Assembly (NCBI RefSeq): GCF_963921235.1
Contig: NC_086128.1
Span: 41,354,001 to 41,418,000, forward strand
Length of the DNA: 64,000 bases
Reading direction: 5' to 3'
Origin: Mobula hypostoma
Lineage: Eukaryota
Part shown: piece after piece, positions 1-64,000 of the stretch
How the letters are laid out: each line of letters starts with the position of its first letter
How positions within the stretch are numbered: the first letter of the stretch is position 1
Made by a program: the position numbers and the translations under genes
The notes under the pieces: model-generated
What the model saw: the letters and a program-made list of their open reading frames with translations, nothing else
Databases searched by the model: none
What the model was told of the DNA's origin: nothing

Positions 1-384
1 AATGCAATCAAACGATAAGCTGAAGGGGATAAATGACTAAAGTCTATCATTGGTAATCCAAAAATTGCAGCAGTAGGATGAGGTTGTAAATCAATAGGCA
101 AAACTACTGAAATAATATCAAAAATGTCTTTCCAATATTTTTCCAAAAGACCAGAAGACCAGAACATATGTGTCAAGGAAGCAACCTCAGAATTACAGCT
201 GTCACAGACAGGATTTATATGACTATAAAAACGAGCTAACTTATCCTTACACATATGGGCCTTATGAACCACCTTAAATAGTATCAAAGTGTATCTAGCA
301 CACATTGAAGAAGTGTTAACTTGTTGGAGAATTTTCTCCCATTTCTCTATGGGTAAAGATACCTGAAGTCCTCTTTCCCATTCA

Positions 385-3078
385 TTCTTAATTTTCTCAG
401 ACATACCTAAATGTATTTTTGTAATTAAATCATAAACAATTGCTATTAAACTCTTCTGATAGGGGTTTAAACCTAAAATATTTTCTGTAATTTCAGTTTG
501 ATGTGATATCGAAAAAGTAGGTAAAATAACTTTCAAAAAGTTTCTAATCTGTAAATATCTGAAAAACTGTGATCTAGGCAAAATATATTTATTAGACAAC
601 TGTTCAAGGGACATGAGACAATTATCCATGAATAAATCACGAAAACATATTATTCCCTTCATTTTCCATAAAAGAAAAGCTTGATCAGTTCTAGATGGTT
701 GGAAGAAAAAATTGGATATAATAGGACTTGATAGGATAAATTTATTCAATCCAAAAAAATTGCAAAATTGAAACCATTTTCGTATTGTATGTTTAGTTAT
801 TGGATTAATCATTTGTTTATTCAGTTTAGTAAGTGCAAAGGGAAGCAAAGCCCCTAAAATAGAAGCCAATGAGAACCCCTGTACAGACTCACACTCGAGG
901 TTCACCCATCGTGGACATTGAATTTCATCCAAATCTTGTGTCCAGAACATTAGATATCTAATATTAATTGTCCAATAATAGAATCTAAAGTTCGGCAATG
1001 TCAAACCGCCATCCTTTTTAGATTTCTGTAAATATTTCTTACTTAATCTAGGATTTTTATTCTGCCATATATTTGAAGAAATTTTAGAATCAATAATATC
1101 AAAAAAGGATTTAGAGATGAAGATTGGTACCACCTGAAATAGATACAGAAATTTAGGTAAAATAATCATCTTAATAGCATTGATTTGACCAATCAATGAT
1201 AGGGACAATGGGGACCATTTAGTAAGCAGTTGTTTAACATGATCAATTAAGGGTAAAAAGTTAACTTTAAATAGATCCTCATGCTTCTTAGTAATTTTAA
1301 CACCCAAACAAGTAAAATCAAAGACACGACCCACCCAGCCAACACACTTTTCGTCCCTCTTCCCTCCGGGAGAAGGCTCAGGAGCTTGAAGACTCGTACG
1401 GCCAGATTTGGGAACAGCTTCCTTCCAACTGTGATAAGACTGCTGAACGGATCCTGACCTGGATCTAGGCCGTACCCTCCAAATATCTGGACCTGTCTCT
1501 TGGGTATATTTTTGCACTACCTTACTTTCCATTTTTCTATTTTCTATTTATGATTTATAATTTAAACTTTTAGTATTTACTATCGATTTGTAATCCAGGG
1601 AGCAGGAAGCGCAGAATCAAATATCACTGTGATGATTGTACGTTCTAGTATCAATTGTTTGGCGACAATAAAGTATAAAGTATAATCAGTAACCAGTCTA
1701 AATGGTGATTGTCTATAGATTGAGAACTTGCATATTTAATGGAAAAAGCTCACTCTTATTAAGATTCATTTTATAACCCGAAAAACTACTAAACTGAGCA
1801 AGTAGTAATATTAATGCAGGGATGGATTTCTCTGGATTAGAGATGTATAGTAACAGGTCATCTGCATATAATGATACCTTATGCGTCTCATTCCCACGAA
1901 TAATGCCAAATATATTGGGTGAATCACGAAGAGCGATTGCCAAGGGTTCCAAGGCAATATCAAATAGTGAAGGTCTTAAAGGACAGCCCTGTCCAGTACC
2001 TCGAAAAAAACGAAAAAAGGGGGATCTCTGATTATTAGTAAGTACAGAAGACAAAGGTATATGATATATCAATTTAATCCAAGATATGAATTTTGGGCTA
2101 AAATTAAATTTCTCAAGGATGTTAAATAAATATTCCCATTCAACTCTATCAAACACCTTCTCGGCGTCAAGCGAATAGCACATTCTGGAGTTTTAGATGA
2201 AGTATATACAATGTTTATCAACCTCCTAACATTAAAATTACGAATAATGATTTTTAACAAATCCTGTCTGGTCGTCCGAGACAATTTGTGGCAATACATT
2301 TTCCAATCTAATTGCTAATATTTTGGAAAAAAGTTTGGAGTCCACATTTAACAAGGATAAAGGTCTATATGATGCACATTCAGTGGGGTCTTTATCTTTT
2401 TTAGGAATTAAAGAAATAGATGCTTCATAAAAAGATTGTGGTAATTTACCTACAAATAAGGCATCCTTAAAAATTCTACATAACCAAGGAGAAAGTAGAC
2501 TTGAAAAAGATTTTTAAAATTATACTGTATACCCACCCAGGCCGGGTGCTTTACCAGAATTCATCGAGGAAATTGCTTTCTTTACTTATTCTTCCGTAAT
2601 GGGTGCATCTAATGTTAAACATTCATTAAGTGGTAATTTCAGAATATTCAATTTTCTTAAAAATTCATGCATTATGGTAGAATCATCAGGAAATTCTGAT
2701 TGGTATAAAGAGGTATAGAACTCTTGAAAAGATTTATTAATTTCGTTTGACCGTCAAAGTACCATCCCATTTACGAATTTTAATAGTCTGACATTTAGCT
2801 GAAGCAGCTTTCATTTGATTGGCCAGTAATTTACCCGATTTAACACCATGTATATAAAATTGACTCTTAGTTTTAAGTAATTGATTTTCAATTGGGGATG
2901 TTAATAACAAACTGTGTTGCATCTGAAGTTCAACTCTCATTTTGTAAAGCTCCAAATTAGAAGCAGCAGAATATTTTTAATCAATTTCTTTAATCTTATC
3001 AACCAATGTACATATTTCATTATTAATATATTTTTTCAATCCAGCAGAATATGAAATAATGTGCCCACGGATATATAC
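385..3078 (-). mobile_element. L1/Tx1-clade LINE ORF2 fragment (RT and C-terminal part), decayed, interrupted at ~1318-1685
   Basis: ORF 1713-2183 has SLDAEKVFDRVEW, RGTGQGCPL and SLYADDLLLY (L1-type RT motifs). ORF 2737-2955 resembles the L1 ORF2 linker (KSGKLLANQMK). Multiple frameshifts. Ends approximate. Confidence 0.88.
1318..1685 (+). mobile_element. Rex1/Babar-type LINE 3' end inserted in the L1
   Basis: Translates to the ORF C-terminus KDTTHPANTLFVPLPSGRRLRSLKTRTARFGNSFLPTVIRLLN, matching the Rex1-type ends at 29120 and 43255. Ends in aataaag(tataaag)n. L1 sequence resumes on both sides. Confidence 0.8.
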
Positions 3079-3304
3079 TGGTAACATCAGTACTGACCAA
3101 GCTGGCTCAGGTCTAAAGGACAAAGCTATCAAAATTAGTCCATGTCAGGCATTGAATAAACCAACACAGTGGATAAACCTTCTTCATGGAATCATATGGC
3201 ATAGATATTGGCCATTACTGATCATCAAGGATCTACAGTATTTAAACTCCACCTGTGCTAATCCCATTGTATTCTTCCCCAGATGCCACCACTCATCAAT
3301 ACAC

Positions 3305-3585
3305 TCGGGGCAATTTACAATGCCAAGTAATTTCCCAACCCGCAAGCCTTTAGGATGTCGTAACAAACTGGAGCACCCAGAGAAAATCCACACAGTCACT
3401 AGGATAATGTGCAAAATCCACCCAGACTGAACCTAAGGTCACAACCGACTCTAACCCAGCTCCGGGTCTGTATTGATGACAGCTCCCTTCCTCCATCCAA
3501 TACCTCTGTCGAGTATTTATAAAACTAGGGTTAGGGTTATGTCACACTGCTCCTGGATCACTGGAACTGTGAGGCAGCAGCACTG
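3305..3585 (-). mobile_element. Old V-SINE/HE1-like SINE
   Basis: Reverse complement of the core seen at 41582 and 49903 (aaactggagcacccagagaaaatccacacagtcac), plus a degenerate tRNA-like head. Confidence 0.55.
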
Positions 3586-4542
3586 TCACCTAGATCTCAA
3601 TGCTGCCACTTGCCTTGACTTTTCTCATCTGTCTGGGTCTCAATACTGGACCCTCTTCCAGGATCACCACTGTCTTCTCAGGTATAGTGGAATTAGAATG
3701 GGCAAGGATTACAAGCTTGCATGGGGTTGGCTGGAGGTGCCACATGAGGCAGCATTGGAGAGGTGTGGTCGGTGATATATCAGGCAGCACTTTGGGCCTG
3801 AAGAAGGGTTAAATAACTTGAAAGGTATTAATTGAGCCGAGTTCTCCTTTAAATCATGAGGACCCAGGTCTTGTAGTGATCTCAGATTCTGTTGTGGAGC
3901 GATATTAACTTCACACATGCCTCACATACTTTAGTCAAGGCACTGAAAAATACTACAAGTGCTCTCTTTGCAAAATTCTCCAAGTTGACTGGAACAAAAT
4001 CCTAGAAGTGGCATTAAGACATGAGCAGTGTGTGCCATGCTATTCCACATGTGCATAGAGAATCCCAGAATAAAAAGTTCCCATCTCTCAATCCACACTG
4101 TTAAACTCTAATAATCTATTATGTTTGCGTTTCCTGAAATTGGTTTGTGCAGCACACAAAACATTGCACCATATAATCTCATTTCTAGGTCATTGTCTCA
4201 CCAGGTGAGATTCGTGAAATTCTAAAATGAAGCACTTCCAGCTTAATTCTCTGAATTAAACAGGGTGGCCACAAATAGGTTTTGTAAAATATATTTCCTC
4301 AGAAGTGCCAGCTGTTGCTGAAGCCCACAAATTCTGGGTGAAAATGTGATATGATCAGCGAGCCAAATCACTCTAACAAGAGGTCCTTAGCACACGTTCT
4401 TTCTCACTGCTTCTGTCATTTAGATAAGCTAATTGAAATAAACCTACACAACAGGAATTCTGCAGATGCTGGAAATTCAAGCAACATACATCAAAGTTGC
4501 TGGTGAACGCAGCAGGCCAAGCAGCATCTATAGGAAGAGGTA

Positions 4543-4580
4543 CAGTCGACGTTTCAGGCCGAGACCCTTCGTCAGGACTA
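4543..4580 (-). ncRNA. Minimal type I hammerhead ribozyme in the PLE 3' UTR
   Basis: RNA reads uaguc-CUGACGA-agg(gucucgg)ccu-GAAA-cg-UC-gacug: catalytic core, stem I aguc/gacu, stem II agg/ccu, palindromic ACGU in place of stem III. Matches the minimal HHRs known from PLEs. Confidence 0.85.
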
Positions 4581-4874
4581 ACTGAAGGAAGAGTGAGTAA
4601 GGGATTTGAAAGCTGGAGGGGGAGGGGGAGATGCAAAATGATAGGAGAAGACAGGAGGGGGAGGGATAGAGCCGAGAGCTGGACAGGTGATAGGCAAAAG
4701 GGGATACGAGAGGATCATGGGACAGGAGGCCTAGGGAGAAAGACGGGGAGGGGGGGTGACCCAGAGGATGGGCAAGTGGTATATTCAGACGGACAGAGGG
4801 AGAAAAAGGAGAGTGAGAGAAAGAATGTGTGCATAAAAAGGAGTAACAGCTGGGGTACGAGGGGGAGGTGGGGC

Positions 4875-7800
4875 CTAGCGGAAGTTAGAGAAGTCAATGT
4901 TCATGCCATCAGGTTGGAGGCTACCCAGACGGAATATAAGGTGTCGTTCCTCCAACCTGACTGTGGCTTCATCTTTACAGTAGAGGAGGCCGTGGATAGA
5001 CATGTCAGAATGGGAATGGGATGTGGAATTAAAATGTGTGGCCACTGGGAGATCCTGCTTTCTCTGGCGGACAGAGCGTAGATGTTCAGCAAAGCGGTCT
5101 CCCAGTCTGCGTCGGGTCTCACCAATATATAAAAGGCCACATCGGGAGCACCGGACGCAGTATATCACCCCAGTCGACTCACAGGTGAAGTGATGCCTCA
5201 CCTGGAAGGACTGTTTGGGGCCCTGAATGGTGGTAAGGGAGGAAGTGTAAGGGCATGTGTAGCACTTGTTCCGCTTACACGGATAAGTGCCAGGAGGGAG
5301 ATCAGTGGGGAGGGATGGGGGGGACGAATGGACAAGGGAGTTGTGTAGGGAGCGATCCCTGCGGAATGCAGAGAGAGGGGGGGAGGGAAAGATGTGCTTA
5401 GTGGTGGGATCCCGTTGGAGGTGGCGGAAGTTACGGAGAATAATATGTTGGACCCGGAGGCTGGTGGGGTGGTAGGTGAGGACCAGGGGAACCCTATTCC
5501 TAGTGGGGTGGTGGGAGGATGGAGTGAGAGCAGATGTACGTGAAATGGAGGAGATGCGTTTAAGAGCAGAGTTGATAGTGGAGGAAGGGAAGCCCCTTTC
5601 TTTAAAAAATGAAGACATCTCCCTCGTCCTAGAATGAAAAGCCTCATCCTGAGAGCAGATGCGGCGGAGACGGAGGAATTGCGAGAAGGGGATGGCGTTT
5701 TTGCAAGAGACAGGGTGAGAAGAGGAATAGTCCAGATAGCTGTGAGAGTCAGTAGGCTTATAGTAGATATCAGTGGATAAGCTGTCTCCAGAGACAGAGA
5801 CAGAAAGATCTAGAAAGGGGAGGGAGGTGTCGGAAATAGACCAGGTAAACTTGAGGGCAGGGTGAAAGTTGGAGGCAAAGTTAATAAAGTCAACGAGTTC
5901 TGCATGCGTGCAGGAAGCAGCGCCAATGCAGTCGTCGATATAGCGAAGGAAAAGTGGGGGACAGATACCAGAATAGGCACGGAACATAGATTGTTCCACA
6001 AACCCAACAAAAAGGCAGGCATAGCTAGGACCCATACGGGTGCCCATAGCTACACCTTTAGTTTGGAGGAAATGGGAGGAGCAAAAGGAGAAATTATTAA
6101 GAGTAAGGACTAATTCCGCTAGACGGAGCAGAGTGGTGGTAGAGGGGAACTGATTAGGTCTGGAATCCAAAAAGAAGCGTAGAGCTTTGAGACCTTCCTG
6201 ATGGGGGATGGAAGTATATAAGGACTGGACATCCATGGTGAAAATAAAGCGGTGGGGGCCAGGGAACTTAAAATCATCGAAAAGTTTAAGAGCGTGAGAA
6301 GTGTCACGAACATAGGTAGGAAGGGATTGAACAAGGGGTGATAAAACCGTGTCAAGGTATGCAGAAACGAGTTCGGTGGGGCAGGAGCAAGCTGAGAGAA
6401 TAGGTCTGCCAGGACAGGCAGGTTTGTGGATCTTGGGTAGGAGGTAGAAACGGGAAGTGCGGGGTGTGGGAACTATAAGGTTGGTAGCAGTGGATGGGAG
6501 ATCCCCTGAGCGGATAAAGTCGGTGATAGTGTGGGAGACAATGGCCTGGTGCTCCTTGGTGGGGTCACGAACGAGGGGTAAATAAGAGGAGGTATCCGCG
6601 AGTTGTCGCTGTGCCTCGGCAAGGTAGAGGTCAGTACGCCAGACTACAACAGCACCCCCCTTATCGGCGGGTTTAATAATAAGGTTAGGATTAGTGCGGA
6701 GGGAGTGGAGAGCAGAGCGTTCCGAAGGAGTGAGGTTAGAATGGGGACAAGGTGCGGTGAAGTCGAGACGGTTGATGTCCCGTCGGCAGTTGGCAATAAA
6801 GAGATCCAGAGCAGGCAGAAGACCAGAGCGGGGTGTCCATGAAGAAGAGGAGGGTTGAAGACGGGAGAAGGGGTCATCGGTGGGGGTGGAAGAGTCCTTG
6901 CCGAAGAAGTAGGCTCGGAGACGGAGACGGCGGAAGAAAAGTTCCGCATCATGGCGAACACGGAACTCGCTGAGGTGTGGGCGAAGGGGGACAAACGTGA
7001 GGCCCTTACTGAGAACAGAGCGTTCTGCCTCCGACAGTTGAAGGTCGGAGGGGATGGTAAAGACCCGGCACGGATGAGAGCTGGGATCAGAAGGGGGAGG
7101 GGGAGGCTGGGGGTGTCAGTGGAGAGGGGAGGGTTGGGGTGAGAGGAAGATGGAGCCTCTGAGGGCCCAGGAGCTGACGGTGGGATCTGAGGGAGACGGG
7201 ATTGCAGAGTATTGGTGGGGGAAGGGGAGACGGGAGTCACAACAGCAGCACATAAAGACCCAGCCTGGAGTTCAAGGCCGGAGTCGCAGTTGGTGGTTGC
7301 GTAATCACTGTGAAGGTGTCCATGGTCGTGGCTGGAGTCCGGGTTTTGAATATGCCCTGAGGTGTTGGAGCCGCCGAGATCAATGGCAGGCGCCGCAATT
7401 GAAAGTTCATGCCTGCTAGCGTCGGGGCCGGCAGGCTCTGGGGTCCGTAGATGTAAGATCTTGCGATCTTTGCCTAACATGACAAAGTCAAAAAAACGGC
7501 GATTGCAGGCGTGGATCCGACGGAGGATGAAATAGCGGGTAGGACCATTACAGACGGCGAAGAAAGTGTCCCGAAGGTGTGGAAGGGTCTGGGATAGGGA
7601 CACCAAGTACCTCCTCATGGCGGAGAGCGTCGCCTTCAGAGCTTGACGGGAGAAGCGGCGAGAGGCAGAGTCAATAAAATGTGAGTACCTGGGATCCTCA
7701 GAAGGTCCAAATTGAGAGGCTTGGAAACGAATCCTAAAGCCAACTAGAGTAAGTTGGCGACGGAGGCACGTTCCAAGAAAGGATACATGGCAGTGATAGC

Positions 7801-7924
7801 GAGTCTGAGTCAAAATGTGGTCGAAAAGTTGAAGAGCCGAAGAAATCACAGATGGGGAGCAGTGAGAGATGGTTTCACTGAACTCCCGTCGAAGAGAGGA
7901 TCTAAACTTCTTCGGTGTAGGCAT
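4875..7924 (-). CDS. PLE polyprotein (N-terminal domain, Pro/Ser-rich linker, RT, Cys-rich linker, GIY-YIG endonuclease), ~1016 aa if one C is restored at ~7100
   Basis: ATG at 7924 (MPTPKKFR). Adding 1 C in a homopolymer at ~7100 (5 C here, 6 in the other arm) joins it to the frame with KPADKG, LPKIHK, GRPI, DVQSLYTSIP, QTKGVAMG, RYIDD, CKRNKCYTC and GVIYCVRCSRCGLLYIGETRRRLGDRFAEH. Stop at 4875. Confidence 0.9.
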
Positions 7925-10268
7925 CACCAATACTCTGCAATCCCGTCTCCCTCAGATCCCACCGTCAGCTCCTGGGCCCTCAGAGGCTCCATCTTCCTCT
8001 CACCCCAACCCTCCCCCCTCCACTGACACCCCCAGCCTCCCCCCTCCCCCCCGATATCAGCTCTCGTCCATGCCGGGTCTTCACCATCCCCTCCGACCTT
8101 CCACTCTCTGAGGCAGAGCGCTCTGTCCTCAGTAAGGGCCTCACGTTTGTCCCCCTTCGCCCACACCTCAGCGAGTTCCGTGTTCGCCATGATGCGGAAC
8201 TTTTCTTCCGCCGTCTCCGTCTCCGAGCCTACTTCTTCGGCAAGGACTCTTCCACCCCCACCGATGACCCCTTCTCCCGTCTTCAACCCTCCTCTTCTTC
8301 ATGGACACCCCGCTCTGGTCTTCTGCCTGCTCTGGATCTCTTTATTGCCAACTGCCGACGGGACATCAACCGTCTCGACTTCACCGCACCTTGTCCCCAT
8401 TCCAACCTCACTCCTTCCGAACGCTCTGCTCTCCACTCCCTCCGCACTAATCCTAACCTTACTATTAAACCCGCTGATAAGGGGGGTGCTGTTGTAGTCT
8501 GGCGCACTGACCTCTACCTTGCCGAGGCACAGCGACAACTCGCGGATACCTCCTCTTATTTACCCCTCGATCGTGACCCCACTAAGGAGCACCAGGCTAT
8601 TGTCTCCCACACTATCAACGACTTTATCCGCTCAGGGGATCTCCCATCCACTGCTACCAACCTTATAGTTCCCACACCCCGCACTTCCCGTTTCTACCTC
8701 CTACCCAAGATCCACAAACCTGCCTGTCCTGGCCGACCTATTGTCTCAGCTTACTCCTGCCCCACCGAACTCGTTTCTGCATACCTTGACACGGTTTTAT
8801 CACCCCTTGTTCAATCCCTTCCTACCTATGTTCGTGACACTTCTCACGCTCTTAAACTTTTCGATGATTTTAAGTTCCCTGGCCCCCACCGCTTTATTTT
8901 CACCATGGATGTCCAGTCCTTATATACTTCCATCCCCCATCAGGAAGGTCTCAAAGCTCTACGCTTCTTTTTGGATTCCAGACCTAATCAGTTCCCCTCT
9001 ACCACCACTCTGCTCCGTCTAGCGGAATTAGTCCTTACTCTTAATAATTTCTCCTTTTGCTCCTCCCATTTCCTCCAAACTAAAGGTGTAGCTATGGGCA
9101 CCCGTATGGGTCCTAGCTATGCCTGCCTTTTTGTTGGGTTTGTGGAACAATCTATGTTCCGTGCCTATTCTGGTATCTGTCCCCCACTTTTCCTTCGCTA
9201 TATCGACGACTGCATTGGCGCTGCTTCCTGCACGCATGCAGAACTCGTTGACTTTATTAACTTTGCCTCCAACTTTCACCCTGCCCTCAAGTTTACCTGG
9301 TCTATTTCCGACACCTCCCTCCCCTTTCTAGATCTTTCTGTCTCTGTCTCTGGAGACAGCTTATCCACTGATATCTACTATAAGCCTACTGACTCTCACA
9401 GCTATCTGGACTATTCCTCTTCTCACCCTGTCTCTTGCAAAAACGCCATCCCCTTCTCGCAATTCCTCCGTCTCCGCCGCATCTGCTCTCAGGATGAGGC
9501 TTTTCATTCTAGGACGAGGGAGATGTCTTCATTTTTTAAAGAAAGGGGCTTCCCTTCCTCCACTATCAACTCTGCTCTTAAACGCATCTCCTCCATTTCA
9601 CGTACATCTGCTCTCACTCCATCCTCCCCCCACCACCCCACTAGGAATAGGGTTCCCCTGGTCCTCACCTACCACCCCACCAGCCTCCGGGTCCAACATA
9701 TTATTCTCCGTAACTTCCGCCACCTCCAACGGGATCCCACCACTAAGCACATCTTTCCCTCCCCCCTCTCTCTGCATTCCGCAGGGATCGCTCCCTACAC
9801 AACTCCCTTGTCCATTCGTCCCCCCCATCCCTCCCCACTGATCTCCCTCCTGGCACTTATCCGTGTAAGCGGAACAAGCGCTACACATGCCCTTACACTT
9901 CCTCCCTTACCACCATTCAGGGCCCCAAACAGTCCTTCCAGGTGAGGCATCACTTCACCTGTGAGTCGACTGGGGTGATATACTGCGTCCGGTGCTCCCG
10001 ATGTGGCCTTTTATATATTGGTGAGACCCGACGCAGACTGGGAGACCGCTTTGCTGAACATCTACGCTCTGTCCGCCAGAGAAAGCAGGATCTCCCAGTG
10101 GCCACACATTTTAATTCCACATCCCATTCCCATTCTGACATGTCTATCCACGGCCTCCTCTACTGTAAAGATGAAGCCACAGTCAGGTTGGAGGAACAAC
10201 ACCTTATATTCCGTCTGGGTAGCCTCCAACCTGATGGCATGAACATTGACTTCTCTAACTTCCGCTAG
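7925..10268 (+). pseudogene. 5'-truncated inverted copy of the PLE ORF (RT + GIY-YIG) with frameshifts at ~8050 and ~9760
   Basis: ORFs 8905-9945 and 9942-10268 match the minus-arm protein. The arm begins inside the Pro/Ser linker. Both indels lie in C runs. Confidence 0.9.
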
Positions 10269-10562
10269 GCCCCACCTCCCCCTCGTACCCCAGCTGTTAC
10301 TCCTTTTTATGCACACATTCTTTCTCTCACTCTCCTTTTTCTCCCTCTGTCCCTCTGAATATACCTCTTGCCCATCCTCTGGGTCACCCCCCCTCCCCGT
10401 CTTTCTCCCTAGGCCTCCTGTCCCATGATCCTCTCGTATCCCCTTTTGCCTATCACCTGTCCAGCTCTCGGCTCTATCCCTCCCCCTCCTGTCTTCTCCT
10501 ATCATTTTGCATCTCCCCCTCCCCCTCCAGCTTTCAAATCCCTTACTCACTCTTCCTTCAGT

Positions 10563-10600
10563 TAGTCCTGACGAAGGGTCTCGGCCTGAAACGTCGACTG
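10563..10600 (+). ncRNA. Minimal type I hammerhead ribozyme in the inverted PLE arm
   Basis: tagtc CTGACGA agggtctcggcct GAAA cgTC gactg; predicted cleavage after C10595. Confidence 0.85.
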
Positions 10601-11129
10601 CGCCTCTTCCTATAGATGCTGCTTGGCCTGCTGCGTTCACCAGCAACTTTGATGTATGTTGAAATAAACCTACCAGTGGTTCATGTATCCTCCCACTCAC
10701 AAAGAAAAACGGCCTCAGAGGCCTCGCTGTGTTCCATAAACAATTTCTGTTGCACAATCCATGATCCATCAAAATGTGTAAATTAATGATATTTCTTTTT
10801 CCAGCATGGACTGACTTTGTGAGAATAAGTTATTTTATGTTAGCTATTTACTCTTTTAAAATGTAAAATAAGTGAATTCTTACTTGGGCATTCAGCAGGT
10901 TCCTGGCCCACTCTTCTCCACCAATGTGACAAGATGCCAGATCATTTTTCTCCACCTGCTACTCATATTCCTTGTAACTTGCAAAATAATCCTATTAGGT
11001 TAAGGCAAGGTTAATAACTGGTTCACAAAACTGAAGCTTTATTAAAATAGTCAAGAAATGGTAGTTTGTGATACTAACTTTACACGGATCTTATTGTCAA
11101 GGTACTTAAAAAGACTACCAATGCTGTCT

Positions 11130-11620
11130 CCACAAAACTCGACAAGTTGACCAGAACAAAAATGAATACATATTAGTGTTATTTTCCAGGCCACTACTGA
11201 GGCCCTGGGCTAGACTTAGTCAGCTGTGCTGTGCAGGCCTGGCTGTTCTTATGACCGACACCAGACTCCCAAAGCAGACATACTATTCTCAGCTTTGTCA
11301 TGACATTAGCAGGTGAAAAGAAGAAAAGAATCATGAATGTGCTCAAAGCTTACTTGAAGAAGGAAAACATCTCCACTCACTCCTCTGAACCTCTAGCCCA
11401 TGATCATTCAAAGAGGAATGGGATCATTTGGGACTGAATTGAGTTCATGTACAAAGAGAGCATCGTAGCAAAAGGAGTGCAATTCATTACAAACTATACA
11501 CTACCTGCACAAACTGCAGAAGAGCCTGCAGCTTTCATATTGACCTAATTACACCCCTCAGAACCCACAAAAGCAGAGTGGAAGCAAGTTACCCTGGATC
11601 CCGAGGGACGGCTCTGAAGA
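11130..11620 (+). mobile_element. Old RTE (BovB-like) LINE 3' fragment
   Basis: Degenerate KR...VLKAYLKK..ISTHSSEPLAHD resembles the RTE ORF C-terminus. Boundaries approximate. Confidence 0.5.
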
Positions 11621-11807
11621 TACAATGGAAGAAAAGTTGGTAGAGTATCTAGCCCTACAAAATTCATCCAAATGTATGGAAAGTTGGCCACCCATCTCTT
11701 GGCTCGTGTTGTGCTTGCAGGTCTAAAGAGACTTCCACATCATTTATCCATCAAGATATATCAGTCTCCATGCAAATCTCTTTTTGGAGGTTTGTTTAGT
11801 AAACTGG

Positions 11808-13890
11808 ACCATAAAACCACAAGACATAGGAGCAGAATTAGGCCATTCAGCCCATCAAGTCTGCTCTGCCATTCCATCATTGTTGATCCTGGATCCCACT
11901 CAACCCCATATACCTGCCTTCTTGCCATATCCTTTGATGCCCTGACTGACTAGGAAACGATCAACTTCCACCTTAAATATATGCACAGACTTGGCTTCCA
12001 CCGCAGTCAGTGGCAGAACATTCCATAGATTTGCTACTCTCTGGCTAAAAAAATTCTTCCTTGCCTCTGTTCTAAAGGGTCGCCCCTCAAATTTGAGGCT
12101 CTCCCCTCTAGTTCTGGATACCCCCGCCAAAGGAAACATTTGCTACACATTCATGCTATCTAGTCCTTTCAACATTCAGTAGGTTTCAATGAGCCCTCCC
12201 CCACATTCTCCTAAATTCCAGTGAGTACAGTCCCAATGCAGCCAAACGCTCCTCATATGTTATCCCCTTCATTCCCAGAATTATCCTTGTGAACCTCCTC
12301 TGGATTCTCTCTAATGACAACACATCCTTTTTGAGATATGGGGCCCAAAATTGTTGACAATACTCCAAGTGCTATCTGACTGGTGTCTTATAAAGGCTCA
12401 GCATTATCTCCTTGCTTTTATATTTTATTCCCCTTAAAATGAATGCCAACATTGCATTTGCCTTCTTTACCACAGACTCAACCTGTAAATTAACCTTCTG
12501 GGAGTCTTGCACGAGGACTACTGAGTCCCTCTGCAGCTCTGATATTTGAACCTTCTCTCCATTTAGATAATAGTTTTCACTGTCTTCTCCTATCATTTTG
12601 CATCTCCCCCTCCCCCTCCCCCTCCAGCTTTCAAATCCCTTACTCACTCTTCCTTCAGTTAGTCCTGACGAAGGGTCTCGGCCTGAAACGTCGACTGTAC
12701 CTCTTCCTATAGATGCTGCCTGGCCTGCTGCGTTCACCAGCAACTTTGATGTATGTTGCTTGAATTTCCAGCATCTGCAGAATTCCTGTTGTTTTCACTA
12801 TTGTTCCTTTTACCAAAATGCATTAACATACATTTCCCAACACTGTATTCCATCTGCCACTTTTTTGCCCATTCTTCCAATTTGTCTAAGTCTTACAGCA
12901 ATCACATTGCTTCCTCAGCACTACCTACCCCTTCACCTATCTTCGTATCATCCGCAAACTTTGCCACAAAGCCGTCAGTTCCATTATCTAAGTCATTGAC
13001 AAACAATGTGAAAAGCAGTGGTCACCGGCAGCCAACCAGAAAAGGTCACTTTTATTCCTACTAGCTGCCTCCTGCCTGTCAGCCATTCCTCTATCCATGC
13101 CAGTATCTTTCCTGTAACGCTATAAAATTTTATCTTGTTAAGCAGTCGCATGTGTGGCACCTTATCAAACGCCTTCTGAAAATCTAAGTAAATGACATCC
13201 ACTGCCTCTTCTTTGTCCACCCTGCTTGTTAATTCCTCGAAGAACTCTAACAGATTTGTCAGGCAAGATTTCCCTTCACTGAAACCATGCTGACTTTGAC
13301 ATATTTTATCATTAGTTTCCAAGTACCTCGGCATCTCATCCTTAATAATAGACTCCAACACTTTCCCAACTAATGGGGGTAGGCTAACTGGCCTATAATT
13401 TCCTATCTTTTGCCTTCCTCCCTTCTTAAAGAGTGGAGTGACATTTACAATCTTCCAGTCCTCCAGGACCATGCCAGAATCAAGTGATTCTTGGAAGATC
13501 ATGACTAATGCATCCATTATCTCTTCAGCAACCTCTCTCAAAACTCTGGGATGTCGTCCATCTGGTCCAGGTGACTTATCCACCTTAAGACCTTTGTGTT
13601 TGCCTAGCACTTTTTCCTTTGTAATAGCAATGGCACTCACTCCTGCTCCCTGACACTCACGGACCACTGGCACACTGCTAGTGTCTTCCACAGTGAAGGT
13701 AGATGCAAAGTACCCATTAAGTTCATCTTCCATTTCCTTGTCCCCCATTACCACCTCACCAGCATCATTTTCCAGTGGTCCGATATAAACTCTCACCTCC
13801 CTTTTACTCTTCATATAACTGAAACAACGTTTGGTATCCTGCTTTATATTATTGGCGAGTCTGCCCTCATAATTCATATTTTCCTTTTTG
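11808..13890 (-). mobile_element. CR1 (HER1-like) LINE, 5'-truncated, with internal deletion near 13020 and a PLE insertion at 12582-12790
   Basis: ORF 12993-13877 (KSPGPDG, NYRPVSL, YLDFQKAFDKVPH) and ORFs 11900-12139 and 12186-12368. Close relative of the 43743-46530 copy. Confidence 0.92.
12582..12790 (+). mobile_element. 209-bp 5'-truncated PLE 3' end with intact HHR (12660-12697) and 9-bp TSD
   Basis: Nearly identical to the PLE 3' UTR at 4448-4655. gttttcact at 12573-12581 and 12791-12799. Confidence 0.92.
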
Positions 13891-14384
13891 AAAAAGAAGT
13901 TGCCATGTTGTTCTAATGGTGGCTACTGTCTTTAAGGCTAACAAGGTGAACTGAGATCCTACTAAGTCTCATACATAACCTTTATATTTAGAATGCATGG
14001 CCACTTCTCTCCCTTACTGGTCTCCCTTCAGAGCTTCCAGTTAGCCTAAACTCTCGACCTCAAATGCAAATACATCCTCCATTACCTCCTCCTCCATTGC
14101 TCAACTATTTCAAATCTGAGCCCCGTATCTGGTTATACACATGACTGCAAACATTCCCTCCCCAGCAACAGCTTAACTTGCAAAAAAAAAGCATTTCAAC
14201 AAATCATTCCATTATGTCCATGAACTGAGAAGAAAATAAACGATGTGGCAGGTAGTCTATGCTTTCTGATTTGATAAGATTAATCTCCATATCTCTCTCC
14301 ATCCAAAGTCAGACAAATTCACAGTTTGTAGCACAAGTATGGTCTAAGAGCATCATGGTTATTTCCAGAAGCCTGAATACAGAG

Positions 14385-14600
14385 AGTATTGTGGCTGTGT
14401 GGAATGCTCTTCCAGAGATGGTGGTTGAGGCAAATACATTAGAGACATTTAAGAAACTTTCAGTTAGGCACATGGATGACAGAAAAATGGAGGGCTATGT
14501 TGGATGATAGGGTTAGACTGATCTTAGAGTATGTTAAAAGGTTGGCATAACATTGTGGGCTGAAGGGCCTGTGCTGTGCTGTACTGTCTTACATTCTATG
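14385..14600 (+). mobile_element. CR1 3' end
   Basis: VAVWNALPEMVVEANTLETFKK..RHMD followed by the gggctgaagggcctgt..(ttctatg)n tail. Confidence 0.8.
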
Positions 14601-14608
14601 TTCTAGAC

Positions 14609-14688
14609 CAGAGGTTCCCAACCTGGTGTGCATGGACCCCTTATTTAATGGTAAGGCTCCATGGCATAAAAAAAGTTGGGAACCCCTG
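14609..14688. mobile_element. 80-bp hAT (Charlie-like) MITE
   Basis: TIRs cagaggttcccaac / gttgggaacccctg. 8-bp TSD ttctagac (14601-14608) / ttctagat (14689-14696), the NTCTAGAN target typical of hAT-Charlie. Confidence 0.85.
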
Positions 14689-14714
14689 TTCTAGATCATT
14701 ATTCCATCAACATG

Positions 14715-14980
14715 AGGTCAACCTCCAGCATAGCAGCTGGGAATCTACATTCAAATCATTAATTAAATTGGAACTGAAGAATAGTCACAGTAATAGCATC
14801 TAAGAAACCACTAGATTGATGCAAAAACCATTTGATTTACTGATGTTCATCAAGGAGACAGATCTTACCTGGTCTGACCTATCTTTGACTTAAGGCACCT
14901 CCACAGTGAGAGGGCCATTAGGGGTGAACAACAAATATATGCATTGCTAATGAAATCCACACCTCATGAACAAATACATA
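14715..14980 (+). mobile_element. Ancient SINE remnant, family not assigned
   Basis: Degenerate blocks aaaaaccatttgatttactgatgttc, cttacctggtctgacct and gggccattaggggtgaac resemble an old chondrichthyan SINE (from recall). Confidence 0.4.
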
Positions 14981-15939
14981 AAAAGGAATTAGAATGTCAT
15001 TCCACGGACTCCACCTTGTCTTTGATTTATTCTGACAGTCTCTATATTAAACATGTGCATAATGTACCTTACTTGATTTTTACTACTCTTTCAATTAGTT
15101 TTCTTTCCACAGCAAGTTCACCCAGAACAATTTGTTTTTGAACCCAGCTGTTGACACACTTATTACATGTCCACACTTCAAATATCAAGTCCATTGACGT
15201 CAATTTTCTTCACTCATTTAACTTGCACCTGTAGACTTTGTACACACTTTCTCCATTCCTGTGGAGTAATCATCAATGCACTGGCAGCTGTTAATTTGTA
15301 TTCCACCCACCTCCAACACTTGCAAGTTCTCTTGTCTCAGTTTTATCATGTAACCTAAAGAGTTTACAAGCCAATCAAGTCCAGCTCTTTCAGAAAATCA
15401 TTCACTATCTCACTTAAATTAAGTGTCTATTAAGTACCTGATGTAATCCTCCCACATAACAGAGAATTAAACTGAACCATCACATTAAAAAATGACAGAT
15501 TAAGCAATTTAAGAACACAGTAAAGATTTGCTCATCAATTGCTTTTGTCTTTTTTGAGCAGTAACCAAAGGCATCCAATCACACCTTTTGCCTCAGTTGC
15601 TCTGTCATAATATCGTTCATTTCTGTGAAAGCTACTAATTTTATTTCTCAAAAGATCATTGCCCAGATGCATTTTGTTTCAGTGACTAATCAAACCAATT
15701 GTTTGAGTTCTAAAGCTGTAATTTCTTCCAAACTTGAGCGCAATGGATCATCTTTTTTTTTACTGAGGAAGAAACCTTAAATGATTAACTGTCGAATGTA
15801 AAATTAAAATAAGAATAATGTCCTTTTGCAGCATTTGTACAGAATTTGATCTGGCGGGCATTTCTCATATTTGTTATTTATTTGGATTACCAGCATCTAT
15901 AATAATTTTCTTTCTCATATTACAAAAAAAATCTTAGTA

Positions 15940-16150
15940 CAGTTACACAGGGTCTTGGTGAGACAACACCTAGGATGTGTGTGTAATTTTGGTCTTCTTA
16001 CCTAAGAAGGTCTACATTTGCAATAGGAGTGGACCAAAGGTTGAGATGGTGGATGTCACGTGAGAAAAGATTGCAACAGCTAGGCTGGTGTTCACTAGAA
16101 GTTAGAAAAATGAGAGATCTCATTCAGATGTACAAAATTCTGAAATGATT
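15940..16150 (+). mobile_element. Old CR1 fragment
   Basis: ttggtgagacaacacctagga..ttggtcttcttacctaagaagg resembles LVRPHLEY..WSPYLRK. Confidence 0.6.
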
Positions 16151-18124
16151 TAACTTGGAAAAGGACTGTTCATATCCCTCCATATTTGTGGCTGAGGTTA
16201 TCAAGTGTCTTTGTGTGGTTTCACCAGATTTCAAGCATCTACAGTCTCTTGTGTCAGCTTTATATTAAGTTTTGTTTATAACATCCTGAATTTTAATAAC
16301 ATAAAGAAAGTAAAACAGCTACTATGTATACAGCATATCGTAAGTGTCAGCATTTCACGATATGTTTTACCTCAAGTGGTACTTATGAATGGAATAACTA
16401 TTGAAGGAAATGTGGCAGTCTATATGCCCACGCAAGCAGGAATAACTAGATAATAAGTTTCAAAATATAAGTTGTGAAGAAATATTGAATGGGACATTGT
16501 TCATATTTGTTTTTAAAGTATTGCCATTAAATTCTCCCAAGGGGGATGTACTGTAGGCTCACAGTTAAGAGCCTCATATGAAGCCAGGCACCTCTGACTA
16601 GCTCTTCTTGCAGCACTGTAAACCTAATGGCTGTTCAGGATGGAAAATTGCTAACATCCATAGATTTCTAGTGATGATTTGTAAGTTTGTACAGGTAAGG
16701 TCAAAGGTTTTGCGAATCTATTTGCATGACCCTTTCATGTTAAACCACCTGTTAAAAATTCAGGAACACCTTTATATTAAACAAATGCCACACATTTGCC
16801 TTGAACTGGATTGTATCATTTTAGTGCACTAAAACATGACTGCATTAATCACCACTGCCAAATCAGGTTCCCACAAAAAATCATGATATGATATTTATTG
16901 TCAAAAATCATTTCTTTAACTAGCATTAGGAAGGTTACATCTAGAATCAAAGGGGCATCAAATCATTGTTTTATATTTTCTAACCTGTTGTGGCACAGCC
17001 TTCGGAAGATGACATCTCTTAAAGGTACATTTCTCCTAACAACACAGGCAGAGGCTGCTGGGCCGAAGGAGGCAACTCCCACAATCACTCAAAGGGGCTC
17101 TGGTCAATTAGAAACATGCCAGAGAAGGACCTTGTGCATTGGACGGTGACGACACTTGTAAAAAGAAAAGATTGGCAGAAGTGATGGCCACCCTCTCCTG
17201 AATGGGCAATCCCCACACAGTGGAGCATTACTGAAAGGAATTTCATAATCTCATAAGGTATATCAAGGTTATCAGCCTCTTGTTGAGTGGAAACCCTCAC
17301 AAATAAACACCTTTATGTGAAGATCTGAATTCTTTATTGAGGTGTAATTGATCAGGAAATACAGATGTTGTTGCAAGTCACTTAAGTAAATGGTGCAAGC
17401 GTTTATTTATTCATTCATTCATTTGTTACAGTCAGTGTAAGTGGACCTGCAGAGTTGGATTTGAGAAGATTTTATGTTCCATTTGGGCCCTGCTTGATAT
17501 TCATTTACTAGATTTCTGTTAAAGATTCGTCGCTTCAGAAACATTGGGAAATTTTTATTTCCAGGTTCCTTGTGAAAATGCTCTTTATTTCTGCAGCAAA
17601 ATCCCAATTTATGGGAGATGAGGCTGTAGAATTTGAGAGTAAAATCCCCCTAGAAGCTGCCTTCTGCCTCCTTATCATTTTGCCCTGCTACTTTTCAGAC
17701 CCTGGGTCTACATACTACTCTTCCTCCAGCATCAGAGTCTGGCTTGTGTTTGCCAAGTATGTGCAGTATGTGGCCTTCAGTTACAATGTCTTTGCACTTG
17801 CCAGGCATGTACTGCAGGGTGCCCCAGACCGATTTCATCTTGAGGAGACCAATGAAATGTTTTATTCCAGAACTGATATTTGCATGGCTCTTCTATCTAG
17901 GATGAGGTAATATGGTTGAAATGTACATGGTGTGAGGAACAGAAGAAATCGGAAATAGCTTTTGCCCTAAGCATTCTTTCCTTCAGAAGTGCACCCTTGC
18001 TCACTCAGGATGAAAGAGTCATTTGTGCCTCATCACTAATGGACATTTTGCTGCCTTCAGCCTGTGTCTCAGTCGATGTCAAAACACGCAGAAATGGGTG
18101 CAAAAAATGGATTGGTACTTGGAG

Positions 18125-18250
18125 ACACAAGAGACTACAGATGCTGGAATCTGGAGCAAGACACAAAAAGCTGGGGGAACTCAATGGATCAGGCAGCATG
18201 AAGAGAGGAAAATGGACAGTCAAGGTTATGGATCAAGATCCTTCATCTGG
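18125..18250 (-). mobile_element. Older PLE 3'-end fragment ending at a degenerate HHR
   Basis: cagatgctggaatctggagcaa..ggaactca..ggcagcat..cttcatctggact. acttggag is repeated at 18117-18124 and 18251-18258 (possible TSD). Confidence 0.7.
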
Positions 18251-18684
18251 ACTTGGAGCTGCTTGACACTTGGAAAATGAAAGACATGCCAACATGAGCT
18301 GTGCATAAGAATGTCTTTTTTCCTGTTTCATATCTGGTGTGACTTCAACCAGAAATGATCTCCAGCTTGATCTACTTCAGGTAATATCAAAATTCTTTGT
18401 GTGGCACTTCCAATAACATAGGCTAGGAGGTCCACTTTCCACATTACTGTGCATAACTAGCTGCTTTCATAGTTCTTAACAATGTAAAAGACTGTCAGTC
18501 CCCGATGCCAAGAGTATACCATATCATTCAATAAAATGCAAGTCAAAAATTGTTTTGATATTTTGAATAACTGTGTGGGTATAACTATTCCTTCACAGTT
18601 TTCCGACTACCCACAATTTCAAAAACGTGTAGGGGCCCAAAAAGATACTTTGCTAATGACAGAACAACAGCTATTAGTCATATA

Positions 18685-18741
18685 CATTCAGTAGCCACTT
18701 TATTAGGTACAGGAGGTACCCGATAACGTGGCCACTGAGTG
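18685..18741. mobile_element. 57-bp Tc1-type micro-MITE (two abutting TIRs)
   Basis: cattcagtagccactttattaggtac / gtacccgataacgtggccactgagtg, flanked by TA on both sides. Confidence 0.75.
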
Positions 18742-18744
18742 TAT

Positions 18745-19238
18745 TTCTGTATGTTTGTGGTCTTGTACTGCTGTAGCCTATCCACTTTAGAGTTCAACAT
18801 GTTGTGCATTCAGATATGCTCTTCTGCACACCACTGTTGTAACAAGTGATTATTTGAATTACTGTCACCGTCTTGTCATCTTGAACCGGTCTGGCCATTC
18901 TACCCTGACCTCCCATTGACATGGCTTTTATGGCCTCAGAACTGCTGCTCACTGAATTTTTTTTTAATGGTTTTTGCACCATTTTCTGTAAATTCTAGAA
19001 ACTGCTGTTCATGAAAATCCCAGGAGATCAGCAGTTTCTGAAATAGTCAAACCACCCCATCTGGCACCAACAATCATTCCACGGTCAAAGTCACTTAGGT
19101 AGCACTTCTTCTCCACTCTGATGTTTGGTCTGAACAACAACTGAACCTCTTGACTATGTCTGCATGCTTTTATGCATTGCGCTTCTGCCAAATGATTGGC
19201 TGATTAGATATCTGCATTAATAAGCAGGTGTACAAGTG
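18745..19238 (-). mobile_element. Tc1-like transposon relic with transposase N-terminus
   Basis: ORF 19009-19191 contains KKCYLSDFDRGMIVGARWGGLTISETADLLGFS, a paired-like HTH typical of Tc1 transposases. Confidence 0.85.
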
Positions 19239-19929
19239 TATGCCCTTACTCTGTTTGCACTTATCCCAAAAACATTGAATAATATTTCTATCAAACTCTT
19301 ATCAACTTGGCCAACCTATATTGTCATGAATGTTATTATCCTTTACTAAAGAGAAACTACAATTCAAAATGATGCTGTAAGATAGTGTTTAAATACATTA
19401 GGTGAATTAAATAGTAGTATGGATACATTGCTTCTTAAATCACTTCATTATATGTAGGCGTCCCCTTTCAAGGTATTAAATATTTCTGTTTTAATAAAGG
19501 ATACTTAGGGTGAAAACGAGTAATGCATTTTCACATTTTAAAAAACTTGTCTCAGAACACAGAGAAGCAATCCTGTCTGGTTAAATTATGTATTACTGAC
19601 ATACAAATACTTAACTAGGTGGTATCATTTGGCTGCATGTAATTGCTCATTGAGCCAGCCAGTATGGTAAAGGGTAGCACCTGATCCTTGTTACTTTACT
19701 TGGCACAGAGGACTGTAACACTTACCATGCCTCAGTGAGGCAGCCAACTCCCTGTTGTAGAACAGCCCCATAGAATAAAATTGAATGATCTATCTCAATT
19801 AGTCCTCAGCCATCACTGTCACTAATTTCTCCTCAATGCTCAGCTGCAAAATCTTCAATAATAACTAACATGTATCTCCGTTGTAGCCACTGGCGCATGA
19901 AGTTCTGCTCGCTCCCAACTGACATACAG

Positions 19930-20215
19930 ATTCAGATTTATTTATCGCATGTACATTGAAATAGACAGTGAAACACGTTGTTTGTGTTAACAACCAACAT
20001 AGCCAAGGATGTGCTGGGGCAGCCCGCAAGTGTTGTCACACATTCCAGCACCAACGTTTAGCAGAGCAACAAAAGCAACAACAATGACAAGATAAAACAT
20101 GACAACAGCAAAACAAGCCCCTTTCCCATCCTCCCACCCACGTGCCCACGTGCCCTTCACACATACAGACAGGCCTCCAGCCCCAGGACAGGCTGCCTCA
20201 GGGCATCCAGTCCTT
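19930..20215 (-). mobile_element. Non-autonomous retroposon 3' part
   Basis: Tail gggctgccccagcacatcc..tttcactg..tgtacatgcgataaataaa is shared with the SINE tail at 50120-50235. Confidence 0.6.
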
Positions 20216-20811
20216 GGCATTCCAGGCACAATGTGCACCACACATGGAATGTGCCCTAGAAGAAAGAGATATTAAAATAAGCGTTATGTGATCCTTTTCA
20301 TGCATGAACAAACCCATTGTCGTACAAATGCGACAATACCAGATCCAAATACCAGGCAAAAATCACCAAATACCAAATTACGATCTACTGATATTTGAAA
20401 GACTTGCTTATTCTCATTCTTTGTTTCCTTTTGTTAACTATTTCTCTGCCCATGCCTATATATTATCCTAATTCCTACATGCTATCACCCTGTTGACCAA
20501 GTTCCTGTGTGAAAGCTTATTGAAAACCTTCTGAAAATCGAAACACATCACACCACCTTATCTATTCTACAAGTCACATATTCAAAGAATGCCATTAAAT
20601 TAATCAAACATGATGGCAATTTCCAGTCACAAAACTGTCCAGTTCTAGCTAATTAAATTAATCAATCAGTAAGGATTGGGTAGGATTGGCTCTCAGAATT
20701 GGAGCAAGTTCGAGAGAACTGTTCAGCCTGAATGCATCAAAGTCACATTTAGATATAGTAATTAGGAAATTAAGCAAAAATGTCCAGGATACTTAAACAA
20801 ATATGTCTGAG

Positions 20812-21630
20812 GGCGGAGCTTAGGACGATGGCACCTAATGGCGACTCCTTTGCTCGCATCTTTGGAAATAGATCTATTTCTACTTTTAATATCTCTTTTT
20901 TCCCTTTTCAAGGTTCTTTTGAAGACCCTGACCTGGAGTTACACGCTGACTTCAGTTCTTTGCCGGAATGGGACCCGCTCTCAGGGTCTCACGACTGTTC
21001 GATATGCCAAGGACGCAGCCTAAATACAAGCGCGCCTTCAGGGTGCTGGGTTTTTGTGGCTCTGGAGGCAGACGGATTCGAGGCTAGTGCGGCCGCAAAA
21101 AAATGGTGTACCATGGGAGTACACGGAAGATCTAAAGCAGCGAGCTGGCTGCTGGCTGTGTGCCCAAAGACCCGAGTTCTTTGGGCACAGAGCTCGGAAA
21201 AAGCGACGCAACAGACTTTTAACACCATAAATCGGCGAGTTGTTTTGTTATGTCTCCCCTCTTGCTGTGAAACAGGGACACCTCTTTTTCCCTTATTAGG
21301 GAGAGAGAGAGAGCCTGTGGTATGTCAAATTACCAGGTGAATGTGTAGTCTTTGGGGTACTGCAAGTCTGTGTCTTTATTGATGCTTTGCTGCACACGAG
21401 TGCTTGGTGGAGGGTTTAGATGCTTTTTTGCTCATGGGGGAGGGCGGTTGTCACTTTGCTGCTGCTTATGCTTGGGATGGGGGAGCTGGGGGGGCTTTTG
21501 GGGTTCTAACGTTTAACTGTCATTCATTCTTTGGGGCACTCCTCTGTTTTCGTAGATATTTTGCGAAGAAATAGAATTTCAGGATGTATATTGTATACAT
21601 TTCTCTGACATTAAATTGAACATATTGAAC
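20812..21630 (+). mobile_element. ORF-less non-autonomous retroposon, family A copy 1
   Basis: Colinear with 22675-24082 (gaagaccctgacc, tctttgggcacagagctc, ttgttatgtctc, ggggcactcctctgtttt, tatacatttctctgacattaaa). Head gggcggagc..gatggc; tail (ttgaac)n. Confidence 0.75.
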
Positions 21631-22674
21631 TATAGTCTGATGAAGCCTTGTAAACCTTGACCTGTCCTATTTACCTCAACCTGTCCTATTTGCCTTGAAG
21701 GACCAGGTGAAGGAAGAGTCAAGTAGCTTAGAACAAAATTCTAGTGATGTCAAGCCATATTGGGCAACACCAATTGCAATATTATCTAAAACCAACAAAA
21801 TAGTGGTGATTACAAAATGACTTTGACTGTATAGTTAATCAGAATCAGTTCCCTTTAACCAGTTTCCATTATGTAGAAAGTTTTCATCTGTCAAATGCAT
21901 ATATAAATTAATGTGGATAAGGAGAGTCTGACATATTTGACAATTAGTACACATAAGGGCCTGTGTTAGCATTCAAAATTATGTGCTAAAGCATAACTGA
22001 CTACCTTTCACACTCTGGTGGACAAGATACAATAAAAATCAGATCATTGCCAGTTCACTCAAGATGATGTATAATAGCGTTAAGTACCAAAGAAGAAAAT
22101 CTTTGAATATTAGACCAAGTGTTCATTTAGTCACACTAACAAATATGTACGTCCATAAATAGAGAGGTGATTAATTTTGGACTAAATGTAGATGCAGGTG
22201 GAATAAACTGAAGAAAGTGGTAGATGATGATGTTCTAGTTACAGCAATGGAAATAGCTGAAAAGACACAAAAGAATATTGCACCTAAGCATTGAAAGAAT
22301 GCCTCAGATCTGTCAAATGTCCAGGTGAAAACATGGTATCATACTATGGTCGATTACATAAGATGTCACGAGAACAAGGTTGTGTTAAACAGAGACGAAG
22401 AGTTGTCAATTCAAGGGCATTGAGAAAACAGATTTTGGAAGAACATCACACTGAACATTCTAGTACTGTCAACATGAAGATAAGTTGCGTTTATTGCTCA
22501 GGTTAGATAGAAATCTTGTAGTGCTAGCAGATATAACAACTCAGTGTAGAGACCTTCACAGAATTTTGAAATGGCTAATGAGATCTTTCTAAACCACGCT
22601 CAAAGATTAGTGAGAGAACAAGGTTGATAACTCTTCAGCACTCATTGAAAAGAGGTCACGACAGCCATATCCCA

Positions 22675-24082
22675 ACTAAAATAGCTCTATTTCCATCTTT
22701 AATATCTCTATTTTTCCCTTTCAGGGTTCTTCTGAAGACCCTGACCAGGAGTTACATGCTGACTACGGTTCTTTGCGGGAATGGGACCTGCTCTTGGGGT
22801 TTCACAACTGGCCGTTGTTGTTCGGCACGCCAAAGGCTCGGCCTAAGAGTTTGGCTTGCCTTTGGAGGCCTAGCTCGGGGCTCCGGAGATGGGTGGATCG
22901 AAGGTCGGTGTCATGGCAGGAGATCCGTATGTTGTCAGGGGAGACAGAAGATCTACGGCTGTGTGCCCAGAGACCCGAGATCTTTGGGCACAGAGCTCAA
23001 AAAAAGAGATGTAACAGACTTTTAACATCGTAATCCAGCCAGCTGTTTGTTATGTCTCTCCTCTTGCTGTGAAACAGAGACACCTCTTTTTCCCTTATTA
23101 GGGAGAGAGAGCCTGCGGAATGTCGAATGCCGGATGAACAATGTAGTCCTTGAAGTACTGTCGCTTTGCTCACGCTTCAGTGCCCGGTGGCGGGTGCCGA
23201 TGCTTCTTTTGCCAGTGGGGGGAGGGGGGATCGTTGCTTGCTGCCGCTTATGCACAGGAGAGAGGGGAGTTGGGGGGGACTTTGGGGTTCTACTATTTAG
23301 CTGTTGCTCATTGTTTGGGGCACTCCTCTGTTTTTGTGAATGGTTGCGAAGAAAAAGCATCTCAGGAAGATGGAGGAGGAGAAGATGGCAGCGCGACAGC
23401 AGCGCGCGCAGCCACTTCGGTAATGATGTCTGTAATCTGTCAAGTAGGGGACCATGCACAATTCTGATTTGATGGAGACTAACGTGAGAGTACGGAGGAA
23501 CATCTGGAAAACTTCTGAAATGCCCACTTCGCTGCCACTGCTACTGTGTGGTAACCGGAATCTCCGGAGCGGAAGGCCCTGAAATCCTCGGCTTTGCTTG
23601 TTTCAGCGGCCAGGGCTAGGTCGATGGCGCGCGGGAGGCTGTATCGGAGGGGCTGGCTGGAAGCTTGAAGTTTTCGGACGGGTGGACTCAGTGTCGGCTG
23701 TGGTCGGCTGCTTACAAGGCATCGGCAAGTTGACGGTGCCTGGAGGTTTATGGCAGGGAGTTTCTCCCTTTTGCCGCCTGCTATCGGGGACTTGGGAGTC
23801 GATTGACTTGGGGACTTTTGAGACTTTATTTACCGTGCCCATGGTTTGTTCTTCATCAAATTATGGTATTGCTGCACTGCTGTAACTATATGTTATAATT
23901 ATGTGGTTCTGTTAGTGTTAGTCTTTGGTTTGTCCTGTTTTCTGTGATATCACTCCGGAGAAACATTGTATCATTTCTTAATGCATGTATGCATTTCTAA
24001 ATGACAATAAAAGAGGACTGAGTGTTCTCATAATCTAAATATACATTTCTCTGACATTAAAGTTATCTTTGAAACCTTTGAA
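22675..24082 (+). mobile_element. Family A copy 2, 5'-truncated, interrupted near its 3' end by 23368-24038
   Basis: Homologous to ~20865-21630. The last ~45 nt resume at 24039. Confidence 0.75.
23368..24038 (+). mobile_element. ORF-less CpG-rich retroposon nested in family A copy 2
   Basis: Starts gaagatggcagcgcgac and ends gacaataaaagagg..taatctaa. Absent from the 20812 copy. Confidence 0.65.
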
Positions 24083-24123
24083 ACATAAAAAAAACAGGAA
24101 GCAGATGTTATCTCTGCTGAATG

Positions 24124-25027
24124 GAATTGAATTGACTTTATTACTTACATCCTTCATATACATGAGGAGTTAAAAATATTTATGTTACGTCTCCATCTAA
24201 ATGTGCAATGCATAATAATTAGTCTGTACAACAGGACAGTCAATTTAACATAGAAATACAATGGTGTCAGCATGAATTAATCAATCTGATGGCCTGATGG
24301 AAGAAGCTGCCTTGGAGCCTGTTGGTCCTGGCTTTTATGCTGTGGTACCATTTCCCAGATGGTAGCAGCTGAAACAGTTTGTGGTTGGGGTAACTCAGGT
24401 CCCCAATGATCCTTTAGGTCCTTTTTACACACCTGTCTCTGTAAATGTTCTGAATAGTGGGAAGTTCACATCTACAGATGCGCTGGGCTGTCCACACCAC
24501 TCTCTGCAGAGTCCTACGATTGAGGGAAGTACAGTTCCCATACCAGGCAGTGATGCAGCCAGTCAGGATGCTCTTAATGTGTCCCTGTAGAAAGTTCTTA
24601 GGATCTGGGGACCCATACCAAACTTCTTCAACTGTCTGAGGTGAAAGAGGTGCAGTTGTGCCTTTTTCACTACACAGCTGGTGTGTACAGACCACATGAG
24701 ATCCTCAGTGATGTTTATGCCGAGGAACTTAAAGCTGTTCACCCTCTCAACCCCAGATCCATTGATGTCAACAGGGGTTAGTCTGTCTCCATTCCTCCTA
24801 TAGTCCACAACCAGCTCCTTTGTTTTTGTGACATTGAGGGAGAGGTTGCTTTCTTGACACCACTGTGTTGGGGTGATGACTTCTTCCCTATAGGGTGCCT
24901 CATTATTATTTGAGATTAGTCCAATCAGTTGTCAGCAAATTTAATTAGCAGATTGGAGCTGTGTGTGGCGACACCATCGTGGGTGTAGAGAGAGTAAAGG
25001 AGGGGGCTTGCTACACAGCCCTGAGGG
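24124..25027 (-). mobile_element. Rex1/Babar LINE 3' fragment
   Basis: VERVNSFKFLGINITEDL.WS.HT..VVKKAQ..L..LR.LKKF and SILTGCITAWYGN; (caatt)n tail. Confidence 0.88.
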
Positions 25028-25578
25028 CTGTCCTAAAATCTTGGCATTTTCTGTTGTTACAGTATTTCAGATATTTTTGTTTTAATTTCAATGATGACAA
25101 GAAACTTGTCCTCCTAATACGCACCTGTGTAAGCATTCTCTATGTACTAAAAGTACAGTGTCTGAGTTTGGGGTGTCTTTGGTTCTCACAAGAAATTAAA
25201 AAAGTTCCCATTTTTCCAACAGATTAACTCTTCTCCAGCAGGAGACTTGTTGAACGTAGATGCAAGCTTGTAGTGATACTTAATGAGAAGAGTGTTAGAA
25301 CGATGATGGGTTCTTCTTTAATATCAGTTTGAACTGAGATTATGTGTGCTAGGGACTTGTAAATTAAGGCAATTTTGAATGCCAAAAGGTAGCAGACACA
25401 AGTGAAAGTAAATTGTACAGGAAAGCGAACTTGTAAAGGATGCTCCAATGTCCCTCTCAATTAATGGTATCTAAGGCTTTCATGAGATCTACGTATAGCA
25501 GTTGATGCCACTCTTGGCAGTTCTCTTAAAGATTCATGGATTCAAAGATTGGGCTGAATCCACTACCTTTTGTTGGAT

Positions 25579-26462
25579 TTCTTCCAGTAAGATGGCAGCA
25601 CGTATACATGCAGCGGCCTCTCAGGGGGCCACCCAAAGGTCTTTTTTCTTTAAGTGTTTTTTTTATACATAGTAAGACTATTCTTGACTCAAAAAACTAC
25701 CTGTACAGCAGGTCCACCACATCAGTGAGCTGTTTATTGTTTGGAGTAGCTTGCTGGAGTGTCATAAGAGCCAGCCTGCGGTTCAGCGAAGGCAATTCGA
25801 GCCATCGGGCAGAGAGAGTCAGGTAGGACCAAGGGATTTGAGTTGGGCCATTGGGCCGAGGGAGGCGAGTTGGACCATCAGGCCGAGGGACTCACCAGAT
25901 TGGATTCGGAAGAGCTGACCTGGGTGAAGACCATGCTGCTGCCTGCTACTCGGAGGCACTGGAGTTGATGCCATCGAGCTGACGTAAAGGTGGCATGCAG
26001 TGAAACCATGAGTGACCGTCTTGGACGTCTCTCTTATGATTATATGACTCTGTCAGACATTGATTGCCACAAGCCTGTTTCCTTTGCTTGGTGACGAGAT
26101 AGGCAGCAGGGCAGCAGTGTCACCTCGGTTGTAGTGAGGACTAGGCCTCAAGCCACGGGCTTGTGTTGTAGCGTGGCATCCGAGCTTGGTTGGGGTGGCC
26201 TCTCCCATTGGTGCTGCCCTCCAGTGTTGAATTGGTGGAATTACAGACTGGACTGCTGGGATCTATCAATTTGCGGGAGTTGTCACTCAGGGTCTTGAAC
26301 TAAAAATGTGTTTTCTTACTTGACAAAGCTTTTTTTTCTTTCTTATTATTTTGAATGTGTGTGTATGTTTTTCACCTTAGTCCTAGAGGAACGTTGTCTC
26401 GTTCGGCTGTATCTGTGTACAATTTGAGTGACAATTAAACTTAATTTGATTTGATTTTGATT
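25579..26462 (+). mobile_element. ORF-less retroposon with aagatggc head
   Basis: Begins cttccagtaagatggcagcacg and ends gtgacaattaaacttaatt(tgatt)n. GC-rich relative to flanks. Confidence 0.55.
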
Positions 26463-26469
26463 TTGCTTT

Positions 26470-27352
26470 AATTCAAAGTACATTTATTATTGAAGTATGT
26501 ATGCCGTATACAACACGGAGATTTGTCTTCCTCACAAACAGCCACGAAACAAAGAAACACCATGGAAAACATTCAAAGAAAACACCAAACACCCAACTTG
26601 CAAACAAATCGCGCAAACAGCAAAAAACACAGAATATAAAACATCCAACCACAGAGTCATTGAGACGGTCTAGGAGTGTTCAGGTTAGTTCAGTTCAGTT
26701 CGATTTAGTGCTGTGCCGTTCATTGACTGCAGGCTTTCAAGCCAGTCCACCCTGATCAAATCATACAAAATAGCAATTAAAGAATAAGAGTAACCAGAAA
26801 CCAGAAACACATCAGAACATGAACTACAGCGTCCAGTCCACAAACCGTGTCAATCAAACCTTCCCCTAGACCCAAGCCTCCTGCACCATCCTCCGGCAGC
26901 AGTGAGCAACAGGGAGAGAGAGAGAGAAAGACCAGTGAAATGCAGACACCTTCCTCGAGCAGCAGTGAGCAACAGGGAGAGAGAGAGACAGGCCAAATAC
27001 AGGCAAACGCCGCTGAACACCCGCTCACCTTCTGCTCTCAACCTTGTTGATTTCAATCTTGCTTGACGCTTTAATGGGCGAGAAATAGAGTTGACCATGG
27101 GCTTACACCCTGTCTCCAGGCTTCATGGCCTCCAGGCCACACTCCCTGCTCCAAACTTCCCCGAACTCTCTCAGACACAGCAAAGAGGCAGATCGCTCAA
27201 TCGGCCCGAAAGCACACCATCGAAACGTAAATCCCAGGTTCCAATAGTAGCAGAATCCGATTTGAAAGACGAAGAAGTAAAAGAAGCAGTTTCGTGAGCT
27301 GTCTGAAAGGTATCGCCTTTGGTCATTTTGTTCACTGGCACCATCTTCTTCA
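26470..27352 (-). mobile_element. ORF-less retroposon with Rex1/Babar-type tail
   Basis: Minus strand starts gaagaagatggtgcc and ends aatctccgtgttgtatac..aataataaatgtactttgaa, like the tail of the 28840 LINE. Internal ~62-bp duplication at 26896-26990. Confidence 0.6.
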
Positions 27353-27673
27353 GCAGTTAGGTACAGTAAAGACAGTAAAGGTCATGCCTATAGTGCTTCT
27401 AGATGGCTAGAAGTCATGCTGTGATTTGGGGAGCAGCTATTCAAACAGTGGGATGGAGTGGCCGAAGAGGACACCGGTGATGTCTTTCTCTGTGTTAGGT
27501 GGCAGGGAAAACCCAGTGTAGTGATTGTAATTAGTTCTGTCTCTTGAAGATGGTCACACTTACAGTATGCCTGAGGTCCCTTAGCATGTCCTCCTCCTCC
27601 TTTAGGCATGCAAGGTTCTGAATTTGTGACTGACGTTCCCCTCTGCCAAACTTTGCAACTAAAGCTGGGAAAT

Positions 27674-27804
27674 TCCTGCTGAGGGGTTTCAGCCCAAAAT
27701 GTCGACAATACTCTTTTCCATAGATGCTGCCTGGCCTGCTGAGTTCCTCCAGCATTTTGTGTGTGTTGCTTGGATTTCCAGCATCTGCAGATTTTCTGTT
27801 GTTT
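27674..27804 (+). mobile_element. PLE 3'-end fragment starting at a decayed HHR
   Basis: tcctgctgaggggtttcagcccaaaatgtcgac..tagatgctgcctggcctgctgagttcctccagca..cagcatctgcag. Confidence 0.8.
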
Positions 27805-27814
27805 GTTAATTAGC

Positions 27815-28370
27815 AATATGGAGTAGGACTAGGCCATTTTCACCATGTTTTCTTCCAGTATCTGTCCATTATTTTAGCCATCAGTACAATATCTTCTTTT
27901 TGAATCCATTTAATTCCTGTGGCCTCAAATGCCTTCTGTGGCAGAGAATTCCACAGGTTCATCACTCTTAGGATGAAGAAATTTCACCTCATCTCAACCT
28001 AAATGGTATATCTTTTATCCATAACCCTGGATTTGGCCTTCTCCACCTCTGGGAAAACCCATTTTGCATCTTGCTTGCCCAGTCCAGTGAGGATTTGAAA
28101 AGGTTTAATGATTCGGGTCAGTATAATCCCAATTGGCCCAGTCTCTCTTCATACTTAATTCGTGGCATCCCACGAACCAGTCAGAATGCTGCACTCCTTC
28201 CAGAGTAAGAACATTTTTTCTCAGATAAGGAGATCAAAACTAAACACAGTAGTTAAGATGTAGTCTCACCAAGGAATCACATTATTATGGCAAGACATCC
28301 TTGCTCCTGTAGTTAATCTCTCTTGCTCTGAAAGTCAACATGCCACTCCCCTCTTATGGTGTTACATACC
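27815..28370 (-). mobile_element. Old CR1 3' fragment
   Basis: ggcagagaattccacaggttcatcactct and tagtctcaccaagg match the CR1 3' region. Confidence 0.65.
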
Positions 28371-28463
28371 TGCTGTAGTATCCAAATCACTCTGGAACCT
28401 CTCTGTTTACCCACCACCCCCCCACCCAATAGCTAATACTCCCCTCTTCCCCCGCATAATCTC

Positions 28464-28594
28464 AAATAAGAGAAAATCTGCAGGTGCTGGAAATCAAAGC
28501 AACACACAGAAAATGCTGGAGGAACTCAGAAGGCCAGGCAGCATTTATGGAAGAGAGTACAGTTGACATTTATGACCAAGACCTTCATCAGGAC
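28464..28594 (-). mobile_element. PLE 3'-end fragment ending at the HHR
   Basis: ctgcaggtgctggaaat..tgctggaggaactcag..ccttcatcaggac (gtcCTGATGAagg on the minus strand). Confidence 0.8.
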
Positions 28595-28839
28595 ACTCAT
28601 ACTACATTTGATTCATTCATATAAATCATGAATATATATGTTTTCAAAGCCTGTTTCTATTCAGTTGTTATACACCCTTTTTGGTTTCTTCTTGGTGCAG
28701 GGATGGGAGTGAGCATTAATGGCTAGTTTGATGTGAAATGGAGTCAAAGACACATGCCGAGAAAAGTTTCTTGGTCAAGGCATTCTACAAAGTCTCCAGA
28801 GGGTTTTGACTATTTCGGAATCCTGGGTAAATTCCCCTT

Positions 28840-29540
28840 TCAGAGGTTCAAAGTAAATTTATTTTTAAGTACATAAATGTCACCATATACGACACTGAGA
28901 TTCATTTTCTTGTGGGCATTCTTAGTAAACGCAAGAAACACAACAGAATCAATGAAAGACCACACCCAACAGGACAGACAGACAACCAATGTGCAAAAGA
29001 TAATGAACAATGCAAATTCAAAATGAGAAAAAAACATAATAATAATAAATAATTGAACAATAAATATCCAGAATGTCAGTTGTAGAGTCAGTTGTAAGTC
29101 CATAGGTTGTAGGAACATTTCAATGATGGGGCAAATGAATTTGAGTGAAGTGACCCCTTTGGTTCAAGAGCCTGATGGTTGTGGGGTAATAATGGTTCCT
29201 GAACCTGGTAATGTGAGTCCTGAGGCTCCTGCACCTTCTTCCTGATGGCAGCAGCAAGAAGAAAGCCTGTCCTGGGTGGTGGAGGTCCCTGATGATGGAC
29301 GCTGCTTTCCTGCAACAGCGTTTCATGTAGATGTGCTCAATGCTGGGGAGGACTTTACTCATGATGGACTGGGCCGTATCATCTACTTTTTGTAGGATTT
29401 TCCATTCAAGAGCATTGGTTTCTCCATACCAGGATGTGATGCAGCTAGTTAATATGCCCTTCACCATACATCTATAGAAGTTTGTCAAAGTTTTAGATGT
29501 CATGCAGAATCCTTGCAAACCTCTAATAAAGTAGAGGCAA
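28840..29540 (-). mobile_element. Rex1/Babar LINE 3' fragment
   Basis: ORF 29120-29518: NFYRC..ILTSCITSWYG..LLPSGRRCRSLRTHITRFRN.YYPTTIRLLN. Confidence 0.88.
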
Positions 29541-29814
29541 ACTCAAATTTTGCTGACTGCAGTTTCAGTCAGAAAATACAGTCAACAAAATTAACACCTG
29601 TGACAAGACTCTTGGCTTTTCTCCCTGAAAACATCAGGTCTGCTTTGACGAGAATGCCGGGTGATCCAGGAGTTAATTAAGTTCAAACTCAGGTTGTTCT
29701 CCAGTTAGGAACAGAAACAATTCTACAGGCACCTGAAGGCTGACGTCCAACAGAAAATCCCCAACCTAAAGAGCATTCAGTAACTTACTGATTGCATTAA
29801 TGCAATGACTGTTA

Positions 29815-31105
29815 GAAGTGATTGCACACTTTCTCAGGGAGAGGACTAATGATCACTTGAAAGGGCAGGGAGAAATCAGTGATCACCAAGATGACTTTGT
29901 TAAGGACATGTCCTGTCTAACTAATTTGATTGAATTCTTTGAAGAGGTGACGAATCGTATCAATGAGAACAGAGCAGTAGATGTGATTTCCATGGACTTT
30001 AGTAAAGCCTTCCACAAGGTCATAACTGAGAGGCTGGTTCAACAGGTTAGGACTTATGAGGTCCAGGGCGAATTGGCCAACTGGATCTGAAGTTGACTTG
30101 GCAATAGGAAGTAGAGGGTGATGGGTTTTGCGACTGGATACCTGTGATAGGTTGTGTTCCACAAGGAGTGTAGGAAGCCTTGCTGTTTGTAATACAGTAC
30201 CTGTGAATGACTTGGATGTAGCTGTCAGATACCAGTTTGTGGATGACACAAAAATTGGTAAAGTTGTTGATAGTGTGGAAGGTAGTCTTGGGCAGCAGGG
30301 AAATATCGGTGTTTTGGTGAAATGGGCTAAAAGAATGGCAGATGAAGTTTAATCCAGTCAAATGTCAGGTAATGCATTTTGGAAGAAGCATTGAGACTGT
30401 GACATGTGACATGAATGGTTGGGTCTTAGGAAGTATTGAGGAACAGGGGAACAAGACATTGATTCTTGAAGGTGTCAAAGCATTTAGACAACGTGGCTAG
30501 GAAGGCAAAGTGACACTGTTCTTTGTTAGTTGACCATTGAATACAGGAGGAAGTTCATGCTCCAATCTTATAAAGCATTGATCAGACCTCAGTTAGTGCA
30601 CAATATGCAGTTCTGGTCACCAAGGTACAGAAAGGATGTAATAGCGCTGCAGAGGATTTACCAGTATGTTTCCAGGGATGGAGCAAGTTAGTTATAGGGG
30701 AGACTGGAGAAGATGGGTGTTTTCTTCCTGAACCAGAGGATACGAAGAGGAGATTGAAGTATATAAAATTATGAGGGATATAGATATGGTAGACTGCGGA
30801 AAAGATTTCCCTATATCGGACATTGATAAAAGTAGGGGATATAGGTTTAGGATTAAGGGTGAGAGATTCACAGAGGATATGAGGGGGAACTTCTTCACCC
30901 AGAAAATGTTAAGTACCTGGAATGCTCTTCTGGAGAAAGTGGGTGAACTGGGTTAGTTGACAGCAGTTTAGAAATGACCTGATGAATACTTAAAATTCCT
31001 CAGACATAGGCAGCTATGGACCAAGTGCTGGGAGAAGGGATTAATACGGAATTGTGCATGGATAAGTTGGGCTCAATGGCCTGTTTCTATACTGTACAAT
31101 TTTAT
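29815..31105 (+). mobile_element. Decayed CR1 LINE (RT to 3' end)
   Basis: SCLTNLIEFFEEVT..MDFSKAFHKV, FVDDTKIG and RGNFFTQ..WNAL. Confidence 0.88.
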
Positions 31106-31559
31106 TATGCCTATGACCACTACCTGGAAGAAGCCTGAGACTGAAATTTCAGGGCCATCAAACAGTTGACTGGTTCCAAAGATGATCTTGTTGCCCAACT
31201 ATGTGGCTAAAGTTGTGTTTGCAGGCCTCCATGACCATCTTCTTCATTAAACCAGTCCAAAATATTATTTGTCACTCAAGTATACATGGAAAGTTTGATC
31301 CCTAAACAGAGAAATTACTGAACACACTCACCAGGTCAGGCAGCCTCTATGGAAAAAAGAAACAATTAATGCTCTAAGTCTTAGTTGCATCAGCTGAACA
31401 CCCCCTAAACACCTTAGCTGGATGGAGTTCTCCTCCTCCTCCTTTTAGCAAGATGGACATACCTTTTCTCCTGATCATGATTGATTCCCAGTGCCGTATC
31501 AAGACCAAACTCATGTCTGTTGCTCATGAGGTTTACATGCCTGCAATCATAGATTACAC

Positions 31560-31772
31560 AGAATATAGAACATAGAACATTACAGCAGAGTACAAGCTCT
31601 CTGGCACACAAAATTGTGCCAAACTTTTAACCTACATTAAGATCAATCTAACCCTTCCCTCCTACATAACCCTCCATTTTTCTCTCATCCATATGCCTAT
31701 CTAAGAGTTTCTTAAGTGTTCCTAATGTATCTGACTTTACCACCGGTCCTGATAGGGCACTCCATGCACACA
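31560..31772 (-). mobile_element. CR1 3' end
   Basis: (atagaac)n tail; LGTLKKLLDRHMDERKMEGY. Confidence 0.8.
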
Positions 31773-33689
31773 TATATTCCTCCAACCACATTAAAGTTAT
31801 GCTCCCTCTAGCTTCAAAACCCGTTGTACAACGAATAATGTCACAGTCTCCCTTCTGCAATGGGTGTTTGTGCACAATGCAACTGATGGCAAGAGTTGTA
31901 CGAAAATGTGCACATGTGACTCAACTAGAAAACAAGCTATTTTGACATCTGTAGCATTGAATAATGCAATGAATCAAGGTCAGACCTGGTGGTGTACAAA
32001 CGTGTTTATACGAGCATTTGTGAAGTTAATTAGTTAAAGCTGAGGGACAATGTTATCACAGACAATCATTTTCAACCATTTAAGTATCAAAATAGAATTA
32101 AGTACAGTAATGTCACTCAACATAAACATGAATCAATCCTAAAAATGGAAAGTTAATGGAATTATTACCTCATTGCAATTTACATTGACTTCCCCATCTT
32201 TCCCACGTCCTGAAAGGGATATAAAATAAACAAGGGTGGTTCCTTCAGATCATGGCAACATCAGTCTTCATACACAGCAATAATCATTTCCTGTTGACTG
32301 GATGTTGAGTGTCATGTGGGTATTCCCAATTCCCATAAATCTGTTTGGAAAATAAAAGCCACATGTGGTTCTGTTCCTATTTTGGAACTATTTCGTGATT
32401 CTACAAGATGGGAGATCGAAAGACAAAACTTCATTTAAAAGTTGAAATTGTTGGACACATGAGCATTCAGCTACTATTGAACATGTTCTCTCGCACATGT
32501 GTTGGCACTTGAAAGGCTTTCTCTCACAGGGAAATAGCACCTTCTTCTTCCGTACCAAATCCACCAAAGCAGCACTAGACAAACCGGGCACCTTGTCAAT
32601 GTTCCAGACAGTTCTTTCTGCAACCAGAACACCCCTGCCCCTTTAAGAGGCAGCTCTGCACATACCACAACCCCAAAACATTTCCGCACCCCTATCACAT
32701 TGCCCTACCCCAGTCAAAACAGATGTGCATCAAATGAATGAAACATTCTTGTAGTTTGCAAGTTGGATTATTTAATAAGGTCCCAGAACTAATTCAAAAT
32801 TGTTCACTGGAGTCAAATACAATTCACCTCACCCGCCACTATATCCCTCTCTCCCCACTATTCACCTCCTGCACCCATCTAAGGCACATACAAAAGTCTT
32901 ACCCCTTATTTTCCACAGAAGTAACTGGAAAGTGATACCAAACAACAGCAGGGATGAAAAGATTGAATGTACTGTTTATCTTTTGTCGAGAAAAGAGGAG
33001 ACCAAAGGGGGATTCTTAAACTATGAAAAAGTCTTTCTAAGGTAGACATAGTGTAAATATTCCTACAGGTGGGTTAGTTCAAAATTCAGGACCTAAATGC
33101 ATGAAAGTCTAAAATAAAACTAAATCAGGCAAACAAATCAAATGAGGCAAATAGCATTTAAGAATCCATATTAGCACACAGGGAAGTTTATATTAAGTAA
33201 GAGTAGAACTAGTTGCTCAGAATTGCCTGTTTCTTAATAATTCCACCATGATTAAAACACTTCTTGATTTACAGGCACAATGTAATTGATAATTTATATA
33301 AAAGTGTAAGTTTTTAACTCACTCAAAACTGACATGAAATACTAACATTCAACAAAGGGAATGTTTATAAATGTCCATTCATAGTTAACATTTGTAATCA
33401 AAATCCAAATGAACTTGAAAAGAATCATTCGGATACACACTTTTCTATGGTTTTCCACTGAAATGACTTCATAATGTTTGAATTACTGAAATTTGCATTT
33501 ATTTGAGCCTTCATGAAGCCAGTGGCCTAAGTCCTGGCTAGAATAGATTTTAAATTACATTTAACAATATTGCTTTGCCATCTTTTTGTGTCAATACTTT
33601 CTCTGAATATTGGCAACATCAAAACAAGGCTGCAGTACTGGCTAATGAGAAAGAGTTAGTATTTAGGTACAGCAAGATATTACGAAGGC

Positions 33690-34232
33690 AAGTGGAATGC
33701 TAATCTTTACTGCAAGGGCAATGGGGCATAAGAAAAGGAAATTTTGCTTACAGCTTCCAAGGCTTTGTGTCACCAGCATGGAGTACTTCTTAGTTTTGGT
33801 TTCCTTCCTTAAGAAATAGACAGCAGGGATGGAGCAGCAAAGGTTCATTAAATTTTGGAATGAGCATACTATCGTCTGAAGAAAGATTGAGCAGAATGCC
33901 TCAAATGTAGAAGAATGAAAAAGGAACTAATTCACTGGTCTGACAAGTAAATTTAGTCAGTGTTTCCTCCAAAGGGCAAGTATGGAAGGCCAGCCAGAAT
34001 CTCAGGACAACAGGTCACACACATAAAACTGGGATAGAGATTACATCCTTTAGAGGGCAGTACATCTTTGGAATTGTTTACCCAGGGAGTGGTGAATATT
34101 GACTCATTTAGTCTAGAGGGGAATCAAGAATCATGAGAATCAGGCAGGAAAATGGAGCTGGGTCTGTGAAAGGATTGGCCTTGATTTCATTGAATGGTAG
34201 GACAGGCTTAAGGAGCAATATGTCTGCCTCCT
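33690..34232 (+). mobile_element. Very old CR1 3' fragment
   Basis: Degenerate ggagtac..ttttggtttcct, tttggaattgtttaccc and ttgaatggtaggacaggcttaagg. Confidence 0.55.
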
Positions 34233-36527
34233 GTGACTGTTGCACAGTGTGAGTTATTTGTATATTACATAATCACAAATAATTCACAAATTAGCAGCAT
34301 GCAAGATGGACCACAAAGGCATGCATTGAAATGCACAGCTTTCTCATTCTCAATTCTGATCCATTACAAAAAAAACTTTGATAAACGAAAACAAGCATCT
34401 GATTTATAAGTTCATCAAAAACATCCTCTAGCTCTGATTTATTGATTCTTCGAAGTGACCTTTGTGCTCACAGTGAAGTGTTATGAAATGAGCATTTAGT
34501 AGTCAACTTGAAAGCTGTTGCAATACCAAATCAATGGATCTTCTGAGGTACCTTCTCTGCCACTGGACAACATTTGCAATTTAATTTAATCTACATGAGT
34601 AGTACAGAAGGAATATAGTATTTTGGTGGTAATGTTATATGTACATTAAAAACTGCCTGAACTACAAAGAAATGCACATTTAAGCACTGCAGTATAGAAC
34701 ATGTAGAACTAATGCTTGGTTGAAAATATATTTGAACACTCTTAATTGAATTTCTAATGAAATGGGCCTACAGTAATAATTGCTTCCTACTTCAGCACTA
34801 ATTGGTAATCTTGCAACATAATGAGTGTTGAAAATGGAATGAAACATCACTCGAGTGTTCATATGATTGGGGCGAAGCTGCATTGTCAGGACTGTGTGGA
34901 GGGAGCTTTATTCTGCAGCTCTCTTGTCAAATGCTTATTTATGATATAAAAAGACTTCTACAGCCTGAGAACCAGTACCCTTATCTTAAGGAGAACCATA
35001 TTAACCTGAATGTACAATGCAGAATATTGGAACAAAAGGACTTTACATTTGAGGTCACATTTGAAAAATAATGTGCCAATCCTAGGCTTTTGATTTTGTT
35101 CTTTTACCTGCCTCTTCAGGATTTTGTTTGAACTTACATGCTCCTAAGTCCTTTAAAATGATATTGCAGTCTCCCTGCATATCACCTTGGAGTGACACAA
35201 TTGGATTTTTTTTTATCCCAATTCACCTTATAATTACAATCTCCTTCAATCCACAAGTTTAAGACTTAAACTCGAGATTGCCTAAGCATCATTCCTTTGC
35301 TCCTACTTTTTTCAACCCATATAGTGCCCTCCCCCAACAAGTCTTTATATATTCCTGAACACCTTCAATGAAAAGTAATGAGGCAGATTTTGCTCTAACG
35401 TATTTTACAACAAATGCCCTAACATCCTCTAGCTCAAAAATGCCCCATAGATCAATTTGCTAAAGATGCTTGCTGGTATCCTGTTGGAAGACATGCAACT
35501 AGAGAGTTTCAGAAAGGAAAACAAGAAAAAAGTAAAATTAAAATTCTGGTATTATTAAATTATCCCTGAAAATTTCAAAGCATGAAGGAATGCGCTTGCA
35601 GTTTTCAGACCCAGAGAGATGATGCCAGTTATCAGCACATATATCGTTAGAAACGTACATAAACTCTCTTGGCAAGACTTCTTACAATGACTTTACTGGG
35701 CAGTTGAGCTAGTACCAACTGCTCTTCGTGATCAGCTTTCATACTCTCCACTCTTTACACTAGAAGTGTTTCCTGGTCTTCACACCAAAAGACCTATTCC
35801 TACATTCCATAAAAAGCCTCTATTTCCCTATCCAGAAATAAAAACATTATTACAATACATTAACTTAAAGCGAGCGTGCGCTGCTTGCTGTGAGCTTACT
35901 CCAATTTTAAAACAACTTTTGACACAATAGGACCTGAAATACTAATTTAAAATTCTGGCTTAGAACTCACTGGATGAAAATGTTGGCTGGTTTATTTCTG
36001 GGAAAACAGGCAGTTCCCCGTCAATGGTGCTGTGATTAATTTAGAAAAACTTGTATTTATACAACCCATTCAACATGGAAAAACATTGCAAAAGTTTTCT
36101 CAGGAGTTTAGGGCAGTTTTAATGGAGGAAAGAGGTTTATCAAAGGAATTTCAGAGCCTAGGACTGAGGTAGATATAGGCTCAGCTGCCACTGGTGGGCA
36201 ATGCAGATAGAGTTCTCAGTGGTTGTAAGGTTGAAAAAAATGTGGCGATATTTCATCATGAAAGCAATCCTTTTACAATTGATTCACAGGTGGCTGGGAA
36301 ACAAAGGAGCATGGAGGGTCATGAATGAATGAATGAGATTTCTATTACATCTCATTTCCAGACTTCTGCTGACTGACCACATAACAGGGAGGCAGAGTGA
36401 CCTGCTATTCCACATGAAAGCAGTACCTACAAGCAAGTTATTACATGCAATAAATATATGGAATGTATGGAAAACACAGGGAGCTGCTTCAAAAGCATGC
36501 AATTCTCACTGCCAGTTTTTCCCTTTG

Positions 36528-36910
36528 GTGCTAGATCCAGGCAAGAACAGAGCAACAAACAAGAAGCTGGAGGAGCTCAGAAGGTCAGGCAGTATTGGTG
36601 GGAGGAAATGGACAGTACACCTTTTGGATTGAAACACTGCATCTAGATGGACACATAGAGGTGAGGCAGTCAATATAAAGAGATGAGGGGAAGGGATTGG
36701 GCAAGACCTGATAACGGATTGGTGGATCTAGGTGAGGAGGCGTGGTAGGTAAGTGGAGGAGGGAAGGGTAGAAATAGCGTCAGAGGCTGAGAAGTCTTGA
36801 TGAAGGGAACAAAGTGTTGCAGATGATGGAATCTGATAAGAATGGAAGGTGGAGCATGGAATCAAGTAAGGGAGGAGGTGACTGCAGCTGGAAACAATGG
36901 GGGAAGGGGC
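36528..36910 (-). mobile_element. Old PLE 3' UTR fragment
   Basis: aagctggaggagctcagaaggtcaggcag..aaatggacagt followed by a purine-rich tract like 4590-4800. Confidence 0.6.
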
Positions 36911-38229
36911 CCAGTGAGGTTCTTCCTCAGGAGCTGTGCATTAACATTTGCCTTCTTTGCACAATTTAAGGTTAGGAACATGCTCTGAGAGGCAATCACA
37001 GATCCAAATCGTTACAATCAAGTTTCTAATCATAAGGTATATTTCCTTGCATTGGTTTGACTGCAGCATCCAGTCCCTAGGAAACTGCAAAGCTGCTTGT
37101 TATATCTTGATTAATTGTTATGATCTATACCAGTAGAATCCACCTCCTGCGAATGTGCCTCAACTCTGATGGTTCTATCAATGGTGCCCTGCTGAAACAC
37201 TCAGTCCTATCCAAGGTCACTCAAGCATTACAGAAGTCCTTTCTGATGGGATGGCAAGATAAACAAAGATTTTAGTCACATTAAAACTCAGTTAAATATC
37301 ATCTAGCCTCTGCTAAATTCTGATATCAGGTACATTTTCAATTATAATGATATCCTTCTATAAAACATAGTTGTGTACATTCTGTTGATGTGATGTTAGA
37401 TACAATGTATGATGATCACACAACAGTACTCAAAGGAACTTAGCTGGAAATTCTTTTATCAGTGGGGAATATTACATTCTATATGTTAAAAGCCCATGGT
37501 ATTCACGGTGATAGAACAGGTCTTAGACAAGTTGTACGAAGAGATGCCTTTCCTCTGCTAGCTCTGCTATTGATCAAGGAGGTTGTGTTTAGTGTGGAGA
37601 TTGCTGTAAGGTAGGAAGGGTTAGGCCTGCAGTCAGTGGGAATCAGAGACTGAAGCACCAAGGATGGGATCAAGGGAATAGCACATCAGACTTGCAATCA
37701 GAAGCTGCTGAGGAGTAATGAGTTGGATGTACAATGTAGTGGTGCTGAAATGAGCACATGGATAGGTAATAGTGGGGGAAGTGAGCATGTGCCTGGTGGC
37801 ATTGAAAGATATTTATGATTCAGTGGTGGGGGTGGATGTACAGAGGAACTGAATGTTGGGGTAAAGCAAACACAATTGGGTGATTGTAGAGGGGTCTGAC
37901 AATGGATACTTGATAAGTTAATGGCAATGATTAGGAAAGTATCAGACGCAGAATTGCTCCAAGAAGTTTGTCCGCTGGACATATGAGTCTCCATGGTATC
38001 AGTAGCAAGGAGGGAGTGATATTGTGATATTCTCCACAAAGGAGTTTAATTGTGCAAATTCACTGTACCTAAATATTGATAATTTTGCTTTTAGTTCATA
38101 GCAGAGTCTATAATCAATGGAACAAAAAAGGTCAATTTTAGAGATATCATCAGTCATACAGTTAGGATTCCTAACGCTAGCTGATTAAGGATTGGTCTTA
38201 CAATACCTGATAATGTAATATCAGATTAT

Positions 38230-38595
38230 GAGGCACTTGAGTGTAGAAGGATAAGGGGAGACCTAGTTGAAACATTCAATATTCTAATAGGGCCCTGATG
38301 GCCAGTTGCAGGGAAAAGGTGGTGGGTAGTTGGGGGGCAGATTTAGAATCAGGATTTGGTAAGAAATTTAGGACTGAGGTAAAGTGTAACTTCTTCACTC
38401 AAAGGGAGTTGAACTGATGGGATTCTCGGTCACAGAGAACACTTAACAAGGAAGTAAATTGATTTCTAGATACAAAAAGCATCACAGGAAGAGAGCAAGA
38501 CTATGGTAGTGAGATAGGAGATTGGTTGTGCTTGCACTGAATGGCTGAGCTGTTTAAAGGGGAGAATGGCCTACGGCTCTTCTTTTTCTATGTTT
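38230..38595 (+). mobile_element. Old CR1 3' fragment
   Basis: agaaggataaggggagacctagttgaaacattc, aacttcttcactcaaaggg and gaatggcctac..tctatgtt. Confidence 0.7.
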
Positions 38596-39924
38596 TAATG
38601 ACTTCCGACATTATAGCACTCACTAAATTTCACAAGCACTTCCTCAACATTAGCACCCTTTGGCACATGATAATGCTGTGAATAGAGCTAGAAATAGAGG
38701 TTTTCTGTCTTCTGGAATAAAAAAAGCATAAAAATTAAGGTTAAATAAAGTTTTAATAAATACTCCTAATACAATAACAATATTTACTGAAAGGTGAAGT
38801 GCATTCTGTTGAATATAACTAGTTCTTGCTCAGTTTCTTGCTGTGTTTCAATAAACACAGCAAGTTGTAAAACCAATGAATCAAAATGAGATTCAAACCA
38901 TTTGAACCTCTGTGCCTCACTTCAGGCCATTCACCACTTCCTGTGGCTCACTCTCCAGAAATACTTCTTGAAATTCGATAAGATTTCCCCCTTTGTCCAA
39001 TGCTCAAGTGAAAATCTTTAGGTACCTTTTACAACTCATTCCTTTCTTTATTTACTATGAATGTTGCCGATGCCTCTGTGAATCATATTTCTACCTTAAA
39101 GGTAGTTAAACAAATTCTCCCTAAATAGAAGCAGTCAGCTAGAGGAACATTACATCTTCCAACTGGGCACATTATAGCCTTTTGACTCAGCACTGGGTAG
39201 AGTAATTTCAGATAATCTAGCTATCTCATTACTAGCTCATCAGCTCCATCTCATTACTTCGGCTTTGATAATTTTTATTTCTCTCTCTTTTCTGTTTTTA
39301 ACGAGCAAACTATTAAAATTACAGTACATATTTATTCATTCTAGATGATGGAAGAGGAGGATGAGAAAGAGGAAGATTAAACACTTACTGTTCCGAGATG
39401 GAAGCTATTCAAAATAAATAAGGAGGGGAAAAAAGAAGGTAAGTCATTGTATTTAAGAAGATAGCAAGAAAAAGTCCACTTGAAAGTGAAACACTGAACT
39501 AACTAATTTAATGTAATCAGGATAGATGGAGGAACAGATTTTCTAGCAAACTTCTGAGAAGTCCATCAACTCCAAAAAGAAATAGTGATTCATTCCACTT
39601 TGAATGACCAAATATTGTATTGGCAGAAAAGGACAGGTAAGTTGACTTGTACGATTTGTACTCATAAGGCCAATGAAGTGAGGTAAGTGGAGAATGTTTG
39701 AAGTTGGGGTGGGGGGGGGGGTTGTGGGAGCATCTTGGGAATAGCAAGAAGAATATCATATGGTTTAGATTAGTTTTAGTACCTGGAATAAAAGTACTTA
39801 ACTGAAAGAGGGTTGATTTCAATTAAATGAGGACGTTAAACTGGAATTCAAGTCTAGTAAGTGCAAGATAATGGGCCAATGTGCTACATTTAGAGAGGAC
39901 ACGGGTCCATTACACTCTAGATAC

Positions 39925-40200
39925 ATAGAATTATAACAAAGTCATATAGGACAAAAACAGGCCTTTTGGTCCACCATGTCCTTGCAGACTATTGCATGCC
40001 CATCTGCACTAATCCCATTTACCAGTGTTTGGTTCACAGTTTATCACATCTTGACAATTCAAGTGCTTACGTAAATACTTTGTAAGTGTTATGATATACC
40101 TATCTCCACCACTCCCAAGCCCATGTGTTTCAGATTTCTTGGTGGAAAATATTCTTCCTTACATCTTATCTAGACCACTTACTCCTCTTAAATCTCTGTG
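39925..40200 (-). mobile_element. Old CR1 3' end
   Basis: aaacaggccttttggtccacc..atctgcactaatccca is the reverse complement of the CR1 3' UTR. Confidence 0.55.
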
Positions 40201-41581
40201 CTCTAACTTCAGACATCAAAATGTACATTGTCCAAATGGTGGGAAAGGACTGTACCAACACCGGAGGTCAGTGGATAATCAAGTTGAAGATGAGGCCAAA
40301 TAAAGGAGAATATGACAGAGGTTGACACAAGTTGACACCTTGTTCATTCTGTACTCATAAATGACATATGGGTGCCCTTCTCTATCCCCAGCCTTCCAAT
40401 TAACCAAGGTCCAGTACTCCCTTCCCATCTCTCATCCACTGTTTAACTCAGGTTTGTCCCTCACCCCCACCCTTTGCCCCTTTACTCTCCCCACTTCTTA
40501 GGAGTCCCTGGCAACCACCCTAGTCACATATCTGATCATCAACTGTACTTCGGCTCTGATTAAACTCACAAGTATTGGTTTTCTCTCCTCTCTGACAACC
40601 ATATCCAGGTTCTGTTCCCAATATTGAATTGCATATTCCCATCCTCAAAGAATTACAATGCCTGTTCAATAATGCTCAAGGAGCACTCCTGAAGCTTTCA
40701 GTAACAGACCACTACCCAAACAATGTGGGCCCTGTTGCTACTGTAATGTCATGCATCCACTATGACACATGGAGTCTAAGTCCTCTGACTTTTTTTTTAT
40801 TAAATGGAATTAATACTAAACTTACAGCTAAAAGCCTAGATTGGTCATACTCCGGGCACCAAATTTTGAAAGGTTTGAAGGCTTTTACAAGCTCCAAGGA
40901 TGCAGAAATGCAGTTATGTGAACAGAATGGGGAATATGGCATTTTCTTATTACCACAGAGGAGGATGGGGATGTATGGGGTGTCCAGGGAGGGGTAGCTC
41001 TTCTGATGAATGAGCTTGTCGTGTCGATCCTGGGGCAACTCACTTACCTTTCGGCCCCATTGGACACTCAGCTCTTTCCTGTGGCTCCAAGTAGCTGTTT
41101 GCATGCAACAGCGGCCACACCCTGGAAGAGCACTTTGACAGGAGGGCTAAACCAAGGCAGACGGCAGGCCTCCTGCCCTGGTGAGATAAGGACATGCCTG
41201 CCGAAGTATGTGAAGTCAACTGGGCGGATGAGATCAACAGTGAGACCCAACGACCAGGAAATTGGTTCTGCAACGCTTCATGAAGAGTGAAGGGCATGAC
41301 AAAGCACAGAAGATGTCATGGTCATTCACTTCAACCAAGAAAGACCCCAGTTGTGACGACTATTCACACCACTGGACCCGGACTTCCAAGGTCAAGATAG
41401 CTCCCACACTGATCTCTTGTCACTGTTGGATACAACGGACAACTAACAGAGGAGAATAAGGACAGATCTGTTAAAGAAGTTTAGAGGAAGTCAATATCGG
41501 GCTGAAGCCATGGAATGTATTGATTATATTTTGCCTTCTTCATGATAATTGCAATTCCAGGAGTAAAATCAAGCCCGTTGG

Positions 41582-41830
41582 GACGGCTCGGTAGCATAGC
41601 AGTTAGCAGGACTTTATTATAGTGCTAGTGACCCAAGTTCAATTCTGCCACTGTCCATAAGGAGTTAGTATGTTTTCCCCGTGACAGCATGGGCTTCCTC
41701 TGGGAGTTCCAGTCTCTTCCCATATTTCAAAGACGTACAGGTTAGTAGATTAATTGGTCATATGGGAGTAATTCGGTGACATGGACTCGTTCAGCTGGAA
41801 GGGCTTGTTACCGTGCTGTATCTCTAAATA
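41582..41830 (+). mobile_element. tRNA-derived V-SINE (HE1-like) with CR1-type tail
   Basis: A-box-like ggtagcatagcagtt, B-box-like gttcaattc, core tccccgtgacagcatgggcttcctctgggagttccagtctcttccca, tail gaagggcttgttaccgtgctgtatctctaaat. Confidence 0.8.
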
Positions 41831-42429
41831 AGTAAGTAAAATTCAATTTTACAAAAGGCATGGCCTTGTGCGGCACAATATTGTCAGGTGAGCCGATCAG
41901 AACAAGTCACACCCGGTTAACTGATGGAAATTGATAGCTGGAAAAACTATGCCCATATTAGCAGGCTTCACTGCTTAAAAGGGTCTGAAAGTTTCTGAAT
42001 GTCTGTGGCATTCAGGAATATTCAGAAACAATTAAAAATCAATCAAACAATTAAATGGTACAAATCTTCTTTTAAACATTGCATCCTCAGAAGTACTTTA
42101 AAGCAAATTTAATTCAAGAAAATGTAGGTGATCTTAAGCTTACCTTTAATATAGAACACAGAAAAACTGGGTACTTGAAATTCTTTTCTTATACAGGTGA
42201 GTAGAAATTGGAATGTGTCAACTGGCGGTGGTTGCAACTTGAATGGCAGAAGTCTAACAGCAATTGTATAATTTTTTGGAAGAAAAAAACTTACAGAGAT
42301 ACTGGAAAAGAACAGCTGAGTAGGACCAACTCAGTGGCTTCAAACAACACTACATCCTGCTGATTTCAATTCTCCAAACAAAAGGACTTGTGGTTCAGGT
42401 GAGGGGAAAGGAGTTTTGAAGGGGGCTAA

Positions 42430-42652
42430 GAAAGAACATATTCACTCAGAGAGTAGCTGGAACTTGGAACACACTGCCAGAATAGATGGTGGAAGAGGGT
42501 ACTTTTCAACATTTAAGAAGTACAGTATCTAGATAAATGGCTGCATCACCAGTGCATGGAAGGCTATGGACCAAAGCGAATAACGTAGATGGATAACTGA
42601 TAGTCTGCACGGACTTGGTGGGCCGAAGGGCTTGCTTCTATGCTGTGTAATA
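42430..42652 (+). mobile_element. CR1 3' end
   Basis: ttcactcagagagtag..tggaacacactgcc..gggccgaagggcttgcttctatgctgt. Confidence 0.75.
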
Positions 42653-43742
42653 CTATCACTCAATTATGACACTGTTGGCGTAGCACTAAATTGAAAATAC
42701 CTCTTTTAATAATGCACACATTGTTTGCTCAGGATTCTGCCATTTCAGAATTATTTAAAACTTAAGGAGACAAAATCATTTGATTCCCTAGGATTAATGA
42801 CCCTAGGGAGCCACACCACAGGTAAGCACTATATCTGGCGCCCTGGACATCTGGATATTAATTCCTGCCTGCTGTTCACTCTATCTTGGCTAAATGCATA
42901 TTGTACCAAGGTAAACTTCGTGTATTAAACCCTGCTAGTTGTCCAAAGAGTACCAAAGTTCTAAGGTCAAAATAAACTTATTATCAAAGCACATATATGT
43001 CATCATATACAACCCTAAGATTGCTTGCAGGCATTCACAATAATTCCAAGAAACACAATAGAATCAATGAAAGACTACAACCAACAGGATGGACAAACAA
43101 CCAATGTGCAAAAGACAACGAACTATTCAAATATGAAAGAAAAATAAATAAGTAAATAAGCAATAAATATAGAGAACATGAGATGAAGACTCCTTGAAAG
43201 TGGGTTCATAGGTTGTGGGAACTGTTTAGTGATGAGGCGAGTGAAGTTTAGTGGTTATCCCCACTGGTTCAAGAGCCTGATGGTAATAACTCTTCCTGAA
43301 CCTGGTGGTGTGAGCCCTGAGGCTCCTGTCCCTTCTTCCTCATTATAACAGTGAGAAGAGAGCATAGCCTGATTATGGGGCTCCTTGATGATGGATGCTG
43401 CTTTCTTGCAACAGCACTCCGTATAGATGTGCTCAATGGTTGGGAAGGCTTTACTCATGATAGACTGGGCCGCATCCACTACTTTTTGTAGAATTTTCCG
43501 TTCAGGGGCATTGGTGTTTTCGTAACAGGCCATGACATAACCTATCACTATACTGTCCATCGCACACCTGTATAAGTTTGTCAAAGTTTTAGATGTCATA
43601 CTGAATCTTTGCAAACTTCCAAGGAAGTAGAGGCACTGCTGTGCTTTCTTTGTAATAGCACTTACATACTGGGCCTAGGACAGGTCTTCTGAAATGATAA
43701 CACTGAGAAATTTAAAATTGTTGACCATCTCCACCTCTAATC

Positions 43743-46530
43743 TGAGACCTGGCTAAAGGATGCATGTCTCTGGGAGCTGAATGTCCAAGGATACACGGTG
43801 TATCGGAAGGATAGGAAGGTAGGCAGAGGGGGAGGCATGGCTTAATTGGTAAGAAATGATATTAAATCATTAGAAAGAGGTGATATAGGATCGGAAGGTG
43901 CAGAATCTTTATGGGTTGAGCTAAGAAATAGCAGGGGTAAAAGGACCCTGATGGCAGTTATTTATAGGCCTCCAAATAGCTGCAGGGATGTGGACTACAA
44001 ATTACAGCTGGAAATAGAAAAGGCTTGTCAGAAGGGCAGTGTTATGATAATTGTGGGGGATTTTAACATGCGAGTAGATTGGGAAAATCAGGACGGCACT
44101 GGATCTCAAGAGAGAGAATTTGTAGAATGTCTGCGAGGTGTTTTTTTAGAACAGCTTGTTGTTGAGCCCACTAGGGGATCGGCTGTACTGGATTGGGTAT
44201 TGTGTAATGAACCGGAGGTGATTAGAGAGATTGAGGTGAAGGAACCCTTAGGAGGCAGTGATCATAACATGATTGAGTTCACTGTGAAATTAGAAAAGGA
44301 GAAGCTGAAATCTGATGTGTCGGTATTTCAGTGGAGTAGAAGAAATTACAGTGGCATGAGAGAGGAACTGGCCAAAGTTGACTGGAAAGGGACACTGGCG
44401 GGAAAGACGGCAGAGCAGCAGTGGCTGGAGTTTATGCAAGAAATGAGGAATGTGCAAGACAGGTATATTCCAAAAAAGAAGAAATTTTCGAGTGGAAAAA
44501 GGATGCAACCATGGTTGACAAGAGAAGTCAAAGCCAAAGTTAAAGCAGAGGGCATACAAGGAAGCAAAAATTAGTGGGAAGACAGAGGATTGGGAAGTTT
44601 TTAAAACCTTACAAAAGGAAACCAAGAAGGTCATTAAGAGAGAAAAGATTAACTATGAAAGGAAGCTAGCAAATAATATCAAAGAGGATACTGAAAGCTT
44701 TTTCAAGTATATAAAGAGTAAAAGACAGGTGAGAGTAGATATAGGACCGATAGAAAATGATGCTGGAGAAATTGTAATGGGAGATAAGGAGATGGCAGAG
44801 GAACTGAATGAGTATTTTGCATCAGTCTTCACTGAGGAAGACATCAGCAGTACACCGGACACTCAAAGGTGGCAGGGAAGAGAAGTGTGCGCAGTCACAA
44901 TTACGACAGAGAAAGTACTCAGGAAGCTGAATAGTCTAAAGGTAGATAAATCTCCTGGACCAGATGGAATGCACCCTTGTGTTCTGAAGGAAGTAGCTGT
45001 GGAGATTGCAGAGGCATTAGCAATGATCTTTCAAAAGTCGATAGATTCTGGCATGGTTCTGGAAGACTGGAAGATTGCAAATGTCACTCCGCTATTTAAG
45101 AAGGGGGCAAGGAAGCAAAAAGGAAATTATAGACCTGTTAGCTTGACATCGGTGGCTGGGAAGTTGTTGGAGTCGATTGTCAAGGATGAGGTTACAGAGT
45201 ACCTGGAGGCAATTGACAAGATAGGCAGAACTCAGCATGGATTCCTTAAAGGAAAATCCTGCCTGACAAACCTATTACAGTTTTTTGAGGAAATTACCAG
45301 TAGGTTAGACAAGGGAGATGCAGTGGATGTTGTATATTTGGATTTTCAGAAGGCCTTTGACAAGGTGCCACACATGAGGCTGCTTAACAAGATAAGAGAG
45401 CATGGAATTACAGGAAAGTTACATACGTGGATAGAGCGTTGGCTGATCGGCAGGAAACAGAGAGTGGGAATAAAGGGATCCTATTCTGGTTGGCTGCCGG
45501 TTACCAGTGGTGTTCCACAGGGATCAGTGTTGGGGCCGCTTCTTTTTACATTGTACATCAACGATTTGGATTATGGAATAGATGGCTTTGTGGCTAAGTT
45601 TGCTGACGATACGAAGATAGGTGGAGGGGCCGGTAGTGCTGAGGAAACGGAGAGTCTGCAGAGAGACTTGGATAGATTGGAAGAATGGGCAGAGAAGTGG
45701 CAAATGAAGTACAATGTTGGAAAGTGTATGGTTATGCACTTTGGCAGAAAAAATAAACGGGCAGACTATTATTTAAATGGGGAAAGAATTCAAAGTTCTG
45801 AGATGCAACGGGACTTGGGAGTCCTTGTACAGGATACCCTTAAAATTACCCTCCAGGTTGAGTCAGTAGTGAAGAAGGCGAATGCAATGTTGGCATTCAT
45901 TTCTAGAGGAATAGAGTATAGGAGTAGGGATGTGATGTTGAGGCTCTATAAGGCGCTGGTGAGACCTCACTTGGAGTACTGTGGGCAGTTTTGGTCTCCT
46001 TATTTAAGAAAGGATGTGCTGACGTTGGAGAGGGTACAGAGAAGATTCACTAGAATGATTCCGGGAATGAGAGGGTTAACATATGAGGAACGTTTGTCTG
46101 TTTTTGGACTGTATTTCTTGGAGTTTAGAAGAATGAGGGGAGACCTCATAGAAACATTTCGAATGTTGAAAGGCACGGACAGAGTGGATGTGGCAAAGTT
46201 GTTTCCTATGATGGGGGAGTCTAGTACGAGAGGGCATGACTTAAGGATTGAAGGGCGCCCATTCAGAACAGAAATGCGAAGAAATTCTTTTAGTCAGAGG
46301 GTGGTGGATCTATGGAATTTGTTGCCACGGGCAGCAGTGGAGGCCAAGTCATTGGGTGTATTTAAGGCAGAGATTGATAGGTATCTGAGTAGCCAGGGCA
46401 TCAAAGGTTATGGTGAGAAGGCGGGGCAGTGGGACTAAATAGGAGAATGGATCAGCTCGTGATAAAATGGCAGAGCAGACTCGATGGGCTGAATGGCCTA
46501 CTTCTTCTCCTTTGTCTTATGGTCTTATGG
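43743..46530 (+). mobile_element. Young CR1 (HER1-like) LINE, 5'-truncated within the endonuclease domain, 7-bp TSD
   Basis: tctaatc at 43736-43742 and 46531-46537; (tcttatgg)2 tail. APE motifs ETWL, YRPP, GDFN, SDH. RT ORF 44729-46438. Stop at ~43833 and frameshift at ~44550. Confidence 0.95.
44729..46438 (+). CDS. CR1 ORF2 reverse transcriptase portion (569 aa open)
   Basis: KSPGPDG, NYRPVSLTS, DFQKAFDKVPH, GVPQGSVLGP, KFADDTK. Confidence 0.9.
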   Translation: MRVDIGPIENDAGEIVMGDKEMAEELNEYFASVFTEEDISSTPDTQRWQGREVCAVTITTEKVLRKLNSLKVDKSPGPDGMHPCVLKEVAVEIAEALAMIFQKSIDSGMVLEDWKIANVTPLFKKGARKQKGNYRPVSLTSVAGKLLESIVKDEVTEYLEAIDKIGRTQHGFLKGKSCLTNLLQFFEEITSRLDKGDAVDVVYLDFQKAFDKVPHMRLLNKIREHGITGKLHTWIERWLIGRKQRVGIKGSYSGWLPVTSGVPQGSVLGPLLFTLYINDLDYGIDGFVAKFADDTKIGGGAGSAEETESLQRDLDRLEEWAEKWQMKYNVGKCMVMHFGRKNKRADYYLNGERIQSSEMQRDLGVLVQDTLKITLQVESVVKKANAMLAFISRGIEYRSRDVMLRLYKALVRPHLEYCGQFWSPYLRKDVLTLERVQRRFTRMIPGMRGLTYEERLSVFGLYFLEFRRMRGDLIETFRMLKGTDRVDVAKLFPMMGESSTRGHDLRIEGRPFRTEMRRNSFSQRVVDLWNLLPRAAVEAKSLGVFKAEIDRYLSSQGIKGYGEKAGQWD

Positions 46531-48000
46531 TCTAATCCTCTGATGAGGACCTGGCTCCTGGACTCCCGGTTCCCTCCTCCTGAAGTCAATAATCAGCTGC
46601 TTGGTCTAGCTGACATTGAGGGAGAGTTTGCTGTTGTGGCACCACTCAGACAGATTTTCAATCTCCTTTCTATGTGCTGATTTGTCACCACCTTTGATTT
46701 GGCCAACAACGTTGGTGTCATCAGCAAACTTAAATATGGCATTGGAGTGAGTAGTGCTTAGCCACACAGTCGATAGTGTAAAATGAGTAGAGCAGGGGGC
46801 TAAGCACACAGCCTTGTGGTGTACCTGTGCTGATGGAGATTGTGGAGGAGATATTGTTGCCAATCTGAACTGACTGGAGCCTGCAAGTGAAACCCAGATC
46901 CCATTGCACAAGGAGGTACTGAGCCAAGGTCTTAAAACTTATTGATTATTTTTGAGGGGATGATGGTATTGAATGTCCAGCTGTAGTCGATAAAGAGCCA
47001 ATGAGATGGCATCTGGTCTGTGGATTTGTTGTGCTGGGTAGGCAAATTGGCATGGATCCAAGTCACATCTCAGGAGGAGTTGATACGTTTCATTACCAAC
47101 CTCTCAAAACACTTCATCACTGTGGATATAAGTACTACTGGATGATAGTCATTGAGGCAAGTCACCATGTTCTTCTTAGGCCAAGGGTGTAATTGAAGCT
47201 GCTTGAAGCAGGTGGGTACCTCAGACTGGGGAAGGGAGAGTTTCAAGATATCAGTGAACACTCCAGCTAGTTGATGAGCACAGGTCTTTAATACTTGGCT
47301 AGGTACCGCATCTGGGCTGGATGCTTTCTGTGGATTCACCCTCATGTAGGATGCTCTTATGTCAGCCTCAGAGATTGAAATCACACGGTCACTGGGGGCT
47401 GTGGAAGTTTGTGAAGGTACCTCCATGTTTTGATGGTCAAAGTGAGCATAAAAGGCATTGAGCTCATCTGGGAGAGAAACCTTGTTGTCACCTAAGTTGC
47501 CTGGTTTCACTTTGTAAGAGGTAATAACATTCAAGCCCTTCCACAGCTGTTGAACATCCTTCAGTGATTCAAGTTTGGTCTCAAGAGACGCCTTTCCAGA
47601 GGTTGTTCTTGGACTTCTTGTATCTTGGTCACCAGACCTGAATGCGCTCAGCAGATTGTGGATCTCATGGCTCATCCAGGGCTTCTGGTGGGGGAAGATG
47701 CTGAATGATTTTGAGGGGACACACTCATCTACAACTATTTTTGTAAAGTCCGTGACAACCGTGGCATATTCATTCAAGTCCTCTGATGAGTCCTTGCACA
47801 CTGCTCAGTCCACCGACTCAAGGCAATCCCACAGCCACTCTTCTGCCTCCTGCAACCATCTTTCTGTTGTCCTTATCTCTGGAGCCTTGCTCTTTTGCCT
47901 CTGCCTGGATACAGGTAGAAGGACAAAACCAAGCTGACAGCATCATACAAAGCTGATGCGTGATATTGGAGTAAGTGTGGGGACTGAAAGGCCTTTGTCT

Positions 48001-48808
48001 ATAGAGTCATAGAAAAATACAGCACAGGAACAGGCCTTTTGGACCATCTAGTCCAGGCCAAATCATTTAAACTGTCTAGTCCCACCAGCCTACACCCGGA
48101 CCATAGCGCTCCATATCCCTCCCATCCATGTACCTATCCAAACTTCTTTCAAACATTGAAATCAAAATCGAATGCACAACACTCACCACTCTCTGATTGA
48201 AGAAGTTTCCCCTCATGTTTCCCTTAAACATTTCACCTTTCACCCTTAACCCATGACCTTTAGTTGTAGTCTCATCCAACCTCAGTGGAAAAAGCCTGCT
48301 TGCATTTACCCTACCTATGTCCCTCATAATTTTGTATACCTCTAGCAAATCTCCCCTCAGTCTTCTAAATTCTAGGAAATAAAGTTCTAACCTATTCAAT
48401 CTTTCCTTATAAACTCGCATCCTCCAGTCCCAGCAACATCCTTGTAAATTTTCTCTGTACTCTTTCAATCTTATTTACATCTTTCCTATAGGCAGGTGAC
48501 CAAAACTGCACACAATACTCCAAATTAGGCCTCACTAAAGTTTTATACAACTTCAACATAACATCCCAACTCTTATACTCAATACATTGATTTATGAAGG
48601 CCAATGTGCCAAAAGCTCTTTTTTTTCAGAACTATCTACCTGTGACCCCACTTTCAGTGAATTATGGACCTGCATTCCCAGATCCCTTTGTTCTACCGCA
48701 CTCCTCAATGCCCTACCACTCACTGTGTAAGACCTACCCTGGTTGGTCCTCCTAAATCACAACAACCTACACTTGTCTGCATTAAATTCCATCTACCATT
48801 TTTCCAGC
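48001..48808 (-). mobile_element. CR1 3' fragment
   Basis: LYKTLVRPNLEYCVQFWSP and RRLRGDLLEVYKIM; (ctatgact)n-like tail. Confidence 0.9.
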
Positions 48809-49902
48809 AGCAAAAATGGACTGAAAATGACAGATGGAATTTAACGCAGACATGTTTTAGAGTTTGGGTACTAGTATCCATATGGGAAATGTTCCAATCA
48901 GTATTCAACTTGTGCAAACATTCTTGGCAAAAGTAAACTTTGGAAATGATTCCAAATGTGTTGGTTAAATTAATTTCTCGACCACTTTGCGAGCAGAATA
49001 TAATTTTACATGGACTGTCTTAGTTTTGAATCACATGCTGTCACTGCTGACAAGGTCATGCACAGCAAGAGCTGGAAATGTTGGCTTTGGAGTCTAAAAC
49101 CATGTTGCTGAATCAAAGATTGAGTTCCATCGGTCTGAAATAGTGAAAGCTTCAAGCACAATTATTATAGGTCAGAGCTGAACTGAGCTCTGGCAGCATT
49201 AGCTGCATCACTAATGGAACAGCCGTTCACTTACATCACAAAACATGACATTCAATTCAGCAGTGTCAAGTTGAGCCCAGGACTGAAATCATCATGATTT
49301 CCTCTTTAATCGGGCCTGCAATGACTTCCTAGCACATGCATCTATGAGTTTTAACCTCCTATTTTGCATGTCACCAAGTCAAGAATGGAACATGTTAACA
49401 GCTGCAATTTCACTAATGCAGCAAGTGTCTGCAAAGTGAAAATTACAAAGTATCACAGCAAATTTTTGATATCGTTATTTGCACAAGTTTCTACATCTAT
49501 TTAATTCAGATTTTTTTCATTTTTTTGTTACACAGCAAGTAATTGGGGTCTGCAATGCCATGCCAAAGGTATCAGCGGCAGCAGATTAAATTCAGCATTC
49601 AAAATATATGGGCAGTGGGATTAGCTGGATAATGATCATGTTGAGCAACCATGCATCTGATGGGTCAAATGGCCACCTTTTGCTCTCTAACCATAATATG
49701 GATTTACATTCAATCTCCTTTATTTATGGAATTAATAATGCTAACTCCCTATTAGGAGCAAAGAAAATAATACTTTATTTCTCTATTTCAACACCCAAGA
49801 TACAGAGCATGGTCAGAACCAGTCTCAAAGAAGAAATGCAAACAGTGATCTTATAAAGGAAATGCACTAACGTAGCATAACAATAATATAACTATCAAAC
49901 TA

Positions 49903-50240
49903 CATGGTAGTTTAGCAGTTAGCATAATGCTTTACAATACCAGCAACCGGAAGATCGCGGTTCAATCCCCACCACTGCCTGTAGGAAGTTTGTACGTTTT
50001 CCCTGTGACTACATGGGTTTCCTCTAGGTGCTCTGGTTTCCTCCCACATTCCAAAAAAAGATGTATAGGGTTAGGGTTAGTAAGTTGTAGGCATGCTATG
50101 TTGGTGCGGGAAGCGTAGTGAGAATTTCAGGCTGCCCCCAGCATATCTTCGAGCTGTGTTGCTGGTCTTTGCAGAAATGATGTATTTCACTGTATGTTTT
50201 GATGTTTTGGTGTACATATTACAAATAAAGCTAAACTTTA
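49903..50240 (+). mobile_element. tRNA-derived V-SINE-like element with a non-CR1 tail
   Basis: tggtagtttagcagttagc, ggttcaatccc, core gggtttcctctaggtgctctggtttcctcccacattcc, tail ggctgcccccagca..aataaagctaa. Confidence 0.8.
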
Positions 50241-50421
50241 TAAAATCTTTACATCACATCCATTTTGTGCCATTGCTTCAAATGGTGGCATGAAAGTAAG
50301 AGTCTGTCTATAGTTTAGTATGTTTCACAAAACATTGCTCTGCATTTGATGTTTGAGGTCTTACTTTGCTTCTTCAAGTTCAGGTTAATTATTTAACTTG
50401 CAAGTTATATTTGAATAATTT

Positions 50422-51078
50422 CAGAATCAGAATCATATTTATTATCACTGATATGGGAAATTTGTTGTTTTGCAGTAGCAGTACAGTGCAATACATAAAC
50501 AATACTGCAAGTTTCAATAAGAAGTATAGAAAAATAAATAATTAGTACAAAAAGAGAGTAAATTAGTGAGGTAGTTTTAATGAACTGTTCTGAAATCTGA
50601 TGGCAGAGGGGAAGAAGCTCTTCCTAAATTGTTGAGTGTGTCTTCAGGATCCTGTACCTCCTCCCTGATGGCATTAATGAAAAGAAGGACTCTCCTGAAT
50701 TGTGAGGGCTCCCAATGAAGGATGCTGCCTTAGTGAGACACCGCCTTTTGAAGATGTCCTCAATGGTGAGGAGGCTAGTGCCATTGATGGAGCTGGCTGA
50801 ATCTACAGCCCTCTCAATCCTGTGCATTGGAATTTCTATACCATGCCACGATGCAACCACTCAGAATCCTCTCCACGGTACACCTGTAGAAATTTGCTAG
50901 AGTCTTTGGTGACATACAAAATCTCCTCAAACACCTAATGAAGAATAGCTGCTGCCCAAGATAGATCCTCTAAGATGTTGACATCAAGGTACTTGAGCTG
51001 CTCACCCTTTCACTGCTGACCCCTCAATGAAGATGCGTAGCTTCTCCCGACTTCCCCTTCCTGAAGTCCACAATCAAT
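50422..51078 (-). mobile_element. Rex1/Babar LINE 3' fragment
   Basis: ORF 50624-50860 (FSLMPSGRRYRILKTH); (tctgat)n tail. Confidence 0.8.
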
Positions 51079-51432
51079 GTACAGTTGTAAAAACATGCAG
51101 TGCATGCAGTGTTCATATAACTGGATATTCTGTTCTATGTTCTGTAAAAAAAAACTAAAACTTCTTGCTTCCATGATTTCCCTATTATAATCAGTATAGA
51201 TGGCATTTGCAAAATCTGATCGGCAGATGGTCAGCGAAGGGCAGCTTTATGATTGGTGAAACCTAAGTAGTTGTAAGCTTCCGAAAGTCATCACAGGTTA
51301 ATTGTGTTCCATGATCCAGTATCAATGTTCCAGGTCAGTAAATAATGCAAAGACATGATCAACTTTGCTTATGATTGTTGATGACTACAGTAGATTCTCT
51401 ACAGAGAGCTACAATTTAAAAAATCTACTATT

Positions 51433-54400
51433 AGAGTCATAGAGTTATAGAAAACTACAGCACAGAAATAGGCAATTTGGCCAATCTAGCCAATGCCAAG
51501 CCACCTAAACTGCCTAGTCCCATCTCTGCACCTGGACCATTGCCCACCATACCCTCCCATCCATGTACCAATCCAAACTTCTCTTAAACATTGAAATCAA
51601 AATCGCATCCACCACTTGTGCTGGCTGTTCATTCCACACTCTCACCACCCTCTGAATGATGAAGTTTCCCTTCATGTTCCCCTTAAATATTTCACCTCTC
51701 ACCCTTAACTCATGACCTTTAGTTGTATAGATCTACACCCCTCATAATTTTGCGTACCTCTTTCAAATTTCCCCTTAACTTTCTACTTTCTAGGGAATAA
51801 AGTCCAAACTTTCCTTATAACTCAGGTCCTCCAGTCCCGGCAATATCCTTGTAAATTTTTGCTGTACTCTTCCAACTTTATTTACATCTTTACCGTAGAT
51901 AGATAACCAAAACTGCAAACAGTACTCCAAATTAGGCCTCACCAATACAACTTCAACATAATATCCCATCTCCTGTACTCAATACTTTGATCTATGAAGG
52001 CCACAGTTCCAAAAGTACTCTTTAGATCCTGTCTACCTGTGACAGTAGTTTAATGAATTATGGACCTGTATGCCAAGATCCCTTTGTTCTACCACACTCC
52101 TCAGGGCCCTACCACTCACTGTGTAAGACCTACCCTGGTTGGTCCTACCAAAGTGCAACACCTCACACTTGCTGCATTAAATTCCATCTGCCATTTTTCA
52201 CCCCAGTTTTCCAGCTGGTCCAGATCCCACAGCTTGGTGTCATTGGCAAATCTGCTGATCTTGTTAACCATATTATCACCCAGATCTTTGATAAGGATAG
52301 CAAGTAACAACAGACCCAGCTCCGATCCTTGCAGCACTCCACTAGTCATAGACCTCCAGTCAGCGGGGCAACCATCTACTAGCACTCTCTGACTTCTCCT
52401 GCAAAGCCAATGTCTAATCTAATTTACTACCTCATTTTGAATGCCAAGAGACTAAACCTTCTTGACCAACCTCCCATTCAGGACCTTGTCCATTGCCTTG
52501 TTGAAGTCCATGTAGACAACATCCACTGTCTTGCCTTCATCAGCTTTCCTGGTAACATCCTCAAAAAACTCTGCAAGATTAGTTAGGCACGACCTACCAC
52601 ACACAAAGCCAGGCTGACTATCCTGAATCAATCTCTGTCTATCCAAATACTCATATATCTGGTCTCTTAGAAGACCTTCCAATAGCTTTCACACTACTGA
52701 TGTCAGGCTCATCGGACTATAGTCTCCTAGTGTATCCTTCGAACTTTTCTTAAACAGAGGAACAACATTAGCTATCCTCCAGTCCTCCGGTACCTCACCT
52801 ATCACTAGGGATGATTTAATTATCTCCACTAGGGCCCCTGCAACTTCTGCATTTGCCTCCCACAGGGTCCGAGGGAACACTGTGACAGGCCCTGGGGATT
52901 TATCCACCCTAATTCGCCTCAAGGCAGCAAATGACTCCTCGTCTGTAATCTGCATAGAGTCCATGACCTTGCGTCTGCTTTGCTTCACTTGAATAGACTC
53001 TGTGTCTGTCTCCCAAGTAAATGCAGATGCAAAAAATCTATTTAGGCTTCCCCATCTCTTTTGGCTCCATGCATAATTACTATTCTGATCAGCCAGAGGA
53101 CCAATTTTGTCCCTTGCAATCCTTTTGCTCTTTGCATATCTGTTGAAGCACTTAGGATTCTCCTTCACCTTGTCTGCTAGAGCAACACCGTGCCTCCTTT
53201 TAGCCCTTCTGATTTCTTTCTTAAGTGTTTTCTTGTATTTCTTATATTCCATATGCACCTCATTTGTTCCTACCTGTCTATACCTTCTCTGCACCCCCTT
53301 TTTTTCTTAACCAGGGCCTCTATATTTCTCGAAAACCAAGGTTCCCTAAAACTTTTTACCTCGCCTTTTGTTCTGACAGCCACATACAGATTTGTACTCT
53401 CAAAATTTCACTTTTGAAAGCCTCCCACTTACCACGTACACCTTTGCCAGAAAACAGCCTGTTCCAATCCACACTTGCCATATCCTTTTTGATACCATCA
53501 AAATTGGCCTTTCTCCAATTTAAAATCTCAATGTGAGGACCAGACCCATCTAATTACCTTGACATTAATGGCATTGTGATCACTAGATGGAAAGTGTTCA
53601 TCTACACAAACTTCTTTCACTTGCCCGGTCTCATTCCCTAATAACAGACAATGTATCACACACTCTCTCACAGGGGCTTCTACATACTAATTAAGGAAAC
53701 TTTCCTAAACAAATTTGACAAACTCTATCCCATCTAGTCCTTTTATAGTATGGGATTCCCAGTTATTAGTGGAAAGTTCAAATCACCTACTATCACACCC
53801 TTATTTCTTGCAACAGTCTGTGATCTCTCTTTAAATTTGTTCCTCTAAATCCTGTACTGTTGGGTGGTCTGCAATATAGCCCCATTAATGTGGTCATACC
53901 TTTCTTATTCCTCAATTCCACCCATAAAGCCTCACTAGATGAGTTCTCCAGTCTGCCCTGACTGAGCACTGCCATGACATTTCCCTGACAAATAATGTCA
54001 CCCTTCCCACTTTAATCCCTCCTGTTCTATCACATCCAAATCAACGGAACCCTGAAATATTGAGCTGCCAGCCCTGTCTTCCTGCAACCAAGTCTCACTG
54101 ATAGCTACAGGTGTTGATCCATCCCCTGAGCTCATCAGCCTTTCCTACGATACTTCTTGCATTGAAATATACACAGCTCAGAAGATAAATCCTACCACGA
54201 TCAACATTTTGCTTCTTGACTTTGTCTGAGGTCTTAACAACATCAGTCTCCCCAACCTCGGGCACTCTGGTTCCCATCCCCCTGCAACTGTAGTGTATCC
54301 AAGCCGCCCCCCCAACCCCTGTGTAGTACTAGCAAACCTTCCCACCAATATATTAGACTCCCCTCCAGTTTAGGCGCAAATTGCCTCTTACGTACAGGTC

Positions 54401-55645
54401 TCAACTTCCCTGGCAGAGAGCCAATGAATCAAACATCTGGTACCCTCCCTCCTACACCAACTCCTTAGCCACATGTTAAACTGCATGAACTTCCTAGTTC
54501 TGGCCTCATGAGCAGGTGGCACGGGTGGCAATCCTGAGATCACAACCCTGGAGGTCCAGTCCTTTAACTTAGCACCTAGCTCTCCAAACACACTTTGCAG
54601 AGTCTCATCCCTCTTCCTACCTATGTCATTGGTACTGACATGGACTATGACTTCTGGCTGCTCACCCTCATGGTTAAGAACGCTGAGGACTTGGTCTGAG
54701 ATGTCCCGGACCCTGGCATCCGGGAGGCAACATACCATTTGGGAATCTCGTTCTCATCCACAGAACCTTCTTTCTGATACCCTAACTAGTGAATCCCTTA
54801 TCACCATAACTTGCCTCTTCTCCCTGCTGCCCTTCTGAGCCACAGAGCCAGACTCAGTCCCACAGACCTGAGCGCTGTGACTTTCCTCTGTTAGGTCACC
54901 CACACCCCCAACAGGATCCGAAGTGATGTACCTGGAGGGGGATGGCCACAGGGGTACTCCGCACTGGCTGTTTAACCTCTTCCCCTTCTTGACTGTCAGA
55001 CTGTTTCCTGTGTCCAGCACCTTGGGTATAACTACCTCTCTATCACTCTCTCAGCCTGCTGACTGATCCGGTATTCATCCAGTTCCAGCTCCAACTCCTT
55101 AATGCGCGGAGTGTTAGAAGCTGCAGCTGGATGCACTTCCTGAAGGTGAAGTCATTAGGGACTCTGGAGGTATACCTGCTTTCCTACATCCCACAAGAGG
55201 AGCTTTCAACTATCTTGCCTGGCCTCCCTACTGCTCTAACTGTGCAATTATAAACTAGGAAACAATAAATAAACTGGAAAAAGAATCTACCTACAGATTT
55301 TTGCCTTCTTTCACTCAAGCCTTTCCTCGCTAAAGCTGCAAAATCCCCACTCCAGCACTGTCCACTCCAACAAAGGCCACTCCACTTGCCCCTACCTTAT
55401 TTTAATTTGTACTTGCTAATAAATCCTGGTCTCTGATTGGCTGCTGTTCAAACACCAAAACTCCCACAAAACATTGCTTTTTAATGAACACTCGCCAACC
55501 TGAGTGAGTCACTCCCGGTCTCTGATTGGCTGCTGTTCAAACGCTGAAACTCCCGTGAAGCACTGCTTTTAAATGCACACTCACTGAACTGAGTGAGTCA
55601 CTCCTTCTCTCACTCCTGATCTCTGATTCGCCACTGTTCAAACAT
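51433..55645 (-). mobile_element. Near-full-length decayed CR1: 5' UTR, ORF1 with SGNH/GDSL esterase, ORF2 (APE + RT)
   Basis: ORF1 fragments VMVIRDSLVR and MVCCLPDARVRD..VHVSTNDIG. ORF2 fragments YFNARSIVGKADEL, WVELRNKKG, KSPGP, SCLTNL, SGVLQGSELG. Many disablements. Confidence 0.9.
55425..55644 (-). repeat. Tandem ~89-101-bp monomers (two full plus a partial third) at the CR1 5' end, with CCAAT and TGAGTCA motifs
   Basis: Units start at 55425, 55514 and 55615 (ctctgattggctgctgttcaaac..tgagtgagtcactc). Confidence 0.8.
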
Positions 55646-55879
55646 CACTGATAAGACGAACAAAAAATTAATATCTTGTAAACTGCAACGGTTTTAACTA
55701 ATGCTCTTTTTTATTTTTGAAGATACGTCATTGTAGTTGCTTGACACACCTGTGATGTCCAACCAAATGATATATTAGGGGAATTTCACCTGTAGTTTTC
55801 AGGTTTTCCATTGGTCTTGATGAGCGATGTGTACAACACGTCCCACTAATGACTGTGGAGCGTCAATCTCAAGATGCAA

Positions 55880-56132
55880 GATTCATGGCAGGTGTGACCA
55901 TGAGAAGAAACTTCTTCACTCAGAGCATGGTGGGAATGTGGAACAAGTTGCCAGTGGATATGGTGGATGCAAGTTCGATTGTAATATTTAAGAGAAATTC
56001 AGAAAAGTACATGGATGGGGGGGTATTGAGGGCTATAGTCCAAGTGCGGGTCAATGGGAATAGGTAGAATAACAGTTCAGCATGAACTAGATGGGCTGAA
56101 GTGCTCGCTTCTGTGCTGTAGTGTTCTATGAG
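55880..56132 (+). mobile_element. CR1 3' end
   Basis: MRRNFFTQSMVGMWNKLP..KYMD and the CR1 3' UTR. Confidence 0.8.
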
Positions 56133-56254
56133 TTTGAGTTCAACTCAAAGTTATTGCAAAGGCTGCAGTGGACCTGCAATGGTTTCCATGATGTTTCTGC
56201 TTGGTGACTGGATTGGTGTCATACACAGTAATGTGGAAGCAAAATATTTCAACA

Positions 56255-56448
56255 CACAAAAACCTGGAGGATATCAGTGGGTCAGGTAGCACCTATGGAG
56301 GGAAATGGACAATCAACATTTTGCATTGGATCTCGATCAGAAACGCTGACTGTCCATTTCCCTTCATAGGTGCTGCCTGGCCTGCTGAGTTCCTTCAGCT
56401 TTGTGTGTTTTGCTCCTGATTTCCAGCATCTGCTGCCTCTTGTGTCTC
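56255..56448 (+). mobile_element. Older fold-back PLE mini-element centred on the HHR
   Basis: 56252-~56320 is an inverted copy of ~56342-56409. caaaatatttcaaca (56240-56254) vs caaaatagtgcaaca (56449-56463) is a 13/15 TSD. Confidence 0.75.
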
Positions 56449-57275
56449 CAAAATAGTGCAACATAGATTTGCATTGATCAGCTTTGCCACTCAAGTAACC
56501 AAAATTCAGGACCACTGGGGTTAGTGGTAGGTACTACAATTGCAAAAAGTTGAGACTCAGCTGGGTATCACAATCTCCTGAGGTTGCATAGAATGATATG
56601 TTAACACTGATAGCTTTAAAACTCATTTGCAAAGAATATATCTCCAGAGCTGTCAAAAGACTGGCTCTATTAGGAAATTCTCTGGCATTTTCTCACTGAG
56701 TTAGAGTTAGGTAATAGTGAGGATTGAGAATTGTTGCGGGTTTTATTTCAATCATCATGTCAATCTTTATCACCTAAACCAAGTTCAAAAATCTCTAAAT
56801 ATTTGCTTCTATTCATATCGACTTTGATAAGTCATCTTCTTGTTCTTCATAGGCACTCCTTTGGGATTGAGATTGACACAACCACTCCTGTGGTTTGGGC
56901 TCTGAAGCAGCCAAAGTAGGACACTGGGAAATATGAACAGATCCAGTTTTATTAGACTAAGTGTGAGAATTTATTATCTCCTTGGCAGCTAACTGGTCGA
57001 TGGAATACATTACAGCTGCAAGAAATACTACACCAGATCAAAAACTAAAGCAGAATTTCACTTAGGATATCAACTGCAGGCTTTTGAAACTGACATCCAC
57101 CATCATCCAGTCCCTCCATCCTCACCACCAGCCTACAAGGTGACAATTGCCTTTAAATCTATTATTGATTTAACAGATTCACTGCTGAAGACAATGCAAA
57201 CAATTGCTACTTGTTTTATTGCCACACCAAAGAGATTGAGACTGTTTTAATGTAAACAGATTTAAGAAGGAAATA

Positions 57276-58195
57276 CAGTCGGCCCTCCTTATCCGCGAGT
57301 TCCACGTGCGTGAATTCAACCAACCGCGAATCAAGAAAACCCGGAAGTGCTCTTCCAGCACTTGTTCGAACATGTACAGACGTTTTTTTTGTCATTATTC
57401 CCTAAACAATGCAGTATGACAACTACTTTACATAGCATTTACATTGTGAAAGGTATTATAAGTAAGCTAAAGACAATTTAAAGTATACGGGAGGATGTGC
57501 GTAGGTTATCGTGGATCGGGATCGAAAAAAACCGAGGGAAGTTCTCTTACTAAGTAAGTCGGAACAGATACATCCAGTATTATTTAGCGTCAGTTAGTCA
57601 AACATTTGTCTTAGTATATAGTATATATTTTACCTTTCTATGTATATAAAACACTTAAGAAACGTATGTTTCAGCGCCAGGCTCGGGAACTGAAGTTCCC
57701 GAGTTCGATCCAGTGACAGACCGCTCCCGAGCGCGCTCTCCATCTGTGCTGGGTTGATGTGAAGGATCAAAAACCCAAAACCCCAAAACCCAATAATTAA
57801 ACCACTGCATTGCTTAGTAATCATTGTAGCTTTAATTGGGCAGGGCCTTTCTCATTTTATCCTTTAAAATTGTTCTGATCGTTGACCGACTGTAGCCTAA
57901 CGCTTTTCCAATGACCGTTGGCGTTTCACCTCTTTCTGATCGCTTTATTATTTCCACTTTATTTTAAATCGTGATCATGATTATTTTCATGAACAGACAC
58001 ACTGTGGATTCAGAGCTCCGTCGCCGGGTCCTAATGCCCACCGCACTGAGCCAGGTTAAATAAGGTCCGGCGTTCCACTGGATCCTAAGGTCCACTGTAT
58101 TGAAACAGGTTGAATAAGGGACTTGAACATCCGCGTTTTTTGGTATTCGTGAGGGTTCCCGGAACCAATCCCTCACGAATAAGGAGGGCCGACCG
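57276..58195 (-). mobile_element. Tigger/pogo-type non-autonomous DNA transposon (MER2/Tigger-like), 920 bp
   Basis: TIRs cagtcggccctccttatccgcgag / ctcacgaataaggagggccgaccg with TA on both sides. Minus strand ~57850-57960 encodes KVEIIKRSERGETPTVIGKALGYSRSTIRTILKDK (CENP-B/psq-like HTH). Confidence 0.9.
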
Positions 58196-59365
58196 TACAC
58201 GTTGTCCATGAGGAAAAGGAACAGGAATAAAATAACAATAACACAACTCTACTGTTATCTCCCTTTACAACAGTGGTATGAAGGCGTAACTGAGCTATAA
58301 TGTCCACAACATGGACCAATCAAATCCAGACAATCAAATTTGGGAGAACTAATCCAACCAGCCTCGCTAGTACCCAATCGGTGTTATTTGTGAATATCCT
58401 CATCACAGTTGCATTTAACACAAAGTTCAACAAACAATAGATTGATTCATTGCATATTGACAGTCTTTGTTACAGGCTTACAACAGGACCGATTAATTTT
58501 AATAAGGAAGGCTTGAGACTAAAGACTAGCACACTTAATGCTTCGGGTAATGAAACCTAAACTTGAATCTGAATGAATTACATTATTCAATTCAAACCAC
58601 CCCAGACACCATTTCATACTAGAAGGTGCCCAGTACAGAGACTCTGAAAACACTTCTTTGTGATCCTGAAATCACATGCCTAGGTCTCTATATGAAAATT
58701 ACTTTGTGACAAAACTGAGCTGCAAGATTCCAGAAACACAAGTGTTTCTCGGGATTATAGGATCTGTGTGATTGAGGTTGTTTTGGGATGGCAATGTAAT
58801 AATCTTCCATTATTCACAATAGTGCAGTGGAATCACATTCGAAGTGGATGTTATAAACTGGCAGCAGGAAATACAGCAGTCTGGTGGTTAAGGCCACTCT
58901 CGTGTCATTTAGTATCCTGTCAGTTTCTAATGTAGGATGCCACAGTATTTTTAACTACCGAATTAGGGGCACATTCCACATAGAATGATTGAGAAGAAAT
59001 CAGTGAGCAACCTCTGGTTTCTGGATGGCCTCGGACTGCCTGCCGGCAGCTCAGGGACAGGCACTCCAGTGATTTTGTGGTAAGGAAGGGAGGAAGCCTA
59101 AAATTTAGCTCCAGAAGCCTGAGGGGGAATTAGTGGACCCACAACTGGATGAAAAATTTACTTCAATTTCCCAGTACCCTTTAGTTGATTGCCCCAACTA
59201 GAATGATACTGATTGTTTAAGCCAAATGATGAGAATGCATGCTAAATTTTTAACAGAATCTGTTTGCGGCGGTGTGATAGTTATGCTTTTTTAATTTAAG
59301 ACTCACTCTCAACTAGAAACATTTTCTCTGTGTTACTCCTTGTGTCCCCTCCCCTCAATATAATA

Positions 59366-59822
59366 CAAGGATGTTGCCTGGATTGGGGAGCATGCCTTAT
59401 GAGAATAGGTTGAGTGAAATCGGCCTTTTCTCCTTGGAAAGAATGGAGGATGAGGGGTGACCTGATAGAGGTGTATAAGATGATGAGAGGCATTGATCGT
59501 GTGGATAGTCAGAGGCTTTTTCCCGGGGCTGAAATGGCTAGCACGAGAGGGCACAGTTTTAAGGTGCTTGGAAGTAGGTACAGAGGAGATGTCAGGGGTA
59601 AGTTTTTTACGCAGAGAGTGGTGAGTGCATGGAATGGGCTGCCAGTGACGGTGGTGGAGGCGGATACAATAGGTACTTTTAAGAGACTCCTGGACAGGTA
59701 CATGGAGCTCAGAAAAATAGAGGGGTATGGGTAACCCTAGGTAATTTCTAAGGTAAGGACATGTTCGGCACAGCTTTGTGGCCGAAGGGCCTGTATTGTG
59801 CTATAGGTTTTCTATGTTTCTA
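59366..59822 (+). mobile_element. Young CR1 3' end
   Basis: RMRGDLIEVYKMMRGIDRVDSQRLFP..FFTQRVVSAWNGLP; (ttctatgt)n tail. Confidence 0.9.
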
Positions 59823-59939
59823 ATATCCTTTAATTTTCCTTTAATTTCTTCGTTACAACATTAGGCTGCTATACCAACACCCCTCCTCACACGTCACCCT
59901 TCATTGATACCCCTCACTAAATTATCTCCTTTATAAGAC

Positions 59940-60145
59940 CTCCTTTATTCCCGCAATTTGCCTTCTGCTAGTCAGCCAATCTACTATCCGTGCTCATATC
60001 TTTCCTGCAACACCATGGGCTCTTATCTTGTTTAGCAGCCTCATGCGCAGCACCTTGTCAAAGACCTTTTGAAGACTCAAGAGAACAACATCCATTGACT
60101 CTCCTTTGTCTATCTTGCCCGTTATTTCCTCAAACAGTTCCAACA
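59940..60145 (-). mobile_element. CR1 RT fragment
   Basis: LLELFEEITGKIDKGESMDVV..QKVFDKV..RLLNKIRAHG. Confidence 0.8.
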
Positions 60146-61045
60146 GATGTTGTGATGAGCAAGCAAGTGCACAGATGTTTGGCCTTCTATTGAACCCTGC
60201 CATTCTATCTTCACTTGTGATTAGCCCGGCTACTTAGACTAGAAAGTGAAACGAACACCCAGCTCACATCCTGCTGATTGGTGTCTTTATCAGTCAATAG
60301 TTTCAACTGCAGGGCACAGAAACTGACAGGGAGAGGCCCAGGTTCAAGTCGGTAACTGCAGGTGGCTAGAAAGCAGCGTTATTTTATTGAAAGGCCTGTA
60401 TCCTGTCGGTCTGTTACAGCCTGAAGTCTCTGAAGTCAGTGCATCAGGTTTTGCTTGTCAATTGGTACAATTGGGGAAATATTCCAGTCCAGCAGTCATC
60501 CATTTCTGTAATGAGTGTGGAAAAAAAGTTTGCATCACATCCACAGCCTGTGAAAATCAACAGCTACCTCAGAAATACTCAGAAAGGAAGACAATACATC
60601 GATGGACAACACCCACCCCCTCACCCCTCAGCCCAAAGTACATTGGGAAATATTCTATTCTATTTTAAGCTAATAAGTATTGTATTTCTGGATTAACTAG
60701 ACAAGTCTGATCCTAAGAAGGTCACAGCTATAAATCACTGCTCAAACTGACAAGCAGGACCAAGATGTATTGTGTCACTGGATCTCACAGAACAGTTCCA
60801 TTTAGCAACAGCCTGTAAATGAAAAGGATCAGTTTACCTATTGATTACAAAAAGGAAAGGCGTGCTTGTGAAGCACAGGAAACGGTTCTTATTTATGCCA
60901 CTGCAACACACTGGCTTGGGAATCTACACCAGTGTGTATGCCAGCAACCATTTTTATCATGCGACTGCAGCTTCTCAGCTGCAGGGTCCTGAATCACAAC
61001 GTTGGCTATCGTTTTACCTCCATAGATGCTGCCAAACCTGCCAAG

Positions 61046-62033
61046 CAATGTTCCCTCTAGTTGTGCACATGTATGCGCTTGTACACACATCTTTAGCTAC
61101 CAGCACACAAAGGAATTTAAACTGTGCACAAAAGGCTGTCACCCTCTACCTCATTGGCATGTTAAGTATATTTCATGATCGCACACAATCACATTTCTTT
61201 TTCCAATTTCTGATTCAGATGGTGTTGACAACGTGGAGTTTGCGATGATTTGACTGTAGATTTTAGAACTGGCTGTTTATACTGCTTTTATTGAAGAAGT
61301 TATTGATTCACTATGTTGAATTTCAAAGAAGTAAAGGGCGTGAAGCACAAAAGAACTGCAAGTTCATTTAAAGTGGAATGGCTTAATGAAACAGTAGAAA
61401 CTGCTACACCGAAAGCTCATGAGGTCAGAAACGTGAAACTACGAGAAATACAGAAACTGGTGCTTCCTGCATCTATTGTTGTGATGCTAAAGTTGTTGGA
61501 GAATTTGCAAGTGGGAAGAAGTGGAGTGATATTTGGAAACTTGGCAACACTCCCAACACGCTGGAGGAACTCAGCAGGTCGGGCAGCATCTGTGGAAAAG
61601 ATCGGTCAACGTTCCGGCCCGAAACGTCGACCGATCTTTTCCACGGATGCTGCCCGACCTGCTGAGTTCCTCCAGCGTGTTGGGAGTGTTGCTTTGACCC
61701 CAGCATCTGCAGAGTATTTTGTGATTTGGAAACTTGACTTTTTAAAGTGTCATTTAGCAAGCAAATCACATATGGATGGAGTGCAAAAGCTCTTAGAGAA
61801 AATCCTTTATTACCTACTACAGGCCTGCTACATATGTTATGTGAGAGTGCAGATTATCAAAACAATTATACCCAAAGGAGATCAAAGTTCTTATTGACAG
61901 TGTTTTACTAGCTGTTAAAATGAATATCTCTGTATATAAAATTCAGTGCGCATATATTGTTGTCACTGGGCAAAAAATTGCGCAGCACAAGATTTTTGTG
62001 CACACTGGTCATTACAAATTAGAGGAAGCATTG
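61046..62033 (+). mobile_element. hAT non-autonomous transposon (Tip100-like) with zinc-finger relic and 8-bp TSD
   Basis: TIRs caatgttccctcta / tagaggaagcattg. Perfect TSD ctgccaag at 61038-61045 and 62034-62041. Across a frameshift and an insertion it reads FKVEWL..CIYC..WKLDFLKCHLASKSH (TTF/BED-like finger). Confidence 0.88.
61544..61723 (+). mobile_element. Young 180-bp fold-back PLE mini-element with 13-bp TSD
   Basis: 61544-~61617 is the reverse complement of ~61619-61692, followed by a 31-nt tail. atttggaaacttg at 61531-61543 and 61724-61736. Confidence 0.9.
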
Positions 62034-62666
62034 CTGCCAAGTTCCTAGAACAATTTGCTACTTGCTCCAGATCTGCAAACTCTATTGTTACTCTTAAACA
62101 CCATTCATCATGAAGGAAGATGGAAGCTAAGTCTGTATCTGGGTTGGTCCGGGACATATCGAGACATAGTGGGCCAGAGATGAGAGGTCATGACTTGATG
62201 AGGTGGAGAGAGTAAGTAAGTGAAATTACCCGAACAAAATATATTCTAAAATACAAAGCACTGGCGCTGAAATGCCAAAGAAGTCCTTATCATACAGCAG
62301 GTGGGCCTAACTATAATATTAGTGCAGTATTGCTGAGCTTCAACAATATTTGAGGACAGCTGTTTTCAAACTGAACACCAGTGCCTGTTAGAACAATACC
62401 ACGTGATTATACCATATAGTACACCCAGTCCGTAAAGGTGCATTCACACTCATGTATGCTACATTCATCACTTCTCTTTTGCATACAGATTTCTGTGGGA
62501 TGTGTCACTTTGAAGTGGCCTCTAGTCCTACAACCTACCAGGTTTGAAAAGCTAAGCTTCTAAAAGAAGAATTTATTTCCTTTTTATGTCATGACCTGTC
62601 AATTTCTTCTGTGTGGGTATGTCAGTAACCTTTATCATGGATGTAGAGTAGTCGGGGACTTATTTA

Positions 62667-63353
62667 TAGAATATAAAATGGTACAAAGTACAGGCCCTTT
62701 GGCTCATGATGCTCTGTTGACTATTAACCACCTCCACTATCAATCTAACCCTTCCCTCCTACATAACCCACAGCCCTCTATTTTTTCTTTCTTCTATGTG
62801 CCTATCATAGAGTCTCTTAAATGTCCTGAGCGCATCAGCCTCTACCACCACCACCGGCACTGCATTCTAGACACTTACCACTCCCTGTGTAAAAATCCTA
62901 CCTCTGACATTTCTCCTAAACTTTCCTCCACTCACCTTAAAAGGCTGTCCTCTGGTATTAGCCATCGGTACCCTGCGGAAAAGATGCTGGCTGTTCACGC
63001 TGTCTATGCCTCTTGCAACCATATATGTCTCTATTAAGTCACCTTTCCTTCAGTCCAAAGAGAAAAGCTCTATCTTGCTCAGGCTGTCCTCTTAAGACAT
63101 GTTCTCCAGTCCAGGCAGTATCCTGGTAAATCTTCTCTGCACCTTTCTTAAGCTTCCACATACTTCCTATAAGGAGGTGACCAGAACTGAGCACAATACT
63201 CCAAGTGTGGTTAAGCAGGGTTTTATGGAGCAGCAACATTACCTTACAGCTCCTGAACTCATCCGCTGACTAATGAAGGCCATCATACTATGCGCCTTCT
63301 GAACCACCTTATCAACTTGCACAGCAACTTTGAGGGATCTATGGACGTAGACC
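62667..63353 (-). mobile_element. CR1 3' fragment
   Basis: ggtgaccagaactgagcacaatactccaagtg (LEYCAQFWSP on the minus strand) and the CR1 3' UTR. Confidence 0.85.
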
Positions 63354-64000
63354 CCATTAGTTCTTTAATGAAAAGATTTCTGTGTGAAATAAACAGATTT
63401 CTTCACTATGGATTTCTCCACAGAATGCAGTTCTCTATGGCCAATTCCACCTCTGACTAATGTTGAAAGGATGCAGAGAGCAGTTCATCATATGAAACAC
63501 GTTTTAAAGTGATTCCAACCAATATTATATATGCCACATAGGTTGCTGTACCTTGACTGCCTGGAGATTTCACACAGTGGCAAATCTATTTATCCTACAC
63601 TGGCATACTGTTAAAATTTGGACCCATGTTCTAAGGATGAATGCCATTTACTCTCCTGGTGGATTGTGCCATTTTTATTTAGCAACGTAATTAGTCACCA
63701 ACATGTCAGATGGTACTGTGACAAATAATTAATTTGTAATGCAACGCAGCAGCTCATTTTGGTACAACAGGGGACAACAACAAAAATCTGGAGAAGTTGC
63801 CAATGCCCATTACATTTGAAGAAATGGGAAAGAGCAGCAAATAAAAGACAAAACTGAATGGAAACACCGTGATTTAAAAGAAATCACATCGAACAAAAGT
63901 AAATCCAGTTAATACCTGACCAATTGCAAAACAGCCCCAGGTGACCGCAGCAGGAAGTAATGATAACAGAGTGAGCACTGAATGAAAACTGAATAGAAAT

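What the first reader, a model, noticed from the sequence alone, without database searches (positions are those of the whole stretch)
4433..10673. 6.2-kb palindromic Penelope-like insertion made in one event (two inverted ~2.7-kb arms inside one TSD)
Seen: a near-full-length PLE on the minus strand (7924 to 4448) is fused at 7924/7925 to a 5'-truncated plus-strand copy (7925-10661). The arms 4482-7217 and 7925-10661 surround a ~707-bp unpaired centre, and ttgaaataaacctac flanks both ends. Known: PLEs often form inverted or tandem pseudo-LTR structures, usually with a short inverted part. Inference: both nicked target strands primed reverse transcription from a PLE 3' end and the cDNAs were joined head-to-head. 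An inverted arm spanning the whole RT-EN region is unusually long.
Basis: partly seen in the sequence, partly recalled or inferred. Interest (0 to 1): 0.85.

Follow-up and report, generated by a model that had tools for sequence, protein, structure and literature searches.

The report
Head-to-head Penelope retrotransposon insertion
A 6.2-kb insertion in a ray genome consists of two copies of a Penelope-like retrotransposon joined head to head inside one target-site duplication; this layout is already a known signature of these elements, but the two arms differ in a pattern that suggests they were copied from two different RNA templates.

Summary
A complete Penelope-like element (PLE) unit lies on the minus strand (7924 to 4448). 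It abuts a 5'-truncated plus-strand copy (7925-10661). The whole is flanked by an exact 15-nt direct repeat.

The architecture is a published PLE hallmark: an inverted 5'-truncated copy, one target-site duplication (TSD) around the composite, and a 30-40-nt "tail" at only one end. Here the 34 nt at 4448-4481 are that tail. In vitro work on an Anolis PLE showed nicking and extension of both target strands, and two reverse-transcription start sites one tail apart. So a single event primed from both strands is the best reading.

The "unusually long arm" claim is weak:
- The literature describes large inverted repeats of variable size.
- Seven related loci I sampled had inverted arms from 0.15 kb to at least 1.8 kb.

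New here:
- 24 of the 30 arm mismatches lie in the centre-proximal 830 bp.
- Those mismatches are mostly synonymous (pN/pS 0.23).
- The distal 1.9 kb differs by 0.3%, with no synonymous change.

The arms were therefore probably not identical at birth. That argues against one arm being copied from the other and for two different RNA templates. This is a clean new member of a known kind, of modest interest.

The parts
4433..4447 (.). Left copy of the target-site duplication (TTGAAATAAACCTAC)
   Evidence: Exact 15-nt direct repeat. It has only two occurrences in the window, both at the element boundaries.
4448..4481 (-). 34-nt 'tail': a 3' extension present on the minus-strand copy only
   Evidence: The left arm runs 34 nt beyond the point where the right arm ends. 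An independent copy at 12580-12792 ends at the same terminus...CCTGTTGT. This matches the published 30-40-bp PLE tail (PMC8557442, PMC2377424, PMC11167929).
4448..7924 (-). Complete PLE unit (3477 nt), from the ORF start codon to the tail end. It has no 5' UTR and no direct pseudo-LTR.
   Evidence: Residue 1 (MPT...) aligns to residue 1 of the 904-aa homologue P0004. The RT-EN reading frame is open from 7115 to 4878 (746 aa).
7100..7924 (-). Coding region for the N-terminal helical domain plus a proline-rich linker. Bases 7218-7924 are the unpaired centre of the palindrome.
   Evidence: Homology to the N-termini of PLE ORFs runs over about 160 aa.
4875..7115 (-). RT plus GIY-YIG endonuclease frame. 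Motifs: ADKGG 6668-6654, YIDD 5942-5931, Cys/His motif 5279-5181, GIY...YIG 5168-5115, stop TAG 4877-4875. It is out of frame with the N-terminal part because of a 1-nt change in a C-run near 7112-7085.
   Evidence: Homologues reach E=1e-285, and the best partial matches (92-94% identity) are in Mobula hypostoma.
4543..4581 (-). Minimal hammerhead-ribozyme motif in the 3' module, left arm
   Evidence: Read from the sequence: helix I, CUGACGA, one extra A, helix II, GAAA, palindromic ACGU, GUC cleavage triplet. It fits the min-HHR descriptor of PMC4209133. The Rfam models do not detect it.
4482..7217 (-). Left arm of the inverted repeat
7924..7925 (.). Head-to-head junction. The 5' end of the full unit (its ATG) abuts the 5'-truncation point of the plus copy (unit position 708). 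There is no filler and no microhomology.
7925..10661 (+). 5'-truncated PLE copy (right arm). It ends at the inner 3' terminus without a tail. It carries a frameshift in a C-run at about 9760 and one extra C in the run at 8030-8058.
10562..10600 (+). Minimal hammerhead-ribozyme motif, right arm (identical to the left-arm copy)
10659..10673 (.). Right copy of the target-site duplication. The first 3 nt (TTG) could belong to the element instead.
6388..7217 (.). Centre-proximal 830 bp of the left arm (pairs with 7925-8753). It holds 24 of the 30 arm mismatches, and these are mostly synonymous.

Best explanation
This is one insertion of an endonuclease-bearing Penelope-like retrotransposon in a ray genome, made by target-primed reverse transcription from both strands of one staggered break. 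The top strand was nicked after ...AAACCTAC (4447). Its 3'-OH primed a cDNA that started at the outer RT start site (the tail end) and ran the full 3477-nt unit to the base complementary to the ATG (4448 to 7924). The bottom strand was nicked 12-15 bp away. Its 3'-OH primed a second cDNA at the inner start site, 34 nt further in, and this cDNA reached unit position 708 (10661 to 7925). The two cDNA 3' ends were then joined without homology, most simply by each cDNA end jumping onto the other and copying it as second strand. Fill-in of the stagger gave the single TSD. What is shown: the anatomy, the termini, the TSD and the PLE identity. What is inferred: the order of events and the end-to-end jump. 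A sub-claim, held at about 0.5: the two cDNAs were copied from RNAs that were not identical in the 5' third of the shared region, either two source elements or one chimeric template.
For: (1) One exact 15-nt direct repeat flanks the composite, and neither arm has its own TSD. (2) Both outer ends are PLE 3' ends. One carries a 34-nt tail and the other lacks it. The tail terminus recurs in an independent copy with its own TSD at 12580-12792. (3) In vitro, the Anolis PLE protein cleaves and extends both strands. It initiates at two adjacent internal sites whose spacing equals the tail (PMC11167929). (4) The same architecture occurs in a distant relative, L003: a 10-bp TSD GGTAAGCATG around an inverted arm of about 1.3 kb plus a full copy, with the tail only on the inverted end. 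(5) The full copy starts exactly at the ORF's first codon, immediately after where a tail would end in a tandem array. This suggests a defined RNA 5' end. (6) For the sub-claim: 24 of 30 mismatches lie in the proximal 830 bp (binomial P=3e-8). There pS=0.076 against 0 in the distal coding part (Fisher P=1.6e-7), and pN/pS=0.23 (P=4e-4; simulated neutral P=0.0002-0.002). Only 3 of the 14 synonymous differences are CpG transitions. States from both arms are found in other species' elements: H14/Q26 in Hemitrygon P0122, and P26 in Chiloscyllium P0121.
Against: No reads, no empty allele and no orthologous site could be examined, so single-event origin rests on anatomy alone. There is only one locus. 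The inner 3' terminus of this family is seen only once in the window. The 5' patch of divergence could also come from later ectopic gene conversion from another family member. No near-identical copy of either arm type was found in the protein databases, so the two source lineages are not directly demonstrated. DNA of the closest genomes could not be fetched.
Confidence: 0.75

Rival explanations
1. The same single both-strand event occurred, but both cDNAs came from identical RNA. The 0.8-kb divergent patch arose later, by ectopic gene conversion of one arm from another genomic copy of the family.
For: The family has other copies nearby (12580-12792), so donors exist. A conversion tract from a selected lineage would also look synonymous-rich.
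Against: It needs an extra event in an insertion whose remaining 1.9 kb differs by only 0.3%. The tract would have to start at or beyond the inner edge of the arm.
Confidence: 0.2
2. One arm was copied from the other. Either the first cDNA snapped back and self-primed, or a fold-back replication error later duplicated part of a single insertion in inverted orientation.
For: Self-priming was proposed for PLE inverted repeats that have palindromic junctions (PMC3846280). Locus L005 shows a perfect palindrome of at least 1833 nt with a 17-nt spacer.
Against: There is no complementarity between the cDNA 3' end (...GGCAT, 7920-7924) and the bases next to 7217 that would let it prime. The copied arm would have to stop exactly 34 nt short of the other end, at a known alternative PLE terminus, and directly against the TSD. 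Arms copied from one another would be identical at birth, which does not fit the synonymous-rich 2.9% mismatch divergence of the proximal 830 bp.
Confidence: 0.06
3. Two separate insertions occurred. One copy inserted first with the 15-bp TSD. A second copy later landed exactly between one TSD copy and the 5' end of the first, without making its own TSD.
For: PLE endonucleases can target PLE sequence (PMC11167929). The arms are not identical.
Against: It requires base-exact placement at an arbitrary 5'-truncation point and no second TSD. The reported self-targeting is at the tail/pLTR region, not at 5' junctions. The distal 1.9 kb of the arms differs by only 0.3%, so the two insertions would also have to be nearly simultaneous.
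Confidence: 0.06
4. The palindrome is an assembly artefact, such as a fold-back chimeric read or a collapsed repeat.
For: Palindromic PLE structures are known to trouble assemblies (PMC8557442). L005's perfect palindrome sits at a contig end.
Against: The structure here is internal, with unique flanks on both sides. It is asymmetric (707-nt centre). Its arms differ by 30 substitutions and 4 indel events. Each arm ends at a biologically meaningful terminus next to a TSD.
Confidence: 0.03

Closest known systems
Drosophila virilis Penelope copies with inverted terminal repeats (PMC2377424 Fig. 1C; PMC3681739)
   Same: RT plus GIY-YIG element. It has a 34-37-bp terminal repeat ('34-bp repeat', the tail), and large inverted repeats of variable size flank the unit.
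   Different: The common D. virilis form has a partial direct tandem (pseudo-LTR) between the inverted copy and the full ORF. Here the inverted copy abuts the ATG directly, there is no direct pLTR, and the arm covers nearly the whole RT-EN region (2.7 kb).
PAc, the Poseidon-type PLE of Anolis carolinensis, reconstituted in vitro (PMC11167929)
   Same: It nicks and extends both target strands, starts reverse transcription at two internal sites one tail-length apart, prefers AT-rich targets, and has an N-terminal helical domain, RT and EN. This is the experimental counterpart of the mechanism inferred here.
   Different: In PAc the RT start sites lie 111-118 nt inside the ORF and the hammerhead overlaps the ORF start. 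Here the tail ends immediately before the ATG. The in vitro work did not show completed inverted insertions.
Canonical PLE insertion architecture (Craig et al. 2021, PMC8557442 Fig. 2; Adineta vaga Pen2a, PMC3846280)
   Same: A 5'-truncated inverted copy lies next to the 5' end, one TSD flanks the entire unit, and a 30-40-bp tail sits at one end only. My locus L003 shows the same layout.
   Different: The examples drawn there have short inverted pLTRs (about 0.2 kb). Here the arm is 2.7 kb and the arms are measurably heterogeneous.
L1 'twin priming' 5' inversions (Ostertag and Kazazian 2001; cited from my own knowledge, not checked here)
   Same: The second nicked target strand also primes reverse transcription in the same event, and the two cDNAs are joined.
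   Different: In twin priming the second primer anneals internally on the same RNA, so the two segments do not overlap and no palindrome results. Here both cDNAs start at the 3' end and overlap over 2.7 kb.

Membership tests
Endonuclease-bearing Penelope-like element (canonical, C-terminal EN) | PLE-type reverse transcriptase with the DKG motif and a YxDD catalytic motif | tested here: met
   ADKGG at 6668-6654 and YIDD at 5942-5931. Pfam RVT_1 scores only 19-24 bits, below its 29.6-bit cut-off. However, 1686 homologues have E<=1e-10, and the listed ones carry RVT_1/DUF8422/HTH_animal.
Endonuclease-bearing Penelope-like element (canonical, C-terminal EN) | C-terminal GIY-YIG endonuclease preceded by a Cys/His motif | tested here: met
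   Pfam GIY-YIG scores 24.4 bits (cut-off 22.6) on the right-arm piece, but 19.5-20.6 bits (below cut-off) on the left copy. VIY...YIG and CX4CX2C...HH were read at 5279-5115.
Endonuclease-bearing Penelope-like element (canonical, C-terminal EN) | N-terminal helical domain shared by Penelope/Poseidon-type ORFs | tested here: met
   BLASTP against three full-length homologues gives E=1e-15 to 9e-9 over about 160 aa, starting at or near residue 1 of the query.
Endonuclease-bearing Penelope-like element (canonical, C-terminal EN) | 5' truncation on insertion and TSDs of variable length | tested here: met
   The right arm is truncated at unit position 708. The copy at 12580-12792 keeps only 213 nt. 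TSDs are 12-15 bp and 7-8 bp.
Endonuclease-bearing Penelope-like element (canonical, C-terminal EN) | [quoted passage not shown] | tested here: met
   The 34 nt at 4448-4481 are present on the left end and absent on the right end.
Endonuclease-bearing Penelope-like element (canonical, C-terminal EN) | Hammerhead ribozyme motif in the terminal repeat region | tested here: inconclusive
   A motif fitting the published min-HHR descriptor was read at 10562-10600 and 4581-4543. It is conserved in older fragments and in L003. No Rfam hammerhead model matches, even at E<=10. Cleavage was not testable.
Endonuclease-bearing Penelope-like element (canonical, C-terminal EN) | Direct pseudo-LTR (partial tandem copy upstream of the full copy) | tested here: not met
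   No direct repeat of element sequence was found at this locus. This is not obligatory for single copies: Penelope copies without terminal repeats but with a TSD are described in PMC2377424.
Endonuclease-bearing Penelope-like element (canonical, C-terminal EN) | Placement in a named PLE clade (Penelope/Poseidon, Neptune or Nematis) by RT phylogeny | not tested
   No tree with reference clade members was built.
PLE head-to-head inverted composite insertion | An inverted 5'-truncated copy abuts the 5' side, and one TSD encloses the whole composite | tested here: met
.

The most novel reading that the evidence does not exclude
The two arms were reverse-transcribed in one insertion event from two non-identical RNA molecules held by one, presumably dimeric, PLE ribonucleoprotein. 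Alternatively, one cDNA switched between two RNAs part-way. Either way, this locus would be a natural record that PLE integration is a symmetric, two-template reaction, and that inverted repeats do not arise by snap-back copying.
Probability: 0.45. Interest if true: 0.5.

Novelty: new member of a known kind. Interest (0 to 1): 0.3.

Why it matters
How PLEs build their tandem and inverted structures is still described as undefined (PMC8557442). The only biochemical data are in vitro and stop at first-strand extension (PMC11167929). This young locus preserves every junction of a completed both-strand event: the tail on one end, no tail on the other, a homology-free head-to-head joint, and a full unit starting at the ATG. 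Its arm-to-arm divergence pattern discriminates between 'two independent cDNAs' and 'one arm copied from the other'. A genome-wide census of such insertions in long-read ray or shark assemblies could therefore test the symmetric-TPRT model directly. In practical terms, a 2.7-kb-arm palindrome is a potential source of hairpin dsRNA and of genome instability, and it can trap assemblers and repeat annotators.

Tried and rejected
1. Rfam scans found no hammerhead or any other credible RNA family, either at gathering thresholds over the whole window or at E<=10 over 4300-10800. The hammerhead motif had to be read by eye.

2. I tried to fetch DNA around the closest homologues (Mobula hypostoma P0013 and P0024) to obtain more copies of the family. 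The sample files were too large and no DNA was returned.

3. I looked for a paralogous empty site for the main insertion within the window and found none.

4. I tested whether a retained intron explains the frame change between the N-terminal part and the RT. This is rejected. The Hemitrygon homologue P0122 reads straight through the linker into the RT, so each arm simply has a different 1-nt change in a C-run.

5. ADAR-type hyperediting or RT error as the source of the proximal differences is rejected. Nine of the 24 differences are transversions, the transitions show no one-directional bias, and there is a synonymous excess.

6. CpG decay as the cause of the synonymous excess is rejected. 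Only 3 of the 14 synonymous differences are CpG transitions.

7. A second protein search, meant to find near-identical members of each arm's lineage, found nothing closer than 90% identity.

8. A PDB sequence search gave no hit.

9. An RNA fold of the 3' module is not more stable than shuffled sequence (z=-0.8).
Full report
**1. Observation**

The inverted-repeat search over 3500-11700 returns four collinear blocks, 98-99% complementary. Together they form arms 4482-7217 and 7925-10661 around 707 unpaired bases. A global alignment of the minus-strand copy against the plus-strand copy gives 30 mismatches and 4 indel events over about 2736 bp, or 98.65% identity by BLAST.

The 15-mer TTGAAATAAACCTAC occurs only at 4433-4447 and 10659-10673 in the whole 64-kb window, even with two mismatches allowed. 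GC skew switches sign at about 7900-8000. The joint is exactly 7924/7925.

**2. What the element is**

- *Reading frames.* On the minus strand, a 746-codon frame is open from 7115 to 4878.
- *Motifs.* The frame contains the PLE-diagnostic ADKGG motif, YIDD, a Cys/His motif and a GIY...YIG endonuclease.
- *Pfam support.* It is weak. RVT_1 scores 19-24 bits, below its cut-off. GIY-YIG scores 24.4 bits, above its cut-off, on the right-arm piece only, and 19.5-20.6 bits (below the cut-off) on the left copy.
- *Homologues.* A database search finds 1686 homologues at E<=1e-10 with the RVT_1/DUF8422/HTH_animal domain set. The best are 92-94% identical partial proteins of Mobula hypostoma, 78-81% in Hypanus sabinus and about 72% in sharks. 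The window is therefore from a ray, probably a myliobatiform.
- *ORF start.* The 5' 825 nt (7924 to 7100) encode an N-terminal helical domain. Its first residue aligns with residue 1 of a 904-aa homologue, MPT... against MPT.... So the ATG at 7922-7924 is the true ORF start, and the minus-strand copy is an exact unit of 3477 nt running from the ATG to the 3' terminus.
- *Frameshifts.* The N-terminal part and the RT are out of frame in both arms. The Hemitrygon akajei homologue P0122 reads straight through this linker. Each arm therefore carries a different single-base change in a C-run. All four indel differences between the arms lie in C homopolymers. They could be real mutations or homopolymer sequencing errors.

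**3. The ends**

The right arm ends at ...GATGTATG(TTG), directly against the TSD. The left arm continues for 34 more nucleotides (4448-4481; in the sense orientation CTTGAATTTCC...CCTGTTGT) before its TSD copy.

A third, independent copy at 12580-12792 keeps 213 nt at 96.7% identity. It lies inside a LINE whose paralogue at 44642-46532 lacks it. It ends at the same ...CCTGTTGT terminus and has its own 7-8-bp TSD, TTTCACT.

This 34-nt piece is the PLE 'tail'. It is described as a 30-40-bp extension often present at only one end of an insertion (PMC8557442). It is reported as 31 bp in Adineta vaga (PMC3846280) and 34-37 bp in D. virilis (PMC2377424).

The 3' module also carries a motif that fits the minimal, dimer-type hammerhead ribozyme described for PLEs (PMC4209133). 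Its parts are helix I, CUGACGA, one extra A, a 4-bp helix II, GAAA, a palindromic ACGU and a GUC cleavage triplet. It sits at 10562-10600 and 4581-4543. Rfam models do not detect it, so this is a reading of the sequence, not a test.

**4. Comparison with known PLE architecture**

The literature describes the same layout. [quoted passage not shown] Transgenic lines contain 'long inverted repeats' (PMC3681739).

I fetched seven loci of related PLEs, at roughly 50-55% protein identity to the query, and looked for an inverted arm at the 5' side:

| Locus | Inverted 5' arm |
|---|---|
| L001 | 149 nt |
| L002 | none |
| L003 | about 1.3 kb |
| L004 | 190 nt |
| L005 | perfect palindrome of at least 1833 nt, cut by the contig end; may be an artefact |
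| L006 | none clear |
| L007 | tandem triplet of copies |

L003 reproduces the finding in detail. A 10-bp TSD (GGTAAGCATG) encloses an inverted truncated copy plus a full copy. The tail is only on the inverted end. It carries the same hammerhead motif. A 2.7-kb arm is therefore at the long end of a broad, known distribution. It is not a new kind of structure.

**5. Mechanism**

Purified Anolis PLE protein (PAc) cleaves and extends both target strands. It starts reverse transcription at two adjacent internal sites whose spacing corresponds to the tail. It is predicted to be a dimer and prefers AT-rich targets (PMC11167929). The locus maps onto this directly:

- The top-strand 3'-OH at 4447 primed a cDNA from the outer site through the whole unit.
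- The bottom-strand 3'-OH, 12-15 bp away, primed a cDNA from the inner site that reached unit position 708.
- The TTG shared between the element and the TSD allows up to 3 nt of primer-template pairing at the inner site.
- The two cDNA 3' ends meet at 7924/7925 with no filler and no microhomology. This fits an end-to-end template jump in which each cDNA is completed by copying the other. That last step is my inference.
- The full copy begins at the base that would follow a tail in a tandem array. This suggests the template RNA had a defined 5' end at that boundary. This too is inference.

**6. A new observation: the arms differ unevenly**

- *Clustering.* Twenty-four of the 30 mismatches lie in the 830 bp nearest the centre (7217-6388), a density of 2.9%. 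Then 872 bp have no difference at all. The distal 1.9 kb as a whole differs by 0.31% (binomial P=3e-8).
- *Synonymous excess.* In RT codons 9-243, 14 of 23 differences are synonymous. Random placement gives 6-7 on average (P=0.0002-0.002). By site counts, pS=0.076 and pN=0.017, a ratio of 0.23 (P=4e-4).
- *Contrast with the distal part.* The distal 503 codons have no synonymous difference and two non-synonymous ones, both at CpG sites (Fisher P=1.6e-7).
- *Not a CpG effect.* Only 3 of the 14 synonymous differences are CpG transitions.
- *Outgroups.* Derived states occur on both arms. The left arm's H14/Q26 are shared with the Hemitrygon element, and the right arm's P26 with a shark element.

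Differences filtered by selection must have arisen in active lineages, before this insertion. So the arms were probably not identical at birth in their 5' third. This argues against any model in which one arm is copied from the other (snap-back self-priming or fold-back duplication). It favours two cDNAs made on non-identical RNAs, or a template switch between RNAs. Later ectopic gene conversion of one arm remains a real alternative that I cannot exclude from a single locus.

The 0.3% distal divergence indicates a young insertion.

**7. Rivals**

- *Two sequential insertions.* This would need base-exact placement at an arbitrary truncation point and no second TSD.
- *Snap-back.* This lacks any priming complementarity. 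It would not explain termination exactly at the alternative PLE terminus.
- *Assembly artefact.* This is unlikely. The structure is internal and asymmetric, its arms differ by 34 events, and each arm ends at a meaningful terminus.

**8. Verdict**

The one-event, both-strand priming interpretation is supported and agrees with published biochemistry. The novelty claim about arm length is overstated.

The locus is a clean new example, in a ray, of a known PLE insertion architecture. Its added value is the arm-divergence pattern, which bears on an unresolved step of PLE integration and can be tested by a genome-wide census.

Noticed in passing
window 12580-12792 (+), inside 11807-13883: A third copy of the same PLE family, cut down to its last 213 nt (96.7% identical). 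It has the tail and its own 7-8-bp TSD (TTTCACT). It is inserted into a minus-strand LINE whose paralogue at 44642-46532 lacks it, which gives an internal 'empty site' control for the element's 3' boundary.
   Followed up: yes
window 27674-27802 (+), 28594-28468 (-), 56328-56445 (+), 61615-61713 (+), 18119-18241 (-): Older fragments (74-82% identical to the PLE; 18119-18241 is linked only via its 78% match to the 56328 fragment) match only the last ~130 nt of the PLE: the hammerhead motif, the GATGCTGCCTGGCCTGCTGAGTTCC... block and the tail. They may be extreme 5' truncations of other PLE families, or short non-autonomous elements that borrow the PLE 3' end. The core GAAA is mutated in some of them.
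   Followed up: partly
window 7112-7085 and 8030-8058; also 5524-5508/9618-9636 and 5392-5376/9752-9768: Every indel between the two arms lies in a C homopolymer. Each arm has a different 1-nt change that puts the N-terminal domain and the RT out of frame. The right arm has a further frameshift before the endonuclease. These could be real decay, RT slippage or homopolymer sequencing error, so the left copy might in fact be intact.
   Followed up: partly
window 43846-46438 (+), 12993-13877 (-), 1713-2183 (-): LINE-type retrotransposon remains with an AP-endonuclease and RVT_1 (E=6e-33, 2e-15 and 8e-22). The window is repeat-rich and I saw no obvious host exon.
   Followed up: partly
window 55424-55604: Two tandem copies of an 89-bp unit (83% matches).
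   Followed up: no
L005:1-3683 (ENA ERZ25878362 contig start): A related PLE forms a 100% perfect head-to-head palindrome of at least 1833 nt with a 17-nt spacer, cut off by the contig end. It is either a genuine symmetric PLE palindrome or a fold-back assembly artefact.
   Followed up: no
L007:8001-16411: Three tandem PLE ORFs (682, 919 and 919 aa) in a related element, an example of the tandem arrays that PLE transcripts are thought to come from.
   Followed up: no

What the first reader, a model, noticed from the sequence alone, without database searches (positions are those of the whole stretch)
7925..8760. The two arms appear to come from different template RNAs (synonymous-biased differences in the 5' part only)
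Seen: over ~8010-8760 the plus arm differs from the minus arm at roughly 20 sites, at least 12 of them synonymous. Examples: ctg tcg gag gca gaa cgc tct gtt vs ctc tct gag gca gag cgc tct gtc; gcc/gct twice; cgt/cgc; acc/act; aga/cga; tct/tcc. From ~8760 to 9600 I found no differences, and only scattered ones further 3'. Inference: post-insertion mutation would not favour synonymous sites, so two functional source copies contributed (two RNPs, or a template switch near 8760). Later conversion of the outer arms is an alternative.
Basis: partly seen in the sequence, partly recalled or inferred. Interest (0 to 1): 0.8.

Follow-up and report, generated by a model that had tools for sequence, protein, structure and literature searches.

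The report
Penelope-like retroelement twin insertion, mosaic arms
This is one ordinary head-to-head insertion of a Penelope-like retrotransposon in a ray-like genome. Its two arms are identical over most of their length but differ in two short 5' blocks, mostly at silent codon sites, so the arms carry sequence from different lineages of the element family.

Summary
The arms (plus 7925-10661, minus 7217-4482) differ at 30 substitutions and 4 homopolymer-length indels. Of the substitutions, 24 lie in 7925-8760, none in 8754-9878 (1125 bp) and 6 in 9879-10661. In the homology-supported frame, 13 of 19 differences are synonymous (5.4 expected, P=4e-4, dN/dS about 0.16).

The element is a canonical endonuclease-containing Penelope-like element (PLE):
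- a full-length minus copy (4448-7924) abuts an inverted 5'-truncated copy (7925-10661);
- a 35-nt tail is present at one end only;
- a 12-bp target-site duplication (4436-4447 and 10662-10673) flanks the whole pair, so it was one insertion event.

Silent-site bias means the 5' differences arose in replicating lineages, not in place. The pattern, however, is a mosaic: two divergent blocks with very different silent-site divergence, separated by 275 identical bases. One switch near 8760 does not explain it.

I could not separate three routes to this mosaic: two non-identical templates at insertion, two units of one tandem transcript, or later gene conversion. DNA of other copies of this family could not be fetched. 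Polishing artefact is also not excluded.

The architecture is known. The footprint bears on the unsettled mechanism behind PLE inverted repeats.

The parts
4436..4447 (.). Left copy of the 12-bp target-site duplication (AAATAAACCTAC), directly outside the 3' end of the minus copy.
   Evidence: Read. It is identical to 10662-10673.
4448..7924 (-). Full-length copy of a Penelope-like element (minus copy). The ORF runs from the ATG at 7924-7922 to the stop at 4877-4875. The 3' untranslated region is 4874-4448. The ORF is one gene, broken once by a frameshift, with no in-frame stops.
   Evidence: RT and GIY-YIG lie in one open frame. tblastn with four full-length relatives gives 2 HSPs, 1 frame change and 0 stops, and P0129 aligns from its residue 1. 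The N-terminal domain is homologous to the N-termini of full-length PLE proteins.
4448..4482 (-). 35-nt 3' 'tail', present on the minus copy and on unrelated fragments of the family but absent from the plus arm.
   Evidence: Alignment A1. It matches the 30-40-bp tail described as present at one end only of PLE insertions (PMC8557442, PMC11167929).
7218..7924 (-). Unique 707-nt 'spacer' between the arms. It is the 5' end of the minus copy, encoding the N-terminal domain that the truncated plus arm lacks.
   Evidence: Searches give the repeat limits. Searches show homology to residues of about 1-160 of full-length PLE proteins.
7925..10661 (+). Inverted copy (plus arm), 5'-truncated and 35 nt shorter at its 3' end. 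Its 5' end abuts the first base of the minus copy with no bases between. The ORF remnant is 7925-10268, one gene, broken once by a frameshift (besides the truncation), with no in-frame stops.
   Evidence: Pfam finds RVT_1 and GIY-YIG. tblastn gives 2 HSPs, 1 frame change and 0 stops.
8017..8127 (+). Divergent block 1, with minus-arm counterpart 7014-7125. It has 12 substitutions in 111 bp. In the homology-supported frame (8068-8127), 6 are synonymous and 1 non-synonymous.
8128..8402 (+). Identical block of 275 bp inside the divergent 5' part.
   Evidence: permutation P=3e-4. expects 5.1 silent differences at the neighbouring rate; none is seen.
8403..8753 (+). Divergent block 2, with minus-arm counterpart 6388-6738. 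It has 12 substitutions in 351 bp: 7 synonymous and 5 non-synonymous.
8754..9878 (+). Identical block of 1125 bp with no substitution (RT core).
   Evidence: expects 20 silent differences at the 5' rate (P of zero is 2e-9).
9879..10661 (+). 3' part with 6 substitutions (0.77%): 1 synonymous, 1 at a second codon position, and 4 in the 3' untranslated region. The last four include an adjacent pair where the plus arm alone departs from all other family fragments in the window.
   Evidence: and alignment A1.
10662..10673 (.). Right copy of the 12-bp target-site duplication. Three more bases (TTG) also match and may be microhomology at the priming site.

Best explanation
One integration event of an endonuclease-containing Penelope-like element produced the canonical head-to-head structure. 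A full-length copy abuts an inverted 5'-truncated copy. A 35-nt tail is at one end only, and a 12-bp duplication of an AT-rich target flanks the whole.

The two arms were not copied from one identical template. Their 5' parts carry sequence from diverged lineages of the same family. Those differences accumulated under purifying selection in replicating elements, before this insertion.

The most likely route is two complementary-DNA syntheses, one primed on each target strand, on two non-identical templates. The templates could be two RNAs, or two units of one multimeric transcript from a heterogeneous tandem source. Exchanges between templates during copying, or earlier in the sources' history, left a mosaic of identical and divergent blocks.

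Shown: the single event, the clustering, the silent-site bias and the mosaic. Inferred: that the differences were already present when the insertion formed, and the priming on both strands.
For: - PLE identity: RT and GIY-YIG lie in one frame. Identity to full-length PLE proteins is 50-58%.
- Single event: a 12-bp direct repeat lies exactly at both outer 3' ends.
- Canonical anatomy: an inverted 5'-truncated copy at the 5' end, and a tail at one end only (PMC8557442).
- Clustering: 24 of 30 substitutions fall in the first 836 bp (P=3e-8) and none in 1125 bp.
- Silent-site bias: 13 synonymous against 6 non-synonymous, with 5.4 synonymous expected (P=4e-4); dN/dS is about 0.16.
- Editing is unlikely: there is no strand-asymmetric substitution signature, and only 4 of the 24 5' differences are CpG-associated transitions.
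- Both arms carry derived amino-acid states. At two block-1 sites each arm's state recurs in copies from other elasmobranchs.
- A purified PLE protein cleaves and extends both target strands in vitro and is predicted to be a dimer. Source loci give multi-copy transcripts (PMC11167929).
- A second, unrelated PLE insertion (L081) has an inverted arm whose terminal repeat matches the upstream repeat of its partner rather than the downstream one. This is a further hint of non-identical templates within one insertion.
Against: - Four exchange points within about 750 bp and none in the remaining 1900 bp is not a parsimonious result of template switching.
- Inverted repeats 0.7 kb apart are good substrates for gene conversion, which gives the same mosaic.
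- Several non-synonymous differences change residues conserved in relatives, as neutral decay would.
- No other copy of the family could be examined at the DNA level. Whether either arm's variants form a haplotype shared with other copies is therefore unknown.
- This is one locus only. The survey of other PLE loci yielded one usable pair.
- All four indels are homopolymer-length changes, which warns that the assembly may carry consensus errors.
Confidence: 0.55

Rival explanations
1. Gene conversion after insertion. Two versions are possible.
(a) The arms came from two templates that were divergent throughout, and arm-to-arm conversion later homogenised 7925-8016, 8128-8402 and 8754 onward.
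(b) The arms were identical at birth, for example by self-priming on one template. One arm then received a tract of about 750 bp from a third, diverged copy elsewhere, with patchy mismatch repair.
For: - The mosaic of identical and divergent blocks has sharp limits.
- The blocks differ in silent-site divergence.
- The arms are 2.7 kb long, inverted and only 707 bp apart. By established knowledge of palindrome conversion, this arrangement favours intramolecular conversion.
- The self-priming model of PLE inverted repeats (PMC3846280) predicts arms identical at birth.
- A donor from another lineage would also give silent-site bias.
Against:
- Version (b) needs an ectopic event on a very young insertion. 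The arms show no substitution in 1125 bp, and the duplicated target copies are identical.
- Two homopolymer-length indels persist inside the 'homogenised' 1125-bp block. Recent conversion should have erased them, unless they are newer or are assembly errors.
- The junction is not a palindrome, whereas the self-priming model was inferred from palindromic junctions.
Confidence: 0.27
2. Assembly or polishing artefact. Reads from other copies of this repeat family were used when the consensus of one arm was polished. That imported paralogous variants in patches, or erased real differences elsewhere.
For: - Variants imported from paralogues would be silent-biased and patchy, as seen.
- All four arm-to-arm indels are length changes in homopolymer runs of 6-7 bases, a typical residual consensus error.
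- PLE tandem and inverted structures are known to trouble assemblies (PMC8557442).
Against: - The structure itself is coherent. It has an exact target duplication, a unique 707-nt spacer and a tail at one end.
- Block 1 has 12 differences in 111 bp, which would need a consistently mis-mapped read pile.
- There are no N runs or other signs of a join in the region.
Confidence: 0.1
3. Mutation in place, or reverse-transcriptase errors, on two arms copied from the same template.
For: - Some non-synonymous differences hit conserved residues.
- The 6 differences in the 3' part and the indels may well be of this kind.
Against: - The silent-site bias (P=4e-4).
- A rate difference of tenfold or more between adjacent segments.
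- Up to 36% silent-site difference in block 1 next to zero in 275 bp.
- No editing-like strand bias.
Confidence: 0.04

Closest known systems
[quoted passage not shown]
   Same: [quoted passage not shown]
- An inverted 5'-truncated copy directly at the 5' end of a full copy.
- A 35-nt tail at one end only.
- A short target-site duplication in an AT-rich target.
- A CTGACGA...GAAAC motif in the 3' untranslated region, like the hammerhead core.
   Different: - There is no direct partial tandem (pseudo-LTR) at this locus.
- Rfam finds no hammerhead.
- The clade within PLEs was not determined.
- In the papers I read, I found no report that the arms of one insertion carry silent-biased, block-wise differences.
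Twin priming of LINE-1 (Ostertag and Kazazian 2001; from my own knowledge, not read here)
   Same: The second target strand is used as a second primer during one insertion. This gives an inverted 5' segment flanked by one target-site duplication.
   Different: Twin priming copies two different, non-overlapping parts of one RNA, so it makes an inversion and not a duplication. Here the arms overlap over 2.7 kb, so the sequence was copied twice, and the two copies are not identical.
Recombinant cDNAs from two co-packaged RNAs in retroviruses and LTR retrotransposons (established knowledge)
   Same: Mosaic products with silent-biased differences between parental lineages, made by template switching of the reverse transcriptase.
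   Different: No particle or packaging is known for PLEs. Here the two products sit side by side in one insertion, so each serves as an internal reference for the other.
Arm-to-arm gene conversion in genomic palindromes (for example sex-chromosome palindromes; established knowledge)
   Same: Inverted arms kept identical over long tracts, with leftover divergent patches.
   Different: Those palindromes are tens of kb to Mb in size and old. This pair has 2.7-kb arms and looks very young.

Membership tests
Penelope-like element, endonuclease-containing (canonical) | Reverse transcriptase domain of the PLE type in a single long ORF | tested here: met
   Pfam RVT_1 matches at E=4e-5 to 5e-5, which is below Pfam's own cut-off. 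Identity to full-length proteins with the precomputed architecture DUF8422-RVT_1-HTH_animal(-GIY-YIG) is 50-58%, with E down to 1e-150 and lower.
Penelope-like element, endonuclease-containing (canonical) | C-terminal GIY-YIG endonuclease in the same ORF | tested here: met
   PF01541 scores 24.4 bits against a 22.6-bit cut-off on the plus-arm piece. It scores 19.5-20.6 bits on the minus copy, in the same open frame as RT.
Penelope-like element, endonuclease-containing (canonical) | Inverted 5'-truncated copy adjacent to the 5' end of a longer copy | tested here: met
   The arms are 4482-7217 and 7925-10661. The minus copy extends 707 nt further, to its ATG.
Penelope-like element, endonuclease-containing (canonical) | [quoted passage not shown] | tested here: met
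   The 35 nt at 4448-4482 are present on the minus copy and on four other fragments, and absent from the plus arm.
Penelope-like element, endonuclease-containing (canonical) | Short target-site duplication, AT-rich target | tested here: met
   The 12-bp AAATAAACCTAC lies at 4436-4447 and 10662-10673.
Penelope-like element, endonuclease-containing (canonical) | Direct partial tandem forming pseudo-LTRs | tested here: not met
   There is no direct repeat of the 3' region upstream of the ORF at this locus. The feature is frequent in the family, not obligatory (PMC8557442).
Penelope-like element, endonuclease-containing (canonical) | Hammerhead ribozyme motif in the terminal repeat / 3' region | tested here: inconclusive
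   Rfam gives no hammerhead match at E up to 0.1 over 9.5 kb, or at E up to 10 over 176 nt. A CTGACGA...GAAAC core-like motif is visible at about 10568-10600 and is conserved among the young fragments.
LINE-1-type twin priming product | Inverted and direct segments are non-overlapping parts of one template | tested here: not met
   The arms overlap over 2737 bp.
Self-primed (snap-back) PLE inverted repeat (model of PMC3846280) | Palindrome at the inverted junction, with arms copied one from the other and so identical at birth | tested here: not met
   The junction at 7924/7925 is not palindromic. The arms differ at 24 silent-biased sites next to the junction. Later conversion could still hide an identical birth state.

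The most novel reading that the evidence does not exclude
The locus is a natural footprint of a PLE integration complex that held two different template RNAs at once, one per target strand. This would fit the predicted protein dimer and the two-strand cleavage and extension seen in vitro. The reverse transcriptase would have switched between the two templates over the last 750 nt. The side-by-side arms would then record heterologous co-templating and recombination within a single insertion. That would argue against the self-priming model. It would also make the mechanism testable by sequence surveys alone.
Probability: 0.25. Interest if true: 0.7.

Novelty: new member of a known kind. Interest (0 to 1): 0.5.

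Why it matters
How Penelope-like elements make their tandem and inverted structures is still described as undefined (PMC8557442). Two ideas are on record:
- self-priming on one template (PMC3846280), which predicts arms identical at birth;
- priming on both cleaved target strands, which has in-vitro support (PMC11167929) and allows two templates.

In a young pair bounded by a target duplication, each arm serves as an internal control for the other. Silent-biased differences between the arms are then a direct, purely descriptive read-out of whether one or two templates were used.

If the pattern holds in many young pairs, it would favour the two-template view. It would also show that recombination between lineages is part of PLE replication. 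If the pattern is rare, it points to conversion between repeats. Either way, the locus shows that the question can be asked of genome assemblies.

Tried and rejected
1. DNA of other copies of the family. Two look-ups of the closest proteins (Mobula hypostoma, 94% and 90% identical) returned gene tables but no DNA, because the files are too large. The window's own 453-aa product is not on record.

2. Near-identical annotated proteins to type the variants. Three protein searches found nothing closer than 90% over the 5' part.

3. Other copies inside the window. tblastn with the element's proteins finds none outside 4448-10661. Only short 3'-end fragments exist.

4. Generality test on other PLE loci.
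   - 80 metagenome loci gave only 8 inverted pairs, of which 7 were old (86-93%) and short. The one 100% pair was 335 bp and was not examined.
   - Five further look-ups gave one usable young pair, L081.
   - Another contig is a tandem array at 1.4x coverage, too error-prone to use.

5. Rfam search for a hammerhead ribozyme: no match.

6. Editing or CpG decay as the cause of the differences: rejected. There is no strand-asymmetric signature, and 4 of 24 differences are CpG-associated transitions.

7. The 428-aa ORF 6644-7930 as the coding frame of the arm: rejected downstream of the N-terminal domain. Homology supports a different frame, which ORF listing does not show because it has no ATG, GTG or TTG for more than 320 codons.

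8. An intron in the Pro/Ser-rich linker as an explanation for the frame change there: not tested. No tool here predicts introns, and I did not pick a stretch to bridge the change.

Consensus lines that the alignment tools printed on their own were not used.

Full report
**What is there**

The window looks like an elasmobranch genome. The best protein relatives of the element come from Mobula hypostoma (94%), Hypanus sabinus, Hemitrygon akajei and sharks.

Positions 4448-10661 hold two inverted copies of one retroelement.
- It aligns with full-length Penelope-like element (PLE) proteins of 841-924 aa from their first residues to their last.
- The plus arm (7925-10661) is the same element inverted. 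It lacks the first 707 nt and the last 35 nt.
- The 5' end of the plus arm touches the first base of the minus copy, whose ATG is at 7924-7922.

The whole pair is flanked by a 12-bp direct repeat, AAATAAACCTAC, at 4436-4447 and 10662-10673. This is a target-site duplication, so both 3' ends were joined to one staggered break. The pair is one insertion event.

The extra 35 nt at the minus copy's 3' end also occur on four other fragments of the family in the window. This corresponds to the 30-40-bp 'tail' described as present at one end only of PLE insertions (PMC8557442). That tail has been traced to two alternative internal start sites of reverse transcription (PMC11167929).

The anatomy is therefore the textbook PLE insertion, without the optional direct pseudo-LTR.

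**State of the genes**

Measured against four intact relatives, each copy's ORF shows one frame change and no in-frame stop. The plus arm is also 5'-truncated. The arms differ by four indels, all of them length changes of one base type in homopolymer runs of 6-7.

**The observation**

The arms differ at 30 substitutions. By segment:

| Segment | Length | Substitutions |
|---|---|---|
| 7925-8016 | 92 bp | 0 |
| 8017-8127 | 111 bp | 12 |
| 8128-8402 | 275 bp | 0 |
| 8403-8753 | 351 bp | 12 |
| 8754-9878 | 1125 bp | 0 |
| 9879-10661 | 783 bp | 6 |

The clustering is highly significant (P=3e-8). The 1125-bp identical run was never reached in 100000 permutations. The 275-bp identical gap inside the 5' part has P=3e-4 (all).

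The coding frame was fixed by homology, not by ORF length. The plus arm is open from 7927 to 9942 and reads through the conserved PLE motifs. The long ORF 6644-7930 that the ORF listing shows is the true frame only for the N-terminal domain.

In the supported frame (8068-8760), 13 differences are silent and 6 change the residue. A simulation that keeps the mutation spectrum expects 5.4 silent (P=4e-4). There pS is 0.072, pN is 0.012 and dN/dS is about 0.16.

At that silent-site rate the 1125-bp block should hold about 20 silent differences, and it holds none.

The two divergent blocks are not equally deep: 6 silent differences at 16.7 silent sites in 8068-8127, against 7 at 92.3 in 8403-8753.

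**What the differences are not**

There is no strand-biased substitution pattern that would suggest editing. Only 4 of the 24 are CpG-associated transitions. Mutation in place, or copying errors, would not favour silent sites or stop abruptly at block edges.

**Polarity**

Five elasmobranch relatives and three invertebrate ones were aligned at the non-synonymous sites.
- Both arms carry derived states: three clear cases in the minus arm and two in the plus arm.
- Some of these fall at residues conserved in all relatives, so part of the replacement changes may be neutral damage.
- At two block-1 sites, the minus-arm state recurs in the Hemitrygon copy and the plus-arm state in Chiloscyllium copies. 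This fits old, co-existing lineages.
- In the 3' untranslated region, an adjacent two-base difference is derived in the plus arm relative to five other fragments.

**Interpretation**

Silent-site bias shows that the 5' differences arose while the sequences were being selected as working elements, that is, in different lineages of the family. Since the pair is one insertion, the simplest reading is that the two cDNAs were copied from non-identical templates.

This fits the finding that a purified PLE protein cleaves and extends both strands of its target and is predicted to be a dimer (PMC11167929). It fits less well with the self-priming model, in which one arm is copied from the other (PMC3846280). 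In addition, the junction here is not a palindrome.

Three points limit the claim.
1. The mosaic needs about four exchange points within 750 bp, and the blocks have different depths.
2. 'Two RNPs' is not needed. PLE source loci are tandem arrays transcribed into multi-unit RNAs (PMC11167929). A contig fetched here shows at least nine tandem units with products of three different lengths (low coverage). Two units of one transcript could therefore serve as the two templates.
3. Conversion after insertion gives the same picture, whether between the arms or from a third copy. So would a polishing artefact that imports paralogous variants.

The decisive comparison with other copies of the family could not be made. 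Their DNA was not retrievable, no near-identical proteins are annotated, and the window holds no other long copy.

**Is it general?**

I looked for other young head-to-head PLE pairs. Eighty metagenome loci gave only 8 inverted pairs: 7 were old (86-93%) and short, and the one 100% pair was 335 bp and was not examined.

One good case came from an ENA contig, L081.
- It has an inverted 5'-truncated copy, an upstream pseudo-LTR, an ORF and a downstream pseudo-LTR.
- The inverted arm and its partner differ at 4 sites in 1253 bp.
- Three of those sites lie in the terminal repeat. There the inverted arm agrees with the upstream repeat and not the downstream repeat of its partner.

This is a second hint that the parts of one PLE insertion need not come from one identical template. 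It is a single case.

**Verdict**

- The specific mechanisms offered are not resolved, and the single-breakpoint picture is wrong in detail.
- The element and its architecture are known.
- What is new is the internal, silent-biased, block-wise difference between the arms of one young insertion. It bears on an open mechanistic question and can be followed up with descriptive genomics alone.

Noticed in passing
window 12580-12792 (+): A solo 213-bp 3'-terminal fragment of the same PLE family, including the 35-nt tail. It is 95-97% identical to the arms. It sits inside a LINE copy and appears flanked by a short direct repeat (TTTTCA(CT)). It looks like a strongly 5'-truncated independent insertion.
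   Followed up: partly
window 27674-27804 (+) and 28464-28594 (-): Two segments of about 130 bp, 80-83% similar to the PLE 3' end (hammerhead-like core and tail). They are arranged tail-to-tail with 657 bp between them (pair I6). A further fragment lies at 56328-56433. They may be non-autonomous derivatives or an older PLE structure.
   Followed up: partly
window 11807-13877 (-) and 43846-46532 (+): Two copies, 75-79% alike, of a LINE-type retrotransposon with an AP-type endonuclease and a reverse transcriptase. The region is rich in retroelements. No host gene was identified near the finding.
   Followed up: partly
window 7927-8904 (+) and its minus-arm counterpart: The true coding frame has no ATG, GTG or TTG for more than 320 codons, so the ORF listing does not report it. 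An out-of-frame 428-aa ORF is listed instead. The sense strand is strongly C-rich (GC skew -0.42), which keeps several frames open. This is a caution for ORF-based reading.
   Followed up: yes
L081:7986-12603: A canonical invertebrate PLE insertion from an ENA contig. The inverted arm's terminal repeat matches the upstream pseudo-LTR (1 mismatch in 321) rather than the downstream one (3 of the 4 arm differences).
   Followed up: partly
L083-L085 (one 29.7-kb ENA contig): The contig consists of at least nine head-to-tail PLE units about 2.97 kb apart. The called products are 841, 899 or 750 aa. This illustrates a heterogeneous tandem source array, but coverage is 1.4x, so the differences may be read errors.
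   Followed up: no
window 10568-10600 (+), 4510-4542 (-): A CTGACGA...GAAAC motif resembles the hammerhead ribozyme core known from PLE terminal repeats. It is conserved among the young fragments but not recognised by Rfam.
   Followed up: partly
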